Positions 1 to 64,000 of a stretch of 64,000 nt of DNA are shown here, piece after piece. Source of the stretch: a bacterium (GTDB taxonomy: Bacteria > Armatimonadota > JACIXR01); the NCBI GenBank assembly GCA_014360495.1, contig JACIXR010000007.1, positions 44,501 through 108,500 of the forward strand. The letters are read 5' to 3'. Numbering within the stretch: position 1 is the stretch's first letter; the number at the start of each line of letters is the position of its first letter. The translations under genes were made by a program, and so were the position numbers. The notes below the pieces were generated by a model. It saw only the letters and a program-made list of their open reading frames with translations. It did no database searches and was not told the DNA's origin.

Positions 1-270
1 GCGAGATTCGTTCTCATTAAAGGAGGTCATCTCCCCTCCGACCCCATTGATGTTCTATTCGATGGAAAAAACTTCCACCGCTTTTCCTCACCCCGCATAA
101 AGAAGACCGTTCACGGCACAGGGTGCATTCTATCCTCCGCTATAGCGAGCTATTTAGCGAAAGGGGAAAGCCTTTTTGATAGCGTGAGGTCTGCCATAGA
201 GTTCACTCATTCAGCGATAGAACGGGCGGTCCTTTTGGGTAAAGGACCACATTATTTAGTGCCTTTCTGA
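1..270 (+). CDS. ThiD/PdxK-family (ribokinase-fold) kinase, C-terminal fragment; 5' end lies outside the window
   Basis: Frame-1 ORF is open from the window edge to TGA at 268-270. Translation ...KKTVHGTGCILSSAIASYLAKGESLFDSVRSAIEFTHSAIERAV carries the C-terminal GTGC motif typical of HMP/HMP-P kinase and pyridoxal kinase. Confidence 0.55.
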   Translation, partial: ARFVLIKGGHLPSDPIDVLFDGKNFHRFSSPRIKKTVHGTGCILSSAIASYLAKGESLFDSVRSAIEFTHSAIERAVLLGKGPHYLVPF

Positions 271-281
271 CGCCTCCCTTT

Positions 282-976
282 TTAACCCAATGTTATGTCC
301 CTTGCAACGGTGAGAACCCACACCCTCTCTGCTTTCGCTCTCTTTAAGACAAGCGAACAAGCGGAGGCGGTTGCTCCTGTTGTCATAACATCATCCACTA
401 AAAGCACCCGTTTCCCTTTAACTTCTTCTTTTGCTGTAAGCCCAATTGCCCCTCTAACATTTGAAAATCTCTCCTGCCTACCCAATCCCACTTGCCTCCT
501 TACCTCCCTTCTCCATTCTAAAAGAGAAGGGTAAAAAGGAAGAGAAAGCAAATCAGCTACTCCAGCTCCTAATATAAGAGCCGTGCTATATCCTCTCTCT
601 TTCAAACTCCTCTTGTGAGGTGGAACAGGGATGACGCAGTCAATTTTCCAATAAGGCGGTATCGCCTTAACCATCAAATCCGTTAGAACCTTCTCCATTT
701 CCACGATACCCCTAAATTTGAAGGTAAGAAGCATTTCCCTGAGAACTCCCTCGTATAAACCTCCAGCCCTTGCCCCGTCGAAGTGAAGGTTTAAATCTTT
801 GCAGAAATAACAAATCGGACCCTCCTGAGGAGCACCGCAGAGTTGACAAGGGTTTTTTATTTTTTTAACTTCCCGAAGGCAATCATCACATATGACAACT
901 CCCCTCTTTCCATATCCGAGGCAGAAATGGGGAAATATCAATTCTAAAAGATTCTTGATAATTTCCTTCACACACT

Positions 977-980
<4 letters not shown>
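282..980 (-). CDS. ComF-family protein (phosphoribosyltransferase domain, ComFC-like)
   Basis: 232 aa. N-terminal Cys cluster (CLGYG...CDDC...CQLCG...CYFC) and PRTase motif VLLVDDVMTTGAT. Confidence 0.8.
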
Positions 981-4007
<3,027 letters not shown>

Positions 4008-5150
4008 TTAAACCTCTCTCCTCCCATAGAACCTCCTAATCGCATTTGCTACACGAATTATTTGCTCCTCCCTCAAGTGGGGGTGGACTGGCAAGGATAT
4101 CACCTCTCTTGCCGCTCTCTCTGCCTCGGGAAAATCTCCCTCCTTGTAGCCTAAATAGGAGAAAGCGGGCTGGAGATGAAGCGGTAAGGGATAATAAATC
4201 ATCGTCTGAATTCCTTCACCCAAAAGATGCTTCCTGAGCTCGTCTCTATTCTTTGCCCTTATCGTGAATTGATGATAGGTATGATAATTTCCTTCCACCT
4301 CTTCGGGAAGGATTATCTCCTCTACATCGTTTAATAGTTGTTTGTAGAGTTTGGCGTTTTCCCTTCTCTTTTCCGTCCATTCGCTGAGATATTTCAGCTT
4401 TACAAGCAAAACAGCCGCCTGCAGCTCGTCAAGCCTGCTGTTGGTTCCGAGGAAGTTAAATAGGTAATCCTTTCCCCCATGACAACGCAAGAGCTTTAAC
4501 TTCTCGTAAATCTCTACATTTGATGTCAAAATCATCCCTCCATCGCCTATAGCCCCGAGGTTCTTCGTGGGATAAAAACTAAGACAACCAACATCTCCAA
4601 ATGAGGAAACAGGCTTCCCTCTATGAAGGGCACCTATAGCCTGTGCAGAATCTTCAATTATGTATAGGGACTTTTCTTTGGCGATTTGAGTGAAGGATGT
4701 CATATCGCAAGCCTGTCCAAATAAGTGAACAGGCATTATCGCCTTTGTCCTCCTCCTTATTCTATTTCCCACCTCCTCAGGAGAGATATTGAAGGTTAGA
4801 GGGTCAATATCGGCGAATACAGGACGAGCACCCACTATTACTATACTCTCTGCGGAAGCGACAAATGAAAAGGGAGAGGTTATGACCTCGTCTCCTTTGT
4901 TTATGCTCAGGGCGTGAAGGGAAAGGGTGAGGGCATCAGTTCCCGAGTTTACACCCACTCCAAATCGTGTTCCGCAGAGGGAAGCTATTTCTCTCTCAAG
5001 TTGAGCTACATTCTCTCCCAGAACATATCGTCCTGAGAGAATGACCTCCTCAATAGCGGGTAAAATTTGAGGCAGTAAAATCTTATGCTGGTAGGCCAGG
5101 TCGTTTATGTGAATAGTTTCTTTTTCCATCTTGGAAATTATACCTTCCAT
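4008..5150 (-). CDS. DegT/DnrJ/EryC1/StrS-family PLP-dependent sugar aminotransferase
   Basis: 380 aa. Motifs GTDALTLSL, VHLFGQACDM and SFYPTKNLGAIGDGG. Directly abuts the pyrophosphorylase gene. Confidence 0.85.
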   Translation of the reverse strand: MEGIISKMEKETIHINDLAYQHKILLPQILPAIEEVILSGRYVLGENVAQLEREIASLCGTRFGVGVNSGTDALTLSLHALSINKGDEVITSPFSFVASAESIVIVGARPVFADIDPLTFNISPEEVGNRIRRRTKAIMPVHLFGQACDMTSFTQIAKEKSLYIIEDSAQAIGALHRGKPVSSFGDVGCLSFYPTKNLGAIGDGGMILTSNVEIYEKLKLLRCHGGKDYLFNFLGTNSRLDELQAAVLLVKLKYLSEWTEKRRENAKLYKQLLNDVEEIILPEEVEGNYHTYHQFTIRAKNRDELRKHLLGEGIQTMIYYPLPLHLQPAFSYLGYKEGDFPEAERAAREVISLPVHPHLREEQIIRVANAIRRFYGRREV

Positions 5151-5218
5151 TTATTAAAAGCGTCAAATACAAATTGCGTTTTTAAGTCACATCGTTCATC
5201 ATATTTTTGGTGATTAAA

Positions 5219-7282
5219 ATGAGAAAGTTTTCTCTGATGTTTTTCCTATTGCCTTTAATATTTCAACTTAAAGCAGATGAACTTTATTTTAGAAATGGAA
5301 CGGTTCTAAAAGACTGCTTCATAAGAGACGAGGGAGTGGAAATCCTCGTGTGGAGGAACATGGAAGAAGTCGGAGGTCCTGCTCTCGTCTATCCAAGAAG
5401 CGCTATTAAAAGCTTCAAGATAGAGAGGGACGACAAATGGGATATCCATCCACCCTTACCCGACCTAAGCGTTACCTTCATAGAGATTGAACCGAAGCTT
5501 GCAGGCTTACATGGGAGGGTAAACTACGATATCTATGGCAGACCAATAATTGGGGGTGGAAAACTACCCAAGCTTCCTCCAGATGAGGCAGCGCTTCATC
5601 CAGAAAAAATAGTGAAAAACTTAAAGCTGAATTATGAAAAGGGAGAACCCTTAATGCTCACAGCCCATATAAAGAATGTTGGCTTCGCCCCCTCAAAACC
5701 TTTCAAGTATCAATGGTTGATAGACGGAAAGGTAGTCAAGGAAGGGGAATACGGCAAGCAACTGTCGGAAATGGAGGAAACAACTGTGTCTTTAAAATGG
5801 AACTGGCAAGAAGGATTTCATTATGTCACTTTCAAGGTAATCAGCGAGCAGAAGGAAATAGCGAGTATAAATAATGAAGCGACGGACCCATTATGGGGGT
5901 GGGGACTTGTCTACATCGTGAACAAAAATAGAGTTGAAGCCTGGCACCAAGTGAGAAGCGCCTATGGTACCTTCTCCTTTGAAGATTACTACCGCTGGCA
6001 TATATCCATTATGAATAAGCTCTTTGAGAAGAGCGTCTTTCCCTCGGCTCCCCAAGGAATCAAGGCAAGGGTGAGGCTTGACAGGATTATCTATTGCGAT
6101 GATGTGGAAAAAGCTCATCAATCGCTTGTGGCTCCCGATGGTATTGCCTACCACCAGGGTTGTTGGATATGGACAGATAGCGAGGAGGAGAAAAAGGGAA
6201 ACTGGCAACCTCCGAATAAAGAGTGGCGTATTCAAACGGAATGGTCTCTACCCCACGAGTTAGGACATCAACTGGGCTTAACCGACTGGTATTTTCTTGA
6301 CTACCACGGCGATGAAAATCACAAAATGGAGGATAACGGAGAGAAGATAACCCATTTTATGACTCACCCAATCACGATGATGCACTGGCACGGTCCCCAT
6401 ATCTTCTCTGAGGCTGACGCTGGCTATCTAAATATGACTTATGATAAACCGAGAGGTCATTTCGGCGACCACTATTTCGCCATTCCTCGGGAAAATTTTC
6501 TCAAAATCGTGGATATCAATGGCATAGGCGTCCCGAATGCTAAGGTTGAAATATTTCAGAGAGGAGTGGTTTTAGACCCTAAGGGAAAGCCAACAAAACA
6601 GGGAAACGCTTGGTTCTATCCAGTGATAGAGAACGGGGATTTCTCCCATCCCGTCTCCAAAGAACCGGTAATTGTAGGCTTTACAGATGAGGAAGGGGTT
6701 CTCCGCCTTCCAAACCGCCCGGTTAAAGAAGTAAAGACATTGAATGGATTTCACCGTCGCCCCAACCCCTTCGGGAACATAAATGTTGTGGGGGAGAGAG
6801 GACTTCTCTTAGTAAAAGTGACAAAATACAACAGACCTTGCTATTTCTGGCTGGAAATATACGACTTCATAGTCGCTTGGTTCAGAGGGCACAAGGATAA
6901 ATTCACAATCGTTTTGAAAACTCCCTATCGCTCAGTAGATTCCCCTCTGCCACCGAGAGATGTGAATGCAATTCTCATAGATGAAAATCACGCTAAGGTC
7001 ATCTGGTCAGCTCCTAAAGTCCTTAGAGAGCAAAATTATCTTGACCGCCCTATAGGATTTAGGGTTTATCGTCGCATCTCAAATGACGGATTGAACGACC
7101 GTCCATGGTTCCCCGTAGGGACGGTGTCCTTCAATGAGGAAAAACAAACTTATGAGTTTACAGTCGACCTTAGGGAGTATCCTCAAGATATTTACTGGTT
7201 TTCAAGGGTTAACCGCTTCGCAGTTTCAACGATAGGCGAATGCGGAAAGGAAAGCGAACTCGTGGAAACAATCCTCAAATAG
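5219..7282 (+). CDS. Secreted hypothetical protein with HExxH zinc-metallopeptidase-like motif and C-terminal FN3-like region
   Basis: Signal-peptide-like N-terminus MRKFSLMFFLLPLIFQLKA. HELGHQLGL motif. RBS GGTGA 6 nt upstream of ATG 5219; the ORF track begins at 5207. Confidence 0.5.
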   Translation: MRKFSLMFFLLPLIFQLKADELYFRNGTVLKDCFIRDEGVEILVWRNMEEVGGPALVYPRSAIKSFKIERDDKWDIHPPLPDLSVTFIEIEPKLAGLHGRVNYDIYGRPIIGGGKLPKLPPDEAALHPEKIVKNLKLNYEKGEPLMLTAHIKNVGFAPSKPFKYQWLIDGKVVKEGEYGKQLSEMEETTVSLKWNWQEGFHYVTFKVISEQKEIASINNEATDPLWGWGLVYIVNKNRVEAWHQVRSAYGTFSFEDYYRWHISIMNKLFEKSVFPSAPQGIKARVRLDRIIYCDDVEKAHQSLVAPDGIAYHQGCWIWTDSEEEKKGNWQPPNKEWRIQTEWSLPHELGHQLGLTDWYFLDYHGDENHKMEDNGEKITHFMTHPITMMHWHGPHIFSEADAGYLNMTYDKPRGHFGDHYFAIPRENFLKIVDINGIGVPNAKVEIFQRGVVLDPKGKPTKQGNAWFYPVIENGDFSHPVSKEPVIVGFTDEEGVLRLPNRPVKEVKTLNGFHRRPNPFGNINVVGERGLLLVKVTKYNRPCYFWLEIYDFIVAWFRGHKDKFTIVLKTPYRSVDSPLPPRDVNAILIDENHAKVIWSAPKVLREQNYLDRPIGFRVYRRISNDGLNDRPWFPVGTVSFNEEKQTYEFTVDLREYPQDIYWFSRVNRFAVSTIGECGKESELVETILK

Positions 7283-7339
7283 CCTTTTTCCCTTGCTTAA
7301 TTTTTTAAATCTGTTTTACTATTATTGGAGGTGATTAAA

Positions 7340-8827
7340 GTGATAAAAGCAAGGTTATTTCTTGTTGTCCTGCTCTGTCTATTCGCTATTTCCTCAAGAC
7401 CTGCCTTACTTGAGACCCTCCTTTTGGGCGATGGCTCCTTCCTTAAAGACGCTACGCCTATGCGTGCCTCCAGCGCCGACCCCAACTGGGAAAACGGAAA
7501 CGGAGATGCTCGCTACATCGCCCCAAAACAAACCTTCACCCTTGCAGAGCTGAAAGGCCCAGGTATCATCACCCATATATGGTTCACTATTTGGGCTGAG
7601 GATAAATATTTCCCTCGCTCTCTCGTCCTTCGTATCTACTGGGATGACGAAAAAGAACCATCGGTAGAATCCCCTTTAGGGGATTTCTTCGCCGTCGGAC
7701 ACGGTCTCTTAACGAACCTCAACTCTATACCTGTCCAGATTTCCTCGGAAGGTAGAGCCTACAACTGCTACTGGCTTATGCCCTTCCGCAAATCAGCGAA
7801 AATCACCATTACGAACGATTCACCTGATAAAGCCGTAGGGGCTCTCTATTATATGATAGATTGGCTGAAACTCAAATCCCTTCCCCCCGATATACCCTAC
7901 TTCCACGCCCAATATAGACAGGAATATCCCTGCCAAATGGGAAAGGATTATCTCATATTGAAAACGGTGGGTAAAGGCTTCTATGTCGGAACAGTCCTCT
8001 CCGTCCAAATGAACCAGCCGGGTTGGTTTGGTGAAGGAGACGACCGCTTTTATATAGACGGTGAGAAAATCCCTTCCATTCAAGGCACGGGAACGGAGGA
8101 TTATTTCAACGATGCTTGGGGCTTCCGCCCCTTTAATCAACCCTATCATGGAGTGAGCATCTGGGAAGGATTTGATATAGATGATAGAGGAACAGCCTAC
8201 CGCTGGCACATTCAAGACCCCATTCCCTTCAAGAAATCGCTCATGGTTACAATAGAGCATAAAGGTGCCGAATTTGATTTTGAGAACAATAGATATACCT
8301 CCGGCTTCGCCGAGAGGGACGATTTCTTCTCCTCCGTTGCGTTTTGGTATCAAACAGGAAAAGCTCCCAGATTCGCCAAAATTCCTCCCCTTGAGGATAG
8401 GTTTGTCCCCCATACCTACATTGAGGCAGAATCCCTCCTCCAAACCGCAAAGGCAAGTCCACAAGATGCCCTCCAAACGCAAGACGGAAATTGGAGCGGA
8501 GGAAAACAAATCTTCTTCACTCCTCCTAGCCAAGATGCTTCCCTTGAGCTCAGATTCTTCGTTCCCACAGATGGACTCTATGTGCTGAAGGCTGATATCA
8601 CCCACTCCTGGGATTACGGGGTTTATCAAGCATATCTTGACGATAAGCCTGTGGGCGGTGCCTACGATTTGTATAACCCAACAGTCCAAACGAAGAGATT
8701 GAAGCTGGGAGTCATCAAACTCACCTCAGGAGAACATACCCTGCGTTTCGTATGCCAAGGGAAAAGTGAAAGCTCAAAAGGTTTCTTTTTCGGCATTGAT
8801 GGAATCTATCTCCGTAAAATCAAATGA
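7340..8827 (+). CDS. DUF2961-family protein (glycoside hydrolase family 172-like)
   Basis: About 495 aa, secreted. Motifs GPGIITHIWFT, YYMIDW and GEGDDRFYIDGE...GTGTEDYFNDAWG recalled as DUF2961 hallmarks. Probable GTG start at 7340 after GGAGGTGA; the ORF track start is TTG at 7325. Confidence 0.6.
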   Translation: MIKARLFLVVLLCLFAISSRPALLETLLLGDGSFLKDATPMRASSADPNWENGNGDARYIAPKQTFTLAELKGPGIITHIWFTIWAEDKYFPRSLVLRIYWDDEKEPSVESPLGDFFAVGHGLLTNLNSIPVQISSEGRAYNCYWLMPFRKSAKITITNDSPDKAVGALYYMIDWLKLKSLPPDIPYFHAQYRQEYPCQMGKDYLILKTVGKGFYVGTVLSVQMNQPGWFGEGDDRFYIDGEKIPSIQGTGTEDYFNDAWGFRPFNQPYHGVSIWEGFDIDDRGTAYRWHIQDPIPFKKSLMVTIEHKGAEFDFENNRYTSGFAERDDFFSSVAFWYQTGKAPRFAKIPPLEDRFVPHTYIEAESLLQTAKASPQDALQTQDGNWSGGKQIFFTPPSQDASLELRFFVPTDGLYVLKADITHSWDYGVYQAYLDDKPVGGAYDLYNPTVQTKRLKLGVIKLTSGEHTLRFVCQGKSESSKGFFFGIDGIYLRKIK

Positions 8828-9570
8828 CCGTTCCACATTTATTCCTCCCGCCTAAATCCCTACAAGAAGAGGAAATCGTTATCCAGGGAGAGCGGGCATT
8901 CTATCTCCTTGATGTTCTCCGGTTAAAGAGGGGGGAAAAGCTCTATTTAATGGATGGAGAAGGGGCATATTTCCTTGCCGAGCTTGTCTCCGCGAGCAAG
9001 GGGAAGGCTGTCTTGAAAATCATAGAGAGGGAATGGAGGGAGAGAAAGCCACCTTTCATCATCTCCGTAATTCCGATTCTAAAAGGGGATAAAACCGAAA
9101 CGGCAATTCGGGCTTTATCCCAAATGGGCATAACTACATTTTTACCTTTCACAAGCGAACGAACTATTGTGAAATTGGACGAGAAAAGAAAGAGACAGAA
9201 AGAGGAAAGATGGCAAAAGCTGGCAATGGAAGAGGCAGAGCTCTCCTGTTCACCTTTTTATCCCCATATCAAAGACATTCGGGGCTTCAAAGATGTATTT
9301 GATGAACTTTCAGATGTTCCAATTCTTTTAGCCTATGAAGAAGCGACGAGGGAAGACAAGGGTTTTCTATATTCTCTTCCCGAGAGGATTGCCTTAATCA
9401 CAGGACCCGAGGGAGGGTTCAGCGAGGGGGAGATAGAATTCGCGAAGGGGAAAGGAGCATTTATCGTCTCCTTGGGCGAGAACGTAATAAGCGCGGAGTT
9501 CGCACCCATAGTATTCGCGACCTTGGTTTTGTTCTTCCATCGCTTTGACATCCCTTTGAGGGTATTATAG
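8824..9570 (+). CDS. rsmE: 16S rRNA (uracil1498-N3)-methyltransferase RsmE
   Basis: 248 aa. Motif ITGPEGGFSEGEIEFA and overall RsmE-like layout. ATGA overlap with the upstream gene. Confidence 0.85.
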   Translation: MTVPHLFLPPKSLQEEEIVIQGERAFYLLDVLRLKRGEKLYLMDGEGAYFLAELVSASKGKAVLKIIEREWRERKPPFIISVIPILKGDKTETAIRALSQMGITTFLPFTSERTIVKLDEKRKRQKEERWQKLAMEEAELSCSPFYPHIKDIRGFKDVFDELSDVPILLAYEEATREDKGFLYSLPERIALITGPEGGFSEGEIEFAKGKGAFIVSLGENVISAEFAPIVFATLVLFFHRFDIPLRVL

Positions 9571-9590
9571 AATAAAGGAAAAAGGAGGCG

Positions 9591-10376
9591 ATGAACCCTT
9601 TGGTTATCTCCCTAATTGGCGTTGGAAAAATGGGCTCCGCTTTGCTCAAAGGATGGATTAGAGGGGGAATGAAAAAAGAGGAAATCATCATATATGATAA
9701 AATGACAACCGTTCTGGAACAATTTGCCCAGCAAGCCGAGATCGCCCCGAATTGTATAAAAGCCGTTGAGAAGGGAAATGTAATCGTTATAGCGGTAAAG
9801 CCAAAGGATTTAACTCCCTTATTAGAGGAAATTGGAGAACATTTAAAGGACAAAATATCCATAAGCATAGTGGCGGGAATTGGATTGGAGGAATTGAGGA
9901 AAAAAGCTCCGTCCAAATGGGTGAGGGCAATGCCAAATATCGCCTGTGAGATTGGAGAGGGCTTTATCGCCATTTGTGGAGACGGGGAAGGGTTAGCGAT
10001 AGCAGAGAAAATATTTGGTTTAACTGGAAAGGTCGTGAAGGTTGAGGAAAGTCTGATGGACGCAATAACGGCTTTGGGAGGAAGCGGTCCGGGCTTCGTT
10101 TCCCTTTTCTTAGATGCCTTAGCCGATGGTGGTGTAAAGATTGGGCTTCCCAAGGAGCTCGCTCTCCAAATAGCAGCACAGGTCTTCAAGGGGACAGCTG
10201 GTCTCATTATGAACTCTCAAAGGCATCCGATGGAGTTGAAAGACTCCGTCTGCTCGCCAGGAGGAACCACCATAGCGGGAATTAGCAGAATGGAGAAAGC
10301 TGGTGTGAGAGGTATACTGATTGATGGAATAGAGGAAGCCTTTAGAAGGGCGAAGGAATTGCAAAAGGGAGGATGA
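9591..10376 (+). CDS. proC: Pyrroline-5-carboxylate reductase
   Basis: 261 aa. N-terminal Rossmann motif LIGVGKMGSALLKGW; C-terminal CSPGGTTIAGI... typical of ProC. Confidence 0.9.
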   Translation: MNPLVISLIGVGKMGSALLKGWIRGGMKKEEIIIYDKMTTVLEQFAQQAEIAPNCIKAVEKGNVIVIAVKPKDLTPLLEEIGEHLKDKISISIVAGIGLEELRKKAPSKWVRAMPNIACEIGEGFIAICGDGEGLAIAEKIFGLTGKVVKVEESLMDAITALGGSGPGFVSLFLDALADGGVKIGLPKELALQIAAQVFKGTAGLIMNSQRHPMELKDSVCSPGGTTIAGISRMEKAGVRGILIDGIEEAFRRAKELQKGG

Positions 10377-10379
10377 AAG

Positions 10380-10871
10380 ATGAGACTTCTGCCGATTGAC
10401 ATCTTAGAAAAGCGGTTCAACAAAAAGCTCAGGGGCTACAATCCGAGGGAGGTAGACGAATTCCTCAATGAAGTATCAAAGAGTATGGGAGAGATACTGA
10501 TGGAGAACGCCTCCCTTAAGGAGGAGCTGGAGAAGGCTAAAGAGAAGCTATCCTACTTTGAGAAAATGGAGGAAACCCTTAGAAATGCCATCGTTCTTGC
10601 CCAGAAGACGGCAGATGAGGCAGTAGTAACCGCTCATAAGAGGGCGGAGGTGATATTGGAGGAAGCAAACAATAAGGCAAGGGAGATAATAGAGAAGGCT
10701 TATTTGGAGAAGCAGGAAATTCAGCGGGAGATAGAGGAGTTAAAAGAAAAGAAACATAGCTTGAAAGCCCAAATCCTGGGCATCATCAATACAATCGCTC
10801 AACTGCTTGAAGAGGAGGAGGAATGCGAAAAGGACTCCCAATCGCCGTCATCACAATCCTCTCCCTCTTAA
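10380..10871 (+). CDS. divIVA: DivIVA-domain cell-division protein
   Basis: 163 aa. N-terminal MRLLPIDILEKRFNKKLRGYNPREVDEFL, followed by coiled coil. Confidence 0.8.
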   Translation: MRLLPIDILEKRFNKKLRGYNPREVDEFLNEVSKSMGEILMENASLKEELEKAKEKLSYFEKMEETLRNAIVLAQKTADEAVVTAHKRAEVILEEANNKAREIIEKAYLEKQEIQREIEELKEKKHSLKAQILGIINTIAQLLEEEEECEKDSQSPSSQSSPS

Positions 10872-12142
10872 TCCTAATCCTAACAAACTTTTCAACGAAA
10901 AGCCTCCACCCTCGGGTGCCGATTGAGGACCTGCGAGCTATTTCAAAACTTCTTTCCCCACTTGCCCAATGGGATTGGGGATTGGAAACTCTTAAGAGCT
11001 ATTCAGAACGCAACGATAACCCACTCCTTCTCATCCTTGTCGCAATAGCCCTGGGAGAAAGAGGAGACTATAATAACGCCGTATCCCTTTTAAAAAGAGC
11101 TGAATCACTCCTTCCCTCTGATTCCCTGCCTCCTCTCCTACAAAAACTATATGACCGAAAGGAAAATCTAGATAAGGAAACCGTTTCCCTTCTTGCCCTG
11201 GAGCTGAAAAACAGGCTAAGAGGATGGTTTAGGGATAAGCCTCTCGCTCGCCTTTACCGGCTTTCCGGCAACATCACTTCAGCGGAGAAATTGGAAGCCG
11301 CTTTAGAAAGACACAATCGCCCAATGATTTTGCGAATCGCCTTCCTCACATTTTATACCCTTCTTGTTTTCCTCGCAGGCATATTCCTCCTCATTTTTTA
11401 CTTATCAACAGCATCTAAAAGACTATCCTCCCACCCTGAACCACCACCTTCAATAAGTTGGGGATGGGCGATAGCCATCATCTTCATATTCATCATCACA
11501 CAAACGGCTATCGCCGTCATCCCTCTTTTCCTCGCTGCTCTCCCAATATACTCTACCCCTTTCTGGAGAAATTCCGTTCCCTTTTTCTACCTCCTATCCG
11601 AAATCACAGGTGGTCTTCTTATTTTACATCTAACCCTTAAACTCTTGTCCCAGAACCAGCTCAGCCTCAAGGATATCGGCTTTAAGATAGAAGGGCTGGG
11701 TAATTTCCTCTGGGGATTGGGTGGATTTTTATCCGCCTTTCCCCTCGTCGTGTCCACCTTTGCACTCTCCTATCTCCTACGCCTTTCCTCAATTAAAGGA
11801 AGAGAGGATATCCCCCTCCTTTTCCTAACCTCCTCCACTGGAGGCAAAATAGCTCTGTTTTTCCTCGTCTTTGCCCTCGCCCCAATTTTTGAGGAACTAA
11901 TGTTTAGGGGAATTCTCTATCCTTCCCTCCGCCGAGAGCTCGGCGTCACCCCAGCTATCGCTTTGAGCTCCTTCTTCTTCGCTTCAATTCACGCCAATGT
12001 CTCCCAGATTCTTCCCCTTATGGCTTTGGGAGCGCTCTTTAGCTTCCTCTATGAAAAGAAACGCTCCCTCATCCCATCCATCATTGCCCACGCCCTTTGG
12101 AATGCCCAAAATGCCCTTTTCCTCTTCCTTCTATATACCTGA
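10823..12142 (+). CDS. CPBP-family intramembrane metalloprotease (CAAX protease-like) with N-terminal TPR-like region
   Basis: 439 aa, multiple TM helices. CPBP motifs FEELMFRGILY and HALWN. Start ATG 10823 preceded by GAGGAGGAGGA, overlapping the divIVA 3' end by 49 nt. Confidence 0.7.
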   Translation: MRKGLPIAVITILSLLILILTNFSTKSLHPRVPIEDLRAISKLLSPLAQWDWGLETLKSYSERNDNPLLLILVAIALGERGDYNNAVSLLKRAESLLPSDSLPPLLQKLYDRKENLDKETVSLLALELKNRLRGWFRDKPLARLYRLSGNITSAEKLEAALERHNRPMILRIAFLTFYTLLVFLAGIFLLIFYLSTASKRLSSHPEPPPSISWGWAIAIIFIFIITQTAIAVIPLFLAALPIYSTPFWRNSVPFFYLLSEITGGLLILHLTLKLLSQNQLSLKDIGFKIEGLGNFLWGLGGFLSAFPLVVSTFALSYLLRLSSIKGREDIPLLFLTSSTGGKIALFFLVFALAPIFEELMFRGILYPSLRRELGVTPAIALSSFFFASIHANVSQILPLMALGALFSFLYEKKRSLIPSIIAHALWNAQNALFLFLLYT

Positions 12143-12173
12143 TATGTTAAACTTTTTTAGGAGAGTGATTTTT

Positions 12174-15100
12174 ATGAAAAAATCTTGCCATCTAATATAT
12201 CTTCTACTTTTGCCTATATTTTCCCTTTCCCAACCCCTTTTCACCATCCCCTTTACCTCCCAACCGCCAAAAATAGATGGCAAACTCTCTCTCAATGAAT
12301 GGCAGAATTCAGGCGCTGTAGGAATTCTTACCCCATTGGGCACAAAGAATCTCTCCCCTATCCCAACCATCTTTTACCTTTCTTACGATGACAGCAATAT
12401 CTACATCGCTTTCTCCTGCCAATCACCAAGTAAGCCTAAGGCTCTATTGAGGGAAAGGGATGGAAATGTCTGGGAAGATGACGCTGTGGAGGTTTTCCTC
12501 TCCCCCGCTTTCCCAAAATATTTACAGTTCATAGTGAACGCGGAAAACTGCATCTGGGATAGCGAGGGAAAGGATGGGAGATGGAATGGGGAATGGCAAC
12601 ACGCAGTGCAAATAACTGAAAACGGCTGGGAAGGCGAGATAGCGATTCCCTTCTCCACTCTCGGAGCATACCCCAAAGCAGGCGATAAATGGCGCTTCAA
12701 TCTGGCGAGAGATTTCTCCGAACCCAAAACAAACCCCCTCACCTTCTCGCCCTGCCAGTTCTCCTTACACGAACCCAATAATTTCGCGATACTGTCCTTT
12801 GGAACCGAAGCAGAGGCTATCCGCATCTACCCATTGGATTTGGGCAATCTTTTCCTTCCTCCATCTGCTCCAAGCTCCGGCAATATATCTATAAGAGGTG
12901 AGAGCTCGGAAAATCTTCAGCTATATGTGGCAGTTAAGAAGGACGGGGAAAGTAGAGATTTTGAATTGAGTTTATCCCCAAACAAGGAACGGGAAATCTT
13001 GTCTCTTCATTTAGAGCCGAAGGAAAGAGCTTCAATTCGGCTCATAGGGAAAAATCCTCAAGGTAAGGAGTTGGTAAATATGCAAATGGAAACCGAAAGA
13101 CCACCTCTTCTCAGTGTTTCCTTGACGAGGAGATTCCTCACCAAGGGCACTATAGAGGTCTCCCTCTCATCCGATGTCCTCGCCCAAGAGATGAGGAAAA
13201 TCATATCAACTCTTCTGAAAGAAGGGAGGGAAATCATACGAGAGGAATGGGTTGCGGAAAACGGAAAAGCGAAGGGGGAGATAAAGGTCGCCAATCTACC
13301 CGAAGGGGAATATATCCTCCAATTGAGAGCCTATGATGAAAAAGGGAATCTCATCGCCAGCCAAGAAGAAAAAATCGCAATCCCTCCGAAACCGTCCTGG
13401 CTTGGCTCCAAGGCGGGAAGGACAGACGAGGTCTTGCCCCCCTGGACGCCTATAAAGGTAAAGGGAGATGAAGCGGAAGTGTGGGGAAGGAAGTATAAGT
13501 TCTCTAAAACCGGTCTTCCTTCCTCCATCATCTCAAAAGGCAAAGAGCTCCTTTCCGAGCCCATCCAGTGGGAGATTGAAGCCGAGGGGATAAGGATAGA
13601 TTTAAAGGGGTCCAAATCGGTTGTAGAACAAAAACCCTCAGTTTATACCCAAATCTACTCCACGCCCACCTATTCCTGCAAAGCTACGCTTGAATACGAT
13701 GGAATGATTAGATTTGATGTCTCCTTCCATTCCCCTACTGGCGATTCTTTTATCCTGAAGAAGCTTCGCTTATTCATCCCCCTCAAAACCGCCTACGCTA
13801 AATACCTCCATTATTCTCCCGGTATGTGGGGGTCATCCTCAAATTCCTTTGGCATCAAGGGAGACTGGAATAGTCCGTTCCGCCCCCTCATATTCATCTC
13901 AGATGAGGAGAAAGGGCTCTGCTGGTTCACGGAAAGCGACGAGAATTTCCGTCTATCCCAGCCCGACAGGGTTATAGAGCTTAAGCGTCAAGCAGATAAA
14001 ACCTTTTTAATCATTAATATAGTGGATGTCCCAAGGGAAACCTCCTCCTATAATTTAACCTTCGGAATTCAGGCAACTCCCGTTCGCCCCGTTGCCGTTG
14101 CCTGGTGGCTGAGGGAAAGAATCTGCCACTGGGGATATTACGGAATGGAGAAAGCACCTGCCTCAGGTAGCCTGAGCATAACATATCCCGCAGAAGGGAA
14201 TATAAACCCCAAGCAAGGCTCAATTCAAGCCTGGTTGCGAATTGATTTTGATACCCAGGAAGAGGTAAAGGATGAAGCATCTCGGGGAAGTTACAACCGC
14301 AACTTCCTTGCCATCTATCTTCCCAACGGTGATACTGCCAGTCTCTACTGGAATATAGATGATAGGGGGATGCGATTCTTTGTCTACGACGCATCTCAGA
14401 AAAGCTATCCGATAATCCTCGGAGCGCCAGCGAAGCTAGATAAGGGTTGGCATCACATAGCTCTGAGTTGGGGCGATAAGATAAAAATTTTCGTTGATGG
14501 AGTTGAGACAGCGGAGCGAGAATTCTCGGGACTTTTCGGCAAGGATGTCAGCTTGGATGAAGCGAAGGTAGTCATTGGTGGAGGAAGGTGCGAGATGGCG
14601 ATTTCCCAATTTGCCATTTACAATAAACCCATAGAGAGCGTTTCTCCCGCAAATCCATTGCCAATCCAAAATGCCCTCCTTTGGGACAGCTACGATAAGC
14701 TCGTCCCCGGCGAGGGCAAGACATTCCCCGCCATCGGAAAGCCGGGAACGATAAACGCGACAATAAATTTAGAAGATAGCCCCTATGGGAAAGCCCTCTG
14801 CCTTTGGAGGAAGGATTTGCAAGGCAAATTGATGCTTGATGTTGCGAGGGAAATGGGAACAAGGACAATAGTTTTCCACGAGCATTGGACTGACATCCAG
14901 AATTACACGGAAACAACCCATTCCGAGGAGCTTCGCTCTTTAGTTGATGCGCTCCATAAGCGAGGGATGAGGCTCGCAGTCTATTTCGGCTATGAGATGG
15001 CGGACATCGCTCCTGAGTACCCTTTCTACAGCCAGGAATGCCTTCGCTGGCGTCCTGGGCAGTGGTACTACACCCGCCAACCAGAACAGAAGGATTACGG

Positions 15101-15965
15101 TGTCTGCTACAACAGTCCCTGGGCTGATTTCCTCGCCGATGGTATGGAGAAAGTACTTAAGAAATATGATATTGATGGCGTCTATCTTGATGGAACAGCA
15201 GTCCCGATGGGATGCGATAACACTCTCCATGGCTGTGGCTACTATGATGAGAAAGGAAATCTACATCCGACATTCCCAATCTTCGCCGTTAGAGATTTGA
15301 TGAAGCGAATCTATACAATCTGCTATAAACATCGCCCCAATGAACCATTCGTCAATGTCCACAATTCAACATACCTTGGTCCGCCGACCCTCGCCTTCGC
15401 CACCTCCTATTGGGATGGGGAACAGTTCGCAGGGGCTCAAAGAGACAACAAACATCCCCTTGAGCTTCTCCCTCTTGATTCATTCCGCTGCGAGTTTATG
15501 GGACACAATATAGGAGTTACCGCAGATTTCCTGGTATACGAGGGCAATCCCTTCACTTATCAAGAGGGACTCGCTATCGCTTTGATTCACGATGTATTTC
15601 CCCGCCCACCAGGATTGGGAAGCGAGGGATTCGAGCTTGCGAGCAAGATATGGAAAGCTTTTGAGAAGTTCGGGGCGACGGAATCCGAATGGATTCCCTA
15701 TTGGAAAGAGGATAGACCCGTTAAGACGAACAGCGAAGAGATATATGCGAGCACATACTTGAAGAAGGGGAAGGGAGCGATAATCGTCGTATCAAATTTG
15801 GGGAAGAAGACCCTACAAGCAGAGTTGAAATTGGATGAGAAGAGGCTCGGATTCCGCCCAAAGATAGGAGAAGAGATAATCACGGGAAACAAAATGGATA
15901 TCAAGGAAAATTCCCTCATCTTATCGCTCCCACCCTTCCGAGTGAGGGTAATATCTTTGAAGTGA
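12174..15965 (+). CDS. Giant secreted multidomain protein: CBM9/DOMON-like N-terminal domain, LamG/ConA-like domain, C-terminal glycoside-hydrolase-like TIM-barrel region
   Basis: 1263 aa from ATG 12174 (RBS AGGAGAGTG); the ORF track start 11997 is an upstream in-frame extension. Signal peptide MKKSCHLIYLLLLPIFS. CBM9-like DGKLSLNEWQNSGA...NIYIAFSC...WEDDAVEVFLSP. LamG-like ...WHHIALSWGDKIKIFVDGVE. C-terminal DIDGVYLDG region. Confidence 0.6.
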   Translation: MKKSCHLIYLLLLPIFSLSQPLFTIPFTSQPPKIDGKLSLNEWQNSGAVGILTPLGTKNLSPIPTIFYLSYDDSNIYIAFSCQSPSKPKALLRERDGNVWEDDAVEVFLSPAFPKYLQFIVNAENCIWDSEGKDGRWNGEWQHAVQITENGWEGEIAIPFSTLGAYPKAGDKWRFNLARDFSEPKTNPLTFSPCQFSLHEPNNFAILSFGTEAEAIRIYPLDLGNLFLPPSAPSSGNISIRGESSENLQLYVAVKKDGESRDFELSLSPNKEREILSLHLEPKERASIRLIGKNPQGKELVNMQMETERPPLLSVSLTRRFLTKGTIEVSLSSDVLAQEMRKIISTLLKEGREIIREEWVAENGKAKGEIKVANLPEGEYILQLRAYDEKGNLIASQEEKIAIPPKPSWLGSKAGRTDEVLPPWTPIKVKGDEAEVWGRKYKFSKTGLPSSIISKGKELLSEPIQWEIEAEGIRIDLKGSKSVVEQKPSVYTQIYSTPTYSCKATLEYDGMIRFDVSFHSPTGDSFILKKLRLFIPLKTAYAKYLHYSPGMWGSSSNSFGIKGDWNSPFRPLIFISDEEKGLCWFTESDENFRLSQPDRVIELKRQADKTFLIINIVDVPRETSSYNLTFGIQATPVRPVAVAWWLRERICHWGYYGMEKAPASGSLSITYPAEGNINPKQGSIQAWLRIDFDTQEEVKDEASRGSYNRNFLAIYLPNGDTASLYWNIDDRGMRFFVYDASQKSYPIILGAPAKLDKGWHHIALSWGDKIKIFVDGVETAEREFSGLFGKDVSLDEAKVVIGGGRCEMAISQFAIYNKPIESVSPANPLPIQNALLWDSYDKLVPGEGKTFPAIGKPGTINATINLEDSPYGKALCLWRKDLQGKLMLDVAREMGTRTIVFHEHWTDIQNYTETTHSEELRSLVDALHKRGMRLAVYFGYEMADIAPEYPFYSQECLRWRPGQWYYTRQPEQKDYGVCYNSPWADFLADGMEKVLKKYDIDGVYLDGTAVPMGCDNTLHGCGYYDEKGNLHPTFPIFAVRDLMKRIYTICYKHRPNEPFVNVHNSTYLGPPTLAFATSYWDGEQFAGAQRDNKHPLELLPLDSFRCEFMGHNIGVTADFLVYEGNPFTYQEGLAIALIHDVFPRPPGLGSEGFELASKIWKAFEKFGATESEWIPYWKEDRPVKTNSEEIYASTYLKKGKGAIIVVSNLGKKTLQAELKLDEKRLGFRPKIGEEIITGNKMDIKENSLILSLPPFRVRVISLK

Positions 15966-16013
15966 GGAATATGTAATAAAAATATTCTCATTCACCGGAA
16001 TTTTGACGAAGGA

Positions 16014-16349
16014 ATGGTAAGCGTAACAAAAGATTGCTCGGGAAAAAGACAGACAATCTACGCGGATGAAATAACCGATGAATTGAATGCAAGGCACTTC
16101 CTTCGGCTCGAAATTCACTCTAATAAGGGAACTGCCCTCTCAAAGAGCTCGTTCAGAATGTTTGTAGGCAAAAGCGAGGAAAACAATCCACGGGTTCATT
16201 TAGAACCTCAAAAGACCGCAGAGGATATAGAATACGAGAAGCAATTAAATTTCTCCCTTAGTCTAAAGAGGGATATTTGGGGAGGGGAAGTGGAGGAAAC
16301 CCTGAGTAGCTACATTGATTTGTATCAGTCTGCTGAGGGTAAATCTTAA
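16014..16349 (+). CDS. Hypothetical small protein
   Basis: 111-aa ORF with AAGGA RBS; stop lies 2 nt before the start of the downstream UroD-family gene. No recognisable motif. Confidence 0.3.
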   Translation: MVSVTKDCSGKRQTIYADEITDELNARHFLRLEIHSNKGTALSKSSFRMFVGKSEENNPRVHLEPQKTAEDIEYEKQLNFSLSLKRDIWGGEVEETLSSYIDLYQSAEGKS

Positions 16350-16351
16350 AT

Positions 16352-17482
16352 ATGACACCAAGGGAAAGATATAGGAGAACGCTTCTTTTCCAACAAGTTG
16401 ACAGGGTTCCCTTTCAGCCGGGCGGTCCAAGGGAATCAACCCTTAAAAGATGGCAGGAAGAAGGCTTGCCGAAGGATAGAAACTGGTTTGAATACCTCTG
16501 CGAGATATTGGGATTGGAGATTGAAAAAGCGAAAACCCCTTATGTGAGCCTGAGGATTTCCTTCGACCCCTGCCCTCCCTTTGAGGAGAAAATCATTGAA
16601 AGAAGGGGAAACCATCTGATAGTTCAGGATTACAAAGGGGCTATAGTGGAGATAGAGGATAAATACGATTTCTCTTATTTGAGATACGCTAAGGATTTTG
16701 TGACGAGGAAGTGGCATAAATTTCCCGTTGAGAAAGAAGAGGATTGGGATGAGATGAAGAAGAGGTTCAATCCCGATAGTCCGGAGAGGCTTGATGAGGA
16801 ATTGGAAGAGAAAGCGAAGATTTTGAGAGATAGAGACTGGGTTCTGACGATTAACATCCCTGGACCATTCTGGCAGATGAGGGATTGGTGTGGATTGGAG
16901 AACCTCTGCATATTTATGATTGAGAAGCCCAAATTCGTTCACGAGATGAGCGAGTTCTGGCGCAATTTCGTCTCAACTATCTTGAAGAGATATGTTGAGA
17001 AAATCCAGTTTGATTCGGTTATCATAAGCGAGGATATGGCGTATAAGGGAAAATCCATGATTTCCCCTCAAATGGTTAGGGAATTCTTATCTCCCTGCTG
17101 GCGGGAATGGAGCGAGATATTGCGGAAAAGCGGATGTGACATAATCATCCTGGATTCCGATGGCTATATCGCCGAGCTAATCCCTATTTGGATAGAAAAC
17201 GGGATAAATTGCACAATCCCCCTTGAGATAGCCGCGGGAAATGACCCCGTTGAGTTTAGAAAGAGATTTGGCAAGGGCATATCTTATATCGGAGGAATAG
17301 ATAAGAGAAAAATCGCAAAAGGAGGCAAGGATTTAAAAAAAGAGATGGAGAGGATAATACCATTTATGCTTAAGGATGGCGGCTATATCCCCTCCTGCGA
17401 CCATGGAGTGCCTCCCGATATATCCTGGCACACCTTCCTTGAATATTCCTATCTCCTCGCGAAATACACGGGCTGGCTCTGA
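16352..17482 (+). CDS. Uroporphyrinogen decarboxylase (URO-D)-family protein, non-canonical (possible methyltransferase-type member)
   Basis: 376 aa. N-terminal RERYRRTLLFQQVDRVPF resembles the URO-D family start, but the canonical HemE motif is not seen. Confidence 0.6.
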   Translation: MTPRERYRRTLLFQQVDRVPFQPGGPRESTLKRWQEEGLPKDRNWFEYLCEILGLEIEKAKTPYVSLRISFDPCPPFEEKIIERRGNHLIVQDYKGAIVEIEDKYDFSYLRYAKDFVTRKWHKFPVEKEEDWDEMKKRFNPDSPERLDEELEEKAKILRDRDWVLTINIPGPFWQMRDWCGLENLCIFMIEKPKFVHEMSEFWRNFVSTILKRYVEKIQFDSVIISEDMAYKGKSMISPQMVREFLSPCWREWSEILRKSGCDIIILDSDGYIAELIPIWIENGINCTIPLEIAAGNDPVEFRKRFGKGISYIGGIDKRKIAKGGKDLKKEMERIIPFMLKDGGYIPSCDHGVPPDISWHTFLEYSYLLAKYTGWL

Positions 17483-17490
17483 GGCGATTC

Positions 17491-20400
17491 CTACTTCAAT
17501 CTATAGGCGAAAACTTCACATCCGCAAGCGAGAATCGCCTCGTCTCCCTCCCAATTCAATGGATAACTCCTCAACACCTTCCCCTCCTCATCTATTTCCT
17601 CAACGCTTTCCGCCCTCTTCACTTGCCAGGGAAGGGCGTTCCAATTGATTCTCACATTGAATTGCTGACTATCGGGAAGGGGCACGAGGAGAAGTGCATC
17701 TCCTTCCTTCGTCAATCTGAAAGCCCCATTCGTCCTTATACCCTGAAAATCTATCATCTTGCCTTGCGGGTTCAATCTCGCCAAAACGGGGTCCTCTTTC
17801 TCCTCCAATGGCGCCCAGCTTATAGAAGTTATCTCGCTCCCGCTTCCCTCCAGCTTTATCTTACCAAGCCTTATTCGCCTCGTTCCATCATCAAATCCCT
17901 CCAAACTCGCCCTCTCTCCCGTCTTTGGATCCCACATCCCTACCCTAATCTCGAACTCCTCGCCAGCCTTGAACTTCTCGGGAATGGAAAATCTCGCCGA
18001 GCTCCTAATCTTTCCCTCCCATTGGGTCGTGGGAATGGGAGGCTTATGGTCCGCTTGGAACATTATCTCGCCAGCTTTATCAACGAAATGAACGAAGATA
18101 TGCATATCTTTGGGCATCGGCTTTCCCGCCTCCCAAAGTAGCGTAAGCTCCGCCTCCCTATTTCCCACATATCTCAAAGATTCCAAGCTCACCTTCACCG
18201 GTGACCTCCCGCTGACTGGGCGGGCATTTACGAACAACATTGAGGGAGAACGAGACCAATCAACAATCACTCCCTCTTTCCTCTCAATTGCCATTTCCAC
18301 AACCCCACCTTCAACCGGCACCCTCGCATAAACCCCATATTCGGGTAGGATATGCCCCTCTACCTCCCAATCCTGCTTTCCCCTGTTAACCCATACCTCC
18401 CCTCCGTTGTTCCATCTGACGAATTGCCTGTGAATATCGCCATTTACAAATTGGACATCCTCAATATCTTTCAAGGCAAGAGCTCTCATTAAATCATGGA
18501 GAAGCCAATATTTGCGAACGACATCCCTTCCGAAGGGAGCAGGAACCATAGCGGGATGTCCAGTGAGGACTTCGGTAGCGATGTAATCGTCGCTATAGAT
18601 TCCGTGCAAGCGAGAATCAAGACCCGCTACATAGCGCCCCTCATAGCCTGCGCCGTGAAGAGCGAACCTGCTGTGATGCGCCATATCATACCAGGGAATT
18701 CTCTCCGCATCCCTGCATCGTATCGGCCAAACAGCCCAGCCATAATAGCCTGGCGGAGGTATATCAACCCTCAAATGATTCGTCTGTCCGCCATCAAGCC
18801 AACCAATCAACTGGTCGTGTCCGCTCTCGGAGATTTGGGGAGCGGAATCGCCGAGAAAATCCCTTATCCATGCGAAAGCCTTCCCCCATACCTCTTTTGT
18901 GTATAGCCTCGTATAGAACTTACCATCGTGAGTCCAATAATCATAAGGACAAATAGAGGACCAAACATCTATGAAATAGGCTGTGGGAGCGAAGCCCTCC
19001 TTTATGAGCTTGAGATTCCTCTCCAAGAAGGGGAAAACCTGGTCCGCTCGCCAGCGATAGGATTGCGCCTTTCTCCCTTCATTGAACCAAGCAGGAACGG
19101 GATTGCCCTCGTGGGTGAAAGCTATCTTCTTATAGGAAAAACCCTCCGCATCGGGGTAGAAGTCAATGTAATTATCGTGAGGAGCGAAGAGAACACCATG
19201 GCTCTTACAGGTATCCACGAGATAGAGGAAATCTTCAAAGGTGCCTAAATTGGGATTGGGTGGATAGATATCGGGGAGGCGATAATCATATCCCCACCTC
19301 TGCCAATTGTGCCAGACGACGATTGAATCAGTCAATCCGTAGCGGAAAGCTCTCTTCAAAGCTTCAGCGCTATCCCTATACATCCCTCCCCATAAATCAA
19401 AGACAAAGCGTCCAGCGAGCTTGTTAACTCCTTCCGCAGGTTTCAATCCGTTTATCTCCCGCCAGAGTTTCGCTCCCCGCCAGGCGGTTTCCGCGGGGAT
19501 GAGAGAAATGACTTGATTATGGGGAGTGTGGAGGGTATAGACCTTTCGCTCTGGTGAAACTTCAAGATTGCTCGGGACCGCATCTACCCCCTCAACCAAA
19601 GATAGACCGTTTTTGAAATCTAAGCCGACGAATGAAGTTGATAGCTGATGCCCATCAAACCATAGATTGAAAGCCTTAGGCTCGACGATGACATTTCCTA
19701 CTCCAGCATAGATTTTCTCCGCCTCCTCGCTCCATTCCCCAAGGGAGATATCCTCAATGTAAACCACGAGCCAGGGGCGTGCGGAAGGCACATTCTCAAG
19801 CCAGAACTTAACCCGTAGGGCTCCATTCTCCATCCAGATATCCGTTAATAGGTCGTAATCCCCCAGCCAATTGGAGAATGAATGCCTATAAATCAAATGC
19901 CCATCCTTCTGAGTTTTCTTTACCCCTTTAAACGAACTCGCCGAGCGCCAATCGCTAACATCATCTCCTAAGACCCTTACCCTAAACCCATTGAATAAAA
20001 GGCTCTTGGAATCGCTTATGAAACCGATGACGGAGTCAAGGATTCCCTTCTTCCCCTCCCAAATCCTCACCTCATAACCTCTTCCACCTATCTCAATACT
20101 TCCCAACTTAAGATATTTAGCATCAAGGGGTGGAGGGAAAACAGCCCTTTGTGGCGGTGTGCCAACCAATAAAGTTGGCTCAGCCCAATAAGAATCGTCG
20201 CAGGTAGTATCCTTTTTCGGTCCGGGATGGGATTCCAGCTGAAGGCGAATCGCCTCTCCAGCGTATTCGCTCAAATCCACCTCTCCTTCATCCCAAACCT
20301 TCGCCGATGTATGTCTCTCATAGACAATCTTGCCCTCCTCTCCATCCGGTGCGGAGAAGGGAAGGACCCTGACCCTGAATGTTACCCCGTCGCTTGGAGG

Positions 20401-21168
20401 CTCAGTGGGGAGGTTATCCCTTATCGCATTTGCGAAGCGGAGAACAATCGGCTTGCCTTTAGGCAATTTGATGGGAAACTCAATCATTATAGTCCCGGCG
20501 AGATTATTGAACCAAGGCGGATGCATCCCAATTACTTCCCTTTCATCTCCCCTTCTCACACGCTCCCTAACTCTACAGCTCGCCCTCGTCCTTGGGTCGG
20601 TTCCTGCCATCCCAACAGGGGAAATCTGGGGTTTCTCCCCGAACACCCTCAAAATCACCCTGTAAACGGGAAGACGCCAAAGGGCGAGAGCGCTATCTCT
20701 CTTCACCTCAAATGGTTTCCAGGGAATATTTATTTTCGGTTTTGGCGGATTGGGGATATTAGTCCTCAATATGAGGATTGGATGCGCCTCATATTCTCTC
20801 CCCTCTACTTTAAAACGAACAAATGCGTGCACGGGATAATGAGCATTGTAGGTTTGGGGGGAAGGCGCGATTTTGAATTCAAGTTTAGCATTGCCCTTGG
20901 AAGATACACTGAAGGAAGCCCTTTTAGGCTCCGCCTTCCAATCATCTATCAATCCAATCTCCACATCCCCTTTTATCTCGTTCTCCCCTTTGTTCTCCAA
21001 TACAACAGAGACCGAAAAGGGTTTCTCAATAGTCGTCAGCTCGGATGGACCTTCAATCCTTGCCGTTATTGGACCCGCTGTATCAATCGGTGGGTCAAAA
21101 GCGGCAGCTTGCACAGCTAAAAGTAGCAAGCTTAAAAATGCAAATAAATAAACCTGCATTCCTATCAC
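17491..21168 (-). CDS. Giant secreted glycoside-hydrolase-like multidomain protein
   Basis: 1225 aa. Signal peptide MIGMQVYLFAFLSLLLLAVQAAA. Central TIM-barrel-like region rich in aromatics (WHNWQRWGYDY...FAPHDNYIDFYPD...YFIDVW). Confidence 0.5.
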   Translation of the reverse strand: MIGMQVYLFAFLSLLLLAVQAAAFDPPIDTAGPITARIEGPSELTTIEKPFSVSVVLENKGENEIKGDVEIGLIDDWKAEPKRASFSVSSKGNAKLEFKIAPSPQTYNAHYPVHAFVRFKVEGREYEAHPILILRTNIPNPPKPKINIPWKPFEVKRDSALALWRLPVYRVILRVFGEKPQISPVGMAGTDPRTRASCRVRERVRRGDEREVIGMHPPWFNNLAGTIMIEFPIKLPKGKPIVLRFANAIRDNLPTEPPSDGVTFRVRVLPFSAPDGEEGKIVYERHTSAKVWDEGEVDLSEYAGEAIRLQLESHPGPKKDTTCDDSYWAEPTLLVGTPPQRAVFPPPLDAKYLKLGSIEIGGRGYEVRIWEGKKGILDSVIGFISDSKSLLFNGFRVRVLGDDVSDWRSASSFKGVKKTQKDGHLIYRHSFSNWLGDYDLLTDIWMENGALRVKFWLENVPSARPWLVVYIEDISLGEWSEEAEKIYAGVGNVIVEPKAFNLWFDGHQLSTSFVGLDFKNGLSLVEGVDAVPSNLEVSPERKVYTLHTPHNQVISLIPAETAWRGAKLWREINGLKPAEGVNKLAGRFVFDLWGGMYRDSAEALKRAFRYGLTDSIVVWHNWQRWGYDYRLPDIYPPNPNLGTFEDFLYLVDTCKSHGVLFAPHDNYIDFYPDAEGFSYKKIAFTHEGNPVPAWFNEGRKAQSYRWRADQVFPFLERNLKLIKEGFAPTAYFIDVWSSICPYDYWTHDGKFYTRLYTKEVWGKAFAWIRDFLGDSAPQISESGHDQLIGWLDGGQTNHLRVDIPPPGYYGWAVWPIRCRDAERIPWYDMAHHSRFALHGAGYEGRYVAGLDSRLHGIYSDDYIATEVLTGHPAMVPAPFGRDVVRKYWLLHDLMRALALKDIEDVQFVNGDIHRQFVRWNNGGEVWVNRGKQDWEVEGHILPEYGVYARVPVEGGVVEMAIERKEGVIVDWSRSPSMLFVNARPVSGRSPVKVSLESLRYVGNREAELTLLWEAGKPMPKDMHIFVHFVDKAGEIMFQADHKPPIPTTQWEGKIRSSARFSIPEKFKAGEEFEIRVGMWDPKTGERASLEGFDDGTRRIRLGKIKLEGSGSEITSISWAPLEEKEDPVLARLNPQGKMIDFQGIRTNGAFRLTKEGDALLLVPLPDSQQFNVRINWNALPWQVKRAESVEEIDEEGKVLRSYPLNWEGDEAILACGCEVFAYRLK

Positions 21169-21207
21169 CTCTCTATCTCAATATTATAATCAATAAAGGA
21201 TATAACG

Positions 21208-23181
21208 CTATCCTTTTTTGAACTTCTCTCGCGCTTTCTCATAGCCTCCGGAATAGAGATATCTATGCCCCTCAAATAAAGCCTCAATTTCCCAAAATTC
21301 GTTTTGGGGATACCACCAGTGGTCGCCCTCAAAGGGTATCCTTATGTCCCTTATCGCCATCTCCTCGCCGTATCCCCATAATCTCAGCTCCATCTTCTCG
21401 CTCTTTAGGTTTAGCAGGGATACTTGTTGGCTTTTTGGATTCTCCCCATCAAAGTAAATCTCATCAGAACTCATTTTTCCGTTCTCCGTTTCCACAATCA
21501 CCTTATACCACCCGCTCTTGTCCATGGGATAATCAGCCTGGAAGTGAAAGGCTCTCACTGGATTGGGATGCCATACCCATCCCTCTTGATATTCGCCATC
21601 CATTTCCATGACGGGAAGCTTGCCAGAGGGAGTAAAATTTCCCCCTTCAGGACTGAATTCCCTCAAGATTTCCCCATCCCGCATAAGCAGAACCCTCTTC
21701 AATTTCCCAAGAGATGTGGTTATTATGATATGGGCATAGAATTGAGGACGGAGCTCACAAAGGCGGGTGAAATTTCCAATTTCCATGGCTATCAAGCTCG
21801 CTCTTGGATTTTGAGAGTTTGGCTTTGAGAAATAAATTGGGCTTGTTATCGCCCAATTCCCCCTTTCATCCTCAACCCTCGCGATATACCAAGCGCTTTC
21901 CCCTTCCTCAATATCAAAAATAAATGACGTCGTGTATTGAGAATATGATACGAATTCCGCCTCCTTTAAGAGGTCAGCGTAAATTCTCCCCTTCCTGATT
22001 ATCTCAACTGACTTCAAGGGATGAAGATGATGGATTTCCAACTTGCCTCTGTATTTATACTTCGCGCCGATTTCTATGACCTCGCCAACCTCTTTGCCCT
22101 CAATATTTAAGAAAGGGAAAATGGGACCGCCATTTGTTGCAAAGGTTCTCCCTTCGCGAATAGCATCAACAATTGATTTGTAATCCAACTTCCCTGCCTT
22201 AGCGTAAACCCTTCTCGCCCCCGGCGGTATTGTCTCTTTCCTCAAAAGGACCGCATCGGTGGAACCGCTGACCGCGACTTTATTCCCGAGATTCAGTATG
22301 GCGAACCAAATCAATTCCTCCGCTCTATTTGATATATCAAATGCATCGGCGCACTTGCCCAGAATCGCATCGCAAAGGCTCTCCGTTGCCCCCATCCAGT
22401 GAAGACGAGGAAGGGGCGATGTATGGGTGTAAATCACCGCTCCTCCAAGCTTGTGAACGATTTCGCAGAGATATTGAAAGGGAAGCACCGTTCGCCTCAT
22501 CTTGCTTAACTCCTCATTGGGGATGGGGTTCTCTATCCCTGGAGTGTTGGCGTGTCCGGTGAAGACGCCGGTGTGAATCTCGCTTGCGGAACGGAAAAGG
22601 AAATCTGCCCTGCTCAACTCCTCCTCAAATCCCCATTTCCCATCGGATTCCGTGATGTAATCCAAGCCCTCTGCCCTCGCTTGGAGGGCGGTGTAATGCT
22701 CGTCCACTTTTATATCTCCTGTAGGGTCGTGCCTAGTGTGAAGATGATTGTCCCCACAATACCATCCTTCTCTCTCGGGCGAAAACCATTTTTTCAGCTT
22801 AGCGCGAATCAGAATCTTCTCTCCTGCTTTAACGGATATCTTCATATCCAAGGGTAGATAATTTGGACCGCAGTAGATGTTTATTTCCGTTTCTCCCGGC
22901 GGTGATTCCAGGCTGAACTTCCCCTCAACATAAAATCTTCCATCCGAATAGAGCCCTCTTCCCACAACATCTATCTTTTTCCCATCGCTCGCCGTCGCTA
23001 TAACCCTTGCGGGAAGGGGAAAAAGCTTTTCTGTATCCAAAATCTCCACTTCTATTAACCCCTTATCCATCTTTTCAAATCCCTCTTTCCCCAGAACTTG
23101 AAATTCGCTTTTGGATGCTGAAACATCACCCATCCCCTTGAACTCAATAGAGAAGGCGAAAAAGAGGAAAATCAAGAACAT
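21208..23181 (-). CDS. CehA/McbA-like metallohydrolase (PHP-like domain), secreted
   Basis: 657 aa. Hydrophobic N-terminus; WYCGDNHLHTRHDPTGD metal-binding-like motif. Confidence 0.45.
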   Translation of the reverse strand: MFLIFLFFAFSIEFKGMGDVSASKSEFQVLGKEGFEKMDKGLIEVEILDTEKLFPLPARVIATASDGKKIDVVGRGLYSDGRFYVEGKFSLESPPGETEINIYCGPNYLPLDMKISVKAGEKILIRAKLKKWFSPEREGWYCGDNHLHTRHDPTGDIKVDEHYTALQARAEGLDYITESDGKWGFEEELSRADFLFRSASEIHTGVFTGHANTPGIENPIPNEELSKMRRTVLPFQYLCEIVHKLGGAVIYTHTSPLPRLHWMGATESLCDAILGKCADAFDISNRAEELIWFAILNLGNKVAVSGSTDAVLLRKETIPPGARRVYAKAGKLDYKSIVDAIREGRTFATNGGPIFPFLNIEGKEVGEVIEIGAKYKYRGKLEIHHLHPLKSVEIIRKGRIYADLLKEAEFVSYSQYTTSFIFDIEEGESAWYIARVEDERGNWAITSPIYFSKPNSQNPRASLIAMEIGNFTRLCELRPQFYAHIIITTSLGKLKRVLLMRDGEILREFSPEGGNFTPSGKLPVMEMDGEYQEGWVWHPNPVRAFHFQADYPMDKSGWYKVIVETENGKMSSDEIYFDGENPKSQQVSLLNLKSEKMELRLWGYGEEMAIRDIRIPFEGDHWWYPQNEFWEIEALFEGHRYLYSGGYEKAREKFKKG

Positions 23182-23184
23182 CGC

Positions 23185-24606
23185 TCAACGGAAGCGTAGG
23201 GAATAGATATCCGCATCAAGCATTACGAATCTCAACCTGATGATTTTACCCTCCAGTGAGCTCAAATCCTTCCTTCCCTTCCACCGCACAACGCCCTCTA
23301 TCTCGTCGCCATATATCGTTTCGCAATCCTTAAGGGAGAAACCGGGTATAGGCTCGCCTCTCTCGATTAGGATTTCCACAAGGATTTTGCCTCCCGCCGA
23401 TGTTGAGTAGTTAAGAACAAGCTCCTTACCCTTGAATTTTAACGGATGGGTGATAAATTCTCCCCCGGGATAGGAAGCGTGGACTGAAACGAAGCCATCC
23501 ATTCTAAGGGTGAAGCGCCTGAGACAATTTCCCTCTTGAGAATATCCCTCGCTGGAGTAAATAGAGAGCTCGTCGGGGGCATTGGCAAGCTTTGATTTCG
23601 TCACCAATATTCCCCAGGCGGTCATATTGTTCCGATTAACCCACCGCTGGGGTTGAGGTCCAGGGCGAATGAAAGCTTCAAGCCATCTATGCCAGTGAAT
23701 TCCATCCCTACTCGTCATAAAGACCCCATCTGATAACCCTCCGGGAATCTGCTTCTGACGCTCGGGGAAAAATCTCTTGGGAAAACCGAGGTAAATGTGG
23801 GGAGCGCGGAAATAGGGAATGATTGCGTTTGTATAAAGATGCTCTTTTGGAACGGAACCGTAATCAAGAAATTGTGGCTCGCTCCAATTGAGAAAATCCT
23901 GGGAGGTAGCAACCATTATGTCCCTATAGCCCTCGCGAAATGCCCTGTAATATGCGACATAACATTTCTTCACTTCGTCCCAAAAAGCAAGATTTTGGGA
24001 ATCAAAGGCACCCTTCATTAAGACGGGTTCATTTTTCATCAGCCTCCAATGGATTCCATCGGGAGATTGGAAAGCATAAAGTCCTCCCTCGCCCAATCCC
24101 AGAGCCTTATAACGAGCCTCAGGAGGGCAATTGGGGGTTTTATCCTTGAAAGGAGTGAAATTGTGGGTGCCTATTCCCTGCCAAACGATGTTGTTTTTCT
24201 TTGACCCGTTGAACTCAAACAAACCTAACTCGGGTTTAACCCAGTGAATTCCATCTTTGCTTTCAGCATAACAGGTGAACTCGGGATGCTTTTTCTTAGA
24301 AGTCTCCGGGTCATGGGAAGAACCTCTATAATACATGCGAAAAATGCCATCATCTTCAAATACGGTTACATATGCTGAGGTATTTCCTTCCCAGGGCTTA
24401 TCAAAGATTATGGCGACCTCCTGAGGTATTGGATGGTGTAGTTTGAGGGAGACTCCTTCCATCTTAGCTATGAGCCAATCGTCAACGAAGAGCTCCAAAT
24501 TTGAGCCTATATCTCTTACCGGTTCCTCATCTTGAGGCTTAGTAGCTCCCGCTAAGGAAAGGAACCAAAAGCAAGCAAGCATTATACTTTTTAAGGCATA
24601 TCCCAT
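23185..24606 (-). CDS. Secreted beta-propeller glycoside-hydrolase-like protein (GH43/GH117-like fold suspected)
   Basis: 473 aa. Signal peptide MGYALKSIMLACFWFLSLAGA. Repeated W/Y-rich blade-like segments (GIFRMYYRG, DGIHWRLM, DGIHWHRW). Confidence 0.45.
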   Translation of the reverse strand: MGYALKSIMLACFWFLSLAGATKPQDEEPVRDIGSNLELFVDDWLIAKMEGVSLKLHHPIPQEVAIIFDKPWEGNTSAYVTVFEDDGIFRMYYRGSSHDPETSKKKHPEFTCYAESKDGIHWVKPELGLFEFNGSKKNNIVWQGIGTHNFTPFKDKTPNCPPEARYKALGLGEGGLYAFQSPDGIHWRLMKNEPVLMKGAFDSQNLAFWDEVKKCYVAYYRAFREGYRDIMVATSQDFLNWSEPQFLDYGSVPKEHLYTNAIIPYFRAPHIYLGFPKRFFPERQKQIPGGLSDGVFMTSRDGIHWHRWLEAFIRPGPQPQRWVNRNNMTAWGILVTKSKLANAPDELSIYSSEGYSQEGNCLRRFTLRMDGFVSVHASYPGGEFITHPLKFKGKELVLNYSTSAGGKILVEILIERGEPIPGFSLKDCETIYGDEIEGVVRWKGRKDLSSLEGKIIRLRFVMLDADIYSLRFR

Positions 24607-24695
24607 ATTTGATATATATTATATCATAAATGAAAATAGGGGGGCTCCCCTTAAGGGGAGCCCCCTATTTTCTGATTTAAAGCGGGATAAACTCT

Positions 24696-25421
24696 CTACA
24701 TTCCATAATCCTCAGCATTTCTGCATAGAGGGTCTATGTAGATATTAGTATTACGATTTCCACTTGCGTCCATCTGCCCATCCCAATCGGGAACCTGCTC
24801 CCGCTTGAACGACTTCACATGCCCATCCACAAAGGCAATGTTAGCGGTATCGTTATGGCGAAAAGCAACCAAATGCCTCTGGTGGTCAGGCTCTTCCGGC
24901 AATGTTTGCCCACCCCAACAACAGCCATTCCTTTGAGAAATGGGATGCCATACCACATGGCATTCGCCAAACATCAATACTTTGGATGGTTGTGCGATTG
25001 AGGCAAGCGATACACCATGCGGGAACCAAAAATCCGGACCCAAGCATTTGTTCCAACCATAGCTCCAATCTTGCAATTCTAAAGGTGGCTGACCCTTGCT
25101 GGGGCATATCATAATCGCCTCGTTCTTAATGTAAGGGTAAATCCCTGCGTGCCGGTAGAGATATTGAACCGCCCAGCAACCAGGAGTTGGAGAACCACAA
25201 TAAGCGTCAGCTGTTAGGAAGAAATGCTCGTCCCAATCCTGAGCATACATCAACGCAGCGGTTGCCAGGTTCCTCATATTGCTCATACATTGGCTCTTCC
25301 TAGCCATCTCTCTCGCCCTTGAGAAAACCGGAAACAGAATGGCGGCGAGAATTGCTATGATAGCTATAACCACTAGTAATTCAATTAAGGTAAAACCTCT
25401 CTTTTTACTTTTCTTTATCAC
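24696..25421 (-). CDS. DUF1559 (H-X9-DG) protein with prepilin-type N-terminal cleavage/methylation domain
   Basis: 241 aa. [32 protein letters not shown]... and C-terminal [13 protein letters not shown] (H-X9-DG). Confidence 0.88.
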
Positions 25422-26013
25422 TTTCTATAACACCTCCTTTTTATTCTTTATTGCCCCCAATCTTCAGTTTCTCCGGTCTTTCCGGCGAGGGAGAAGCAGG
25501 GGCAAAGGCTCCTCCCTCCTTTCTAAACACTTGCTTGGCACCACCCCTTTTCATCTACGCTCATAAAAGAAGGGGGTCCAAGCCTATCTGATACTCGGAC
25601 CTCCCTTAAAACCTTTGAGGAAAGAACAAAGATATCAGAAAGCGAGTTCTCTCCCCTTCTTAGAAGGGTTCTTCTTCTCCAATTTTTAAAAATATCCATA
25701 AACATTTTTTCATCTACTAAAGTATAGGTACCTCTTTCTTTATCCCGGATATATCTATAAATATCTTACAACACGAAAACACCCTACGCAACTTTTTTAA
25801 TATTTGGGCTTTTTAAATAAAGCAATTTTGAACTTGTATGCTAACTATTAATTCCTCACCTCGTTATTTTTTCTTTTAAAATGCTATCAAAGGATAAAAG
25901 AATAGCCCGATTTGTTATAATTGATTCTTTAAATAACCTTTTAAAGGCAAGGTAGAAGTTCTTGGCGATCCCCTTTTTCTAACCCACTTCCGCTTTAGGA
26001 AACAAACTTCAAA

Positions 26014-26937
26014 TCATTTACCCTTCCCTATAATCTCAAAAAGGGTAATCTCAGGGCGGGAGCAGAAGCGAAGGGGTAGCCCTTCAGTTCCTATGCCGCG
26101 ATTCACATACAAAAGCGTCTCCCCAACCCTATACAGTCCCCTCTCATATTTTTTCCCATATTTTGAAAATGTCAACACTGCGCCATAAAACGGGATAGCA
26201 ACTTGACCGCCATGCGTATGTCCAGCGAGATAAAGGTCTATATCGTAAGCATTTAAATCCTCAATCAAATCGGGATAATGAAAGAGTAGAATAGTGAAAT
26301 CGCCACGAGCTCTCATAGCAAGGGCTTGGAGCAAAGCCGAATCATCGTTCACATCCAATCCCGCTATGTAAATATTATTGCCCGAAATGGAAATCCTTTC
26401 CCCTTCCCCCATCAGCATTTTAACTTTTAATCCCTTGAAAATGTCAACATTGGACGCAACCCCCGCATCCCAATTTCCCCTAACAGCATATATTCCGTAT
26501 TTTACTTTTAGCTCTCCAACCATCTTTCTAACCGCATCAAGAGCCTCTATTTTATTTATATAATCGCCGGTTAGGCATATTATATCGGGATTGAGAGCAT
26601 TCACAATTGAGGGAAGCCTCCTCTCATTCTTGTTCCATCCCTTGCTATGGATATCGGAAAGCTGAACAATGACTATTTTTGAACCAGTTTTGAGCTTCGG
26701 AGTTTCAATCCTAATTCTGCTCACATCTATCCAATATGGCTCAACGAAATAAGCATATAGGAGGCTTAGGATGAGAAGGGAAAATAAAAAGGTGAAAATC
26801 CAGCGAAGCCAGGGATTGGCAAATTGGCTCTCCTGCCTTTTCCCAATCCAAGCCCACAAAACCGCTATCTCAACCCCTATTATCGTGAGAACTCCGAACA
26901 AAACCAGGAAAAGCCTTATCCTCTCCTCAACTGACAA
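26014..26937 (-). CDS. Membrane-anchored metallophosphoesterase (calcineurin-like)
   Basis: 307 aa. Three N-terminal TM-like helices; motifs LSDIHS, GDYIN, GNWD and GHTHGGQ. Confidence 0.8.
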   Translation of the reverse strand: MSVEERIRLFLVLFGVLTIIGVEIAVLWAWIGKRQESQFANPWLRWIFTFLFSLLILSLLYAYFVEPYWIDVSRIRIETPKLKTGSKIVIVQLSDIHSKGWNKNERRLPSIVNALNPDIICLTGDYINKIEALDAVRKMVGELKVKYGIYAVRGNWDAGVASNVDIFKGLKVKMLMGEGERISISGNNIYIAGLDVNDDSALLQALAMRARGDFTILLFHYPDLIEDLNAYDIDLYLAGHTHGGQVAIPFYGAVLTFSKYGKKYERGLYRVGETLLYVNRGIGTEGLPLRFCSRPEITLFEIIGKGK

Positions 26938-26949
26938 ACCAGTTCTCCA

Positions 26950-29900
26950 TCATTCAAGTTTCATCAATTTATCCAGATAATTCCTTGCCTTTTTTAAATC
27001 GTCGCTTAGGAGAACGAGGGAGAATCTCTCAGCGGGAGAAATCTCTACCGCTATCTTACCTTCTTTCTGGCTTATTCTGGGAGAGGAAATCTTCCTCCAA
27101 TTCCCTTTCTCCACCTCCCCACTCTCGCCAATCAGTTTCGTCTCATCCCTTCGCAAAATCTCCACTTTCCCCTCCTCCAAGGGGATGAACAGAAGAGCGG
27201 AGGAGGAATCAATTCCCTTCCCATCAAGGGAGATAAGGATGAAATGCCCCTCGCCATTGACGATTTCCCTCCCCTTGATTTTAACCTTTCCTTGCCCTTC
27301 CACAGCGAGAGGTTCACCCTTTGATGATAAATGGATGAATCCCGTTGAACGCTCGGATAGCTCCATCTCCACTCCTTCCCATTTGTAACTTCCCGCTTTC
27401 CCATAGTTCACTAGGGTCAAAGTCCTCCCACCCTCAAGCGTAGGGATGGAAAAGGCAAGAAGCTCGGGATTCTCGGGCTCAACGGCTAAGCCCTCTATTT
27501 TTGCCATCCGCAAAACATCTTTATAAAGTCCATAAACCTCCCCCTTCATCTCCACAGGTTCCTCCACATAAAATATCTCCCCCTTCCCCAATCTAATTCT
27601 TGTAATGCCATTTTCTTCCTCCCCCTCAATCCCTTTAAGCCTTTCACCTTTCGCCTTCTTGAAGTTCTCATCTCTATCAATCTCTCCGCTAATGTAAAGC
27701 TTCCCTCCACCGCGAACGAAATCCATCAGGATGGTAAACACTTTATCGGAGATGGCGTAGGGGGAAGGATAGAGGATAAGTTCCGCATCTTTTAAGAGAG
27801 GGAGTTTGTCCTCGGTTATAATCTCAAAATCCACTTTCAATTGGAGAAGCGCCTTTATAGCTCTGCGGAAGGCATCGTGAAAGCGCATCCTCTGGCCTGA
27901 GAAAAATCCGATTTGAGGAGTGAGGAGATAAACTTTGGGCTTCTGGTATTTCGGCTGAATTGAACCGAAGAGAAGCGCCATAGCGCGCATAATATAGCCT
28001 GCCTGGCGAGGGGAGCGGTCGGCGTGAACGAGACCACAGGGGAAGATTCCCTCCATAGGGTCTCGCCAATGCCAACTGTTGAGGAAAGAAGCTCCTTCCC
28101 CAAACGCTATATGAGTTAAAAAGAGAAAGCGACGATTATATTCGTTGGTCGGCTCGTGTCCATATCCCTCAAAACCGGGATGGTTTTTTGCTCCGCACTC
28201 TCCAACGCTCAGCGGCTTCCCTAGCCACTGCATATCTATTTCCTTTAATTCCAGAGGGAAAACCGTTAAATCGCCATAGTAGTGGCGGTTGGTATAATCC
28301 ATATCCTCAGAGAGCAAAATCGGGTCGTGGATGACATCTCCCCAGCCAAATCCCTGCAAACAGCCAACTGTTATGAGAAGCCAAGGGTCGGATTTCTTCA
28401 TCGCTTCATAAAGCCTATCATACCAATTCTTCTCCCAGCGAAGATAGAATTCCGCTGTATCCCTTGCCCTCACATCGTTAACATCGGATGAGAGGGATTT
28501 TACCGCTATCTCCTCAAAGCTCTTTTCCTCCAATTTATCTCCCCACACCTCTTTCAATTTTTCAAAACTTCCATACTTTTCCCTCAGATATCTTTGAAAC
28601 TCCATTCTATGCTGGGGTGAATCCTCCCTCCGCAGAGAGGGTTCATTGCAGAGGTCAATGGTTATAAGCTTGACCCTCTTATACCTCTCAGCTATCTCCC
28701 GTGCGGTTTTCTCCTCTTCCTCCAAAGCGTTCCTATCAAGGGAGTTCCAGAGGTTAGGAGAAGCGAAGAAAATTATGTTGTGCTTTTGGGCGAGATAGAC
28801 AAGAGCGTCATTAGCCCTCTTTGCCCTCTCTGTTTCCCTCTGAGTGAAAGGCCAGAAGACACGGGATATGTGGAAGCCCCAGTCCTCCATTAGCTGGAAA
28901 TCCCTTTCCCAAGCAAGCGGAGAACAGGCGGTCACGCTATCAATCTGCCCCCACCACTCCTGTGCCCCCACTATGAATTTTGGCTTACCGCCGAAAAATA
29001 AATATGAATCTTTTATAAGCGGTCTTTTGCCCTTCATAAGATTTTCCTGCCAAATGACGAAAGCGTCCTCCATTTCGTCTATCTTGTTCCCATTCTCCCA
29101 AAGCTCGCATCCAAGATAACAGAAATCCCTCTTTTCCTCTTTGGAAATGGGATATTCTTGGGATATCTGCCTGATTTCTCCACTCTTAACCTCCACATCC
29201 ATTTCCCTCACCCATTCTTCTTTTCCTTCCTCAAACCCCAATTTAAATCTCACCCTGAATTTCCCATCATTTCTTCCCATATTCGCTATCCAAACTCTCA
29301 AATTAGCCGTTTCACCCGGACGATAACAAGCCCATTCCGTTCCCGCTCCATATAGATAAGTCTTCTTTATCAAGCTCTCCGCTAAACGAGGGAGGTAGGG
29401 AAGAAGGGCGTCCTTTGTGAACAGATTCTTGTTGTCCACACCGAATATAGCCCAGCTTGAGCCCTTATAATAGCCATCGTAGTTATGGATTATGCTGGCA
29501 AGATATCCCCTGAAGCGTCCCTGGGAATCAAAGGCATAAAGGAGCGGTAGAATGCGAGCGACATTGGGACCGAAGCCGTGCCCCGCTCCCTTGCCAATTG
29601 GTCCCACAGCAGCGAAGCCAGTGAATGGTCCCTTTAAAGCGAAATCGCTAGGGATAATCATCTGCAGGGAAGCTGGTTTAGCTAAATCGGCGTTCTCAAG
29701 GGGATGGGAAGGGTCGAAAACCCCTATCTGCTCGGGATTTGGCCACATCGCATCCTGAAGCCTTCCAAAGCGGGTGTTAATTACCTCCTGAAAGAGGATT
29801 TCCTCACCCCTCAAATCTGCTAAAATATTTATGTCCTTTATAAAAAATTTGTAAGCTTTCCCCTCTTGTTCGGTCTCCACGGAGATGCCGAAGGAAAGAT

Positions 29901-31305
29901 GGTCGGCATTCTCCGGGCGGAAATGGTCCCCCGCTATACCTCTTCCCACTGAGGGATTATCTGGCCAGTATTGAAGGTCGGCTATTGATATGTAATATTC
30001 CTTCCATTCTGATGTAAGCTCAACCCCAGAGCGCCAGCGAGAGCCATCCTTTTCCTGCCACTCAAAAAACAGCTTTTTAACCCCTTCTCCCTTCGCCTTG
30101 AAATTAGCGATTATGAAATTTGAAGGAAAGGCAGAAGGATTGACCGGTGGTGAGGAAATCGTCACCCAACCCCTCAAATCATCCACATCTACTTCCAAGA
30201 AGTTCTCGCCCTCTTCATCTTTATCCAATTTGAAGGAGGCTTCTCCCGCTGGGAAGCCCAAAGTCCATTTCTCATCTTGTGATAGGGAGAAAAGGGGATG
30301 TTTTTCCCCCTTGGGGATGGGGAGTTTTTCCTTCTCATACCAATTGCCGTCAACGAAGAATAGGGGCTTATCAAAGGCATATCCTCCAATAGTTATCATA
30401 CTTCCGCCCTCGCTCAAGAACTGCCTCACTGCTTGGGTTGCCTTGGCGGGGAAGTATGGACCATAGGGGAGGATTAAGAGGTCGAAATTTTTGGCGGAGA
30501 GAAGCGAGGGGTTTGAAAGCTCCTCAGCACCAAGAAGATAGGGGGAAAAGCCAGCCTCTTTTAAAGAGGAATATAATTCTTCAATGGAGGGAGTTCCATC
30601 AGTTTTGGGGAAATTAATTTCAGAAAAAATCGCTACATCCTTACCGATTTCCCTTTTAGATTTTATCCTCTCCATAAACTCACTCCCTTTCTCTTCCATT
30701 TTCCTAAGCTTTTCGCTGATTTCCTCATCGTAGATTGAAGGCGAATACTCACTCGCTTCATCTCCCATCTCCAATTGAACATCGTCAAACCAAGCGGTGC
30801 CATAGCCGTGAATCAGAAGGATAACCGCCACCTTGTTCGCTCCTCTGGGAACCACCGCCGTCGTCTCTATCCGTTCCCAGTCGCTATCTCCAATAATTTT
30901 CTTCTCGCTATCCTTATAGGAAATCCTTGTATCACCTGAGAAGAAACTGATTGAGCAATAAGCCCCTACTCCACCTCCTACGCCACTCGTCTTAACGAAG
31001 GCACTGAAGGTCAAATGCTGATTTGAGGCACGAATGGGAAATTCCTGATAGGCTGAATACCAACCAAGGGGCGCATCCTTAGGGATGGAAATGCGAAGTG
31101 AAAATCTTCCCGAGTGAAAAACGCTTGCATCAGTAACCGCTTCGCCGTTAGATGGTAGATTGAAACGCCAATTAGTGGGAGGAACTCCTTTTAGAGGGAA
31201 TTCAAAGCTTGAGTTAGGGAGCAGATTCAATGGCAAGCAATGAAACGAAGCAACAACCAACAATAGGGCAATAAACCCAAAATTTGCCCTCATCAACCTC
31301 GCCAT
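26950..31305 (-). CDS. Giant secreted glycoside hydrolase (clan GH-A catalytic domain) with N-terminal CBM4/9-like module
   Basis: 1451 aa. Signal peptide; N-terminal CBM-like ...FSGRFSLRI...AWFDDVQLE. GH42-like DLLILPYGPYF...GGSMITIGG. Clan GH-A NEP motif (IDLCNEPS). Confidence 0.6.
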   Translation of the reverse strand: MARLMRANFGFIALLLVVASFHCLPLNLLPNSSFEFPLKGVPPTNWRFNLPSNGEAVTDASVFHSGRFSLRISIPKDAPLGWYSAYQEFPIRASNQHLTFSAFVKTSGVGGGVGAYCSISFFSGDTRISYKDSEKKIIGDSDWERIETTAVVPRGANKVAVILLIHGYGTAWFDDVQLEMGDEASEYSPSIYDEEISEKLRKMEEKGSEFMERIKSKREIGKDVAIFSEINFPKTDGTPSIEELYSSLKEAGFSPYLLGAEELSNPSLLSAKNFDLLILPYGPYFPAKATQAVRQFLSEGGSMITIGGYAFDKPLFFVDGNWYEKEKLPIPKGEKHPLFSLSQDEKWTLGFPAGEASFKLDKDEEGENFLEVDVDDLRGWVTISSPPVNPSAFPSNFIIANFKAKGEGVKKLFFEWQEKDGSRWRSGVELTSEWKEYYISIADLQYWPDNPSVGRGIAGDHFRPENADHLSFGISVETEQEGKAYKFFIKDINILADLRGEEILFQEVINTRFGRLQDAMWPNPEQIGVFDPSHPLENADLAKPASLQMIIPSDFALKGPFTGFAAVGPIGKGAGHGFGPNVARILPLLYAFDSQGRFRGYLASIIHNYDGYYKGSSWAIFGVDNKNLFTKDALLPYLPRLAESLIKKTYLYGAGTEWACYRPGETANLRVWIANMGRNDGKFRVRFKLGFEEGKEEWVREMDVEVKSGEIRQISQEYPISKEEKRDFCYLGCELWENGNKIDEMEDAFVIWQENLMKGKRPLIKDSYLFFGGKPKFIVGAQEWWGQIDSVTACSPLAWERDFQLMEDWGFHISRVFWPFTQRETERAKRANDALVYLAQKHNIIFFASPNLWNSLDRNALEEEEKTAREIAERYKRVKLITIDLCNEPSLRREDSPQHRMEFQRYLREKYGSFEKLKEVWGDKLEEKSFEEIAVKSLSSDVNDVRARDTAEFYLRWEKNWYDRLYEAMKKSDPWLLITVGCLQGFGWGDVIHDPILLSEDMDYTNRHYYGDLTVFPLELKEIDMQWLGKPLSVGECGAKNHPGFEGYGHEPTNEYNRRFLFLTHIAFGEGASFLNSWHWRDPMEGIFPCGLVHADRSPRQAGYIMRAMALLFGSIQPKYQKPKVYLLTPQIGFFSGQRMRFHDAFRRAIKALLQLKVDFEIITEDKLPLLKDAELILYPSPYAISDKVFTILMDFVRGGGKLYISGEIDRDENFKKAKGERLKGIEGEEENGITRIRLGKGEIFYVEEPVEMKGEVYGLYKDVLRMAKIEGLAVEPENPELLAFSIPTLEGGRTLTLVNYGKAGSYKWEGVEMELSERSTGFIHLSSKGEPLAVEGQGKVKIKGREIVNGEGHFILISLDGKGIDSSSALLFIPLEEGKVEILRRDETKLIGESGEVEKGNWRKISSPRISQKEGKIAVEISPAERFSLVLLSDDLKKARNYLDKLMKLE

Positions 31306-31334
31306 TCCTTACTGGCTAGCTCAAGAACGATATT

Positions 31335-31580
31335 CTATACTCCCTTTGAGATGATGAGCATGAGGGCTTTGTAGAGCCCGAAGCCGAAGAAGAGGAGCCC
31401 GAAACCCATTAAGATGATAGGTAGAACGATGCTGGGAGCGGTTACACGACTGCGAGGGAAGCCGTATACTTGCACGCGCAATATCAAAATCAAAACCAAG
31501 AGCACAAGACCTAGCGCCAATATCGTGAAACCTTGTGCAGCTATGATAAAAGCCTGTAGATAATTCATGTGGTTAAACAC
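31335..31580 (-). CDS. Small two-TM membrane protein, hypothetical
   Basis: 81 aa with two hydrophobic helices, sitting between GH genes on the same strand. Confidence 0.4.
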   Translation of the reverse strand: MFNHMNYLQAFIIAAQGFTILALGLVLLVLILILRVQVYGFPRSRVTAPSIVLPIILMGFGLLFFGFGLYKALMLIISKGV

Positions 31581-31652
31581 CCCTTTCGGGTAATTTCTGA
31601 ATCTATTTTACAACAAATGATAAATCAAGCAAGAAAAATTTCACTTTGTATA

Positions 31653-34025
31653 TCATTTCGCTTCCTTCAACTTTAAAACTGTAAGGGAATAAGGAGGCAG
31701 GCTGATTGTAAATCTATTGCTAACTCCCTCTATAATCTTGCTTATCGGTGCAACACGCCTCGGCTGGGAGAAGCTGTTCTCCTCATCGGGGGAATTGCCC
31801 GTGAGGATTACCATTTCCCCTTGCTTCTCCAGCCTCCCGCCGTTGAGTTCGAGCTCGCCGTTCTGCCACTTATCGCTCGTGTTCACTATTTTGATGAAGA
31901 CCTTCCCGCTATTTGTATCTTTTGTGGCGGAAGCAAGGACAGGAGAAGGCATTCTCTCCTCTATCTCGTGTATTAGCTTGCCATCCAGATAGCAACTTAT
32001 CTTATTGCCCTTTATCTCTATTTTGATGTCATACCATCGCCCAGTTTCCACGCTTCCCTCCACCGTCTCGCTGACAATGCTCTTGCCTCCACCCACACAT
32101 CTCTCTATCGCATGGCGGGTATTCCCCCAACCACCTATATTCCACCAATACCAGTTGTTATCATCCTTCACAGCGAACATAATGAGGAATCCCTCAGCAC
32201 CACCCAACTTCCTCGCCTTTAGGCTTATCGTATAATCGCTCCAATTGACATCTCCATAAACAATTCTTACATCCGTTTCAAGGGATTTCTGTTGGAGAGA
32301 ATAATCCCTCACTTCCCAATCGCCGCGCACGACCCTCCATCCTTCCAATCCCTTTGAGAAATCTGCTCCAAATATCAATTTATCCTCTTTATACACCTTC
32401 AAATCCTTGAATTCCGCTTGGGTAAGCCAAGTTCCCAAGCCAATTGCTCCCTTTAGAACGGGCTTCTCATCCTCCATTCGCACCTCAACGGGAAGAACAA
32501 CATCTCCCCTATTTTCGCTGAACAACATCTGAACATAATAGGAGGGAGTGCCGTAGACATTCGCGTTATCAAAACAGATTAAGTCAGGATTCCATCTTCT
32601 GTCGTTCACATTGACGAAAAGGGGAGCATAAGAAGCCATGATAACAATATCGCTGTTTCTCTCCAATCCAGTCATAAAGGCAGCCTCGCCTATGGCTGCC
32701 CTCAAATTCCCCGTCCCGCAGTTTTGGGTTACCGCATACTCTCCGACGAAAATGCTCGGTCCATTGCGGTCGTATTTATCATAACGAGTGGAATTAGCTA
32801 TGAACCACTCAGGGGAATTATAATAATGCTCATCAACGATTTCCATAGGAGCGCTTTTAACTGGCACATTCGCGATTAAAGTCAATTTAGGATACTTCTC
32901 TTTTATGGCTTTATAAAATAAAGCATATCTTTCCTCATAAGCTGGTCCCCAATTCTCGTTTCCGATTTCAACGAAGCGTAGCTTGAAGGGATGGGGATGC
33001 CCGTTCTTCTCCCGTAGAGCCCCCCATTTGCTCGTGGTCGGACCTATGGCATATTCAATAGCCGCAAGGGCATCCTCAATCCATTCATCCATCTTCTCAA
33101 GGGGAGCAATTTCCTGATGGGACATCCCACAATTGACAGCGAGTATCGGCTCCGCTCCCAGCGCCTCGCATAAAAGCAGATATTCGTGAAGCCCGAGCCC
33201 CTCCGTCGTCCTATAACCCCAGAGATTCCATCTTCCCGGTCTTTCCGCTATATCCCCGATGGTATTCCGCCAGCGTAACGCATGGTCAAGCCGCTCTCCC
33301 TCAACGAAACAACCGCCAGGAAATCTGACGAAGGACGGCTTCAAATCCGCAAGCATCTGCATAAGGTCGGAACGAAAGGGCAGACCCTTCCACCTATCCC
33401 TTGGCATAAGGGAAACTACATCCAGCCAGAGAGTTCCCAGAGAAGTCAAATAAATGACCAGGCGTGCGGAAGGGAAGGAATCCTCAGCGTGAAGGACAAC
33501 CTGAAACTTCTTCCAACTTGAATCAATCCCCTGAATGCGGGACTGAGCGTAGACTATTCCGCTTGGATGTTCCAAACTTACAAGTATATCGCCCCTATAA
33601 TTCCCATTACAGCGAGCATAAAGGGATAAATCGTAGAGCTTCCCTTTTTCTATCTTTATTCCCCAAAAGCCGGAGTTCGCAACACCTAGCCGTCCTCTCC
33701 CCAATTTTTTAACCGAAATCTTTAAGGAGCGAGGATTAGAGGGATTAAGGGGATGAGAGGAATCAACGGATATTTCTCCTTCTGCTTCCCCCTCCTGAAC
33801 TATATACCAACCAATCGGGGCATCTCCTTCTTCAAAATCCCTGTTTCTCACCAATTCAGCATAGAGCCCACCTTCCCCTGCGTGATTGATCTCCTCAAAG
33901 AAGATACCCCAGAGAAGAGGGCTCACTTTATGCAGCGGTTTCTGTATATCAACCGAGATAACCGCTTCTCCTGCGAAAAGGGATAAGCCGATTATCAGCA
34001 GGAATATAAAGACAAGCTCTCCCAT
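31653..34025 (-). CDS. Alpha-L-arabinofuranosidase, GH51 family, with extra C-terminal domain
   Basis: 790 aa. GH51 N-terminal signature LWGIFFEEINHAGEGGLYAELVRNRDFEE; VRFPGGCFVEG; catalytic-region EIGNENWG. Confidence 0.85.
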   Translation of the reverse strand: MGELVFIFLLIIGLSLFAGEAVISVDIQKPLHKVSPLLWGIFFEEINHAGEGGLYAELVRNRDFEEGDAPIGWYIVQEGEAEGEISVDSSHPLNPSNPRSLKISVKKLGRGRLGVANSGFWGIKIEKGKLYDLSLYARCNGNYRGDILVSLEHPSGIVYAQSRIQGIDSSWKKFQVVLHAEDSFPSARLVIYLTSLGTLWLDVVSLMPRDRWKGLPFRSDLMQMLADLKPSFVRFPGGCFVEGERLDHALRWRNTIGDIAERPGRWNLWGYRTTEGLGLHEYLLLCEALGAEPILAVNCGMSHQEIAPLEKMDEWIEDALAAIEYAIGPTTSKWGALREKNGHPHPFKLRFVEIGNENWGPAYEERYALFYKAIKEKYPKLTLIANVPVKSAPMEIVDEHYYNSPEWFIANSTRYDKYDRNGPSIFVGEYAVTQNCGTGNLRAAIGEAAFMTGLERNSDIVIMASYAPLFVNVNDRRWNPDLICFDNANVYGTPSYYVQMLFSENRGDVVLPVEVRMEDEKPVLKGAIGLGTWLTQAEFKDLKVYKEDKLIFGADFSKGLEGWRVVRGDWEVRDYSLQQKSLETDVRIVYGDVNWSDYTISLKARKLGGAEGFLIMFAVKDDNNWYWWNIGGWGNTRHAIERCVGGGKSIVSETVEGSVETGRWYDIKIEIKGNKISCYLDGKLIHEIEERMPSPVLASATKDTNSGKVFIKIVNTSDKWQNGELELNGGRLEKQGEMVILTGNSPDEENSFSQPRRVAPISKIIEGVSNRFTISLPPYSLTVLKLKEAK

Positions 34026-34164
34026 TCTCTCAACTCCTTTTGCCGGGGAATTTTTTCCATTATATCAAAGAAACCAAAATGAGGAAAGAAATTTGTATAC
34101 CTTATACATTTATTTCAAATGAGTAACAGAATTAGCCCTAAGGGTGTCTAAATTAGTGAGGTAA

Positions 34165-35553
34165 ATGGATATGAGCAAAAATTTATTTGCTAACATTCTT
34201 CTCTCTTTGGCTGTAGCATTATCAGCCCAAAAAGTGAAACAAGCGAACCACCTTACGCCGTATCCAAGAAATCCCTTCATTATCAAGATAGATTTCCCTC
34301 CTGTTGAGGATAGCGGCGGTGGCATTATCGTGGCGGATTTGGATGGAGATGGGAAAATGGATTATCTAATCACACGCAAAGGCTATGTAGCAGCCTATCG
34401 CTGGGACGGCGGAAAGCTCTGGGTTAAGGAAGTGGATATCCAAGTAGGTGGACCGGCGGAAAAAGTAGGATTGCCAGGTCATCACGGTCCCGGTGTGCAG
34501 GCAGGAGATATTGATGGGGATAAAAAGACGGAAGTTCTCTTTCTCACAAGGGATAGCACTCTCCATATATTGGACGGAGTTAGCGGGAAGGGAAAATACG
34601 CGATAAAGATTCCCAACCCCGAGGGAACGGATAGATGGGAGCACCTTGTGCTGGTGAATTTGAGAGGCAAAGGGGATAAAGATTTAGTACTACAAGCCAC
34701 AAATAACAAAGGATACAGGATGGGGCGCTATGTATCAGCTTTTTCCTTGGACGATTTGCTTAAAGGAAGGGTAAAACCTATTTGGCAAAGAAATGATTTC
34801 CTCGCTTGTGCACACAACGGACTTAGAGCGGTTGATTTAGATGGCGACGGAAGAGACGAAATCATAAGCGGCTCCATTTTATCACCAGATGGTAAAGAGC
34901 TATACAGATTAGAGGTGCGAGGTCATCTTGATAGCGTTTATTTTGGGGATGTCCGCCCCGATATACCCGGCTTAGAGGTAGTTGCGCTTGAAGAAGGAGG
35001 AAATCGAACCTTCCTTTACAATGCTAAGGGCTTGATATGGGTAAAGGACTATAAAGGGCAAGAGCCTCAAAACGCAGCTATCGGTGAATTTGACCCAAAG
35101 CGTCCCGGCTTGGAGATTTGGAATCGCAGTAGATACAACACTTATCAGAAGCCATGGGTATATGATGCGCTAGGGAATATAATCGCCTCTTACGAATTAA
35201 GCGAAGTAGCTCCCCCGGATTGGCCGAAAGAGGGAATAGAGGTAATCAATGCGATTCATTGGGATGGTAGCGGTCGCCAACTTTTATGTGCTATGGACAG
35301 GCAAAAGCCGGGTGATGTTGCAATTATAGACCCACTAACTGGTAAGTTCATAGCTCGCTTCAAGGAAAAAGCCGACCGTTTATATGTAGCTGATGTTGCT
35401 GGCGATTGGAGGGAGGAAGTTATAGTCCTTTCGGGAAAGGAGCTTCATATCTATCAAAATACCGCCCCTAATCCCAATCTCAAGAGGGAACGCCTCTGGA
35501 AGAATCAATGGTATAGACGAAGCAAAGCGGTCTGGAACTACTATTCGCCTTGA
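34165..35553 (+). CDS. FG-GAP/VCBS repeat beta-propeller protein, secreted
   Basis: 462 aa. Signal peptide; repeated Ca-binding-like DLDGDGKMD, GDIDGDKKTE and DLDGDGRDE loops. Confidence 0.65.
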   Translation: MDMSKNLFANILLSLAVALSAQKVKQANHLTPYPRNPFIIKIDFPPVEDSGGGIIVADLDGDGKMDYLITRKGYVAAYRWDGGKLWVKEVDIQVGGPAEKVGLPGHHGPGVQAGDIDGDKKTEVLFLTRDSTLHILDGVSGKGKYAIKIPNPEGTDRWEHLVLVNLRGKGDKDLVLQATNNKGYRMGRYVSAFSLDDLLKGRVKPIWQRNDFLACAHNGLRAVDLDGDGRDEIISGSILSPDGKELYRLEVRGHLDSVYFGDVRPDIPGLEVVALEEGGNRTFLYNAKGLIWVKDYKGQEPQNAAIGEFDPKRPGLEIWNRSRYNTYQKPWVYDALGNIIASYELSEVAPPDWPKEGIEVINAIHWDGSGRQLLCAMDRQKPGDVAIIDPLTGKFIARFKEKADRLYVADVAGDWREEVIVLSGKELHIYQNTAPNPNLKRERLWKNQWYRRSKAVWNYYSP

Positions 35554-35584
35554 TTTAAAGAAAAGAGCCCGCTCCTATAGATGG

Positions 35585-36127
35585 TCAATATTCTATCCCT
35601 TTACGGGGTGCGGTGCCCTTCTGGTAGGGATGCCTTACCATCTTCATCTCCGTTATGAGGTCAGCGATTTGCAAAATCTCCTCAGGGCAATTCCTACCTG
35701 TTATCACTATGTCCATCTTTCCAGCGAATTCCTTCAAAAAATCCAAAACCTCTTTTTTATCCAAAAGGGAGAGATTTATCGCCCAAGTCAGCTCGTCCAA
35801 GATGAGGAAATCGCATTTTCCCTCTTCCGCCCATCTTCTCGCTAAAGCGAAACCCACCCTCGCCAATTCCCTATCCTTTTCGCTTATCTCCCTTAATCCC
35901 TTGAAATCCTTCTCCTTTTCCAAAATCTCTTTTGGGACAGCGAAGCCTTTTTCTCCAAAGGTTTTTAAAAAGAAATTATCCAAATTTGACAAAACCTTCG
36001 CCTCGGATGTTGGGAACTTAAGAAATTGAACCATTAGCACTTTCCTCCCCGCCCCAAGCGCCCTTATCCCCATTCCTATTGCGGATGTCGTTTTGCCCTT
36101 TCCTTCGCCAGTGAGAACGAATATCAT
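35585..36127 (-). CDS. cobO: Cob(I)yrinic acid a,c-diamide / cob(I)alamin adenosyltransferase (CobA/CobO/BtuR type)
   Basis: MIFVLTGEGKGKTTSAIGMGIRALGAGRKVLMVQFLK P-loop signature and LILDELTWAI. Start chosen at ATG 36127, giving an ATGA overlap with the nrdJ stop; the ORF track start 36154 is an upstream extension. Confidence 0.85.
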   Translation of the reverse strand: MIFVLTGEGKGKTTSAIGMGIRALGAGRKVLMVQFLKFPTSEAKVLSNLDNFFLKTFGEKGFAVPKEILEKEKDFKGLREISEKDRELARVGFALARRWAEEGKCDFLILDELTWAINLSLLDKKEVLDFLKEFAGKMDIVITGRNCPEEILQIADLITEMKMVRHPYQKGTAPRKGIEY

Positions 36128-38670
36128 CCCGCAGCGCAAACGCTCCAACCACAATTAGGGCATATCTTACATCCCTCCTGCTGAAGCAGTGGCGTCTGAC
36201 ATACGGGACAAAGCTCCTCATCTTCCGAGACGCTCTTTCCCTCGCTGGGACCAAGCTTCAGGTAAATGGAGGGACCCTTTGCCTTCACATCCCTCATATC
36301 CGCCAGCTCTTCTGCTTTCCCCCTGCTCTCTTTCTCCCCACCAAAGGCATAAACGCCCTTTATTGACTTGTATCTGAAAACCGTTATATCCTTACATCCG
36401 AGCTCATGGGCAAGAAGGTAAGCCTTCTTTATATCCTCAACAGTTGCACTTGCGGGAAAGTTTATCGTTTTTGAAACGGAAGAATCGGTCCATTTCTGTA
36501 TCTCAGCGAGCGCCTTTATGTGGTCCTCCGCGGAAATATCAAGGGAAGTAACGAATACACGCTTCAAATGGGGCGGAATATAGGGGAGATTCTGACAGGA
36601 GCCCTCGTTCTCTGCGACATCTCTAATTAGCGCCTCGTCAAAAAGCCCTTCCCTTTCCATCAACTTCTCAAACACAGGATTCACATAGTAGAATGTGCCG
36701 ATTGAAACCCTTTTCTCATAAACGAGGCTGAAATTCGGCTCTACTCCAGCTGAACACCCAGCAATCATAGAGATGCTACCCGTGGGAGCAACGATTGTGG
36801 TATAGGCATTTCGCAAGCCATAAGCCTTTATCCCCTCCACAATGCTTTGCCAATCTTGACGCCAGCTCTCCTTTTCATAGAATCCCCTAAAGGGAAGCTT
36901 CCCCTCGGGGAAGAAGCTCTTCTTAAAGTAAGGGAAACTACCCCTTTCCTTAGCGAGTTGAATAGAAGCCACCTTTGAGTGGAAGTTGACGAACTCCATC
37001 AACCTTCCCATCCAATCCCTTCCCTCTTCGGAATCATAGGGAACCTCTAATTCATAGAGAAGGTCGGCTAAACCCATAATCCCCAAGCCTATTTTTCTCG
37101 TGTTTAGGCTCATTTCCTCTATCTCTGGGAGAGGATAATGATTGACATCCAGGATGTTATCAAGGAACTTGGTTGCCAGTTTAATAACTCTTGCGAGGTC
37201 ATCCCAATCTATTGATACCTCCCTGACTCCATTACGCTCCCTAACCCTTACGAAAGCCCAGAGGTTTATTGAACCGAGGTCGCAGGATTCGTTGGGATAT
37301 AAAAGCGATTCCCCACAGGGATTAGTTGTCTCAATTGGACCCAGGGTCTTGAGGAAAGGATTGTATTTGTTCGCGTTATCGGCGAAGATGACACCCGGCT
37401 CGGCTGATTCCCAGGCTTGATAGGCGATGAGGTCAAACAACGCATGCGGGTCAATGTATCTCATAACCTCACCAGTGCGGGGATTGACAAGTGGGTAAGG
37501 TTTTCTCTCCCGATAATAATCCCAGAACTCTGGCTTTATGAGGACGGAGATGTTGAAATTCCTCAACTGAAGATTTCCCCTCTTCGCGGTTATGAATTGC
37601 TCTATGTCGGGGTGGTTGGAGTTCAAAATCCCCATATTCGCTCCCCTTCTAATTCCGCCTTGCTTTATTACCTCCGTCATCTTATCAAAGAGGGTCATAA
37701 ATGTGACTGGTCCGGAAGCTGTTCCCGCAGTGCTCTTGACGAAATCTCCCGCTGGTCTCAGCTTGGAGAAGTTATATCCGACTCCACCGCCGGATTTGAA
37801 AATCAAGGCTGCGTTCTTAAGCGTCTCCATAATGGAGTAAAGGCTATCATCTATATCCAAAACGAAGCACGCGAGCCCCATCCCTAATTCCCTGCCGAAG
37901 TTGGCGAGAGCGGGCGTATTGGGGAAAAATTTCCTGTCCACCATTATCTGATAATAATCCTCCAGCTCCTTCTCATAATCATCAAACTCGCCCCTGCTCA
38001 ACATGTCAAGCAATTGGGAAAGGGGAATCTTCACCTTCCCCTTTTTATTAAATCTCTCATACATCCTGAAGAGCGCCTCTATATGAAAAGGATTAAGGAG
38101 ATACTTGCCTATCCTCAATTTCCCCTCATATTGCGTTGGAGAAAGCTTCTCCTTCGGCAGTGGCTTTCCACCCCTCTGGAAAACCCTCTCATCATACATT
38201 ATAGATGGCAAAACGACATGGGTCGCCACCCTCTGGAACAGCTCCTTAGGGGATTCTATTACCTTCCCTTGAGGGTCTTTCCTAAGATATCGGGAAGCGA
38301 GAACTCTGAGCCCATTTATATCAAACCTCTTATCAACCTCGTCTATCTCTGTTTTATTGAGGATTTGCTGCTTCTCCTTGCGAATTTCCGCCCTTTTCCT
38401 TCTATATAAAATATAGGCTTTAGCTACCCTCGCCTTCCCTTCCTCTATTAGGACTGCCTCAACTATATCTTGAACCTCTTCAACTTTAGGAATTTGCCAA
38501 GGCTGAAGCTTCTTCTCCAATATCTCCACAACCCTCTTGCTAAGCTTATCAGCGAGCTCGTAGTCGGGCTCTCCCACCGCCTCCATAGCCTTGAAGATAG
38601 CGTTTGTTATCTTCTCTCTCTCAAAAGGGACTACCTTTCCATCTCTTTTCTCAATTTTCTCTATTCTCAC
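36124..38670 (-). CDS. nrdJ: Ribonucleotide reductase, adenosylcobalamin-dependent (class II), with N-terminal ATP-cone and C-terminal Cys-rich zinc ribbon
   Basis: 848 aa. ATP-cone N-terminus (IEKRDGKVVPFEREKITNAIFKA); active-site NPCGE motif; C-terminal CPVCQ...CKICPNCGWSVC. No nrdB-like partner adjacent, and the next gene is cobO. Confidence 0.75.
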   Translation of the reverse strand: MRIEKIEKRDGKVVPFEREKITNAIFKAMEAVGEPDYELADKLSKRVVEILEKKLQPWQIPKVEEVQDIVEAVLIEEGKARVAKAYILYRRKRAEIRKEKQQILNKTEIDEVDKRFDINGLRVLASRYLRKDPQGKVIESPKELFQRVATHVVLPSIMYDERVFQRGGKPLPKEKLSPTQYEGKLRIGKYLLNPFHIEALFRMYERFNKKGKVKIPLSQLLDMLSRGEFDDYEKELEDYYQIMVDRKFFPNTPALANFGRELGMGLACFVLDIDDSLYSIMETLKNAALIFKSGGGVGYNFSKLRPAGDFVKSTAGTASGPVTFMTLFDKMTEVIKQGGIRRGANMGILNSNHPDIEQFITAKRGNLQLRNFNISVLIKPEFWDYYRERKPYPLVNPRTGEVMRYIDPHALFDLIAYQAWESAEPGVIFADNANKYNPFLKTLGPIETTNPCGESLLYPNESCDLGSINLWAFVRVRERNGVREVSIDWDDLARVIKLATKFLDNILDVNHYPLPEIEEMSLNTRKIGLGIMGLADLLYELEVPYDSEEGRDWMGRLMEFVNFHSKVASIQLAKERGSFPYFKKSFFPEGKLPFRGFYEKESWRQDWQSIVEGIKAYGLRNAYTTIVAPTGSISMIAGCSAGVEPNFSLVYEKRVSIGTFYYVNPVFEKLMEREGLFDEALIRDVAENEGSCQNLPYIPPHLKRVFVTSLDISAEDHIKALAEIQKWTDSSVSKTINFPASATVEDIKKAYLLAHELGCKDITVFRYKSIKGVYAFGGEKESRGKAEELADMRDVKAKGPSIYLKLGPSEGKSVSEDEELCPVCQTPLLQQEGCKICPNCGWSVCAAG

Positions 38671-38689
38671 TTAAAGCACCTCTCTAATT

Positions 38690-40411
38690 CTATTTCTTGA
38701 ATATCTTCAGAAGTTCGTCAAGCGGGAGGCAGTTCACGATGTCCTCCTTTTCGAGCCAACCCCTCCTCGCCGTGGAAACGCCATACTCTATGAGATTTAA
38801 CTGGTCTATGCTATGCGCATCCGTGTTAATTGCGAACTTCACCCCTTTGCCCTTACCAGCCCGGCAGAGTATGTCGGGCAAATCCATCCTATCAGGGAAG
38901 GCATTTATCTCCAAAATCGTCCCCGTCCTTACTGCCTCATCTATCAATATCTCACCATCCACCTCGTAAGCATCCCTCTTGCCGATAAGCCTCCCAGTGG
39001 GATGCCCGAGGATATCCACGACCTCCCTCTCCATCGCCTTGCAAATCCTCTCCGTCATCACCTCTTTCGGCTGCTTGAAGGCGCTATGAACAGAGGCTAT
39101 CACGAAATCCAACTGCTCCAAGACCTCCTCATCTATGTCAAGCGTCCCGTCCATCCTTATATTGACTTCAACCCCTGCAAGAACCCTTATCCCTTCCAAC
39201 TCCTCATTTAATTTCTCTATCTCCTCTTTTTCCTTCAGGATTTCCTCCTCATCCTGCCCTGCTGCCACCCCCAACCCCTTCGTGTGGTCGGCTATCCCTA
39301 TATATTCATAGCCCATTTCCCTTGCTGCCAAAGCCATCTCCTTAATAGTGAAGTTCCCATCTGAATGTTTTGTATGGATATGTAGGTCTCCCCTTATATC
39401 CTTAATCTCCACCAACTTGGGAAGCTTCCCTTCCGCAGCCGCTTCTATCTCCCCTCTATCCTCCCTCAGCTCGGGAGGAATCCATGGCAAATTTAGTGCA
39501 CCATAAACTTCCTCCTCGGTCCTTCCCGCTATCTTCTCATCCCCTCTAAAAACTCCATATTCGCTGATTTTCAATCCCATATCCTGGGCTATCTTCCTTA
39601 AATGAATGTTATGTTCCTTCGAACCAGTGAAGTATTGGAGAGCGGCACCGAAGCAATCCGGCTCCACCACCCTCACATCCATTTGAATGCCCATCTCAGT
39701 GATAACGCTCGTCTTCGTCTCCCCTTTAGCTATAACCTCCCGCACAACTGGGAGGGAGACGAAGGCATCCATAACCTCCAAGGGCTGAGTAGAGGTAACC
39801 AAAATATCTATGTCCCCTATAGTTTCCTTCATTCTCCTAACAGAGCCAGCGGGCTCTATCTTATCTATTGGCGCCCTTTCCTTCAACCATTCCACTACTT
39901 GACGGGCGAATGGCAAGGCGATGCCCAAGGGAACACGCTCACCAAATCTCCTCAATCTCTCTATTCCCTTTAAGATATTCTCCTCCGTCTTCGGACCGAG
40001 TCCAGGGAGTTGGCGCAATTTCCCCTCCCTCGCCGCCTGCTCCATCTCCTCTATTGATTTTATTCCAAGCTGATTATAAACGAGCCATGCGGTTTTAGGT
40101 CCAACCTCGGGAATCTTGAGAAGTTCAACCACTCCCGCGGGAATGCTTGCCTCCAACTCCTCGAGATAGGAAAGCCGCCCCGTCTCAATGAGTTCCCCTA
40201 TTTTCTCCGCTATGCTTTTGCCGATGCCGGGGATTTCCTTGAGGCGCCCCTCCCGATAAACCTTCTCTATCGGCTCGGAAAGGGACTCCACAACCAAAGC
40301 CGCTTTCTCGTATGCCCTCACTTTGAAAGGATTCTCACCCTTAATATCCAATAGCTCGGCTATGCGATAGAAAATTTGAGCGATTTGAGCGTTGGATATG
40401 GGCATAGCCAA
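38690..40411 (-). CDS. polX: DNA polymerase X family protein with C-terminal PHP domain
   Basis: 573 aa. N-terminal AQIAQIFYRIAELLDIKGENPFKVRAYEKAA (Pol beta-like HhH region); C-terminal PHP motifs GDLHIHTKHSDG and GIADHT. Confidence 0.88.
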   Translation of the reverse strand: MAMPISNAQIAQIFYRIAELLDIKGENPFKVRAYEKAALVVESLSEPIEKVYREGRLKEIPGIGKSIAEKIGELIETGRLSYLEELEASIPAGVVELLKIPEVGPKTAWLVYNQLGIKSIEEMEQAAREGKLRQLPGLGPKTEENILKGIERLRRFGERVPLGIALPFARQVVEWLKERAPIDKIEPAGSVRRMKETIGDIDILVTSTQPLEVMDAFVSLPVVREVIAKGETKTSVITEMGIQMDVRVVEPDCFGAALQYFTGSKEHNIHLRKIAQDMGLKISEYGVFRGDEKIAGRTEEEVYGALNLPWIPPELREDRGEIEAAAEGKLPKLVEIKDIRGDLHIHTKHSDGNFTIKEMALAAREMGYEYIGIADHTKGLGVAAGQDEEEILKEKEEIEKLNEELEGIRVLAGVEVNIRMDGTLDIDEEVLEQLDFVIASVHSAFKQPKEVMTERICKAMEREVVDILGHPTGRLIGKRDAYEVDGEILIDEAVRTGTILEINAFPDRMDLPDILCRAGKGKGVKFAINTDAHSIDQLNLIEYGVSTARRGWLEKEDIVNCLPLDELLKIFKK

Positions 40412-40423
40412 TCCCCTCCCACA

Positions 40424-43054
40424 TTAATCCTCCGCTTCGCTAAGGAAGGAAAGCCGCTCCAAGAGGAGCTGCTTCCTCTCCAACAGTTCCTGCCTTATCG
40501 CCTCCTGCTTCTCTAAAATCGCCTGCGGCGCGCGGGAACGGAACAGCTCGTCTTGGAGCTTCTTCTCCACCTTCTCCAACTCCCTCTCCACTTCCTCCAA
40601 TTCCTTTTTCGCCCTCTTAATTTCCTCCTCCACATTGGCTGTCTTCTTCACCTCAAGAAGCAAATCCACACTCCCCACCCTTGACCTCATATACTTCCCC
40701 TCCGAAGGTAAGCTCTCCAAAACGCTTATATCACTCAATGTGCAGAGGTTCTTTATTATCTCCTTCTCCTCCTCAGCGATATGCGGAGTCTCTGCCTCGT
40801 TGTAATAGAGGAGAAGTTGGGGCTTCGCGCGATGGACGAATCCCAACACTTTCCTCATATTCCTCGTTTCCTTAACCACCTCTTGGAAGAACTTGACCCT
40901 CTCCTCAATCTCCTCATCAAGTGGATATCTCTCCTCGTCAGGCCAATCAGCAAGGGATATGCTATCTCCTTGATGGGGTAGCTTCTGCCAAAGCTCCTCT
41001 GTGACAAAAGGCATAAAGGGATGGAGTAAACGAAGGGAGGTGTCCAGCACTTCTACAAGGATTGAGCGAACAACTTCATCTTCCATTCTTTGCTTTGATA
41101 TCTCAATATACCAGTCACAGAAATCGTCCCAGAAGAAGTTGTAAATTGCGAGGGCGGCGGAATCGAAATTATAGCTCTCCAATCCCTTTGTCACTTCCCT
41201 AATAGTCTTGCGAAGCCTCGTCAGTATCCATTTATCAAATGTATCCTTAATCTCTAACTCTTCTATGGGCTTTACCTCTCCAGTTATGTTGAGGAGAACG
41301 AATCTCGTGGCGTTCCATATCTTGTTGCAGAATGTCCTCGCCATCTCTATTCTGTTGGTAGAGAAGCGGAGGTCCTGACCGGTTGAAGCCTGAACGGCGA
41401 GACCAAAGCGAACAGCATCAGCACCGTATTTATCAACGAGCTCAAGAGGGTCAATTCCCGTTCCCAATGATTTGCTCATCCTCTTCCCCTTCTCCGTGAG
41501 AACTGTGGGATGAACATAGACCTTCTCAAAGGGGATATCCCCCATAAACTCCAAACCCATGATTATCATCCTACCAACCCAGAGGAAAAGGATATCCCTC
41601 GCGGTAAAAAGAACATCCGTAGGATAATATTTAAGAAGGTCGTCCGTTTCCTCCGGCCAGCCCAAAGTAGCAAAAGGCCAAAGAGAAGAGGAAAACCAAG
41701 TATCCAAAACATCTTCCTCCTGCCTCACCCTCTTTCCGCATTTCGGACACTTCGTCATCTTCTCCACAGAGGCAAAATATTGGTTGCAGGAAACACACCT
41801 ATATAATGGCAAGGGATGCCCCCACCATATCTGACGAGATATGCACCAGTCCTTTATATTTCTAAGCCATTCCAAAAGTATATTCTTAAACCTCTCAGGG
41901 ATTATCCTTACCTCTTCCTCCTCCAAAACCTTAATCGCCGGCTTCACCAATTCGTCCATCTTCAGGAACCACTGCTCAGATAAATATGGCTCTATGACGC
42001 TTCCACATCTATAGCAATGCCCTATTACAGTAATATAGGGCTCGCTCTTCTCCAATAAAGCCACCTTCTCCAATTCCTTCACAATCCTCGCCCTGGCGGC
42101 GAACCTATCCATCCCCTCATATGCCTTGACCTTAACAATCCTTCCCCTCTTATCCATAATCACGAACTTCTTCAATATATCCTTCGGCTCAAAGCCGTGC
42201 CTCAAGGCAACCTCATAATCATCCATATCGTGGGCGGGAGTTATCTTAACCGCTCCAGTCCCGAATTCAGGGTCAACGAAGGGGTCAGCTATCAAGGGGA
42301 TCTCCCTTCCCGTAAAGGGGAGGACGAACTTCCTACCAACCCATTCCTTGTATCTTTCATCATCGGGATGCACGGCAACCGCTACATCGCCCAGCATTGT
42401 TTCTGGACGAGTCGTGGCAACGGTTATGAAGAAAGAGCCATCATCCACAGGGTACTTTATGTAGTAAAGAGTTGTCTCTTCCTCCCTGTTCTCAACCTCG
42501 AGGTCGGAGAGGGAAGTTTGACAGCGGGGACACCAATTGACCATCCTTAACCCCTTATATATAAGCCCTTTCTCGTAAAGCCTAACGAATGCTGTTCTGA
42601 CCGCCTTTGAATAATCCTCATCAAGAGTGAAGCGGAGCCTGCTCCAATCAAATGAATAGCCCATCCTCTTGAACTGCTTTATAATCGTGTCCCCATATTT
42701 TTCCTTCCACTCCCAAACCTTTTTCAAAAAGGCTTCCCTTCCTATATCAAATCTCGTCTTCTTCTCCTTAGCTAACTCCCTCTCAACCACATATTGAGTG
42801 GCAATGCCGGCGTGGTCGGTGCCGGGGAGGCAGAGAGCCGAATAGCCTCTCATCCTTTTATACCTAATAACGATATCCTGAAGGGTGTAATTGAGGGCAT
42901 GACCCATATGGAGGGAGCCGGTTATGTTTGGTGGGGGAATCGTTATGCTGAACTTCTTCCCTTCGCCGGAGGGACGGAATAAATCCTTCTCCTCCCAATA
43001 CTTATACCATTTCTCCTCTATGGATAAGGGGTCATAGCGAGTGGAAATGCTCAC
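40424..43054 (-). CDS. valS: Valine--tRNA ligase
   Basis: 876 aa. [15 protein letters not shown] (HIGH motif), KMSKS, C-terminal coiled coil. Confidence 0.95.
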
Positions 43055-45462
43055 TCTTCATCACCCCTACTTGCCAAGGCGGGTGCTTTATCCCTCGCCA
43101 AGGCGATTTCTAATACCTCGTCCATATGCTCAACGAATTTGAAATCCAATTCCTCAAGCACCTTCGGGCTGACCTCGGCAAGGTCCTTTTGATTCTCCTT
43201 GGGCAAGATAACCGTCTTTATCCCCGCTCTATGAGCGGCAAGAACTTTCTCCTTCACACCTCCAATTGGCAAGACTTTCCCTCGGAGGGTGATTTCTCCC
43301 GTCATAGCGACATCCTTCCGAACGGGGATTCCGCTGAGGGCTGATGCAAGAGCACAGGCAATCGTTATTCCTGCGGATGGACCATCCTTGGGAATAGAAC
43401 CTTCGGGAACATGGATATGAATATCGGTCTTCTCCTGAAATCTCTCATCTATCCCCAGCTGTTTTGCCCTTGAGCGAATGTATGAAAGAGCAGCCCTTGC
43501 TGACTCCTTCATAACCTCACCTAACCTACCCGTTAGAATAAGCTCTCCCTTTCCCTTGAGGACGGCAACCTCAACTGAGGTAGTATCCCCTCCCACAGGA
43601 GTCCAAACCAAAGCCGTCGCCACTCCAACCTCGTCCTCCTTCTCAGCCACTCCATATCGGAAGCGAGGGGCACCAAGATATTCGGGTATTGCCTCCGCAT
43701 CTACAATCGTCTTTTCCTCCTTCCCCTCCGCCACCTTTACCGCCACCTTCCTGCAAATATTCGCAATCTCCCTCTCAAGATTCCTCACTCCCGCCTCTCT
43801 CGTATACTCCCTTATGATTCTCATAAGGGCATCATCGGTTATCTCCAACATATCCTCCTTCAAACCGTGCTCATTCCTCTGCTTGGGAAGAAGGAAATAT
43901 TTAGCGATGTTTAGCTTCTCCTCCTCAGTATAGCCGGGAAACTCTATCACTTCCATCCTATCCTGAAGGGCAGGTGGGACGGTATCCAACACATTTCCCG
44001 TGCAGATAAACATAACCTCCGAGAGGTCAAAGGGAACCTCAAGATAATGGTCGGAGAAGGCGTAATTTTGCTCGGGGTCGAGCGCCTCAAGGAGGGCTGA
44101 GGAAGGGTCGCCGCGAAAATCTATTCCTATTTTATCAATCTCGTCAAGCATAAAGACGGGATTTTTCGTCCCAGCTGTCCTTATCCCCTGGATTATCCTT
44201 CCCGGCAGGGCACCCACATAGGTCCTCCTATGCCCCCTTATCTCGGCTTCATCCCTCACTCCACCGAGCGATATCCTGACGAACTTCCGTCCCATTGCCC
44301 TTGCTATTGAACGCCCTATGGAGGTCTTTCCCACACCGGGCGGACCTATGAAGGCGAGAATGGGTCCTTTCGTTTTATCCCTCAACTTCCGCACGGCGAG
44401 GAACTCCAAAACCCTTTCCTTCACCTTCTTCAATCCATAATGGTCCTCGTCCAAAACCTTCCTCGCATATTCTATATCCAAGTTATCCTCCGTGCGTTTA
44501 TTCCAGGGAAGCTCAACAAGCCAATCCAACCATGTCCTAATGACCGCAGCCTCGGGAGCGATGCTCGGCATCTTGGACAATCTCTCCAACTCCTTCATCG
44601 CCTTCTCCTTCACTTCCTCCGGCATCCCCGCCGCCTCTATCCTCTTCTTATATTCTTCATACTCCGATACCCCCTCCTCCTTCATCCCCAATTCCTCCTG
44701 CAGAGCCTTGAGCCGCTCCCTCAAAATAAATTCCCTCTGCGATTCCCCTATCTCTTTCTCCACCTTGCTCTTTATCTTACCCTCTATCTCCTGCACTACC
44801 AGCTCCTTCCTCAGAATGGTTGCGAGCTTCTCTAAACGCTCCCTCACGGAAAGAGTGGCAAGAAGCGCTTGCTTATCCTCTAAGCTTATGGAATAAGGCG
44901 GTCCAAGATAATAGGCAATCAAATCCGCTACCCTTGATGGGTCTGTTATCGTCTTTATCTCGCCGACCAACTCGGGTGGAATCGTCTCAGCCACAGGTGA
45001 GATATTCCTGCTCATCCTCCAAAGCTGTTCAAAGAGGGAAATCACAAGCCTCCTGTTCGCCTCAAGCTCCTCCGGCGAATCCTCAACTATATCATTAAGC
45101 TCCTGAATCCTAACTAAAAAATAGGGGTCGGTTTGCAAGAACTCCTCTATCTTTACCCTCTTAACTCCACCAATAAGCGCCCTCACAGTATTGTTGGGAA
45201 GGGGCAACATCCTCACTATCTCACCCACAACCCCTATATCATAGAGGTCCTCTGGACCGGGGTCGTCCTCATCGGGGTCCTTTTGCGCCACCAAAACAAT
45301 GAGCTTGTCCTTTTGAACCGCTTCCTCAATTGCTTTATATGAGCGCGGACGCCCAATCTCAAGGGGAGCTAAAATGTTGGGAAATATCACCGTCCCCCTC
45401 CTCAGAGGGATGAGGGGAAGTTCAGAAGGAATTTTCCTTTCTTGCTCTTTTTCCTCTGGCAT
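43051..45462 (-). CDS. lon: ATP-dependent Lon protease
   Basis: 803 aa. Walker [10 protein letters not shown]; protease active-site region KDGPSAGIT. 4-nt overlap with valS. Confidence 0.95.
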
Positions 45463-45476
45463 ATTAGATTCACTCC

Positions 45477-46703
45477 TTACGATACCGCAGTTTCGCCTTC
45501 AAATTCAATAAGGGGAGGATTCAAACCCCTTACCACATCTTTATTGATGATACAGCGTCTCGCTCCCTTCATAGAGGGAAGCTTGAACATAACATCAAGC
45601 ATAATCTCCTCCAAAATGCCCCTCAACGCCCTCGCGCCCGTTCCTCTCCTTATCGCCTCCCTCGCAATCTCATCAATTGCCTCCTCCTCAACTATAAGCT
45701 CAACCCCTTCCATCTGAAAGAGAACCTGATATTGCTTCAAGAGGGCGTTTTTAGGCTCTGTGAGAATCCTCTTCAGCTCTTCAATTCCCAAGGGGTCAAG
45801 CACAGCGACGACTGGCAATCGCCCTATGAGCTCGGGAATGAGCCCAAACTTATGTAAATCCTCGGGGAGGACCTTATGCATAATATCCCCATGCTCCTCT
45901 TCCTCCTCAACCGCTCTAAAACCTATAGCGGAGCTCTTTGTCCTCTGCTCTATTATCTTGTCCAATCCCTCAAAGGTCCCACCGCAGATGAACAAAATAT
46001 TTGTGGTATCAAGAGGAATGAACTCCTGATAGGGGTGTTTTCTTCCGCCTTGAGGAGGGACATTCGCTATCGTTCCCTCCAATATCTTGAGAAGCGCCTG
46101 CTGAACTCCCTCACCGGATACATCCCTCGTTATAGAGGGATTCTCCGATTTCCTCGCTATCTTATCAATTTCATCTATATACACAATCCCCCTCTTTGCC
46201 GCTTCAAGGTCCCAGTCAGCAGCTTGAATAAGACGAAGAAGGATGTTCTCCACATCCTCGCCCACATAACCTGCCTCAGTTAAAGTAGTGGCATCGGCGA
46301 TGGCAAAGGGAACATCAAGGCGCCTCGCAAGTGTTTGGGCAAGGAGCGTCTTGCCTACCCCTGTGGGACCTATAAGCAAAATATTGCTCTTCTGAAGCTC
46401 GACATCGTCCCTATTAGAAGAGGATATCCTTTTATAGTGATTATAAACCGCGACCGACAAAATCTTCTTCGCTCTATCTTGTCCCACGACATACTGATTG
46501 AGGAAATCGTAAATTTCCTGGGGCTTGGGAAGCTTTCCGCTATAGCTAGTCCTTTGCGGTCTGAAGCCATGCTCCTTCAAGAGCTCGCTCGCTATCTCAA
46601 CGCAATCGGGGCAAATAGCTCCTTTCTCCCCTATGATTAAACGACCTACCTGGCTCTCCGTTCTTCCGCAGAATGAACATCTTCTTTCCTCAAGCCGGCT
46701 CAT
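45477..46703 (-). CDS. clpX: ATP-dependent Clp protease ATP-binding subunit ClpX
   Basis: 408 aa. N-terminal zinc-binding CSFCGR...CPDC; Walker A GPTGVGKT. Confidence 0.95.
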
Positions 46704-47311
46704 TTCGCCACCTGAAGCTCCTTCGTCTTGTCCCGAGGATAGATTATGTTATCAATTAGCCCGTATTCCTTCGCTTCAAGAGCTGACATATAATAGTCCC
46801 TCTCCGTATCCCTCTCTATCTTCTCAATCGGCTGACCGGTGTGATGAGCGAGAATCTCGTGGATTATCCTCTTTAGCCTCATTATCTCCTCAGCCTGTAT
46901 TTTTATATCCGTAGCTTGCCCGAAAATTTGCCCCCAGGGTTGATGGATGAGTATGCGGGAATAGGGAAGGGCAAATCTCTTGCCCTTAGCTCCTCCGGCA
47001 AGCAGGACAGCAGCTATGGAAGCAGCCTGTCCAATGCATATCGTTGAGACATCCGGCTTGATGAACTGCATAGTATCGTAAATCGCCAATCCGCTTGTTA
47101 CCTCCCCGCCAGGGGAATTGATATAGAGGTCTATATCCTTCTCCTTGTCCTCCCTTTCCAAATAGAGAAGCTGAGCAATGACGAGATTAGCTACCTCACT
47201 GTTAATCGGCGTCCCGATGAAGATAATCCTATCCTCTAAAAGGCGAGAGAAGATATCGTAAGCTCTCTCTCCGCGCGCGGACTGCTTTATTACAATGGGC
47301 ACAAGGCTCAT
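46700..47311 (-). CDS. clpP: ATP-dependent Clp protease proteolytic subunit ClpP
   Basis: 203 aa. Typical ClpP sequence ([10 protein letters not shown]..., [19 protein letters not shown]). Confidence 0.95.
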
Positions 47312-48606
47312 TTCTCTTCCTCCTTTTTAATTTTAACCGATTTCTTGAGAAATTCAAGAATCTTCCTCAAATAGATACCACCGACCACCTCATCCATCCT
47401 TCCCGTCTCCTCCAGAAGGCGCCGCATACTCTCCTGCGGCACCTGATTCGCCTCCGCAAGCTCCTCAACTCTCTTATTTATGTCCTCTTCGCTGACAGAA
47501 ATCCCTTCCCTCCTACCAATTTCCTGCAGGATGAGCCTCCTCACAAGTATATCCCTTGCATCTCTTTCCAGCTCCATCTGCAATCTCTCCAAAGTCATAT
47601 TATTCTCCGAGAGATAGGTATCCAAATCATATCCCCGCCTCTCCAAGCTCTCCATTAAGCGAGCGAACCTTTCACTCACCTCCTCCTGCAACATCGGCTC
47701 GGGAAATTCAACTTGAGAAAGCTCTACGAGGCGGGTAAAGATTTCCCTTTCCAGCTGCTCCTCTGCGAGCTTCCTCGCTTCTTCCTCCAATTCCTTCCTT
47801 ATGTTCTCCCTCAATTCATCCAAAGTATTGAACTCGCTCGCCTTGCGAGCGAACTCATCATCCAATTTGGGAAGAACCAGCTTGCTTATCCCCTCCACCC
47901 TCACCCTGAGCACGGCACTTTTTCCCGCCAGCTCGGGATTATTGAAATCGGGAGGATACTGCACTTCAATTTCCTTCTCCTCTCCCACCTTCATCCCCTC
48001 AAGATGGACATCAATGGGAGGAATGAGGTTTTCATCTCCAACTATTATTCTATCCTTCTTCTCCTCCCTGTAGGGTTGTCCATCAACATAAACTTGGATA
48101 GCAACATCCACCACATCTCCTCTTTTCACTTGCTTTCTTTTCAGAGGTTGCGTCTCCGCAAAGCGATGGCGAAGGACATCCAATTTATTCTCAATATCCT
48201 TTTCCTCTACCTTTATTGGCTTATATTCCACCTCAATGGTATCGTAGGGAGGGAGGTTTACGGTGGGTTGGGTATAAACTTTAGCGTTGATGAGGACATC
48301 TTCTCCCTCATCAAACTTCTCAATCTCTATCTCGGGATTGGTATAGGGATGGATATCCTTTTCCTCTATAACCTGCTTATAGACCTCTTCAGCCAATATC
48401 CGACCGGCTTCCTCCTTGAGGTAAGTCTCCCCGATGTATCGGCGGACCAAGGTCAGGGGGGCTTTGCCCCTTCTGAAGCCAGGGACCTGCACTCTTTTTC
48501 TAAAATATTCAAGCGCCTTACTGATTGCCTCCTCCGCTTTTTCCTTTTCAACCTTGATATTGAGAGAGATATAGCAGGGGGCTAACTTCTCAAGGGATAC
48601 ATCCAT
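47308..48606 (-). CDS. tig: Trigger factor
   Basis: 432 aa. Ribosome-binding motif region GFRRGKAP; central PPIase-like domain. 4-nt overlap with clpP. Confidence 0.9.
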
Positions 48607-48634
48607 AATTGGCTTTTCCTCCTTCTAAAAAATT

Positions 48635-48710
48635 TGGAGCGGGCGACGGGACTCGAACCCGCGACCTTCGGCTTGGAAGGCCGATGCTCTACCATGTGAG
48701 CTACGCCCGC
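48635..48710 (-). tRNA. tRNA-Gly (anticodon UCC), CCA encoded
   Basis: Reverse complement GCGGGCGTAGCTCACATGGTAGAGCATCGGCCTTCCAAGCCGAAGGTCGCGGGTTCGAGTCCCGTCGCCCGCTCCA. Folds as a cloverleaf by eye: 7-bp acceptor, anticodon loop CTTCCAA, T-loop GGTTCGAGTCC. Confidence 0.9.
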
Positions 48711-48712
48711 TC

Positions 48713-48800
48713 TGGTGGGCGAGGGGAGAGTTGAACTCCCACAGGTGTTGAACCCATCGGATCCTAAGTCCGACGCGTCTACCAGTTCCGCCACTCGCCC
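48713..48800 (-). tRNA. tRNA-Leu (anticodon UAG), type II with long variable arm, CCA encoded
   Basis: Reverse complement GGGCGAGTGGCGGAACTGGTAGACGCGTCGGACTTAGGATCCGATGGGTTCAACACCTGTGGGAGTTCAACTCTCCCCTCGCCCACCA. Anticodon loop CTTAGGA, long variable arm. Confidence 0.88.
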
Positions 48801-49093
48801 CTATTTTATATTATAGTATCATATAATATCAAGAGACAAGCTAATCAACAAGATGTATGATTCCATAACATTTGAGACTCCTTAGGAAATCCTCCCGCAC
48901 ACCCACTTGATAACCTCTATCCACAAATTTCTTTGTCCTTTAATTTGTTCTTCCCGAAACACCGAAAGCTTCCTTTGTCGATTCTACTCCTACTCATATC
49001 TACCAAGTTAACTTCTTAATATCCAAAATCGCCTACCATCCATTCTTTTTATATATTCCTTTATTTTTCGCAATTAATCGGCTTTTTTACAAC

Positions 49094-50389
49094 TTACATC
49101 GTGGGGATATTTCCCGGAACGGGTTGGGACTGCTGAGGACCTTGTGGCTGGGCTTGCGGATATTGTGGCTGAGTTTGAGGACCTTGCGGCTGGGCTGGTT
49201 GTGTTTGCTCTGGTTGAACCTGCTGAGGCAGGGCTTTCAACGCCTCCTGCGCTCTCTTTATCGCTTCCTCTGGGGATATTATCCCTTGAATTGCGGAGGA
49301 AATGAATCTCGCCACAACTTGGTTCTCGCTAGGATATTGACGAAATGAGGGACAGGGATTGGCAAAAGAAAGAGCCAAAGCCTCTATATCCTTGTTGTTC
49401 ATCTTCTGAAGATATGACACTAACTTGATGAACGCCTTCCCCTCCTTCACCATAGGGGAACTCGCTAACAAAGCTATACCCTTTACCCTGCCAAGCGAAA
49501 CAGCAGGCTTTTTCTCTAAATCGTAGGTATCTTGGGAGGGAGGAATCAAGGCGACCTCCACTCCCGCGGGAAGCTCATCTCCCCATACAACAGCGAAAGC
49601 ACATCCACCTCCCTTAACCGCCTGCTTGGCTTCATCCTCTCCCGCTTCATAGGATAATGGGTCTATTAAATCCTCCTTAGCGAGAGTAGAAAGGGCTATG
49701 AGCGCTCGCCTTGAGACATCGCTGAAGTTAGGCTTATCCTGGAAATAGGAGCTTCCTCCATAAATTGCGGAGAAGAGCTCAAAATCCTCCAAGAGATTAT
49801 CGCCCCTCATAGGGAGGAATAAGGGATAACGCACTCCCCTCGCCTTGAGCAAACGCATCATTTTCGCCCACTCCTCAAAGGTTGCAGGAGCCCTGGGAGG
49901 CACACCTTTTTCTAAAAGGAGGGATGTATTTATCAGGAGGACTTTCCCCTTCCCTCCCAAGGGGAGGGCATAGATGTTTCCGTCCTGGGAGAATGCGGAG
50001 GCAAGGGATGAGGCTGAGCTGGGCAAAATGTCCCCAATTGGCTGAAGCTTTCCCTGCTGAGCCATAGCGGTTATCTCGCCCGCCGTTCCCACATAGAGGT
50101 CGCAGTCGCTTTGCATGGAAACGAACTGGACATCTATCCCCAATGCATCTCTTAAAATGTTCGCCGCATCGCTCAAAACCCCATAATCCGCGAGGTCCTC
50201 GGGGAGAACAGCTATCCGCAAACCAGTGGGCGTAGGAGGGGAAGTGGGTGGAGAAGAAGGGAAAAACTCACTTGGAGCTTTCGTCTCGGGAGTCTGGGGC
50301 GGAGATACAGTGAACTTCTCCACGCATCCCATCAAATCCAAGAGCAAAATAAAGATGAAGAGGAAGAGAAACACTCTCATAATCTTCAT
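49094..50389 (-). CDS. Extracellular solute-binding-protein-like lipoprotein with Pro/Gln-rich C-terminal tail
   Basis: 431 aa. Lipobox-like LLLDLMGC; Pro/Thr/Ser linker; C-terminal tail PQQVQPEQTQPAQPQGPQTQPQYPQAQPQGPQQSQPVPG. The solute-binding fold assignment is tentative. Confidence 0.5.
   Translation of the reverse strand: MKIMRVFLFLFIFILLLDLMGCVEKFTVSPPQTPETKAPSEFFPSSPPTSPPTPTGLRIAVLPEDLADYGVLSDAANILRDALGIDVQFVSMQSDCDLYVGTAGEITAMAQQGKLQPIGDILPSSASSLASAFSQDGNIYALPLGGKGKVLLINTSLLLEKGVPPRAPATFEEWAKMMRLLKARGVRYPLFLPMRGDNLLEDFELFSAIYGGSSYFQDKPNFSDVSRRALIALSTLAKEDLIDPLSYEAGEDEAKQAVKGGGCAFAVVWGDELPAGVEVALIPPSQDTYDLEKKPAVSLGRVKGIALLASSPMVKEGKAFIKLVSYLQKMNNKDIEALALSFANPCPSFRQYPSENQVVARFISSAIQGIISPEEAIKRAQEALKALPQQVQPEQTQPAQPQGPQTQPQYPQAQPQGPQQSQPVPGNIPTM
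49135..49218. repeat. Imperfect 42-bp tandem duplication (coding; yields the 14-aa QP-rich repeat of the lipoprotein tail)
   Basis: gaggaccttgtggctgggc... at 49135 and gaggaccttgcggctgggc... at 49177 on the + strand. Confidence 0.5.
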
Positions 50390-50967
50390 TTTTCTTTCAC
50401 CTCTTTCTTGAATCTTTCCAATAGATTTAATGTTATTGCGTCGTCAGGGTATTTCTTCACCGCCTTCTCCAAAACCTCAACAGCTTCTTTTATCTTCCCC
50501 TGATTGTAGAGGGAATGGGCAAACATTCGCCAGACATAGGGAGGAGGTGAATAATCGGTGCAGGCTTTTCTGTAATATTCCTCCGCTTTTTTGTAATCCT
50601 TTCTCCTGAGATAGAAAAGCCCGATGTCGCTATAGGATTCCCAGGAGGGCGCCTTCTTCACCGCTTCCTCAAGCCATTTCCTCGCCTCCTCTTCCCTTCC
50701 CATACTATCGGCAAGCCAAGCGGATGTCAAATAAGCATCAACGAAGGAGGGGTCTAAAGTGATGATTAGCCTGTTTATTTTTATGCAGTAATCATATTCT
50801 CCCTCATGCCAGCAGTCGTCGCATCTTGCCCAGAGATAATCAACGAACTTATCTCTCATAGAGAGGAGAGGCTGTTTCATTTCCTTTGATTGGAAAAGGG
50901 AGAAGAGGAGAAGCCAAAAGGCACCTCCTCCAGCAAGGCAAAAGAGTTTTATATTTCCTTTCTTCAT
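50386..50967 (-). CDS. TPR-repeat protein with N-terminal signal/anchor
   Basis: Start chosen at MKKGNIKLFCLAGGGAFWLLLF; the ORF track start 51090 adds a 41-aa extension. TPR-like helices (...KDYKKAEEYYRKA...GKIKEAVEVLEKAVKKYP). ATGA overlap with the downstream lipoprotein gene. Confidence 0.55.
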   Translation of the reverse strand: MKKGNIKLFCLAGGGAFWLLLFSLFQSKEMKQPLLSMRDKFVDYLWARCDDCWHEGEYDYCIKINRLIITLDPSFVDAYLTSAWLADSMGREEEARKWLEEAVKKAPSWESYSDIGLFYLRRKDYKKAEEYYRKACTDYSPPPYVWRMFAHSLYNQGKIKEAVEVLEKAVKKYPDDAITLNLLERFKKEVKEK

Positions 50968-51174
50968 TTTCCTCTCCTTCCTTTCAATTATTAGAAATAT
51001 TTTAAATGAAAAATAAATAAAAATAAATAGTTTACTTGGTTTTGTTGCAAAATTGATATAGCCCCATAGGTACTGCTCTAATCGCCCCAAACTCGCTCAG
51101 CACATTTACAAATTTTCCGAACAATATTTATCAACAAAAACCTTTGACCTCTGTCCGAAATGCTTTAATAAAAG

Positions 51175-51203
51175 GTGTGCCCGCCCCCTGGGGGCGGGCA
51201 CAC
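51175..51203. promoter_or_regulatory. Perfect GC-rich palindrome (13-bp arms, 3-nt spacer): candidate operator or hairpin
   Basis: gtgtgcccgcccc-ctg-ggggcgggcacac. Lies in the divergent intergenic region between the TPR gene and mtaB. Confidence 0.5.
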
Positions 51204-51442
51204 TTGAAAGGAAAGGAGGTGAAAAAGATGAGGAAGAGGCTTCACGCTTCATTTTTATTAGACTATTAAGAGGGAAAAATGTTACACCCAAATAAAATGA
51301 AAGTTTTCGTTTCTTAATGTTTATTTGGGAATCTCTTTAACTCACCCCAGAATTTATTAAAGCAATTATAATCACCATAAGCGTATATTCAACCAACCTT
51401 CCTCTTTTCTCAATATTTACATCAATACCTAAGAATAAATTT

Positions 51443-51471
51443 TTTGACGACGGATAGATTTCCTACTAAAA
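51443..51471 (+). promoter_or_regulatory. Putative sigma70-type promoter of the mtaB operon
   Basis: TTGACG (51443-51448), 17-nt spacer, TAAAAT (51466-51471); followed by AGGAGG RBS and ATG 51503. Confidence 0.45.
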
Positions 51472-51502
51472 TAATTCAAAAATTTAGGAGGTTGATTTGG
51501 AT

Positions 51503-52870
51503 ATGAGTAGTATGGTTTATGAAAATTGGCAGGAGATGCTCTTCGGCATCTCAAAAAAGCCGATAAAGTGTGGCTTAGGCTTGGAGATTGGTTCAGGGGA
51601 GGTTATCCCCGAGATTAAGCCGCATCCTCGCCCCGGAATGGAAGCCAGCCTTGATTCACTGCTTGAAGAATACAAACGCATTACAAATGATATAATGGAG
51701 AGGGCAATAAAGCTTGGATTTCCCTCCATAATGTTGGAAATAGAACATGTTGCCCAACTCACCCTTAACCCGGCTTGGGGTGAAGAGGTCGTAAAGATTT
51801 GTAAGGATATCCTCCATAAATTTCATCAAAGATACGGGATAAAATGCGCTCTACGAGCCACGATAGCTGATGTGAGGAGGAGTGAGCATAATTTGAGGAA
51901 GAGCAAGGAGACAGACCTATTATTTGAATCTTTTGAAAGATGTGCCCGAGCGGGAGCAGATGTCCTCTCTATTGAATCAATAGGGGGCAAAGAGGTCTTC
52001 AATTACGCTCTCACTCGTCAGGATTTGCCAGGCATTCTCTTCGCCATAGCTGTATTGGGAAGCAGGGATATGGAATTTCTTTGGGATAGAATCGTTGAGA
52101 TAGCGGAGCAATACGAATCCATCCCGGGTGGAGATACGGATTGTGCCCACGCTAACACCGCGATGATGCTTGCTGGCGGGATGGTAGGGGGAGACTTCCC
52201 GCATACCGTTGCCGCTCTAATTAGAGCAATGGCGGGAGCCCGCTCTTTGGTTGCGGTGGAAAGGGGAGCTAAAGGACCTCTTAAGGATTGTGGATACGAA
52301 AACCCCATAATAAAGGCAATCACTGGTGTCCCAATATCCATGGAAGGGAAAACAGCTGCTTGCGCTCATATGGATTTAATGGGAAATCTCGCCGCCTCGG
52401 TATGCGACTTGTGGTCTAATGAGGCTGTTGAGTATAGAGATATGTTTGGTGGCACAACGATTGCCGTCTTCACGGAGATACTTGGCTACGATGCTTCTCT
52501 GTTCAACACAGCCCTCGCTACAGGCTACGCTGAGTGCTTAAGAGATTTGCTGGTTGCTTCTGATAAATATCGTGACCCTCAAGCATTGGTCATCTCACCA
52601 GATGTAGCCTGGGAAATCGGAAAAGTAGTAGCCGATACCCAAGGATATTACTTAAGGGCGAAAAGGGCTGTTCTTAAGGCTGGCGAAATAATTAAAAGAG
52701 AGTTAAAGGAAGGGAATTTACAAATTCCCCAACGGGAATTAGACGCCTTAGATTCCGCTCTCCTGCAACTTTCTTCCCTTCCTGACGATGAGGAGAAATT
52801 CACTCACGATATGAAGGGCAAATACGAAACACTTGTTGAGGATTTCCTTCCATCTTCCTATGACATCTAA
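51503..52870 (+). CDS. mtaB: Methanol:corrinoid methyltransferase, MtaB family
   Basis: From the Met at 51503 the protein reads SMVYENWQEMLFGISKKPIKCGLGLEIGSGEVIPEIKPHPRPG...EYKRITNDIMERAIKLGFPSIMLEIEHVAQLTLNPAWGEEV...YGIKCALRATIADVR. This closely parallels recalled Methanosarcina MtaB (SMAYANADEMTFGVSKYPVKAGLDLEIGAG...EYERITTDVMERAV...GIKCALRHTIGDIR). Conserved Cys positions (DTDCAHAN, AACAHMD) are present. The ORF track start is TTG 51497. Confidence 0.85.
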   Translation: MSSMVYENWQEMLFGISKKPIKCGLGLEIGSGEVIPEIKPHPRPGMEASLDSLLEEYKRITNDIMERAIKLGFPSIMLEIEHVAQLTLNPAWGEEVVKICKDILHKFHQRYGIKCALRATIADVRRSEHNLRKSKETDLLFESFERCARAGADVLSIESIGGKEVFNYALTRQDLPGILFAIAVLGSRDMEFLWDRIVEIAEQYESIPGGDTDCAHANTAMMLAGGMVGGDFPHTVAALIRAMAGARSLVAVERGAKGPLKDCGYENPIIKAITGVPISMEGKTAACAHMDLMGNLAASVCDLWSNEAVEYRDMFGGTTIAVFTEILGYDASLFNTALATGYAECLRDLLVASDKYRDPQALVISPDVAWEIGKVVADTQGYYLRAKRAVLKAGEIIKRELKEGNLQIPQRELDALDSALLQLSSLPDDEEKFTHDMKGKYETLVEDFLPSSYDI

Positions 52871-52885
52871 AAGGAGGTAATGCAA

Positions 52886-54631
52886 ATGTCTATCTTTAAA
52901 AATGTTTTAGCTTCGCTTTTGAGGGAAAGAAAAAGCTTTTACCCCTGCCTCTCCGCTAATCCAACGCCTACATTTGAGCAAATGAAGGCAGTTAATAGCT
53001 TCTTCCCCGCTGCTCATAAAGACCCCGAGAAGATGTCCCATTTAGCGATTGCAGGTCATAAATTAATCGGATTTGACGCAGTAAGAATCCCCTTCTGCCA
53101 AACTATTGAAGCGGAGGCGCTTGGTTGTGAGGTTTTCCTTGGTAGCGACAACATACCAACTGTCATATCCCATCCTTATCGCATAGGGGATAAGTTTATC
53201 CTTCCCGACGATATCTTAAAAAGGGGAAGAATACCCGTCCTCTTGGAAGCAATTAAAATTATCAAAGACGAAGTTAAGGAAGTGCCCCTCATAGTTGGAC
53301 TTGTTGGCCCTTTCACAATAACCGGCTATCTGTTTGGGATGACCCAACTTCTTATGCAGATGGCTATTTCACCCGAGGAGATTCTTCCTTACATGGAGAT
53401 GGCCCTACAGGTGAATGAAATTCTTGTTAAAGCTGTTGAGGAGGCGGGTGCTGACATAATCTGTGTTGAGGATATGACCGCCTCCACTGATATGATTAGT
53501 CCAGATATGTATAAAGATTTTATTCTTCCCTATCACGAAAAACTTTTTTCCTTTATATCTCTCCCCTCAATTCTCCACATTTGCGGGAATGTTACCCCTA
53601 TAATCGGATATATGGCTGAAACTGGTGCTGACGCCTTAAGCATTGATGATAAAACAGACTTGAGGAGGGCAAGAGATATTACTAAAATGAAAGTTACTTT
53701 GCTGGGTAATCTTAATCCTTCCACTACCCTTCTTCATGGGGACGAGAAAAAAGTTAGGGAAGCAACAAGAAAAGCCATCCGGGATGGAATCGACATAGTT
53801 GCTCCTGGCTGCGCCCTCCCCCTTGGTACCCCCTCTTCTAACCTGCGTGCGATGGTTGAGGAAACGCATAAGGCAAGCCTACCAAAGACCTTCACAGGAA
53901 TATCTGCTCCCATCTATCCCTTCAGACTCTACGGAATTGAAGAGAAAAAGGGAAAAGAAATAACCCCCGAAGTGGAAACTCCCTTTCCCCGTATAAGGGA
54001 AGCAGTGCTTAAAGGTAATAAAGAAGAATGCAGGAAGGCGACCGAGGAAGCCCTTTCAATAGCCAATCCCGAAGAAGTAATAGAGAAGGGATTGGTTAAG
54101 GCAATGGATGAGGTAGGGAAATTATGGGAAGAAGGCTACTTCTTCCTTCCCCAAGTTATGCTCTCCGCTGATGCTCTAATGGAGGGGTTAGAACTATGCG
54201 AGAGGAAAATGGGGGCAAGGTTGAAGAAAAAGGGGAAAGTGGTGCTTTTTGTGGCTAAAGGCGATATTCATACCATTGGCAAGAACATAGTGAAAGCACT
54301 CCTTTCTGCTTCTGGGTTTGAAGTAATAGATTTAGGAGTGGATATTGATGATGAGGAGGTTATAAGGGCAGTGAAGAAGCATAAACCGGTTCTTTTGGGG
54401 GGTTCGGCACTTATGACCACGACTATGTCTGCATTTCCCCGCATCGCCAAAAGACTTCTGGAGGAGGGTATAGAAATCCCCTTTGCCTGTGGAGGAGGAG
54501 CAGTTAATGAGGAATTTTGTGATACATTCCCCCTGGGCATATATGGAGGTGAAGCGAGAAGGGCTCCGCTGATTGCTGAGGCAGCGTTAGAGGGTAAGAA
54601 TTGGAGAGAAATCAAAGAAATGTTTCGTTAA
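52886..54631 (+). CDS. Fused MtaA-like methylcobamide methyltransferase (URO-D fold) and MtaC-like corrinoid (B12-binding) protein
   Basis: N-terminal about 340 aa match recalled archaeal MtaA (RGRIPVLLEAIKIIKDEV; LHICGNVTPI; VAPGCALPLGTP). C-terminus has a helical cap plus Rossmann B12-binding domain with the DxHxxG motif (KGDIHTIGKN) and GGSALMTTT. AGGAGG RBS 8 nt upstream of ATG 52886; 15-nt gap after mtaB. Confidence 0.85.
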   Translation: MSIFKNVLASLLRERKSFYPCLSANPTPTFEQMKAVNSFFPAAHKDPEKMSHLAIAGHKLIGFDAVRIPFCQTIEAEALGCEVFLGSDNIPTVISHPYRIGDKFILPDDILKRGRIPVLLEAIKIIKDEVKEVPLIVGLVGPFTITGYLFGMTQLLMQMAISPEEILPYMEMALQVNEILVKAVEEAGADIICVEDMTASTDMISPDMYKDFILPYHEKLFSFISLPSILHICGNVTPIIGYMAETGADALSIDDKTDLRRARDITKMKVTLLGNLNPSTTLLHGDEKKVREATRKAIRDGIDIVAPGCALPLGTPSSNLRAMVEETHKASLPKTFTGISAPIYPFRLYGIEEKKGKEITPEVETPFPRIREAVLKGNKEECRKATEEALSIANPEEVIEKGLVKAMDEVGKLWEEGYFFLPQVMLSADALMEGLELCERKMGARLKKKGKVVLFVAKGDIHTIGKNIVKALLSASGFEVIDLGVDIDDEEVIRAVKKHKPVLLGGSALMTTTMSAFPRIAKRLLEEGIEIPFACGGGAVNEEFCDTFPLGIYGGEARRAPLIAEAALEGKNWREIKEMFR

Positions 54632-54659
54632 ATTCAAAGAATGAAAAAGTTGCAACTAA

Positions 54660-57600
54660 TTAGAAGGAGCGGGTGAGGTCGAGCCTGAGACCGACATTGT
54701 TCTTCCCCTTGAAGTTATCGGTGTAGTAGCCGGACAAGCTGAGGGAGTTCTCAGGATTTATGTTGCGAGAATAGGAGAACCTGTAGGTTATTCCACCAAC
54801 CTTGTCTCCCGCAATTGAGGAGTAGTCAAGGCTAACAGAGGTATCAAGCGTCTCATAAGCGGAAAGCTTGCCGGAGATGGCAAAAAGGCTCTTGTAAACT
54901 CCCTTATTTTCCCTCTCTATGAAGTTGTATTCGTGGCATCCCTTGAAGGAAAGCTTATCGTTGAGAGGGAATGCAATCTCCCAATTGAGCTTTCTGGTAA
55001 GCTTCTTATTTGGGTCGGGAACATTATCAAGAAGCGCAATCTTCAAGTTGAACTTCGGGGAAGGAGTGTATTGAAGTGCATACTGCTTGTTCATCTTTCC
55101 ATTCATATAATTGCTATCCAGAATGTATTCACCAGAAAGGACTGGAGAGCCCTGATATTTCAAGACGACCCTCTTGGTATTGAGGACATTTCCCTTTTGG
55201 TCCTCGGGATTTCTCAACAAAGAAAGGGTGAAGGTCTTCCCATCAAAGGGATAGACGATATCCAATCCCCTCGTCGTCTTGTCGTTCTGCCCGCTCCTAT
55301 CCTTGAAGGTGAAGCTGAGCTTATAGGGGGCACCTTGAGGTTGATAATTAGCCTGAAGCAGGCGGTAAGAGTTGGATTTATCTCCGAGGGACTGGATTCC
55401 ATATGCGAGATTGCCAGTTAAACCTGGGATGAAAGTCCTCGTTAAGGAGAATTCCTGCTTCTTTCCGTCCTTCCCGTTTTGCGTCATCTTGATGTTCTCC
55501 GCTTTAAACTGGGATTGGGAATCAAGTTTTTGAACAAGAGCTATCCTCCTGAAGCTGTGCTCCGCGCTTTCCTTAAAGGAAAAGCTCAAGGTTCCCGCTT
55601 TTCCTTTAAGCAAAGGAGAGTTGATATCAATGCTTCCTTCGTCAATTCTCTTGCCATCCTCCAGATTTTTACGAGAAAAGTTAAGGGCGTAGGAGAAGTT
55701 TTTCTTCAAAGACTGGTTAAAGTTTATAACGGTCAAATCGGACTGAAATTCCTTATCCCCTTCCTTCCTGTATCCCTGCATCCTCTGGAGTTTGAGGTGA
55801 GCATTGGCGAAGGCTTTCTCAACTATCAGGTTATAGATGTCGTTGGAACGATTAACATCGCTAACCTGCTTGGTGGAATCCAAAGTGAGATAGGCTTTCA
55901 GATTATTCTTGCCGGTGAATGCCAAGTTATGGACGCTATGGGTTGTGGATTTGCCCCACATCCCGTCGCTCCTCGTGATATCCAAGCTCTCTATCTTGGT
56001 GATGGAGGTGGAGAAGGCAAGATTCTTTGAGAGAGGCAATGCAAGGAAGAAGTCCTTCTTCTCCGCGGACCTCTCCTGGGCAAGGCGTCCCTTGTCAGCC
56101 TCTGCTAAATCCGCAAATCTCGTGAACGATGGGTCTATGGTTTGAGTTGCGAAGCGGAAAATAGGCTGGTCCTTCACTTTCAGCTCTATGCTCTTCCCGT
56201 CAATTGAACCTTGAGAGTCCCCTATCTTGCGAGAGGATAGAGAAAGGGTCAAGCCCGGCAGGAGGTTATCAAGCTTGAAATTACCGCTCAAGAGGGATTT
56301 CTTTATTCCCCATTCATTGGCAAATCTCTTCTTTTCCGGGTCGGTCAAATCTCCGAAACGCCTGAACCCCTCGCTGAACTCACTCTTATAGAACGAGATT
56401 TGCCACTTATCGCTCTTCAATTGTAGGCTGTTGCCCTTCCAACCTTCTTTCCCATCCAATAAGCTAGCGATGCTAAAGGAAGTCTGCAATTTAGGCGAGA
56501 AGTTGAACGAACCCTCAATGGTCTTCCTCGCCAACCCCTTTTCCTTTGCGAGCTGACCAGCGTCGGGCTCAGTTAAATTGCCAAAGCGAGCGAAATCCCG
56601 TCCAACTTCCTGCTTGCTGATTGAAAGGGAGAAATTCTTCCCCTTCAAGTCCAATTTCCCCCTCTCAATTCCATCCTTCTCATCTTTTATCCTCGTCTGG
56701 GAAAGGTTGAGGGTAATATTGGGGAGAAGATTCTTGGAAAGTTCCAGTGAATTCCTGCTTATCCCAATCTCCTTCGCCCATATTTTCGCTTCCGGCTCGT
56801 TCAAATCCTTCCCCCTCACGAAATCGGAGGTTATGCTTTGCTGGGTTAGACGGAGGAACTCGTTGTTATTGCCCTTTAGCTCTATCTGCCTCAATTTTCC
56901 CTCCCCTTTACCGTCGGTGGCGGATTTGTAAACAGTGGAAAGGGAAAGCGAATCGGAGAGCTTTATCTGCCCAGAGATTATCTGCTTGGTGATTCCCTTC
57001 TCCCTTGCCACTCCTTGGTTGCCCTTCGTTTGGGGGTCAACGGTTTGGCGAGTGAAGGAAAGGGAAAAAGCGGAGCTTTGGTAGCCAACTCCAAACTTCT
57101 TCGTGCCCGCCTCCTGCTTGAGGAAGGCAACATCCTTGCCGTTTAGATTATCGGGAATTCCCTGAGCGAGGAAATCCTTGTCTATCTCCTGATAGAAGAG
57201 GGTCAGCTTCCCCTTCCCCAAGGAGTAATCCAACCAGTTGGCGAAAGCCTTGCCTTTCTGGGAGGGAGCAGGGGCAGCGTTATCCCTTGTCATACCAGCA
57301 AGATAGTTATTCGTTGGTGATGTTCTGCTGAAGAAGAGGAGTCCCCTCCAAGTCGCATTGGAGCTCAACTTTGAGGTCAAGTCACTGCCGACAATCCAAG
57401 TCTCCATCTTATCCTGACCCGCTACAGCGGGGCGGAAGAAAGTAAATAGGCTGAGGGTAGATGAACCGCCGTTGAACGCAAGCTGGAGAGGCAGTCCGCT
57501 TGGAGATTGATTCTGCTTATTCGGGTCATAGTGATAAGAGACGATGAGGGTTCCCGATTTTATGTCCCCAGGGAGGAGAATCGTTCCATTAGCGTAATCA

Positions 57601-57854
57601 ATGATATAATCTACATCCCGCTTGAGGAAGCGCCCATTTGCGATTACCTTCTCGCTTCCCTCCACTATCCCCCTATGGGAGAGATAGAATACGCCACCCT
57701 TTACCACCTTCAGGGTGTCTGTGTAGAAAAGGGCTCCCTGTACGGCTGGCGCCTCATTCTGAAACCTCAAGGCTCCATTGGGCGCCGGCAATTCAAGGGA
57801 AAAAGCAAGGGAAGCTATCAAGCTAATTAAACTCAAAAATAGGAAACGCTTCAT
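54660..57854 (-). CDS. Giant outer-membrane-like protein with internal ~45-aa degenerate repeats and C-terminal aromatic residue
   Basis: Signal peptide MKRFLFLSLISLIASLAFS, taking the start at the internal Met 57854; the ORF track start is 57884. At least five repeats of type [D/E]F.RFG.L.[ED]P.... (DFARFGNLTEPDAG..., GFRRFGDLTDPEKK..., SFTRFADLAEADKG...). Ends ...GLRLDLTRSF, as in beta-barrel OMPs. Confidence 0.5.
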   Translation of the reverse strand: MKRFLFLSLISLIASLAFSLELPAPNGALRFQNEAPAVQGALFYTDTLKVVKGGVFYLSHRGIVEGSEKVIANGRFLKRDVDYIIDYANGTILLPGDIKSGTLIVSYHYDPNKQNQSPSGLPLQLAFNGGSSTLSLFTFFRPAVAGQDKMETWIVGSDLTSKLSSNATWRGLLFFSRTSPTNNYLAGMTRDNAAPAPSQKGKAFANWLDYSLGKGKLTLFYQEIDKDFLAQGIPDNLNGKDVAFLKQEAGTKKFGVGYQSSAFSLSFTRQTVDPQTKGNQGVAREKGITKQIISGQIKLSDSLSLSTVYKSATDGKGEGKLRQIELKGNNNEFLRLTQQSITSDFVRGKDLNEPEAKIWAKEIGISRNSLELSKNLLPNITLNLSQTRIKDEKDGIERGKLDLKGKNFSLSISKQEVGRDFARFGNLTEPDAGQLAKEKGLARKTIEGSFNFSPKLQTSFSIASLLDGKEGWKGNSLQLKSDKWQISFYKSEFSEGFRRFGDLTDPEKKRFANEWGIKKSLLSGNFKLDNLLPGLTLSLSSRKIGDSQGSIDGKSIELKVKDQPIFRFATQTIDPSFTRFADLAEADKGRLAQERSAEKKDFFLALPLSKNLAFSTSITKIESLDITRSDGMWGKSTTHSVHNLAFTGKNNLKAYLTLDSTKQVSDVNRSNDIYNLIVEKAFANAHLKLQRMQGYRKEGDKEFQSDLTVINFNQSLKKNFSYALNFSRKNLEDGKRIDEGSIDINSPLLKGKAGTLSFSFKESAEHSFRRIALVQKLDSQSQFKAENIKMTQNGKDGKKQEFSLTRTFIPGLTGNLAYGIQSLGDKSNSYRLLQANYQPQGAPYKLSFTFKDRSGQNDKTTRGLDIVYPFDGKTFTLSLLRNPEDQKGNVLNTKRVVLKYQGSPVLSGEYILDSNYMNGKMNKQYALQYTPSPKFNLKIALLDNVPDPNKKLTRKLNWEIAFPLNDKLSFKGCHEYNFIERENKGVYKSLFAISGKLSAYETLDTSVSLDYSSIAGDKVGGITYRFSYSRNINPENSLSLSGYYTDNFKGKNNVGLRLDLTRSF

Positions 57855-57902
57855 AGTTTCTCTCACCTCCTTGGGGACCACCATCGGGGTTCAACTCCCA
57901 AA

Positions 57903-58949
57903 TTAGAACTCAATCCTCGCTACCCCGATGACAATGCTTTTGTCCAAACGCTCACCTATCTTGGAGGGTAGAGAAGGTTTCTGGAAGGAGCTCGTTGCTT
58001 CCTTGAGAAGCTCGGAAACGGAGGTTTGGGGCTTAACCGCTACCTTTATCCCTTCAGCTGGAGAGGTTTCCTTAGCGGGTTGGGGTTGCTCTGCGACCTT
58101 TACCTCTTTCTGATTTGTCTCCACCTGTGCGGGTTTTTCGCTCGGCTGAGTTGAAGAAGTCTGGCTAACGGTTGGCTGGGAAACTTCCTCTTGTGGAACC
58201 TGAGGAACTACAACGGTTGCCTCTTGGGGAGCTTGGGAAATAGCTGGTGGAATCACAGCCTTCTCCCGCCTTGTGGTTTCCTTTACCTTCTCTTTAGGAA
58301 CCACCCTAGCCAACCTCTTAGCAGTAGCAGCAGGCTTGACCTCCCTTTTTACGGGTTCACGAGAGGACAGGATTCTTTGAGCGACTGCAGGAGTGGTGGG
58401 CGAGGTCGTGGGGTGATGGATGGGGAGAGCGAAGAAAACGAGGGAAGCGGCAGCAGCAAGAGTGGTGAAGCCAATCGCAATGCGACGCAAGAAGATGGGT
58501 CTCCTCTCTATTGCGGCGTATATCCTCTGCCTGAGATAGCGAGGAGCTTCCACCTCGGGAAGGGAATGGAGAAGCTCTTGCAGCTTCTTTTCTCCTTCCA
58601 GCTCTTCCTTGCAATCCCCGCACATAGCGATATGCTCCTCAACCTTCTCTTTCTCGGCTTCGGAGATATCGCCATCCGCATAGAGGGTCAGCAAGGGGCG
58701 AACGACCTCGCATTCCTGCTCCTTCGCAACCCTTGCCATAATCCTCTCTCTGAGGGAGATGGGAGGCTGAACCTCCTCAACCTGGCGGGCGAAGCTCTTT
58801 ACACTCTCCAGCTCCCTCAACTCGCTCCTGCACCTCTCACACTCTTGGAGGTGCCACTCAACACTTTCCCTTTCCGCTTTGGAGAGTTCTCCGTCCAAGT
58901 AGGCGGAAAGGATGGGAGAGATTTGCTCGCAGCTGATTCTTCTTGCCAT
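57903..58949 (-). CDS. Anti-sigma factor with two tandem zf-HC2 domains, one TM helix and Pro/Thr/Gln-rich periplasmic region
   Basis: 348 aa. CEQISPILSAYLDGELS...HLQECERCRSEL, then a second copy EVVRPLLTLYADGDIS...HIAMCGDCKEEL; TM helix IAIGFTTLAAAASLVFFALPI; low-complexity P/T/Q/V-rich tail. Confidence 0.7.
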   Translation of the reverse strand: MARRISCEQISPILSAYLDGELSKAERESVEWHLQECERCRSELRELESVKSFARQVEEVQPPISLRERIMARVAKEQECEVVRPLLTLYADGDISEAEKEKVEEHIAMCGDCKEELEGEKKLQELLHSLPEVEAPRYLRQRIYAAIERRPIFLRRIAIGFTTLAAAASLVFFALPIHHPTTSPTTPAVAQRILSSREPVKREVKPAATAKRLARVVPKEKVKETTRREKAVIPPAISQAPQEATVVVPQVPQEEVSQPTVSQTSSTQPSEKPAQVETNQKEVKVAEQPQPAKETSPAEGIKVAVKPQTSVSELLKEATSSFQKPSLPSKIGERLDKSIVIGVARIEF

Positions 58950-59044
58950 TTTGCATAACCTCCTTTCATTTACATATGACTATAAATTCGTTATTTCGTT
59001 ACAGAATCACCCCAATAAGGAGGCTCAATAGATCATCTTTTAAA

Positions 59045-59072
59045 TTGAAATATCGCAAAAATCTTGTATAAT
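59045..59072 (+). promoter_or_regulatory. Putative sigma70-type promoter of glyQS
   Basis: TTGAAA (59045-59050), 16-nt spacer, TATAAT (59067-59072); the ATG of glyQ is at 59084. Confidence 0.45.
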
Positions 59073-59083
59073 TAAAAAACCAG

Positions 59084-59932
59084 ATGGAATTCCAGACCCT
59101 TCTTCGAAAGTTGGACGAGTTTTGGATTAATCAAGGTTGCCTCATCCTCCAACCTTACGATGTAGAGGTTGGAGCGGGAACTATGCATCCCGCCACTTTC
59201 TTCGGCGCCCTTGGCGATTATCCTTGGCGCGTCGCCTATGTCCAGCCCTCCCGCAGACCACAAGACGGTCGCTACGCCCAGAATCCCAATCGCTTGCAAA
59301 GATATTATCAGTATCAGGTCATCGTTAAGCCCGCACCCCACGATATCCAAAACATCTACCTTGATAGCCTTGAATTCTTGGGCATCCACCTCAAAAAACA
59401 CGAAGTTCGCTTCATAGAAGACGATTGGGAATCCCCTACACTCGGCGCCTCGGGCGTCGGATGGGAGGTCTGGCTTGACGGATTGGAAATCACGCAGTTC
59501 ACCTACTTCCAACAAATGGGCGGAGTGGAGCTATCTACCATCTCCGTTGAGATAACCTACGGACCGGAAAGGCTCGCTATGTATCTTCAAAAAAGCGATT
59601 CCATTTTGGATATTGAATGGGGAAGAGGAATTAAATATGGAGATATCCACACCGCTATGGAAGTAGAACACTGCAAATACAACTTTGAATTGGCTGATAT
59701 CTCTTCCCTCCTCTCCCTCTTCAACCATTATGAGAAGGAAGCCCACTCGCTTTTAGACAAGAAATTGATATTCCCAAGCTATGACTTGGCTCTTAAATGC
59801 TCCCATATCTTCAATATCCTTGATGCGAGAGGAGCGCTAAGCGTTACAGAAAGAGCTTCCTTTATAGATAGAGTGCGAGCGATTGCAAATAGGTGCGCCC
59901 AACTTTACATCCAACAGGAGGCATCGGTATAA
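59084..59932 (+). CDS. glyQ: Glycine--tRNA ligase alpha subunit
   Basis: 282 aa. [28 protein letters not shown]...[23 protein letters not shown] is the highly conserved GlyQ core. Confidence 0.95.
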
Positions 59933-61996
59933 ATGGATTTCCTCTGGGAAATAGGATGTGAGGAACTTCCGCCTCACTTCATTCCTCAGGCGATTAAACA
60001 ATTAAAGGAAGGAGCGGAAAAGCTTCTCAATCAAAAAGACGTCTCTTTCTCAAAGATTTCCGCCTATGGAACTCCAAGACGCCTCGTCCTTTACATTGAA
60101 GATATCGCCCCAATACAAAAAGAGAAAATCTTGGAGATTAAAGGTCCTCCTTATCATATAGCATTTGATGATAAGGGAAATCCAACCCAATCTGCATTTG
60201 GTTTCGCGCGCTCCCAGGGGGTGAATGTTGACGAACTGATTGTTAAGGAGGATAAACAAGGGAAATATGTTTACGCCCTGAAAAAAGAGGCGGGACGCCC
60301 CACAGGCGAAATCTTGAAGGAAGTCTTACCGGAGCTCTTCTCCTCTGTCTTCTTGCCCAAATCTATGCGCTGGGATGCCTCAGGGCTGAGATTCATCCGT
60401 CCCGTCCGCTGGCTTCTCGCCCTCTTAGGAAATGACATCCTTGAATTGAGATTGGGCGATTTGCTCTCCTCTAATAAAACTTATTTGGAAAGATATCTCA
60501 AAGAAGAATTCACCCCTAAGAGCATTGAGGAATATTTTGAAAAATTGCGAGAGGTAGGAATAGTATTAGAACCTATTAAAAGGAGGGAAATCATCATTAA
60601 TGGAGCGAATGAGCTCGCTGAAAGCGTGGGAGGAGAGATAGCTTCCAACGATGAGTTGTTGGAGAAAGTTACCTTTTTGAACGAGAAACCCCGCCCATTC
60701 CTGGGCAGGATAGATGAACGCTTCCTCCATCTGCCCAAGGAAGTTATCATAACCGCTATGCAAAGCTATCTCAACCTTTTCCCCATTGTGGATGAGGAGG
60801 GAAAGCTTCTACCCTATTTCGTTGGAGTGAGGGACGGTGATGAGGAGGGCTTGGAGAATGTAATAGAGGGATATGAGGAGGTGTTAAAAGCTCGCTTAGC
60901 GGATGCTCATTTCTTCTTCGAAGAGGATTTAAAAGTTTCCCTTGAGGAGAGAAGCAAACAGCTGAACGGGATAATCTTCCTGGGTGGATTGGGCACGATA
61001 GCGGATAAAGTGGAGAGGATGATATCCGTTATATCCTCCCTTTCCATAGATGGTGATATTAAGGAGAAAGCTATAAGGGTTGCGAGATTATGTAGAGCGG
61101 ACCTAACCACGAATATGGTAAAGGAATTCCCCGACCTCCAGGGAATTATTGGCAGATGTTATGCCCTTCTCCAAGGGGAAGAGGAGGAGGTAGCGAGCGC
61201 TATTTACGAATCCTATCAATACAACCTCTCTCCCGATGGTATATGGACACCGCTCGGCAGGTTAATCAGTTTGGTGGATAAAATGGATACGCTCGTGGGC
61301 GCATTCAATCTCGGCTTACAGCCAACCGGGTCTTCAGACCCATTCGCATTGAGGAGGGCTTGCCAAACTGTAATAGATATCCTGCGGGATGAAAAGAAAA
61401 TCCAGTTTAAAGATTTATTAGAAAAAGTTATACAAACTTATACAGAAAAGGGAATAGAACCAAAGGGAATGGACGAGCTGCGGGAATTCATCAAAAATAG
61501 GATTGGGCTCTCCTTGAGGGATATGGGGATAAGATACGACATCGTAAACGCCGTCTTGGCGGGAGAATTAGAGGATATAAGAGATGTCTTCCAGAGAGCT
61601 CTTGCCCTTGAGGAGCTTAGAGAGAATGAGGAGTTCATACCCGCTGTTATGGCGTCGGTCAGGTTAATTAATATACTTCGTCAGGGAGAGCGGAGGGGGG
61701 AGAAAATAAGGGAAGAAGTGAAGGAGGAACTGCTTCTCCTCCCCGAGGAAAAAGAGCTTTATGAGCAGGGGAGAAAAGTCAGGGAAAAAGTGGAGGAACT
61801 CAGGCAAAATGAGGATTACAAATCCATTTTCCTTGAGCTTTCTTCTCTAAAGGATTTGATAAATAGATTCTTTGATAAGGTTTTGGTTATGACGGAAGAT
61901 GATGAGTTGAGGGCGAATAGGCTTGCCCTCGTCAACTCAATCTGGAAGATGTTTTTCCTCTTCGGCGATTTATCTCAAATCGTTATTGAGGGATGA
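59933..61996 (+). CDS. glyS: Glycine--tRNA ligase beta subunit
   Basis: 687 aa. N-terminal LWEIGCEELPPHFIPQAIKQL and C-terminal anticodon-binding/DALR-like region. Starts immediately after the glyQ stop. Confidence 0.93.
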   Translation: MDFLWEIGCEELPPHFIPQAIKQLKEGAEKLLNQKDVSFSKISAYGTPRRLVLYIEDIAPIQKEKILEIKGPPYHIAFDDKGNPTQSAFGFARSQGVNVDELIVKEDKQGKYVYALKKEAGRPTGEILKEVLPELFSSVFLPKSMRWDASGLRFIRPVRWLLALLGNDILELRLGDLLSSNKTYLERYLKEEFTPKSIEEYFEKLREVGIVLEPIKRREIIINGANELAESVGGEIASNDELLEKVTFLNEKPRPFLGRIDERFLHLPKEVIITAMQSYLNLFPIVDEEGKLLPYFVGVRDGDEEGLENVIEGYEEVLKARLADAHFFFEEDLKVSLEERSKQLNGIIFLGGLGTIADKVERMISVISSLSIDGDIKEKAIRVARLCRADLTTNMVKEFPDLQGIIGRCYALLQGEEEEVASAIYESYQYNLSPDGIWTPLGRLISLVDKMDTLVGAFNLGLQPTGSSDPFALRRACQTVIDILRDEKKIQFKDLLEKVIQTYTEKGIEPKGMDELREFIKNRIGLSLRDMGIRYDIVNAVLAGELEDIRDVFQRALALEELRENEEFIPAVMASVRLINILRQGERRGEKIREEVKEELLLLPEEKELYEQGRKVREKVEELRQNEDYKSIFLELSSLKDLINRFFDKVLVMTEDDELRANRLALVNSIWKMFFLFGDLSQIVIEG

Positions 61997-63057
61997 AAAG
62001 GATGCTCCCAAGGGAAGTTACAGAGGAGAGGGAAAAGCAATTTCTTTCTCCTTTCGCCACTCTTTCCATCAATAGCAAAGGAAGGCAAAAGCCAGAGGAG
62101 AAATGCGATATAAGAACGGATTTTCAGCGGGATAGAGACAGGATTATCCACAGCAAGGCATTTAGACGGTTAAAGCACAAAACGCAGGTATTCATCGCTC
62201 CCGAGGGAGACCATTATCGCACCCGCTTAACCCATACGCTTGAGGTCTCCCAAATAGCCCGAACGGTGGGAAGAGCACTAAGGCTTAACGAGGATTTAAT
62301 TGAAGCGATTTCCTTGGCTCACGACATCGGGCACACCCCCTTCGGGCACGCCGGGGAGGATGCACTGGATTCCATAATCAAAAAATATATTCCATCGGCA
62401 AGCTTCCGCCATAACGAGCAAGGATTGAGAGTGGTTGATTTCCTTGAGAAAAACGGAGAGGGATTGAATCTGACCTATGAAGTAAGGGAGGGCATCCTCT
62501 ATCACAGCAAGGGGATGGAGGATTTGCGGAAGGCTTTAAGGGAAAAAGGAAAAGTTACTTTAGAGGCGCAAGTCGTGATGGTCGCCGACCGCATAGCGTA
62601 TATCAATCACGACATTGATGACGCTATACGAGCGGAATTGATTAAAGAGGAGGATATCCCTCAAGAATGTTTACATATATTGGGAAGAACTCATTCAGAA
62701 AGAATCGGAAAAATGGTACGAGATGTCATAAGGGAGAGCGAGGGGAAACCCTATATAGCTCTCTCCGAGGAAATCCTCAATGCTATGGAGCTGATGAAGA
62801 ACTTCCTTTACGAAACCGTTTACCGGCATCCCCTTATTTTACAGGAATTGGAGAAAGCGAAGAGATTGCTATATCAGCTTTTTGAATTCTATATGGAAAA
62901 CCCTTCTCTCCTCCCCGCCTTCCTCCAGCCAGAGGAGGCAAAACAAGAGGATATCGCGAGGGCGGTATGTGATTTCATAGCGGGGATGACCGACCACTAT
63001 GCCTATAGAATGTTCGCCACTCATCTTCTGCCCCATAGATGGGAGGAAGGGATATGA
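61993..63057 (+). CDS. dNTP triphosphohydrolase-like HD-domain protein (dGTPase family)
   Basis: 354 aa. HSKAFRRLKHKTQVF...HYRTRLTHTLEVSQIARTVG...LAHDIGHTPFGHAGE (HD motif). Overlaps the glyS stop. Confidence 0.85.
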   Translation: MKRMLPREVTEEREKQFLSPFATLSINSKGRQKPEEKCDIRTDFQRDRDRIIHSKAFRRLKHKTQVFIAPEGDHYRTRLTHTLEVSQIARTVGRALRLNEDLIEAISLAHDIGHTPFGHAGEDALDSIIKKYIPSASFRHNEQGLRVVDFLEKNGEGLNLTYEVREGILYHSKGMEDLRKALREKGKVTLEAQVVMVADRIAYINHDIDDAIRAELIKEEDIPQECLHILGRTHSERIGKMVRDVIRESEGKPYIALSEEILNAMELMKNFLYETVYRHPLILQELEKAKRLLYQLFEFYMENPSLLPAFLQPEEAKQEDIARAVCDFIAGMTDHYAYRMFATHLLPHRWEEGI

Positions 63058-63704
63058 AGAGATTATTATGGGATGTATCCCACAGCGAATTCAGCATAAC
63101 AGACCACTATTACTTCTCGAAGCTTGAGAATTACCTCAAGCAATGGGGAGTGGAATTAGAGGAGAGGGAAGAGCCTTTGACTTTAAAAAGGCTTTCTAAA
63201 TACGATATTCTCGTCCTCTGCTATCCAGAAAAGCCCTTCAATCTGCGGGAAAGAAGGGCTATAAGGAGATTCTTAGAGAGGGGCGGAAAAGTGATAATAG
63301 CGAGCTATTATCGCTGCTCGGATAGGGTTGCCACCATCTGCAATAGCCTCACAGCAGAGTTGGGTATTAAGTTCCACGAAGATGAGGTCTTAGACCCCGT
63401 CAACTGCTTGGATAACGACCCTCTTTTATTATTGACATCCAGAATATCCCCGAAATTGAAGGGCATTTCCCGCGTATTCTTCCCCTGCAGTGCTTCTTTG
63501 GAGATAGAGGAGGGAATAGAGCCTTTGATTTTGGGTGAGGAAACCGCCCGCAGCGCGGTGCGGGGAGGGGAAGTGATTTTATCCGCAAGGGTGAGAGTGG
63601 GTAAAGGAGAGCTCGTAGCGCTCGGCACCTGCGTTTTCTGGGATAATTTCGCGATAGAGAAATTTGACAACCTCAAGCTTTGCGAGATTTTGCTCTCAAC
63701 TTAA
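63054..63704 (+). CDS. Hypothetical protein
   Basis: About 216 aa from ATG 63054 (ATGA overlap with the upstream stop); the ORF track start is 63039. No confident motif. Confidence 0.35.
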   Translation: MKRLLWDVSHSEFSITDHYYFSKLENYLKQWGVELEEREEPLTLKRLSKYDILVLCYPEKPFNLRERRAIRRFLERGGKVIIASYYRCSDRVATICNSLTAELGIKFHEDEVLDPVNCLDNDPLLLLTSRISPKLKGISRVFFPCSASLEIEEGIEPLILGEETARSAVRGGEVILSARVRVGKGELVALGTCVFWDNFAIEKFDNLKLCEILLST

Positions 63705-64000
63705 TAGATGATAAAGGAAACCACGAAAATCAAGGAGATAATGAACATCAAGGGGTGGACTTCCCTCGCCTTGCCGAGGAGGAGCTTGACGAGGGAATAA
63801 GCGATGAAGCCGTAGCCAATCCCGTGAGAGATGCTGTAGGTTAAAGGGATGGTAAGGAGAATCACGAAGGAAGGGAAAGCCTCTTCTATATCATTCCAAG
63901 GTATATCCTTGACAACCGTCATCATCAGAAAACCTACTATTATGAGGGCAGGCGCAACAGCCTCGCTTGGAACTATTGAGAGAAGGGGAGCGAAGAAGGC
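63701..64000 (-). CDS. NCS2/AGZA-family nucleobase permease-like protein, C-terminal fragment; 5' end lies outside the window
   Basis: Minus-strand frame is open from the window edge to the stop at 63701. C-terminus ...AVAPALIIVGFLMMTVVKDIPWNDIEEAFPSFVILLTIPLTYSISHGIGYGFIAYSLVKLL resembles purine-permease C-termini. Confidence 0.55.
   Translation of the reverse strand, partial: AFFAPLLSIVPSEAVAPALIIVGFLMMTVVKDIPWNDIEEAFPSFVILLTIPLTYSISHGIGYGFIAYSLVKLLLGKAREVHPLMFIISLIFVVSFIIY

Follow-up and report, generated by a model that had tools for sequence, protein, structure and literature searches.

Two adjacent genes in a 64-kb stretch of bacterial DNA (64,000 nucleotides, hereafter the window) had been read in the initial annotation as an archaeal-type methanol methyltransferase module, and we asked whether the pair supplies the functions of MtaB, MtaA and MtaC and to which acceptor the methyl group would be passed. 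The genes tig-clpP-clpX-lon, valS, glyQS and those for DivIVA and an anti-sigma factor, all present in the window, agree with the bacterial host that had been proposed, and the cobO and nrdJ genes reported with the pair were found about 15 kb from it. The two genes of interest are separated by 15 nt and form one operon in which the second gene is an mtaA-mtaC fusion (Table 1). The putative promoter upstream of mtaB is listed as a candidate only, since shuffled sequence gave at least as many promoter-type matches in the consensus scan. The MtaB and fusion protein pair was found on 4 independent contigs, with the fusion 100% identical to P0001 / MBC7330136.1, and the fusion is therefore not an assembly artefact.

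Table 1. Positions of the gene pair, its signals, domains and ligand residues, and of cobO and nrdJ
Feature	Position	Strand	Details and basis
cobO	35585-36154		Pfam PF02572
nrdJ	36124-38670		TIGR02504, 689 vs 400 bits
Candidate sigma-70-like promoter TTGACG-17-TAAAAT 5' of mtaB	51444..51472	+	consensus scan, 10/12 matches
RBS AGGAGG of mtaB	51487..51492	+	direct reading; 10 nt 5' of ATG 51503
mtaB	51503..52870	+	455 aa; other possible start TTG 51497; NCBI MBC7330135.1
MtaB zinc-ligand codons	E158 51974-51976; C214 52142-52144; C263 52289-52291	+	alignment to 2I2X_A
RBS AAGGAGG between mtaB and fusion gene	52871..52877	+	direct reading; 8 nt 5' of ATG 52886
mtaA-mtaC fusion gene	52886..54631	+	581 aa; other possible ATG 52880; NCBI MBC7330136.1 start = 52886
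MtaA-type URO-D-fold methyltransferase domain (MT2)	52901..53872	+	PF01208 aa 8-331, E 3e-74; TIGR01463
Clade-specific pocket residues N25, R67, Q72, I90, E195 (fusion-protein numbering)	within 52901..53872	+	pocket comparison
MtaA-domain Zn ligand codons	H231 53576-53578; C233 53582-53584; C309 53810-53812	+	alignment to M. mazei MtaA
Flexible interdomain linker, residues 335-363	53888..53974	+	AlphaFold2 pLDDT <50
B12-binding cap (four-helix bundle)	53990..54199	+	PF02607 aa 371-440, 85 bits, E 4e-24; aligns to M. barkeri MtaC 2I2X_B
Rossmann-type B12-binding domain	54233..54508	+	PF02310 aa 452-543, 80.5 bits, E 1e-22
D460-I-H462-T-I-G465 motif (DxHxxG)	54263-54280	+	H462 aligns to MtaC lower axial ligand H136

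The product of the first gene matched Pfam PF12176 end to end (652.7 bits against a cut-off of 25, E 4e-196; residues 3-456 on profile positions 4-460 of 460) and was 51% identical to M. barkeri MtaB (PDB 2I2X_A) over 454 residues (E 3.7e-151), with E158, C214 and C263 aligned to the zinc ligands E164, C220 and C269 of that enzyme. Against the methanogen equivalog MtaB_Meth (NF040651) it scored 648.4 bits, below the cut-off of 720, and for this reason we infer methanol as its substrate from the 51-55% identity to known MtaB proteins.

The fusion protein passed the cut-off of the NCBIfam MtaA/CmuA subfamily TIGR01463 (285.3 against 235.4 bits), and its N-terminal domain matched M. mazei MtaA (PDB 4AY7) both in sequence (E 2e-68) and in a Foldseek comparison of the AlphaFold2 model (TM 0.93, rmsd 1.4 A). 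The MtaA strings quoted by the initial annotation are real and align to M. mazei MtaA as RGRIPVVLEAIKIIRE, LHICGNV and LAPGC, while H231, C233 and C309 align with H237, C239 and C316. The C-terminal part combines a B12-binding_2 cap, a B12-binding Rossmann domain and the annotated DxHxxG motif, as in MtaC-like proteins, and the M. barkeri MtaC structure 2I2X_B was its best Foldseek match (TM 0.73, AlphaFold2 model). The model of the whole fusion (mean pLDDT 86.4, below 50 solely in the linker) consists of two confident domains joined by a disordered stretch, about 30 residues long. H231, C233, C309, D460, H462 and G465 were invariant in 35/35 fusion proteins. With all four Pfam profiles (PF12176, PF01208, PF02607 and PF02310) matched and every zinc and cobalamin ligand present on alignment, the earlier reading of two coupled genes encoding the MtaB, MtaA and MtaC functions was borne out. 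The top-scoring NCBIfam model for the fusion was MtaA_Meth (NF040654), at 332.1 bits against an equivalog cut-off of 400, and the corrinoid domain scored 242.5 and 257.1 bits against the MtaC_Meth and MtaC2_Meth cut-offs of 420 and 450.

All phylogenetic trees were constructed by neighbour-joining. The MtaA domain grouped with Desku_0050 of Desulfofundulus (Desulfotomaculum) kuznetsovii, apart from M. mazei MtaA and the outgroup, in 100/100 quartet bootstraps, and on these sequence comparisons it is placed in a large bacterial clade including Desku_0050 while methanogen MtaA lies elsewhere. The MtaA, MtaB and MtaC parts are 41, 55 and 50% identical to D. kuznetsovii and 38, 51 and 48% to Methanosarcina. 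The term archaeal-type is thus inaccurate, D. kuznetsovii being slightly closer and no methanogen equivalog cut-off having been reached. Monophyly of the fused proteins was not resolved in the neighbour-joining trees. The MtaBs linked to fusions clustered apart from those of D. kuznetsovii and M. barkeri in 91-92/100 quartet bootstraps, which points to co-evolution of MtaB with its fusion partner.

The acceptor pocket was compared at positions T28, Q29, R70, L75, Q94 and A201 of Methanosarcina MtaA, as defined by AF3-guided mutagenesis and not by a CoM-bound crystal structure (PMC13618148). At these positions the MtaA domain of the window carries N, P, R, Q, I and E, with R70 alone kept. The bacterial clade is marked by N28, Q75 and E201, in contrast to T28, L75 and A201 of CoM-methylating MtaA; Q75 and E201 occurred together in 31/31 fused and 65/65 standalone bacterial sequences, while the methanogen-like group had L75 with A, C or G at 201. 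The zinc His-Cys-Cys site was invariant in the fused and essentially so in the standalone Q75/E201 members (96 clade members in all). Because the clade pocket differs from that of CoM-methylating MtaA, CoM is an unlikely acceptor. Methanogen-type chemistry, in which the MtaA domain would methylate CoM made by the bacterium or imported, could draw on the best score of MtaA_Meth, the near-identical fold of M. mazei MtaA and the retention of R70 and the zinc ligands. We nevertheless consider it highly improbable: that score is under the equivalog cut-off, the quartets separate the domain from methanogen MtaA, four of the six pocket residues are changed (T28N, L75Q, Q94I, A201E), the invariant carboxylate of E201 would on the inferred geometry sit near the CoM sulfonate, the clade is spread over bacteria without known CoM synthesis, and no CoM biosynthesis gene was found in the window. 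Metagenome annotation now labels both types of MtaA 'CoM methyltransferase', and N28/Q75/E201 together with the zinc His-Cys-Cys site provides a sequence rule by which the bacterial type can be told apart from probable CoM methylases.

Fusions of this kind are rare: 5.8 billion proteins contained about 36 clusters of them at 90% identity. The mtaB gene lies directly 5' of the fusion in the window, in 8/8 bacterial loci retrieved by protein look-up and in 6/6 intact fused loci of a metagenome scan, one of which is on the same contig as locus L091. The standalone Q75/E201 genes were found in mtaA-mtaC-cobW-...-mtaB-RACo clusters (27 loci) or beside the pyrrolysine-type genes MttB, MtbB or MtmB. 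This association with RACo and with either MtaB or methylamine methyltransferases of the pyrrolysine type suggests that the clade is a generic bacterial methyltransferase 2, and since it is the usual partner of this kind for bacterial methanol and methylamine methyltransferases the acceptor is probably not CoM.

The MtaA/CmuA family itself invites another assignment. In CmuA of chloromethane-degrading Methylobacterium and Hyphomicrobium, likened to the fusion by architecture and TIGR01463, an N-terminal MtaA-like domain likewise precedes a C-terminal corrinoid domain. In CmuA the methyltransferase domain charges the corrinoid with the methyl group of chloromethane, which a second protein, the pterin-type CmuB, delivers to tetrahydrofolate. 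By analogy with CmuA or MtsA, the MtaA-like domain of the window might act as methyltransferase 1 and charge the corrinoid domain on its own chain from a second donor such as a methylthiol or methyl halide, with the true methyltransferase 2 encoded elsewhere. Such a role is suggested by the shared domain order and the protein name 'MtaA/CmuA family', by the recurrence throughout this family of A>C fusions whose pockets are many and varied, and by four loci (L005, L090, L099 and L102) in which the pair is accompanied by additional UroD paralogues and a separately encoded corrinoid protein. It is improbable all the same, since the window has a dedicated loader in MtaB, the fusion is strictly paired with a co-evolved mtaB, no CmuB-like gene was found near the pair, and the standalone clade members are the sole recurrent methyltransferase 2 candidate where MtaB, MttB, MtbB or MtmB is present. 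A Type 1 mlp gene cluster as defined by Kountz & Balskus (at least two Mlp proteins, a corrinoid protein and Ram/RACE, no MtaB) was ruled out, the operon having one MtaA-like domain and MtaB and lacking Ram/RACE.

The surroundings of the pair were also analysed. Its divergent upstream neighbours encode a TPR protein and a solute-binding protein, and its convergent downstream neighbours a 1074-aa protein without family match and an anti-sigma factor. In relatives the surroundings of the pair are quite varied. Glycan hydrolases do occur in the window, as the initial annotation had stated, but they are not immediate neighbours of the pair: the nearest are at least 16-17 kb away, and no glycan gene in the window is operonic with it. 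As to pectin as a conjectured source of the methanol, no pectin methylesterase was matched among the scanned window ORFs of at least 150 aa. No RACo Pfam match, and hence no RamA/RACo corrinoid reductive activase, was found in the 64 kb; the activase needed for sustained activity must be encoded outside the window or replaced. Among the fused loci RACo adjoins the module in L005 alone, while it is present in most standalone clusters. The lack of an adjoining activase or regulator, and a genomic position that changes among relatives 72-76% identical, could suggest an inactive remnant of horizontal transfer. This is barely credible given the intact reading frames, strong ribosome-binding sites, invariant catalytic ligands and unremarkable GC content. 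Moreover, genomes with SufD proteins just 33-38% identical have MtaB proteins that are 80-84% identical, which indicates strong purifying selection on MtaB. Several diverged genomes carry the pair inside a sufCBDSU-...-hcp operon.

We therefore consider it reasonably probable that the pair is a self-contained cobamide-dependent methanol methyl-transfer module whose acceptor is not CoM. The Glu-Cys-Cys zinc site of MtaB would activate methanol and MtaB would methylate the Co(I) corrinoid, held base-off/His-on in the C-terminal MtaC-type domain of the fusion. Held by a disordered tether (about 30 residues), the corrinoid domain may then swing across to the MtaA-type barrel at the N-terminus of its own chain, and the His-Cys-Cys zinc site of this barrel would methylate a small molecule as acceptor. 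The analysis itself established the domain identities, conserved ligands, operon, clade membership and pocket differences, and the substrate, direction of transfer and acceptor are proposed. The fusion may have arisen by joining of a neighbouring mtaA-mtaC pair, a gene order common in bacterial clusters.

Within the UroD superfamily His-Cys-Cys is the signature of S/Se-methyltransferases (PMC10418091), and the fusion carries the site that distinguishes the S-methylating UroD-fold corrinoid methyltransferases. Because this site is invariant, a thiol-type acceptor, for which our expectation is a little short of even, is favoured on sequence over tetrahydrofolate, which we regard as a lesser though serious candidate. 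Methylotrophy in the manner of D. kuznetsovii would mean biology that is already known, here in a fused format: the MtaA-type domain would methylate tetrahydrofolate, and methyl-tetrahydrofolate would be oxidised along the Wood-Ljungdahl methyl branch or consumed in biosynthesis. This route was proposed for D. kuznetsovii MtaABC, the nearest studied relative (PMC5770442). D. kuznetsovii requires methyl-tetrahydrofolate for methanol oxidation. A universal acceptor would also fit a clade found in many bacterial phyla with methanol, TMA, DMA and MMA methyltransferases; its Glu, Gln and Asn pocket residues are of a kind that may bind pterin, and the clusters hold no other recurrent candidate for a tetrahydrofolate methyltransferase. 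We regard this route as possible but doubtful. Tetrahydrofolate methylation is known from enzymes of the pterin-binding MeTr type and of the MtrH type and is not known from a UroD fold (PMC10418091, PMC13391211), and it is hard to see what the zinc site, retained by essentially all 96 clade members, would do in N5-methylation. An MtrH homologue, found in the D. kuznetsovii locus and in 6/80 metagenome loci, could methylate tetrahydrofolate instead. No Wood-Ljungdahl or folate C1 gene was found in the 64-kb window, and the Pfam scan of its ORFs of at least 150 aa gave no pterin-binding (MeTr-type) MtaA beside mtaB or mtaC; likewise, no Pterin_bind protein was recurrent among the sampled 137 of 241 unclassified neighbour ORFs.

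A more specific form of the thiol reading, which we put forward tentatively, is that the Q75/E201 clade including the fusion methylates a non-CoM thiol (sulfide or persulfide, homocysteine or another low-molecular-weight thiol) and that in these uncultured glycan degraders the pair would act as a housekeeping, MetH-like 'methanol-dependent thiol methylase'. Methanethiol or methionine might then be made from methanol, and a second UroD family, O-demethylase-like and encoded in glycan loci, might use the module as a common methyl sink. The embedding in sufCBDSU-...-hcp and the better conservation of MtaB than of the Suf proteins fit this non-CoM thiol reading and not classical methylotrophy. Corrinoid methanol and methylamine methyltransferases are now known from many anaerobes that are neither methanogens nor acetogens, and tetrahydrofolate as their acceptor is an assumption. 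If the acceptor is a thiol, the view of how methanol released from plant polymers in anoxic habitats reaches C1 and sulfur metabolism would change. With two genes, and the carrier and second methyltransferase on one chain, the locus is a minimal system convenient for expression and direct acceptor tests.

A bacterium whose Mta system resembles that of methanogens had been described in 2018 (PMC5770442). The nearest studied homologues are MtaA-MtaB-MtaC of D. kuznetsovii 17T (Desku_0050-0052, AEG13700-13702), which were more abundant on methanol with cobalt (PMC5770442), while a strain without Desku_0050-0052 has the alcohol dehydrogenase route alone (PMC10907483). Both hosts are bacteria with a methanogen-like MtaB, and D. 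kuznetsovii MtaA has the Q75/E201 pocket and His-Cys-Cys site seen in the window. They differ in that D. kuznetsovii, a sulfate reducer, has three separate genes in the order mtaA-mtaB-mtaC on a large island that also encodes CobW, two RACo activases, additional corrinoid proteins and UroD paralogues, the MtrH homologue and CobO, whereas in the uncultured glycan degrader of the window mtaB comes first, mtaA and mtaC are fused and the pair has no adjacent accessory gene.

Methanosarcina MtaB/MtaC (2I2X) and MtaA (4AY7) have folds, metal and cobalamin ligands and, on the proposed mechanism, the overall three-step chemistry in common with the window, but MtaA is a separate protein there and has T28, Q29, L75, Q94 and A201 in place of N, P, Q, I and E. 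The MtsD/MtsF/MtsH-type proteins of Methanosarcinales, which act on methyl sulfides and CoM, also carry a corrinoid domain and a UroD-fold zinc methyltransferase on one polypeptide, in the reverse order (corrinoid 8-187 and methyltransferase 313-619 in Methanolobus L084, 22% identical to the MtaA domain of the window).

Acetogen MtaABC (Acetobacterium woodii, Eubacterium callanderi, and MtaA1B1C1 of Moorella thermoacetica) has homologous MtaB and MtaC and methanol as donor, with an MtaA of the pterin-binding type. Moorella also has solitary mtaA copies, which we take to be of the UroD type. The MtaA of acetogens, about 30 kDa in size, is unrelated and uses tetrahydrofolate as acceptor (PMC13391211). 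The pair does not nest in the acetogen clade. The solitary Moorella copies are down-regulated on methanol, and Mothe_c14370 is mentioned as an 'mtaA and mtaC fused' gene (PMC13391211); among the 36 full-length fusion matches, many without an organism name, there was no named Moorella protein.

Multi-domain MetH structures appear among the Foldseek matches of the fusion model. In the logic proposed here the fusion resembles MetH, which has on one chain a zinc barrel that methylates a thiol and a cobalamin module of cap-plus-Rossmann type that shuttles between donor and acceptor barrels. MetH differs in having a homocysteine barrel of a different family and in carrying the folate barrel and the reactivation domain on that same chain, where the window keeps its donor barrel, MtaB, as a separate protein.

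Analysis of the mtaB product revealed a match to the Pfam MtaB profile along its entire length (E 4e-196) and 51% identity to the M. barkeri MtaB sequence of the crystal structure 2I2X_A, and alignment indicated that the zinc ligands E164, C220 and C269 of M. barkeri are kept as E158, C214 and C263. The adjacent gene on the same strand starts 15 nt after the mtaB stop codon, with AAGGAGG in the gap, and codes for a single protein in which Pfam identified a URO-D domain (aa 8-331), a B12-binding_2 cap (aa 371-440) and a B12-binding Rossmann domain (aa 452-543). In sequence comparisons this protein aligned both with MtaA of M. mazei (4AY7, E 2e-68) and with MtaC of M. barkeri (2I2X_B, E 2e-62); the MtaA zinc ligands H237, C239 and C316 correspond to H231, C233 and C309, and the cobalamin motif DxHxxG is present as D460-I-H462-T-I-G465. 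An AlphaFold2 model built on an alignment of 35 family members (mean pLDDT 86.4) consists of two confidently modelled domains joined by a disordered linker (residues 335-363), and Foldseek placed it on 4AY7 (TM 0.93, rmsd 1.4 A) and on 2I2X_B (TM 0.73), confirming the folds of both domains. The identical protein pair was found on four independent contigs, and also in NCBI under MBC7330135.1 and MBC7330136.1. The initial annotation had read these genes as a coupled pair supplying MtaB, MtaA and MtaC, the latter two fused; the profiles, alignments, ligands, predicted structure and coordinates confirm that the observation is real and the domain dissection correct. Judged from its sequence, the pair is a bacterial, fused variant of the known three-component methanol methyltransferase system.

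Features of the window and of related loci, with positions in the numbering of each sequence
Sequence	Feature	Position	Strand	Remarks
Window	S-adenosylhomocysteine hydrolase	1702-2961	-	
Window	second, distant UroD protein, 376 aa	16352-17482	+	PF01208, 36 bits
Window	N_methyl/DUF1559 protein, type IV pilin-like	24696-25421	-	
Window	hairpin and mini-ORF element	51175-51203 and 51229-51270		no Rfam match
Window	mtaB	51503-52870	+	alternative TTG start 51497
Window	mtaA-mtaC fusion gene	52886-54631	+	alternative ATG 52880
Window	1074-aa protein	54660-57884	-	signal-peptide-like N-terminus, C-terminal Phe; no Pfam or NCBIfam match
L087 (D. kuznetsovii CP002770)	MtrH-family gene of the methanol island	18889-19824		
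L091	suf-mtaB-fusion-hcp stretch	3839-13129		
L092	suf-mtaB-fusion-hcp stretch	363-9427		
L094	suf-mtaB-fusion-hcp stretch	583-9675		
L098	suf-mtaB-fusion-hcp stretch	1699-10963		

The label "archaeal-type" that had been given to the pair did not hold. MtaB is widespread in bacteria and the MtaB tree intermixes archaea and bacteria; the window protein shares 55% identity with the D. kuznetsovii MtaB and 49-51% with the methanogen MtaBs. The D. kuznetsovii locus codes for a UroD-type MtaA (Desku_0050), MtaB and MtaC, and among the named and structurally solved homologues compared these were the best for all three parts of the window system (41%, 55% and 50% identity, respectively). All 100 quartet bootstraps paired the window MtaA domain with Desku_0050 rather than with the M. 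mazei MtaA. The fusions of Archaeoglobaceae joined M. mazei MtaA with the same support (100/100) and therefore represent an independent fusion. The D. kuznetsovii system has been described as nearer to methanogens than to acetogens and as induced by methanol plus cobalt (Sousa et al., PMC5770442), and a strain without the central genes is described as using the alcohol dehydrogenase only (PMC10907483). The window proteins do not nest within an acetogen clade either, since the acetogen MtaA, at about 30 kDa, is another protein (PMC13391211). The pair thus belongs to a bacterial lineage that had already been noticed. In the MtaB tree, P0181, a protein labelled 'Armatimonadetes bacterium', is nearly identical to the D. 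kuznetsovii MtaB (P0156), which suggests a recent transfer or a mis-binned contig.

Six active-site positions used in MtaA engineering (T28, Q29, R70, L75, Q94 and A201; PMC13618148) were read across the alignment. Methanogen-like MtaA pockets carry T at position 28, L at 75, Q at 94 and A, C or G at 201, while the bacterial clade, comprising 31 fused and 65 standalone proteins including Desku_0050, carries mostly N at 28, Q at 75 (100%), I or L at 94 and E at 201 (100%). In an unbiased representative set this Q75/E201 signature was present in 7 fused and 12 standalone clusters at 50% identity. CoM is an unlikely acceptor of the clade because the pocket is changed, a new carboxylate is present and the hosts are not known to make CoM. 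A thiol or selenol could quite plausibly take its place, since the His-Cys-Cys set, the S/Se-methyltransferase signature of the UroD superfamily (PMC10418091), is strictly kept: all fused proteins have it, as do essentially all standalone members. Tetrahydrofolate is a somewhat less probable candidate, as it is assumed in the literature and would be allowed by the Glu, Gln and Asn residues of the pocket. The D. kuznetsovii methanol island also has an MtrH-family gene, adjoining genes for a corrinoid protein, RACo and a further UroD paralogue, which is an alternative candidate for the tetrahydrofolate-methylating step; the portions of the methanol literature covered here contain no discussion of it in this role.

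A metagenome scan with patterns specific to the Q75/E201 signature recovered the contexts of the standalone genes. At 27 loci these form mtaA-mtaC-cobW-(AmiS/UreI channel)-(sigma-54 regulator)-mtaB-RACo clusters, and the adjacency of mtaA and mtaC in them explains the origin of the fusion. The conserved clusters of the standalone loci (L103-L174) contain a sigma-54 response regulator (27 loci), a 176-aa AmiS/UreI-family channel (16 loci) and a GAF-PAS histidine kinase (12 loci), along with CobW, CobO and RACo, the channel being a possible methanol pore; the fused form of the window is unaccompanied by any of these. Other standalone Q75/E201 genes adjoin MttB, MtbB or MtmB genes, with RACo (MttB/MtbB-type loci L123, L128-L131, L137, L144, L151, L156, L167 and L169). 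There the MttB and Dimeth_Pyl (MtbB) reading frames end close to where a pyrrolysine UAG is expected (about residue 337 or 353), and genes for MtmB and for a PylB-like radical SAM protein also occur; these loci are predicted to be bacterial pyrrolysine-dependent methylamine systems using a methyltransferase 2 of the Q75/E201 type. As its genes accompany both methanol and methylamine methyltransferases, the clade is therefore a generic bacterial methyltransferase 2. MtrH was present in only 6 of 80 metagenome loci, and of the 241 neighbour ORFs without a classification, 137 were sampled and showed no recurrent Pterin_bind protein.

The three-domain fusion is uncommon. Among 5.8 billion proteins, searched by a word index, about 36 clusters with this architecture were found. 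All come from metagenomes or MAGs, and where a source is named it is 'bacterium', Armatimonadota or, once, an Archaeoglobaceae archaeon. When 1.84 billion representatives were searched exhaustively with a profile, about a dozen of the 2739 matches (E up to 1e-30) were full-length colinear fusions. Scanning genome contigs with generic corrinoid-domain patterns drawn from the full fusion alignment gave among the matches listed only corrinoid proteins and adjacent unfused pairs (30-40% identity). Searched for in the literature, an MtaA-MtaC fusion beside mtaB yielded a one-line mention of a fused Moorella gene and unrelated uses of 'MtaAC'. In every bacterial fused locus fetched (L004, L005 and L088-L094, and the metagenome loci L095, L096, L098-L100 and L102) mtaB immediately precedes the fusion gene, and 91-92 of 100 quartet bootstraps put the fusion-linked MtaBs together, apart from those of D. 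kuznetsovii and M. barkeri; the two genes therefore behave as one co-evolving unit. No mtaB adjoins the Archaeoglobaceae fusion. Strict monophyly of the fused proteins was not supported (exact-clade bootstrap support 0-4%), and quartets indicated that the group P0016-P0028 may branch outside the window clade and the standalone proteins together; the fused proteins may go back to one fusion event or to several.

Outside the pair the context is highly variable, even between relatives 72-76% identical. In L091, L092, L094 and L098 the pair is located within sufC-sufB-sufD-sufS-sufU-mtaB-fusion-hcp, with a sufU-mtaB gap of 3-25 bp; L100 shows the arrangement as well, but is the same JGI contig as L091. 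Comparison of L091, L092 and L094 revealed that MtaB is better conserved than SufC, SufD or SufS (MtaB 80-84% identical, SufD only 33-38%). This embedding and conservation hint at a housekeeping or sulfur-linked role of the pair. In L089, nifS-nadA-nifU adjoin the pair on the divergent strand, and in L088 mnmA-nadA lie upstream of it.

In the window, the pair is flanked upstream by divergent genes for a TPR protein and an SBP_bac_1 solute-binding protein, and downstream by convergent genes for the 1074-aa protein, which is kept beside the pair in L001 and L002 and may be an outer-membrane beta-barrel, and for a zf-HC2 anti-sigma factor. The polysaccharide-hydrolase surroundings noted in the initial annotation were borne out for the window, which holds a GH51-type arabinofuranosidase and RGL11-like, GH42-like, GH123-like and DUF2961 proteins, but not for the immediate neighbours, none of which is a hydrolase. 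The cobamide-related genes it had named, cobO and the class II, cobalamin-dependent ribonucleotide reductase nrdJ, were both found. Housekeeping genes comprise tig-clpP-clpX-lon, valS, polX, glyQ/glyS and those for DivIVA, the zf-HC2 anti-sigma factor and S-adenosylhomocysteine hydrolase, the last of which indicates a methyl cycle yielding homocysteine in the organism. The nearest ValS relatives are 71-94% identical, after which identity falls to 54% or less in proteins of many phyla; the host is therefore an uncultured bacterium whose lineage has no close named kin. N_methyl/DUF1559 pilin-like proteins such as the one encoded here are typical of Planctomycetota, Verrucomicrobiota and Armatimonadota-like genomes, and this protein, together with P0021, gives a weak hint of Armatimonadota. 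Among the scanned window ORFs of at least 150 aa there was no pectin methylesterase, CoM biosynthesis gene, Wood-Ljungdahl gene, RamA/RACo activase or pterin methyltransferase. Base composition was not informative on horizontal transfer (43-46% GC in the pair region, about 47% in the window). No cobalamin riboswitch or other leader RNA reached gathering scores anywhere in the window, and none was detected upstream of mtaB in 50900-51700 even at E up to 1. The 400-bp region upstream of mtaB contains a perfect 13-bp GC-rich hairpin, GTGTGCCCGCCCC-CAG-GGGGCGGGCACAC, after which come a ribosome-binding site (GGAGGTG) and a mini-ORF of 13 codons, MRKRLHASFLLDY.

The second UroD gene is flanked by genes for a GH123/CBM9 protein and a DUF5696 protein. 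Where MtaA has its zinc ligands, its product carries Asp-x-Asp...Asp-His, a carboxylate-type site described for O-demethylases. In L005 and L090 the mtaB-fusion module has orthologues of it (34-41% identity) in the same cluster, and in L099 and L102 family members; in L089 the orthologue and a GH42-like gene share a 4-bp overlap. The protein may demethylate methylated sugars in a corrinoid-dependent reaction, and the best lead from the corrinoid system to glycan-derived methyl groups is this protein, not a physical link between mtaB and hydrolases.

The interest of the pair lies in its compact architecture, in a pocket that is specific to the clade and speaks against CoM, and in the question of the acceptor. 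Its nearest studied relative is the MtaABC system of D. kuznetsovii (Desku_0050-0052), and the nearest architectural analogue of the fusion is CmuA.

Follow-up and report, generated by a model that had tools for sequence, protein, structure and literature searches.

A bacterial operon in which mtaB precedes a gene for an MtaA-like domain fused to an MtaC-like corrinoid module

In the classical methanogen system for methanol use, the methanol:corrinoid methyltransferase MtaB (MT1), the corrinoid protein MtaC and the methyltransferase MtaA (MT2) are separate proteins, and coenzyme M (CoM) is the methyl acceptor. The MT2 enzyme of acetogens that is also termed ‘MtaA’ is a separate protein of ~30 kDa that methylates tetrahydrofolate (THF) (PMC13391211, PMC13602510) and is grouped with AcsE, MetH and MtvA (PMC13222342). 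On methanol, these organisms repress solitary mtaA copies (PMC13391211). In chloromethane use, CmuA transfers the methyl group to its own corrinoid, from which CmuB removes it (PMC13222342). According to the work cited in PMC10418091 (Oelgeschlager & Rother 2009; Fu & Metcalf 2015), the Mts fusions provide a precedent for methyl-sulfur chemistry.

MtaA-like proteins with the URO-D fold are widespread in bacteria, and most of their gene clusters leave both the methyl donor and the acceptor undefined. Kountz & Balskus (PMC10418091) describe a His-Cys-Cys motif as the signature of S/Se-methyltransferases in the UroD superfamily, state that no role has been assigned to MtaA-like proteins outside methanogens, and propose that those encoded by Mlp type 1 clusters participate in methyl-selenide or methyl-sulfide demethylation. 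Here we describe a bacterial locus in which mtaB is followed by a single gene whose product joins an MtaA-like domain to an MtaC-like module.

The mtaB-fusion operon and its setting

The locus resides in a 64-kb stretch of DNA, which is called the window below. The host is a non-methanogenic bacterium of a deep lineage, as evident by its genes for ClpXP, trigger factor, GlyQS, Lon, DivIVA and an N_methyl/DUF1559 protein. At 71% identity or more, its ValS matches only proteins from bacterial metagenome-assembled genomes. Therefore, the classical acceptor CoM cannot be assumed, and the window has neither CoM genes nor a RamA/RACo activase or downstream pathway. The host, an uncultured sugar degrader, also encodes an arabinofuranosidase and rhamnogalacturonan-lyase-like enzymes; these enzymes fit a setting in which methanol derives from plant polymers. 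The following features, all on the forward strand, define the operon.

51444..51472, forward strand: promoter-like −35/−10 pair (TTGACG-17-TAAAAT) upstream of mtaB, with 10 of 12 matches in a consensus scan
51503..52870, forward strand: mtaB, encoding a methanol:corrinoid methyltransferase (MT1), with an alternative TTG start at 51497
52873..52877, forward strand: GGAGG ribosome-binding site of the fusion gene, located 8 nt upstream of the start codon at 52886 but just 2 nt from the ATG at 52880
52886..54631, forward strand: fusion gene (MtaA-like domain, linker, MtaC-like domain), 581 amino acids plus stop

The upstream open reading frame matches the Pfam model PF12176 over residues 3-456, which is its full length (652.7 bits), and aligns over its full length with PDB entry 2I2X_A (507 bits), with the zinc ligands Glu164, Cys220 and Cys269 conserved. 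These characteristics place the product in the MtaB family. The first-pass annotation had relied on an MtaB being present for corrinoid loading, and a full-length mtaB is indeed the operon partner: it lies directly upstream of the fusion gene in all eight bacterial lineages inspected (46-100% identity). The two genes are separated by 15 nt in the window and overlap by ATGA in two of the eight lineages, where their translation is coupled. Furthermore, MtaB co-diverges with both halves of the fusion protein (r = 0.83 and 0.75). MtaB and the corrinoid module both diverge more slowly than the N-terminal domain, whose faster change could reflect shifting acceptor specificity or relaxed constraint.

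The reading frame of the fusion gene spans 52880..54631 on the forward strand and encodes 583 amino acids if counted from its upstream ATG. Translation likely begins at the second ATG (52886) to yield 581 amino acids, because the GGAGG element is suitably placed 8 nt upstream and the public gene call agrees. This product is identical to NCBI entry MBC7330136.1, labelled ‘MtaA/CmuA family methyltransferase [bacterium]’, and both the likely start and the gene call coincide with the boundaries given originally (52886-54631). A similar GGAGG junction separates the two genes in a related lineage with 72% identity (L094).

The −35/−10 pair is a putative promoter for mtaB. Promoter-like sites in the region are no more numerous in the consensus scan than expected by chance, and this site is the sole intergenic part that aligns with lineage L094 (TTGTCA...TAAAAT). 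Searches of the 400-nt leader with Rfam for a riboswitch gave nothing at the gathering threshold and chance-level matches at E values up to 1.

In the lineage of the window and in lineage P0007, the operon consists of these two genes alone and is surrounded by housekeeping genes. In several relatives, additional URO-D paralogues and free corrinoid proteins are encoded next to the mtaB-fusion pair, and certain fusion relatives have RACo as a neighbor along with these components. The methyl-transfer wiring in such organisms could therefore be more elaborate. The 64-kb window contains no corrinoid-binding domain besides that of the fusion protein, which is therefore the sole candidate partner for MtaB there.

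Architecture and authenticity of the fusion protein

Pfam models divide the fusion protein (583-residue numbering) into a URO-D domain at 8-331 (E = 3e-74, 250 bits), a B12-binding_2 domain at 371-440 (E = 4e-24) and a B12-binding domain at 452-543 (E = 1e-22). The corresponding features and motifs are as follows.

52901..53872, forward strand: N-terminal URO-D-fold MtaA-like zinc methyltransferase domain, residues 6-329 (Pfam URO-D, TIGR01463 and 4AY7 matches)
53576..53584, forward strand: zinc ligands in H231-I-C233, invariant in 22 aligned fused proteins and aligned with the HIC of M. mazei MtaA
53645..53647, forward strand: D254, at the position of Glu263, reportedly the fourth (carboxylate) zinc ligand of MtaA (Hoeppner et al. 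2012); matched to the leading E of ‘sveek’ in the alignment to 4AY7
53810..53812, forward strand: zinc ligand C309, invariant in the 22 aligned fused proteins and aligned with the APGC cysteine of 4AY7
53885..53971, forward strand: flexible inter-domain linker, residues 334-362, the sole segment with pLDDT < 50
53990..54199, forward strand: four-helix corrinoid ‘cap’ domain (B12-binding_2; Pfam PF02607, 85 bits; model helices at 368-442)
54233..54508, forward strand: Rossmann-type B12-binding domain (Pfam PF02310, 80.5 bits; match to 2I2X_B, MtaC)
54263-54280, forward strand: DxHxxG within KGDIHTIGKN (D460-x-H462-x-x-G465), with D460, H462 and G465 invariant in the alignment
54404-54424, forward strand: SALMTTT, residues 507-513, a motif of the Rossmann domain
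54491-54499, forward strand: GGG of the Rossmann domain

The N-terminal half matches the MtaA structure 4AY7 in sequence (234 bits) and in fold (Foldseek TMt 0.94, rmsd 1.3 Å), and thereby combines the URO-D TIM barrel with the His-x-Cys...Cys and carboxylate ligands that characterize MtaA. The position of D254 is occupied by D or E in 55 of 56 sequences of the tight family, and the entire H-C-(D/E)-C zinc signature is likewise present in 55 of 56 members. We considered using these zinc ligands to discriminate between corrinoid loaders and off-loaders, and rejected this approach because CmuA, a loader, has the same set.

The C-terminal half is confidently modelled as a four-helix cap plus a Rossmann domain and matches the MtaC structure 2I2X_B (214 bits over residues 352-580; TMt 0.70). 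Cap, Rossmann domain, DxHxxG motif and linkage to mtaB are all features of MtaC. Thus, the original proposal of a single polypeptide in which an MtaA-like URO-D domain precedes an MtaC-like corrinoid module is borne out by the Pfam and fold matches, as are the motifs it quoted (KGDIHTIGKN, SALMTTT) and its expectation that the C-terminal region models as a B12-binding Rossmann domain. A CarH-like B12-sensor reading was also considered and was rejected given a score of 30 bits for the CarH model versus 257 for MtaC.

The top NCBIfam scores all go to the methanogen equivalogs MtaA_Meth, MtaC and MtaB_Meth. The fusion protein misses the cutoffs for MtaA_Meth (NF040654; 332.1 bits versus 400) and for the MtaC equivalogs NF040669 and NF040655 (257.1 and 242.5 bits versus 450 and 420), and it scores slightly under the cutoff for TIGR02370 (201.3 versus 215.3 bits). 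It passes the mtaA_cmuA subfamily model TIGR01463 (285.3 bits versus 235.4) and PRK06252 (327 versus 244). MtaB misses the MtaB_Meth equivalog cutoff (648 bits versus 720). Because the equivalog cutoffs are missed for MtaA, MtaC and MtaB alike, the proteins cannot be assumed to share the functions of their methanogen counterparts.

A sequencing or assembly error that joins adjacent mtaA and mtaC genes was raised at the outset as a possible source of the fusion. A Eubacteriales metagenome-assembled genome (L006) carries unfused URO-D and corrinoid genes in the same frame and only 24 nt apart, so the loss of one stop codon could mimic such a fusion. However, the identical 581-residue product, next to the same mtaB, recurs in three independent Logan assemblies, and the product is also in NCBI. 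The three-domain architecture is common to ~36 clusters formed at 90% identity, whose identity to the query ranges from 38 to 100%. The disordered linker of ~30 residues varies in length and sequence across this family (alignment columns about 340-420), and its frame stays open. Together with the continuous reading frame and the confident two-module model, these findings effectively refute an artefact and indicate that the fusion is genuine.

Fusion relatives occur in Armatimonadota and in Archaeoglobaceae. The fused corrinoid domains form a clade in neighbor-joining trees (bootstrap 71), and monophyly of the N-terminal domains has low support (bootstrap 35). From these trees, a single fusion origin seems likely for the bacterial members, and the archaeal members may represent separate fusions. 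Literature searches for MtaCA, for an MtaA/MtaC fusion protein and for mtaB in Armatimonadota/Armatimonadetes returned nothing relevant.

Proposed route and possible fate of the methyl group

The explanation we favor, and consider probable, is that the two genes by themselves make up a small, complete system for methanol-dependent corrinoid methyl transfer in a bacterium that is not a methanogen. In such a system, the zinc enzyme MtaB would activate methanol and methylate the Co(I) form of a corrinoid that is held base-off/His-on by the C-terminal module of the fusion protein. This module, carried on its disordered linker, would swing from MtaB to the MtaA-like barrel in the same chain or in another chain of an oligomer. 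A thiolate at the His-Cys-Cys zinc site would then accept the methyl group and regenerate Co(I). Reactivation of Co(II) would have to be provided by a gene beyond the window.

The first-pass annotation held that the fusion tethers the corrinoid to an off-loading methyltransferase. The tether itself stands, in that the corrinoid module is joined to the MtaA-like domain. Off-loading as the direction of transfer is suggested by the similarity to MtaA only, and the acceptor is presumably a thiol. Candidates include CoM or a similar small thiol, homocysteine, and sulfide or methanethiol.

The main competing explanation is that the URO-D domain is a second loader or acts in both directions, as do CmuA and MtsA or MtsD/F/H. 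The tethered corrinoid would then have two donors, namely methanol via MtaB and a methyl-thioether (or another methyl-sulfur or halide compound) demethylated by the N-terminal domain, and an unlinked pterin-type MT2 or MetH-like enzyme would off-load the methyl group to THF. Precedents for these activities exist: CmuA serves as both MT1 and corrinoid protein with the same domain order and H-C-D-C ligands (PMC13222342), MtsA performs both half-reactions according to Tallant et al. 2001 as cited in PMC10418091, and the characterized bacterial methanol systems pass the methyl group to THF via the separate ~30-kDa MtaA (PMC13391211, PMC13602510). The extra corrinoid proteins and URO-D paralogues near the pair in several relatives are likewise in keeping with this arrangement. 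However, no methyltransferase of the pterin-binding PF00809 type is encoded in the window or in the flanks of 11 lineages (up to 8-10 kb per side), the N-terminal domain is far closer to MtaA (~38% identity) than to CmuA (~26%), and the operon of the window lineage and of P0007 has no genes besides these two. We therefore regard a second-loader role as unlikely.

Authentic methanol:CoM transfer, by a bacterium that makes or imports CoM and acquired the operon from methanogenic archaea, is more improbable still. The leading scores for methanogen equivalogs, the Methanosarcina proteins as best PDB matches and the fused relatives in Archaeoglobaceae speak for this reading, but all three equivalog cutoffs are missed, neither the window nor the flanks of relatives contain CoM-related or methyl-CoM-consuming genes, and methyl-CoM has no known fate without MCR. 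Moreover, the base composition of the operon resembles that of the rest of the window, so the operon was not transferred recently.

A more specific form of the favored two-gene methanol system can be put forward tentatively, as a possibility that we hold to be somewhat doubtful. The operon might encode a stand-alone methanol:thiol methyltransferase of carbohydrate-degrading bacteria that are neither methanogenic nor acetogenic, whereby methanol, for example from pectin, would directly methylate a general cellular or environmental thiol. With homocysteine as acceptor, this would amount to folate-independent, methanol-driven methionine synthesis, and with sulfide or methanethiol it would yield biogenic methylated sulfur. 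If true, methanol would have a fate that has not been described before, and bacterial MtaA-like proteins would gain their first assigned role; a general thiol acceptor would mean that plant-polymer methanol is consumed without methanogenesis or acetogenesis. The MtaB partner fixes methanol as the donor, and the fusion fixes the pairing of corrinoid module and methyltransferase, so the operon offers a clean two-protein target for biochemistry. The fusion also represents a natural experiment on how a tether alters the shuttling of a corrinoid carrier from one active site to another, comparable to MetH and CmuA.

Comparison with described corrinoid methyltransferases

The Mlp type 1 clusters (PMC10418091) resemble this locus in that they occur in non-methanogens and combine an MtaA-like His-Cys-Cys URO-D protein with a corrinoid protein and no THF methyltransferase, but MtaB is absent from them and their description mentions no fusion. 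The MtaABC systems of the acetogens Acetobacterium woodii, Eubacterium limosum and Moorella thermoacetica (MtaA1B1C1) are also bacterial, MtaB-dependent, corrinoid-based and encoded by clustered genes. No gene for a separate ~30-kDa THF-methylating MT2 is present in the operon, the window or the flanks of relatives. Same-order fusions from the related Thermanaeromonas are only ~32% identical to the window protein.

MtsD, MtsF and MtsH of Methanosarcina acetivorans likewise join a corrinoid domain to an MtaA/MtsA-like URO-D methyltransferase. In the Mts proteins, however, the corrinoid domain is N-terminal, which is the opposite of the order in the window fusion. Proteins with this reverse order (P0212, and P0253/P0280 with a C-terminal URO-D domain) were recovered only as distant matches and have no MtaB partner.

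Methanosarcina MtaABC (2I2X, 4AY7) provides the best matches for all three modules, with ~60% identity for MtaB over its full length, ~48% between the corrinoid module and M. barkeri MtaC, and ~38% between the MtaA-like module and M. mazei MtaA. The zinc ligands of MtaB and MtaA, the DxHxxG motif and both folds are kept. The locus differs from this system in its bacterial host, which gives no sign of methanogenesis, and in the presence of MtaA and MtaC in one chain, in the order A then C.

The initial comparison of the fusion with CmuA holds for domain order and not for sequence. Mapping of the CM4 and pJM105 CmuA sequences with family HMMs reveals the same arrangement, with URO-D at the N terminus and cap plus Rossmann domain at the C terminus. 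CmuA of Methylorubrum extorquens CM4 and Hyphomicrobium is similar in length (617 amino acids), carries the same H-C-D-C zinc positions and also passes TIGR01463. However, its identity to the window fusion is only 24.8-27% by tblastn (about 25-26% in each half), and its N-terminal domain lies at a Kimura distance of at least 1.77 from every MtaA-like sequence, which suggests that the window fusion arose independently within the MtaA-like radiation. Whereas CmuA is off-loaded by CmuB, the window contains no CmuB-type (pterin-binding) partner gene, and the conserved partner of the fusion is instead a dedicated loader, MtaB.

The fusion gene and its product

A six-frame listing of the window reveals a 583-amino-acid ORF at 52880..54631 (+), which is preceded on the same strand by a 457-amino-acid ORF (51497..52870). 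A GGAGG sequence at 52873-52877 lies only 2 nucleotides ahead of the first ATG, and 8 nucleotides ahead of the ATG at 52886. Public gene calls also begin at this second ATG (P0001, the 581-amino-acid window protein itself, 100% identical; NCBI record MBC7330136.1, titled ‘MtaA/CmuA family methyltransferase [bacterium]’). From this spacing and these calls, 52886-54631 is likely the true gene, as the first-pass annotation proposed.

Pfam domains of the fusion protein (residues of the 583-amino-acid ORF)
8-331, +, URO-D (3e-74)
371-440, +, B12-binding_2
452-543, +, B12-binding

These domains support the earlier proposal that an MtaA-like URO-D domain and a corrinoid module reside in one polypeptide, and the two motifs cited for it, KGDIHTIGKN (54263-54280) and GGSALMTTT (54404-54424), are both present. 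The upstream ORF is a full-length MtaB (Pfam, 653 bits). NCBIfam models assign the fusion to the MtaA/CmuA subfamily (285 versus a cutoff of 235), and the methanogen equivalog cutoffs are all missed (MtaA 332 versus 400, MtaC 257 versus 450, MtaB 648 versus 720). The N-terminal half is about 38% identical to Methanosarcina mazei MtaA, and the C-terminal half about 48% identical to M. barkeri MtaC.

An alignment of 22 family members shows that H231-x-C233, C309, D460-x-H462-x-x-G465, ALMTTT and GGG are invariant. In the alignment with MtaA, H231 and C233 fall on its HIC motif and C309 on its APGC cysteine; these MtaA residues are reportedly the Zn ligands His240, Cys242 and Cys319 (Hoeppner et al., 2012). 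D254 aligns with the fourth ligand, Glu263, and all but one of 56 family sequences have D or E there. Aligned end to end with its M. barkeri counterpart, the window MtaB shows about 60% identity; counting positions along this alignment, E164, C220 and C269 are retained.

A sequencing or assembly error could have joined two genes artificially. This explanation is contradicted by the recovery of the identical protein, with the same mtaB neighbor, on contigs from three independent sequencing runs, by 36 clusters (90% identity) that share this three-domain Pfam composition among 5.8 billion proteins searched (38-100% identical, 511-627 amino acids), and by a linker that is in-frame throughout the 22-member alignment while varying in length and sequence. 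An AlphaFold2 model built from this alignment (pLDDT 84.9, pTM 0.77) has residues 334-362 as its sole disordered stretch. Foldseek matches the N-terminal half to M. mazei MtaA (4AY7; TMt 0.94, rmsd 1.3 Å) and the C-terminal half to M. barkeri MtaC (2I2X_B; TMt 0.70), confirming the B12-binding Rossmann fold that had been expected there. The fusion is therefore confirmed as real. Among 1.84 billion representatives at 50% identity scanned with HMMER, about eight belong to the tight family. Roughly a dozen same-order fusions are more distant (26-32% identity), including those named from Thermanaeromonas toyohensis and Desulfomicrobium (about 32%), and a few fusions have the reverse order.

Association with mtaB across lineages

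The mtaB gene resides immediately 5′ of the fusion gene in all bacterial lineages inspected (8/8).

Junctions between mtaB and the fusion gene (lineage; identity to the window protein; arrangement)
Window; 100%; gap of 15 nt with GGAGG
P0007; 72%; gap of 17 nt with GGAGG
P0009; 55%; ATGA overlap
P0017; 52%; no intergenic gap
P0020 (Armatimonadota, hot spring); 48%; ATGA overlap
P0024; 47%; gap of 105 nt
P0027; 47%; two small ORFs inserted
P0029 (biogas fermenter); 46%; mtaB upstream

Across lineage pairs, MtaB identity correlates with that of the fusion's N-terminal half (r = 0.83) and C-terminal half (r = 0.75). Of the three parts, the N-domain changes fastest from lineage to lineage (42-53% identity); the corresponding ranges are 53-64% for MtaB and 54-67% for the corrinoid module. 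In the window and P0007 lineages, only housekeeping genes surround the pair; in others, its neighbors include free corrinoid proteins, RACo, a Met_synt_B12 domain protein, DUF1638 and between one and four URO-D paralogues.

Several of these neighborhoods carry additional genes. In the P0027 lineage, one of the two inserted ORFs (L088 9336-9865) is a toxin-like DUF4258 gene, and the fusion is followed by a stand-alone Met_synt_B12 (MetH reactivation-domain) protein and a free corrinoid protein, hinting at SAM-dependent reactivation there. The Armatimonadota hot-spring locus (L091 7532-17936) surrounds the pair with four URO-D paralogues and a free corrinoid protein. A fusion of aldo-keto reductase and ferredoxin and a small sulfite/nitrite-reductase-like (NIR_SIR) protein are also encoded there, which may connect this locus with sulfur metabolism. 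Genes for SufBD, cysteine desulfurase and NifU (Fe-S assembly, sulfur mobilization) adjoin mtaB in two lineages, and NadA lies just 5′ of mtaB in two (loci L101 583-6563, L084 5983-8443 and L094 7591-8493); these neighbors may reflect shared synteny only.

Flanks of the Archaeoglobaceae versions (P0032 and P0033) and of P0035 contain no mtaB. Stand-alone MtaA sequences are the closest to the N-domains of these proteins, and thus these versions may be separate fusions. At both Archaeoglobaceae-type loci (L090 5350-12826, from an NCBI Archaeoglobaceae MAG, and L100 1932-9455, carrying the closely related P0033), genes for an aldehyde dehydrogenase, a small protein lacking Pfam matches, a FAD_binding_4 protein and a CCG-domain (HdrD/GlcF-like) protein precede the fusion, and an arginase-family gene follows it. 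With such neighbors, these versions may use another donor or serve another role. In an uncultured Eubacteriales MAG (L006 5569-7278), separate MtaA-like URO-D and corrinoid genes lie in the same frame 24 nucleotides apart, near genes for a sigma-54 regulator, a corrinoid protein, MtaB, a second corrinoid protein, CobW and RACo. This arrangement plausibly represents the unfused precursor.

The bacterial host

The window is bacterial, with genes for ClpX, ClpP, trigger factor, Lon, ValS, GlyQ/GlyS, DivIVA and an N_methyl/DUF1559 protein, and the host is not a methanogen. Glycoside hydrolases are numerous, and arabinofuranosidase, rhamnogalacturonan-lyase-like and GH123-like proteins are among them. 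Relatives of ValS with at least 71% identity come only from MAGs labeled ‘bacterium’, and the next, at about 54%, are spread across many phyla, so the host represents a deep lineage.

The fusion carries the only corrinoid-binding domain found by six-frame HMM scan of the 64 kb, and Pfam scans of the window ORFs yielded no RamA/RACo, pterin-type methyltransferase or CoM-related gene. A BtuR/CobO corrinoid adenosyltransferase gene (35585-36154, -) overlaps the end of an ATP-cone ribonucleotide reductase gene (36124-38670, -), suggesting an adenosylcobalamin-dependent class II enzyme; this pair shows that corrinoid handling in the host does not depend on the mta operon. A single other URO-D-like ORF (16352-17482, +, 376 amino acids), weak and very divergent (35.8 bits with Pfam and 23 bits with the N-domain HMM of the fused family), lies among glycoside-hydrolase genes; the P0009 lineage (L084/L085) has a 365-amino-acid URO-D protein beside a Glyco_hydro_42 gene.

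The 400-nucleotide region between a TPR gene and mtaB contains a 13-bp GC-rich hairpin followed by a T-run (51175-51203, -) and, about 160 nucleotides upstream, a promoter-like site (51365-51392, -). The 196-nucleotide stretch folds at z = -4.5, matches no Rfam family and lacks conservation in the 72%-identity lineage; possible roles are a small RNA, or a leader or attenuator for the TPR gene. A gene for a 1074-amino-acid protein (54660-57884, -), which begins with a signal-peptide-like segment and matches no Pfam family, converges with the fusion gene and is directly preceded by a zf-HC2 anti-sigma-factor-like gene (57903-58949, -); independent assemblies L001 and L002 retain this pair. Two adjacent tRNA genes (48638-48800, -; Rfam 72.6 and 58.4 bits) separate the trigger-factor and solute-binding-protein genes.

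Proposed mechanism and relation to known systems

In the best-supported reading, MtaB would methylate the tethered corrinoid with methanol as donor, the corrinoid module would swing on its flexible linker, and the MtaA-like Zn site would pass the methyl group to a bound thiolate. His-Cys-Cys coordination marks S/Se-methyltransferases of the URO-D superfamily, and carboxylates replace Cys in its O-methyltransferases (Kountz and Balskus, PMC10418091). Thiolate transfer remains a tentative step, because the H-C-D-C positions also occur in CmuA, the ‘MTI and CP’ of chloromethane metabolism, which loads its own corrinoid (PMC13222342); because MtsA-type enzymes, judging from the title of Tallant et al., 2001 (cited in PMC10418091), run both half-reactions; and because acetogens methylate THF with a separate methanol MT2 of about 30 kDa and repress solitary mtaA copies on methanol (PMC13391211, PMC13602510). 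Of the first-pass proposal that MtaB loads and the fused domain off-loads, the partnership is borne out by the conserved upstream mtaB, and the direction and acceptor of transfer stay conjectural.

The closest system in sequence and fold is Methanosarcina MtaABC, in which three separate proteins serve CoM as acceptor, whereas here the MtaA-like and MtaC-like halves are joined. The resemblance to CmuA that was noted initially holds for architecture but not for sequence: identity is 24.8-27% (tblastn; the CM4 plasmid gene and a cloned cmuA), and the CmuA N-domain has a Kimura distance of at least 1.77 to everything else compared. These sequence comparisons point to an origin of the fusion that was independent of CmuA and lay within the MtaA-like radiation. 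Neither the components nor the chemistry is new, the gene already has a public record under a generic family name, and related fusions have been noted in passing. Our literature search found no description of an mtaB-linked MtaA-MtaC fusion or of MtaB in Armatimonadota. A conserved, co-evolving mtaB-mtaAC two-gene module in non-methanogenic bacteria appears to be undescribed, and it offers a clean handle on the role of MtaA-like proteins in bacteria.

Follow-up and report, generated by a model that had tools for sequence, protein, structure and literature searches.

What does an anti-sigma factor control when its gene has no sigma gene beside it and is followed instead by the gene for a giant envelope protein? 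Pairs of ECF sigma and anti-sigma factors form one of the main kinds of signalling system in bacteria, and a class I anti-sigma gene typically adjoins, usually after, its ECF sigma gene, although this arrangement is not strictly defining. The large ECF catalogues take their anti-sigma domains from genes that lie near those for sigma factors. The first-pass annotation of the 64-kb window (the whole stretch of DNA that was analysed) had pointed out an orphan anti-sigma factor with two tandem zf-HC2 modules, apparently co-transcribed with a 1064-aa repeat-containing outer-membrane protein, and had read the two genes as a cell-surface signalling or envelope-stress pair of atypical architecture. 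The features of the locus are listed in Table 1.

Table 1. Features of the anti-sigma/barrel locus and of the second promoter-like motif, in window coordinates.
Feature	Position	Strand	Details
Second ECF-type motif with candidate ~90-nt RNA and GC-rich terminator	51163..51286	-	motif at 51261-51286; motif match
Giant secreted beta-barrel protein gene (predicted)	54660..57854	-	1064 aa + stop; NCBI MBC7330137.1, locus tag H5T88_07245
Tandem repeats in barrel protein	55935..57092	-	four clear and one degenerate, 76-80 aa each
Small N-terminal beta domain of barrel protein (predicted)	57510..57743	-	aa ~38-115
Barrel signal peptide (putative)	57795..57854	-	MKRFLFLSLISLIASLAFS/LE; read from sequence
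Intergenic spacer	57855..57902	-	48 nt; barrel-gene Shine-Dalgarno AAGGAGGTG at 57864-57872; no terminator
Anti-sigma factor gene (predicted)	57903..58949	-	348 aa + stop, ATG start; NCBI MBC7330138.1
Conserved C-terminal tail (predicted periplasmic)	57906..58049	-	aa 301-348
Disordered linker (predicted periplasmic)	58050..58418	-	aa 178-300; rich in Pro, Val, Ala, Glu, Thr, Gln, Lys
Single transmembrane helix (predicted)	58419..58499	-	aa ~151-177; AF2 helix 153-173
ZAS / class I anti-sigma domain 2	58500..58715	-	aa 79-150; C80, H106, C110, C113; second Pfam stretch
ZAS / class I anti-sigma domain 1	58716..58949	-	aa 1-78; C7, H33, C37, C40
Shine-Dalgarno of anti-sigma gene	58959..58966	-	AAAGGAGG; read from sequence
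ECF-type promoter-like motif	58978..59003	-	TGTAAC-N15-TAGTC; 28 nt upstream of anti-sigma start codon

The identical protein in NCBI carries the label "zf-HC2 domain-containing protein". A Pfam scan of the 348-aa sequence gave E 5.6e-25 for zf-HC2 (PF13490), at 87.5 bits where the cut-off is 22.2, with two distinct matching stretches, the first at aa 7-41, so that both N-terminal modules named in the first-pass annotation are borne out; NCBIfam anti-sigma models likewise gave two matches. Each module holds a complete set of zinc ligands (C7..H33-x3-C37-x2-C40 and C80..H106-x3-C110-x2-C113), and both sets are invariant or nearly so among 30 family members at 23-56% identity. A gap-free alignment of the two modules spans 68 aa with 38% identity (E 6e-17). 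Judged by sequence, the modules represent a true duplication of the entire anti-sigma domain and no chance motif.

Profile and structure searches agreed with this assignment. Residues 6-80 resembled the anti-sigma domain of RsiW (5wuq) in a PDB profile search (E 2.8e-9), and the RsrA model TIGR03988 covered aa 80-149 in the second domain. In the AF2 model, pLDDT was mostly above 90 over aa 11-120 and about 77-95 per ten-residue block over aa 1-130. The predicted helices (7-18, 24-36, 38-59 and from 64 onward in domain 1; up to 92, then 97-109, 111-129 and 137-148 in domain 2) form two sets of four, each corresponding to the four-helix anti-sigma fold, with one continuous helix joining the domains. 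A Foldseek search of the PDB with the model of aa 1-130 returned anti-sigma factor domains for all of the top 17 matches, nearly all of them from ECF sigma complexes, with RsiW, RslA, RskA, ChrR and MucA as the best; the best E-value, 0.15 at a TM-score of 0.71 on the target, is weak, the domain being small.

C-terminal to the two domains, a single predicted membrane helix has an AAAAS.. core that is invariant in the family, and its Arg-rich flank on the N-terminal side places the N-terminus inside and the C-terminus outside, as far as can be predicted. The linker that follows differs in length and sequence among orthologues and was modelled with pLDDT below 50. The last 48 residues, in contrast to the linker, are as conserved among orthologues as the ZAS modules. 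They comprise a strand (IKVAVK), a helix and a second strand region (SIVIGVARIEF) ending in Phe, and AF2 placed a helix at 311-320 and a hairpin at 338-347 with low confidence. The terminal Phe is nearly invariant in 30 distant family members, which share the pattern ...RVDVIsxKF. We therefore describe the protein as a predicted class I zinc-binding (ZAS) anti-sigma factor that crosses the inner membrane once and would bind a sigma factor.

The closest known relative by sequence and structure is RsiW, the partner of SigW in Bacillus subtilis. Like RsiW and other class I ZAS proteins (RslA, ChrR, RsrA), the protein has an N-terminal cytoplasmic four-helix HxxxCxxC domain, and as in RsiW one membrane helix leads into an extracytoplasmic part. 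It departs from this class in having two complete tandem domains and no adjacent sigma gene, in an extracytoplasmic part made of a disordered linker and a ~48-aa tail ending in Phe, and in a conserved pairing with a barrel gene.

The ZAS fold also admits another reading, a sensor of thiol/redox state or zinc in the cytoplasm, like RsrA or RslA, in which oxidation at one or the other Cys-His-Cys-Cys site frees the sigma factor, the periplasmic part does no sensing and the barrel gene is merely an adjacent regulon gene. Both modules do contain the full C..HxxxCxxC set of redox-sensitive ZAS proteins; RslA, a membrane-bound and redox-sensitive member, is among the best structural matches; and TIGR03988, which describes the mycothiol-system anti-sigma-R factor RsrA, scored 77.4 bits against a cut-off of 62.5, a score that sums two stretches. 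However, RsrA is a small, soluble, actinobacterial protein whose gene adjoins sigR, whereas the protein studied here is membrane-anchored, 348 aa long and without a sigma neighbour, and we do not class it as RsrA. The identical ligand set is, moreover, found in RsiW, which is released by proteolysis. A redox switch would also leave the conserved periplasmic tail unexplained, together with the link to the barrel, which persists down to 24% barrel identity. We regard this reading as unlikely to be the main explanation; it and the trans-envelope mechanism that we prefer, set out below, are not mutually exclusive.

How unusual is the duplication itself? A profile search recovered 713 representative clusters at E<=1e-10, and among the best 150 of these, two motifs of the HxxxCxxC type occurred in 122 clusters, three in 22 and four in 3. 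Tandem and triple ZAS domains are thus widespread, and duplication alone is not unique to this protein. Of the atypical architecture seen in the first pass, the orphan status and the barrel pairing stand, but the doubled module is not unusual. In two other multi-ZAS subfamilies an ECF sigma gene immediately precedes the anti-sigma gene, and in one case a MucB/RseB-like gene comes next; genuine sigma/anti-sigma operons thus do include multi-domain versions. A duplicated sigma-binding domain raises the questions of stoichiometry and of control over two sigma factors. We found no literature on zf-HC2 or other anti-sigma domains in tandem or duplicated form, and none on anti-sigma factors of Armatimonadota. 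A term search of two ECF catalogues (PMC7406223 and PMC7826278) returned no mention of tandem anti-sigma domains, and one of the two only hypothesises "orphan" anti-sigma domains.

The analysis covered a few tens of kb per genome, and orphan status here accordingly means that no sigma gene lies within 5-10 kb in relatives, or within the 64-kb window at this locus. In the window, glyQ and glyS lie divergently upstream of the anti-sigma gene (59084-61996), as the first pass had it for glyQ, and Pfam found no sigma gene among the scanned ORFs of at least 140 aa, which included every plausible ECF-sized ORF. Searches with phmmer and an HMM, based on three ECF sigma factors, gave no sigma gene at E<=10 in 316 kb comprising the window and 19 related loci. 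The same tools performed well on positive controls: the three queries found one another at 1e-22 to 1e-27, and real sigma genes in loci L020 and L021 were recovered by the HMM at 1e-42 to 1e-47. Genes for rpoE and rseB were likewise absent from the window, no degS gene lies near the anti-sigma gene, and Rfam models matched two tRNAs there and nothing else. We considered a misassembly that hides a sigma gene and rejected it, the identical sigma-less layout being present in independent NCBI, JGI, ENA and Logan assemblies.

The anti-sigma gene is nevertheless preceded by a sequence of ECF promoter type. The window contains two matches to the pattern TGTWAC-N15-KNGTC, where 0.08 would be expected. 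The motif was found 18-86 nt upstream of the homologous anti-sigma gene in every related locus, in two of them (L014 and L015) as the variant CACAAC-N15-GTGTC. Exact matches in related loci fall nearly all just upstream of the anti-sigma gene, and L008 has a second one. The motif precedes only the first gene of the anti-sigma/barrel pair, and no sigma-70-type promoter for the anti-sigma gene was found in the intergenic region. In its form, TGTAAC-N15-TAGTC resembles experimentally mapped ECF promoters, such as that of ECF16, with the consensus (T/C)GTAAC-N17-CGAA (PMC8315932). As a motif match, this conserved element ties the anti-sigma/barrel operon to a putative ECF sigma factor. The locus thus offers a concrete conserved case of an orphan anti-sigma factor whose operon still has an ECF-type promoter, and in complete genomes the motif gives a direct way to search for the absent sigma factor and the genes that it controls.

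The gene downstream of the anti-sigma gene can be read from two starts, leaving a gap of 18 nt for the longest ORF or of 48 nt from the Met at 57854, as the first pass had noted. The latter is very probably the real start because a strong Shine-Dalgarno sequence, AAGGAGGTG, stands at 57864-57872 and because NCBI calls a protein of 1064 aa. We rejected the 1074-aa reading, whose seemingly conserved extension PKEVR is the Shine-Dalgarno sequence read in frame. The signal peptide lacks a lipobox Cys, as judged from the sequence. It is followed by a small beta domain, presumably periplasmic, for which AF2 placed strands at pLDDT 50-70; in hhalign, the N-terminal ~100 aa resembled a domain of a 1848-aa SprA_N-containing protein (95.8% probability). 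Each of the tandem repeats is predicted to consist of four strands and a short helical insert, DFxRFGxLTExDxxxLAKExG, and the protein ends in ...RLDLTRSF.

AF2 modelled the protein as an all-beta meander of ~49 antiparallel strands (pTM 0.49, with the first 200 residues poorly modelled). The best structural matches were outer-membrane barrels, namely TonB-dependent receptors, LptD, SprA and FimD. Since it has a signal peptide, is modelled as an antiparallel beta meander and ends in an aromatic residue, the 1064-aa protein is best assigned by its predicted fold class to the outer-membrane beta-barrels, in line with the repeat-containing outer-membrane protein of the first pass. TM-scores to SprA, LptD, FimD and Deinococcus SlpA, the best Foldseek matches, were 0.1-0.2 (SprA, E 3.7e-5 and TM 0.14; LptD, TM 0.13-0.21). 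The likeness to LptD does not go beyond the barrel class, that to SprA adds only the N-terminal domain noted above, and Pfam gave no match to SprA_N (PF14349), LptD/OstA or Usher on the barrel protein, nor did NCBIfam to LptD. A word-indexed protein search with the barrel profile returned, beyond 13 single-sequence matches, only one weak hit, to an SprA_N-containing protein (P0034). PADLOC matched no defence system on either the anti-sigma or the barrel protein.

Known giant barrels include SprA with 36 strands (type 9 secretion, ~2400 aa), Deinococcus SlpA with 30, LptD with 26 and FimD with 24. The protein described here differs from them in its internal repeats of 76-80 aa and its ~49 modelled strands. 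The largest solved barrel has 36 strands (10.64898/2026.03.07.710327). A single pore formed by the present protein would exceed that barrel, SprA.

Is the barrel gene a partner or simply a neighbour? In all 17 related loci with enough downstream sequence (about ten distinct sequences), the next gene, in the same orientation, is a barrel homologue, and the pairing is kept at barrel identities between 89% and 24%. Distant pairs include that of L007 (24%) and those of L012, L016 and L014, whose barrels were recognised by hmmsearch at E 1e-100 to 4e-18. Four flanking contexts occur across the loci (glyQS, a GH38 mannosidase, an aminotransferase and a GATase), and the pair persists in L003, L007 and L014, where every flanking gene differs. 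Conservation to 24% barrel identity in four contexts argues for a functional pair. This is the more telling since Armatimonadota genomes rarely keep operons; their genes have been described as dispersed and non-operonic, with many ECF sigma factors (PMC4959169). The phylum of the family is taken from distant relatives, which carry the NCBI name Armatimonadota. Relatives came from several searches: a scan of genome contigs with the anti-sigma protein gave none, an alignment of the barrel against genome contigs gave four MAGs, and an alignment of the subfamily against metagenome contigs gave 3 loci only.

The adjacency could also reflect independent neighbours whose proximity is accidental or simply inherited within a narrow lineage, and most full-length homologues do come from one lineage, at 50-88% identity, where glyQS synteny is retained as well. 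Persistence of the pair at 24% barrel identity, with all flanking genes changed, speaks against such a lack of coupling, as do the short, terminator-free spacers and the placement of the promoter motif upstream of the first gene only. We consider this reading very improbable. Spacers in related loci are 12-124 nt by called gene coordinates, the gene orientation is shared, and no terminator-like site was detected on the minus strand between the two genes of the window. The genes are thus very probably co-transcribed, as first proposed, though two independent members of one regulon could likewise be adjacent and share a promoter. The lineage-wide pairing suggests an undescribed link from the outer membrane to gene control; it hard-wires an anti-sigma gene to that of a giant, so far uncharacterised outer-membrane barrel, in a phylum that has, to our knowledge, seen almost no study of its envelope.

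A functional pair need not be a signalling pair. The anti-sigma protein could instead be a structural or biogenesis partner, that is, an inner-membrane-anchored plug, tether or assembly factor for the barrel comparable to LptE or the SprA plug, its zf-HC2 modules serving some other cytoplasmic interaction. Known very large barrels need plugs or partners, the best Foldseek matches include LptD and SprA, and in LptD/LptE and SprA/plug the partner is likewise encoded beside the barrel. A membrane anchor followed by a Pro-rich linker and a conserved tail at the C-terminus is also a TonB-like layout, and the lack of a linked sigma gene would suit such a role. The partner here, however, is an anti-sigma factor: its likeness in sequence and fold is specifically to sigma-binding anti-sigma domains, its sister multi-ZAS subfamilies are found in sigma operons, and it has an ECF-type promoter, as expected of an anti-sigma factor in a feedback loop. 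A purely structural role therefore seems to us quite unlikely.

We favour, at somewhat better than even chances, an ECF-controlled trans-envelope anti-sigma/barrel module of an Armatimonadota-like lineage whose sigma gene is unlinked. We infer sigma binding and its stoichiometry, the contact between the two proteins, the signal and the proteolytic release. In this model, the anti-sigma and barrel genes would form an operon read from the ECF-type promoter, and the partner ECF sigma factor would be encoded elsewhere. The two cytoplasmic domains would keep that sigma factor inactive, holding either two copies of it or two different sigma factors. The long proline-rich linker would cross the periplasm, and the strand-helix-strand tail with its terminal Phe could dock on the barrel, at the N-terminal periplasmic beta domain, in the lumen or at the seam. 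Absence, misassembly or engagement of the barrel would free the tail, and the anti-sigma factor would be degraded. The released sigma factor would then transcribe, among other targets, its own anti-sigma/barrel operon, which would restore both proteins in a negative feedback and perhaps drive a small RNA as well.

Comparison with known systems only partly upholds the first-pass notion of a cell-surface signalling or envelope-stress pair: the conserved pair and the ECF-type promoter support it, but the defining domains of FecA/FecR/FecI and RseA are absent. As in the Fec system, an anti-sigma gene adjoins an outer-membrane barrel gene with a generic barrel fold, whereas FecR, STN, Plug and TonB_dep_Rec had no match at E<=1 on either protein in Pfam or NCBIfam. 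The anti-sigma domain here is of ZAS type and duplicated, unlike that of FecR, and the barrel is about twice the size of the 22-strand receptor FecA. The sigma gene, too, lies outside the locus, and the neighbours are housekeeping rather than uptake genes. In the RseA/RseB/DegS/sigma-E system, the fate of the anti-sigma factor depends on the state of outer-membrane proteins, as it could here. RseA_N reached only E 0.18 on the anti-sigma protein in Pfam, below threshold, and the NCBIfam model NF041468 only 21 bits (cut-off 165). C-terminal ...x-F motifs are important to the sigma-E system, whereas here the peptide ending in Phe belongs to the anti-sigma factor itself.

A bolder version would make the locus a new class of trans-envelope signalling device, a multivalent anti-sigma factor plugged through its tail into a single-chain barrel of ~48-54 strands, with a small RNA arm under the ECF sigma factor; we consider this speculative and rather improbable. 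If true, the integrity or occupancy of a giant pore would be reported directly to transcription, one anti-sigma factor would hold two sigma molecules or two different ECF sigma factors, and Armatimonadota-like diderm bacteria would have in this device a core feature of their envelope. The RNA arm, a counterpart of the sigma-E small RNAs, would be driven by that same unlinked ECF sigma factor.

The RNA arm derives from the second motif copy in the window, which precedes a candidate small RNA much as sigma-E promoters precede MicA, RybB and MicL. It is possible, at low confidence, that this RNA belongs to the same regulon as the anti-sigma operon. The candidate matched no Rfam family and includes a C/U-rich single-stranded stretch. 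Specific pairing with the ribosome-binding sites of the barrel and anti-sigma genes was considered and rejected; these sites rank 7th and 9th of 39 genes, and the pairing is therefore only generic anti-Shine-Dalgarno complementarity. Folding z-scores of the candidate were -4.7 and -8.6. The second motif copy is conserved in L008, where the terminator stem shows compensatory changes and no ORF lies downstream.

The product of the anti-sigma gene is identical to NCBI entry MBC7330138.1, a "zf-HC2 domain-containing protein" on a 179,764-bp MAG contig; database labels for proteins of this kind go no further than that name, "anti-sigma factor RsiW" or "hypothetical protein". The first-pass annotation had proposed a duplicated zf-HC2 domain, and the Pfam scan that it suggested bore this out: two separate stretches match zf-HC2 (E = 5.6e-25; 87.5 bits against a cut-off of 22.2 bits), and several NCBIfam anti-sigma models each matched twice. 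Both zinc-type anti-sigma (ZAS) modules have complete zinc ligands (C7..H33-x3-C37-x2-C40 and C80..H106-x3-C110-x2-C113), and since they align ungapped over 68 residues with 38% identity (E = 6e-17), the whole anti-sigma domain has been duplicated. A profile of 11 orthologues matched the RsiW anti-sigma domain from the SigW/RsiW crystal structure at residues 6–80 (E = 2.8e-9).

AlphaFold2 modeled residues 1–130 confidently (pLDDT mostly >90) as two four-helix anti-sigma domains, helix 4 of the first being continuous with helix 1 of the second (helix 64–92), and placed a membrane helix at 153–173; the Arg residues preceding it indicate a cytoplasmic N-terminus. The top PDB structural matches were the anti-sigma domains of RsiW, RslA, RskA, ChrR and MucA in complex with ECF sigmas, with the weak E-values expected for a domain of only 70 residues. 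A linker rich in Pro, Val, Ala, Glu, Thr, Gln and Lys (residues 178–300), modeled as disordered and variable in sequence and length among orthologues, leads to the final ~48 residues (IKVAVK, a helix, SIVIGVARIEF), which are as conserved among orthologues as the zinc modules. By sequence, motif and fold, the protein belongs to the class I/ZAS anti-sigma family and presumably binds a sigma factor. It was not assigned to RsrA: it is membrane-bound, and the equivalog cut-off was passed solely when the two stretches were summed.

Coordinates of the principal features (window positions unless a locus is named)
Feature	Location	Strand	Size or basis
Anti-sigma gene	57903-58949	minus	348 aa
Barrel gene	54660-57854	minus	1064 aa
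Second ECF-type motif TGTAACATTTTTCCCTCTTAATAGTC with ~90-nt candidate transcript	51163-51286	minus	motif match
Counterpart of the candidate RNA	L008 7646-7772	plus	conserved sequence

The divergent glyQ noted upstream is indeed present, together with glyS, and the reported lack of an adjacent sigma gene also held. Across 316 kb comprising the window and 19 related loci, searches with RpoE, SigW and SigR (phmmer/HMM) returned no sigma-like ORF at E ≤ 10, and a Pfam scan of the larger ORFs of the window returned no sigma. As positive controls, the three queries found one another (1e-22 to 1e-27), while known sigma genes in loci L020 and L021 were recovered by the HMM at 1e-42 to 1e-47. With the controls detected and the sigma-less arrangement shared across the window and the 19 loci, the orphan state is a conserved property of the subfamily, and a misassembly hiding a sigma gene was dismissed. 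Armatimonadetes genomes are reported to encode many ECF sigmas and to have unusually dispersed, non-operonic genes (PMC4959169), which makes an unlinked sigma unsurprising and the conserved anti-sigma/barrel pair more meaningful.

Two other multi-ZAS subfamilies adjoin ECF sigma genes: P0089 (two modules) directly follows one, as does P0039 (three nearly identical modules), which is itself followed by a MucB/RseB-like gene. By analogy, this supports multi-domain ZAS proteins being genuine anti-sigma factors; it also means that duplication alone is not unique. A full profile search covering 1.84 billion representatives gave 23,696 matches at E ≤ 1e-3, of which 713 reached E ≤ 1e-10; among the best 150 of these 713, two HxxxCxxC-type motifs occurred in 122, three in 22 and four in 3. 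In the architecture first called atypical, the duplicated module is thus not unusual in itself.

Anti-sigma proteins with as many as three or four ZAS modules occur; the multi-domain cases noted were P0036, P0079, P0080 and P0182 and the products of L021 5001-5954 and L020 5001-6116. P0182 (660 aa) has six matched stretches, yet lacks the HxxxCxxC motif. In L021, the three-module gene is flanked by an ECF sigma gene on one side and a MucB/RseB-like gene on the other, and the near identity of its modules suggests a recent triplication; multi-domain anti-sigma factors seem to have originated repeatedly. L022 (5001-6518) encodes an orphan tandem-ZAS protein of 505 aa ending in ...SGIRW, with no sigma neighbor; a similar promoter motif, CGTAAC-N15-TTGTC, lies at 4854-4879, ~120 nt upstream of the start codon at 5001, and DUF6785, SepF, YggT and P5CR genes lie in the vicinity.

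By its longest reading, the downstream ORF begins 18 nt past the anti-sigma stop. Of the two spacings initially offered, 18 and 48 nt, the latter stands: the barrel protein almost certainly begins with the Met at 57854, judging from a strong Shine-Dalgarno sequence, AAGGAGGTG, at 57864-57872, the NCBI call of 1064 aa, and the "..PKEVR.." extension in homologues' gene calls, which is the Shine-Dalgarno read in frame. Gene callers add these 10–12 codons ("M..PKEVR..", window 57855-57884) in many assemblies, and we rejected the seemingly conserved extension as protein. No terminator-like site was found on the minus strand of the 48-nt spacer.

A word-indexed search gave only 11 full-length anti-sigma homologues, at 50–88% identity, and every contig bearing one has a barrel homologue of 1063–1090 aa next, in the same orientation. 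The flanking genes differ: the window shares glyQS with L001, L002 and L005, and L003 has a GH38 mannosidase. In L007, a barrel homologue of only 24% identity (P0033) is preceded by a 376-aa protein built in the same way, with a pair of ZAS modules, a single membrane helix, a low-complexity linker and a tail ending ...FRVDIITKQF. A large subfamily of 350–390 aa resembles the window protein in ending with an amphipathic strand and [KR]F. We checked the contexts of four such distant members, from clusters in which NCBI names members Armatimonadota; L012, L016 and L014 have a barrel homologue next (hmmsearch E 1e-100 to 4e-18), and L013 was left out of the scoring as its downstream gene stops after 95 aa at the sequence edge. 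Adjacency by coincidence, which would leave the two genes functionally unrelated, is very improbable beside such a conserved pair. Downstream of the barrel gene, L003, L005 and L006 carry two FAD_oxidored genes along with genes for a small zinc-ribbon/TPR protein and a DUF6785 membrane protein.

The repeat-containing outer-membrane protein described downstream was recognized as such: it has a signal peptide, a C-terminus ...RLDLTRSF and a modeled barrel fold. It belongs to the outer-membrane barrel fold class and lies outside every described family, with no match among Pfam, NCBIfam and PADLOC families. AlphaFold2 with 11 sequences (mean pLDDT 73.7, pTM 0.49) gave 49 consecutive antiparallel strands over residues 205–1062 and modeled residues 1–200 poorly; the model would fit either one ~50-strand barrel or several barrels. 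The largest solved barrel, SprA, has 36 strands (10.64898/2026.03.07.710327). A small beta domain at ~38–115 resembles a domain of an 1848-aa SprA_N-containing protein (hhalign 95.8%). Residues ~255–640 hold four clear repeats and one degenerate repeat of 76–80 aa, each unit comprising four strands and a short helical insert, DFxRFGxLTExDxxxLAKExG.

Alignment of the regions upstream of the anti-sigma genes showed little conserved beyond the ribosome-binding site save TGT(A/T)AC-N15-(G/T)NGTC, located 18–86 nt 5' of the start codon at every locus; in L014, the locus that diverges most, it takes the variant form CACAAC-N15-GTGTC. The window holds two copies against 0.08 expected (none of 100 shuffles gave two), and related loci hold one each, which always falls at the anti-sigma gene; only L008 has a second site. 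An AAC-containing -35, fixed spacing and a GTC-type -10 are the form of mapped ECF promoters, such as the ECF16 consensus (T/C)GTAAC-N17-CGAA, whose -35 TGTAAC was mapped by 5'-RACE (PMC8315932; see also PMC6180224). A consensus scan detected no promoter of the sigma-70 type serving the anti-sigma gene, and the one in the glyQ/anti-sigma spacer faces glyQ. Given this conserved, ECF-like motif, an ECF sigma most likely transcribes the operon, which is what one would expect if the anti-sigma factor formed a feedback loop with a sigma whose gene lies elsewhere.

In the model we propose, the two cytoplasmic domains would sequester an unlinked ECF sigma, the Pro-rich linker would cross the periplasm, and the Phe-terminated tail would dock on the barrel or its N-terminal beta domain; loss of this contact would lead to anti-sigma degradation and release of sigma, which would re-express both genes. 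The analysis establishes the architecture, the fold class, and the conservation of both the pair and its promoter; binding, contact, signal and proteolysis are all steps that we infer, and we rate the complete model slightly above even. We are more confident that this is a true anti-sigma factor under ECF control, transcribed together with an outer-membrane barrel. A switch that works by redox or zinc purely in the cytoplasm, for which both modules have the ligands but which leaves the conserved tail aside, is rather unlikely, and is compatible with our model. A role as a structural plug or tether that involves no sigma control would employ the same tail; set against the ZAS fold and the ECF-type promoter, it appears improbable.

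The proposed working most resembles FecA/FecR/FecI cell-surface signaling or the RseA/sigma-E envelope response, and the pair belongs to neither of them: the FecR, STN, Plug and TonB-dependent receptor domains are absent or below threshold in it, as is RseA_N. The earlier suggestion of a cell-surface signaling or envelope-stress pair therefore stands as a likeness and a conserved pairing, but not as membership of these systems. We found no paper on tandem anti-sigma domains, barrel-linked orphan ZAS factors or this barrel family; the pair is real, conserved, uncharacterized and directly testable.

The second window motif precedes a ~90-nt element, a candidate ECF-dependent small RNA on sequence grounds. 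It has a single-stranded, anti-Shine-Dalgarno-like C/U-rich stretch, CACCUCCUUUCCUUU, and a strong GC-rich terminator, whose stem shows compensatory changes in L008; no ORF lies downstream of it there. Rfam gave no matching family, and its predicted pairing with start sites in the window proved non-specific. Beyond this motif, the window encodes a TPR protein (start near 50965) and a solute-binding protein. At 51497-54631(+), an MtaB-like methanol:corrinoid methyltransferase (E = 4e-196) lies beside a fused URO-D/MtaA-like and B12-binding protein; compared with the anti-sigma/barrel operon, this two-gene block (L008 4515-7650) has opposite orientations in the window and in L008.

Elsewhere, very large glycoside-hydrolase-like genes are dense at 11997-34025 and 5207-8827 (GH123_N, DUF5696, GH42-like, arabinofuranosidase, DUF2961 and rhamnogalacturonan lyase-like), a set that fits a sugar-scavenging Armatimonadota-like organism. 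Two large ORFs, 21208-23181 and 23185-24606, match no family at all, and a prepilin-type N_methyl/DUF1559 protein lies at 24696-25421 among the glycoside-hydrolase-like genes. Two adjacent tRNA genes at 48638-48800(-) lie just upstream of a trigger factor/ClpP/ClpX/Lon cluster (43051-48606).
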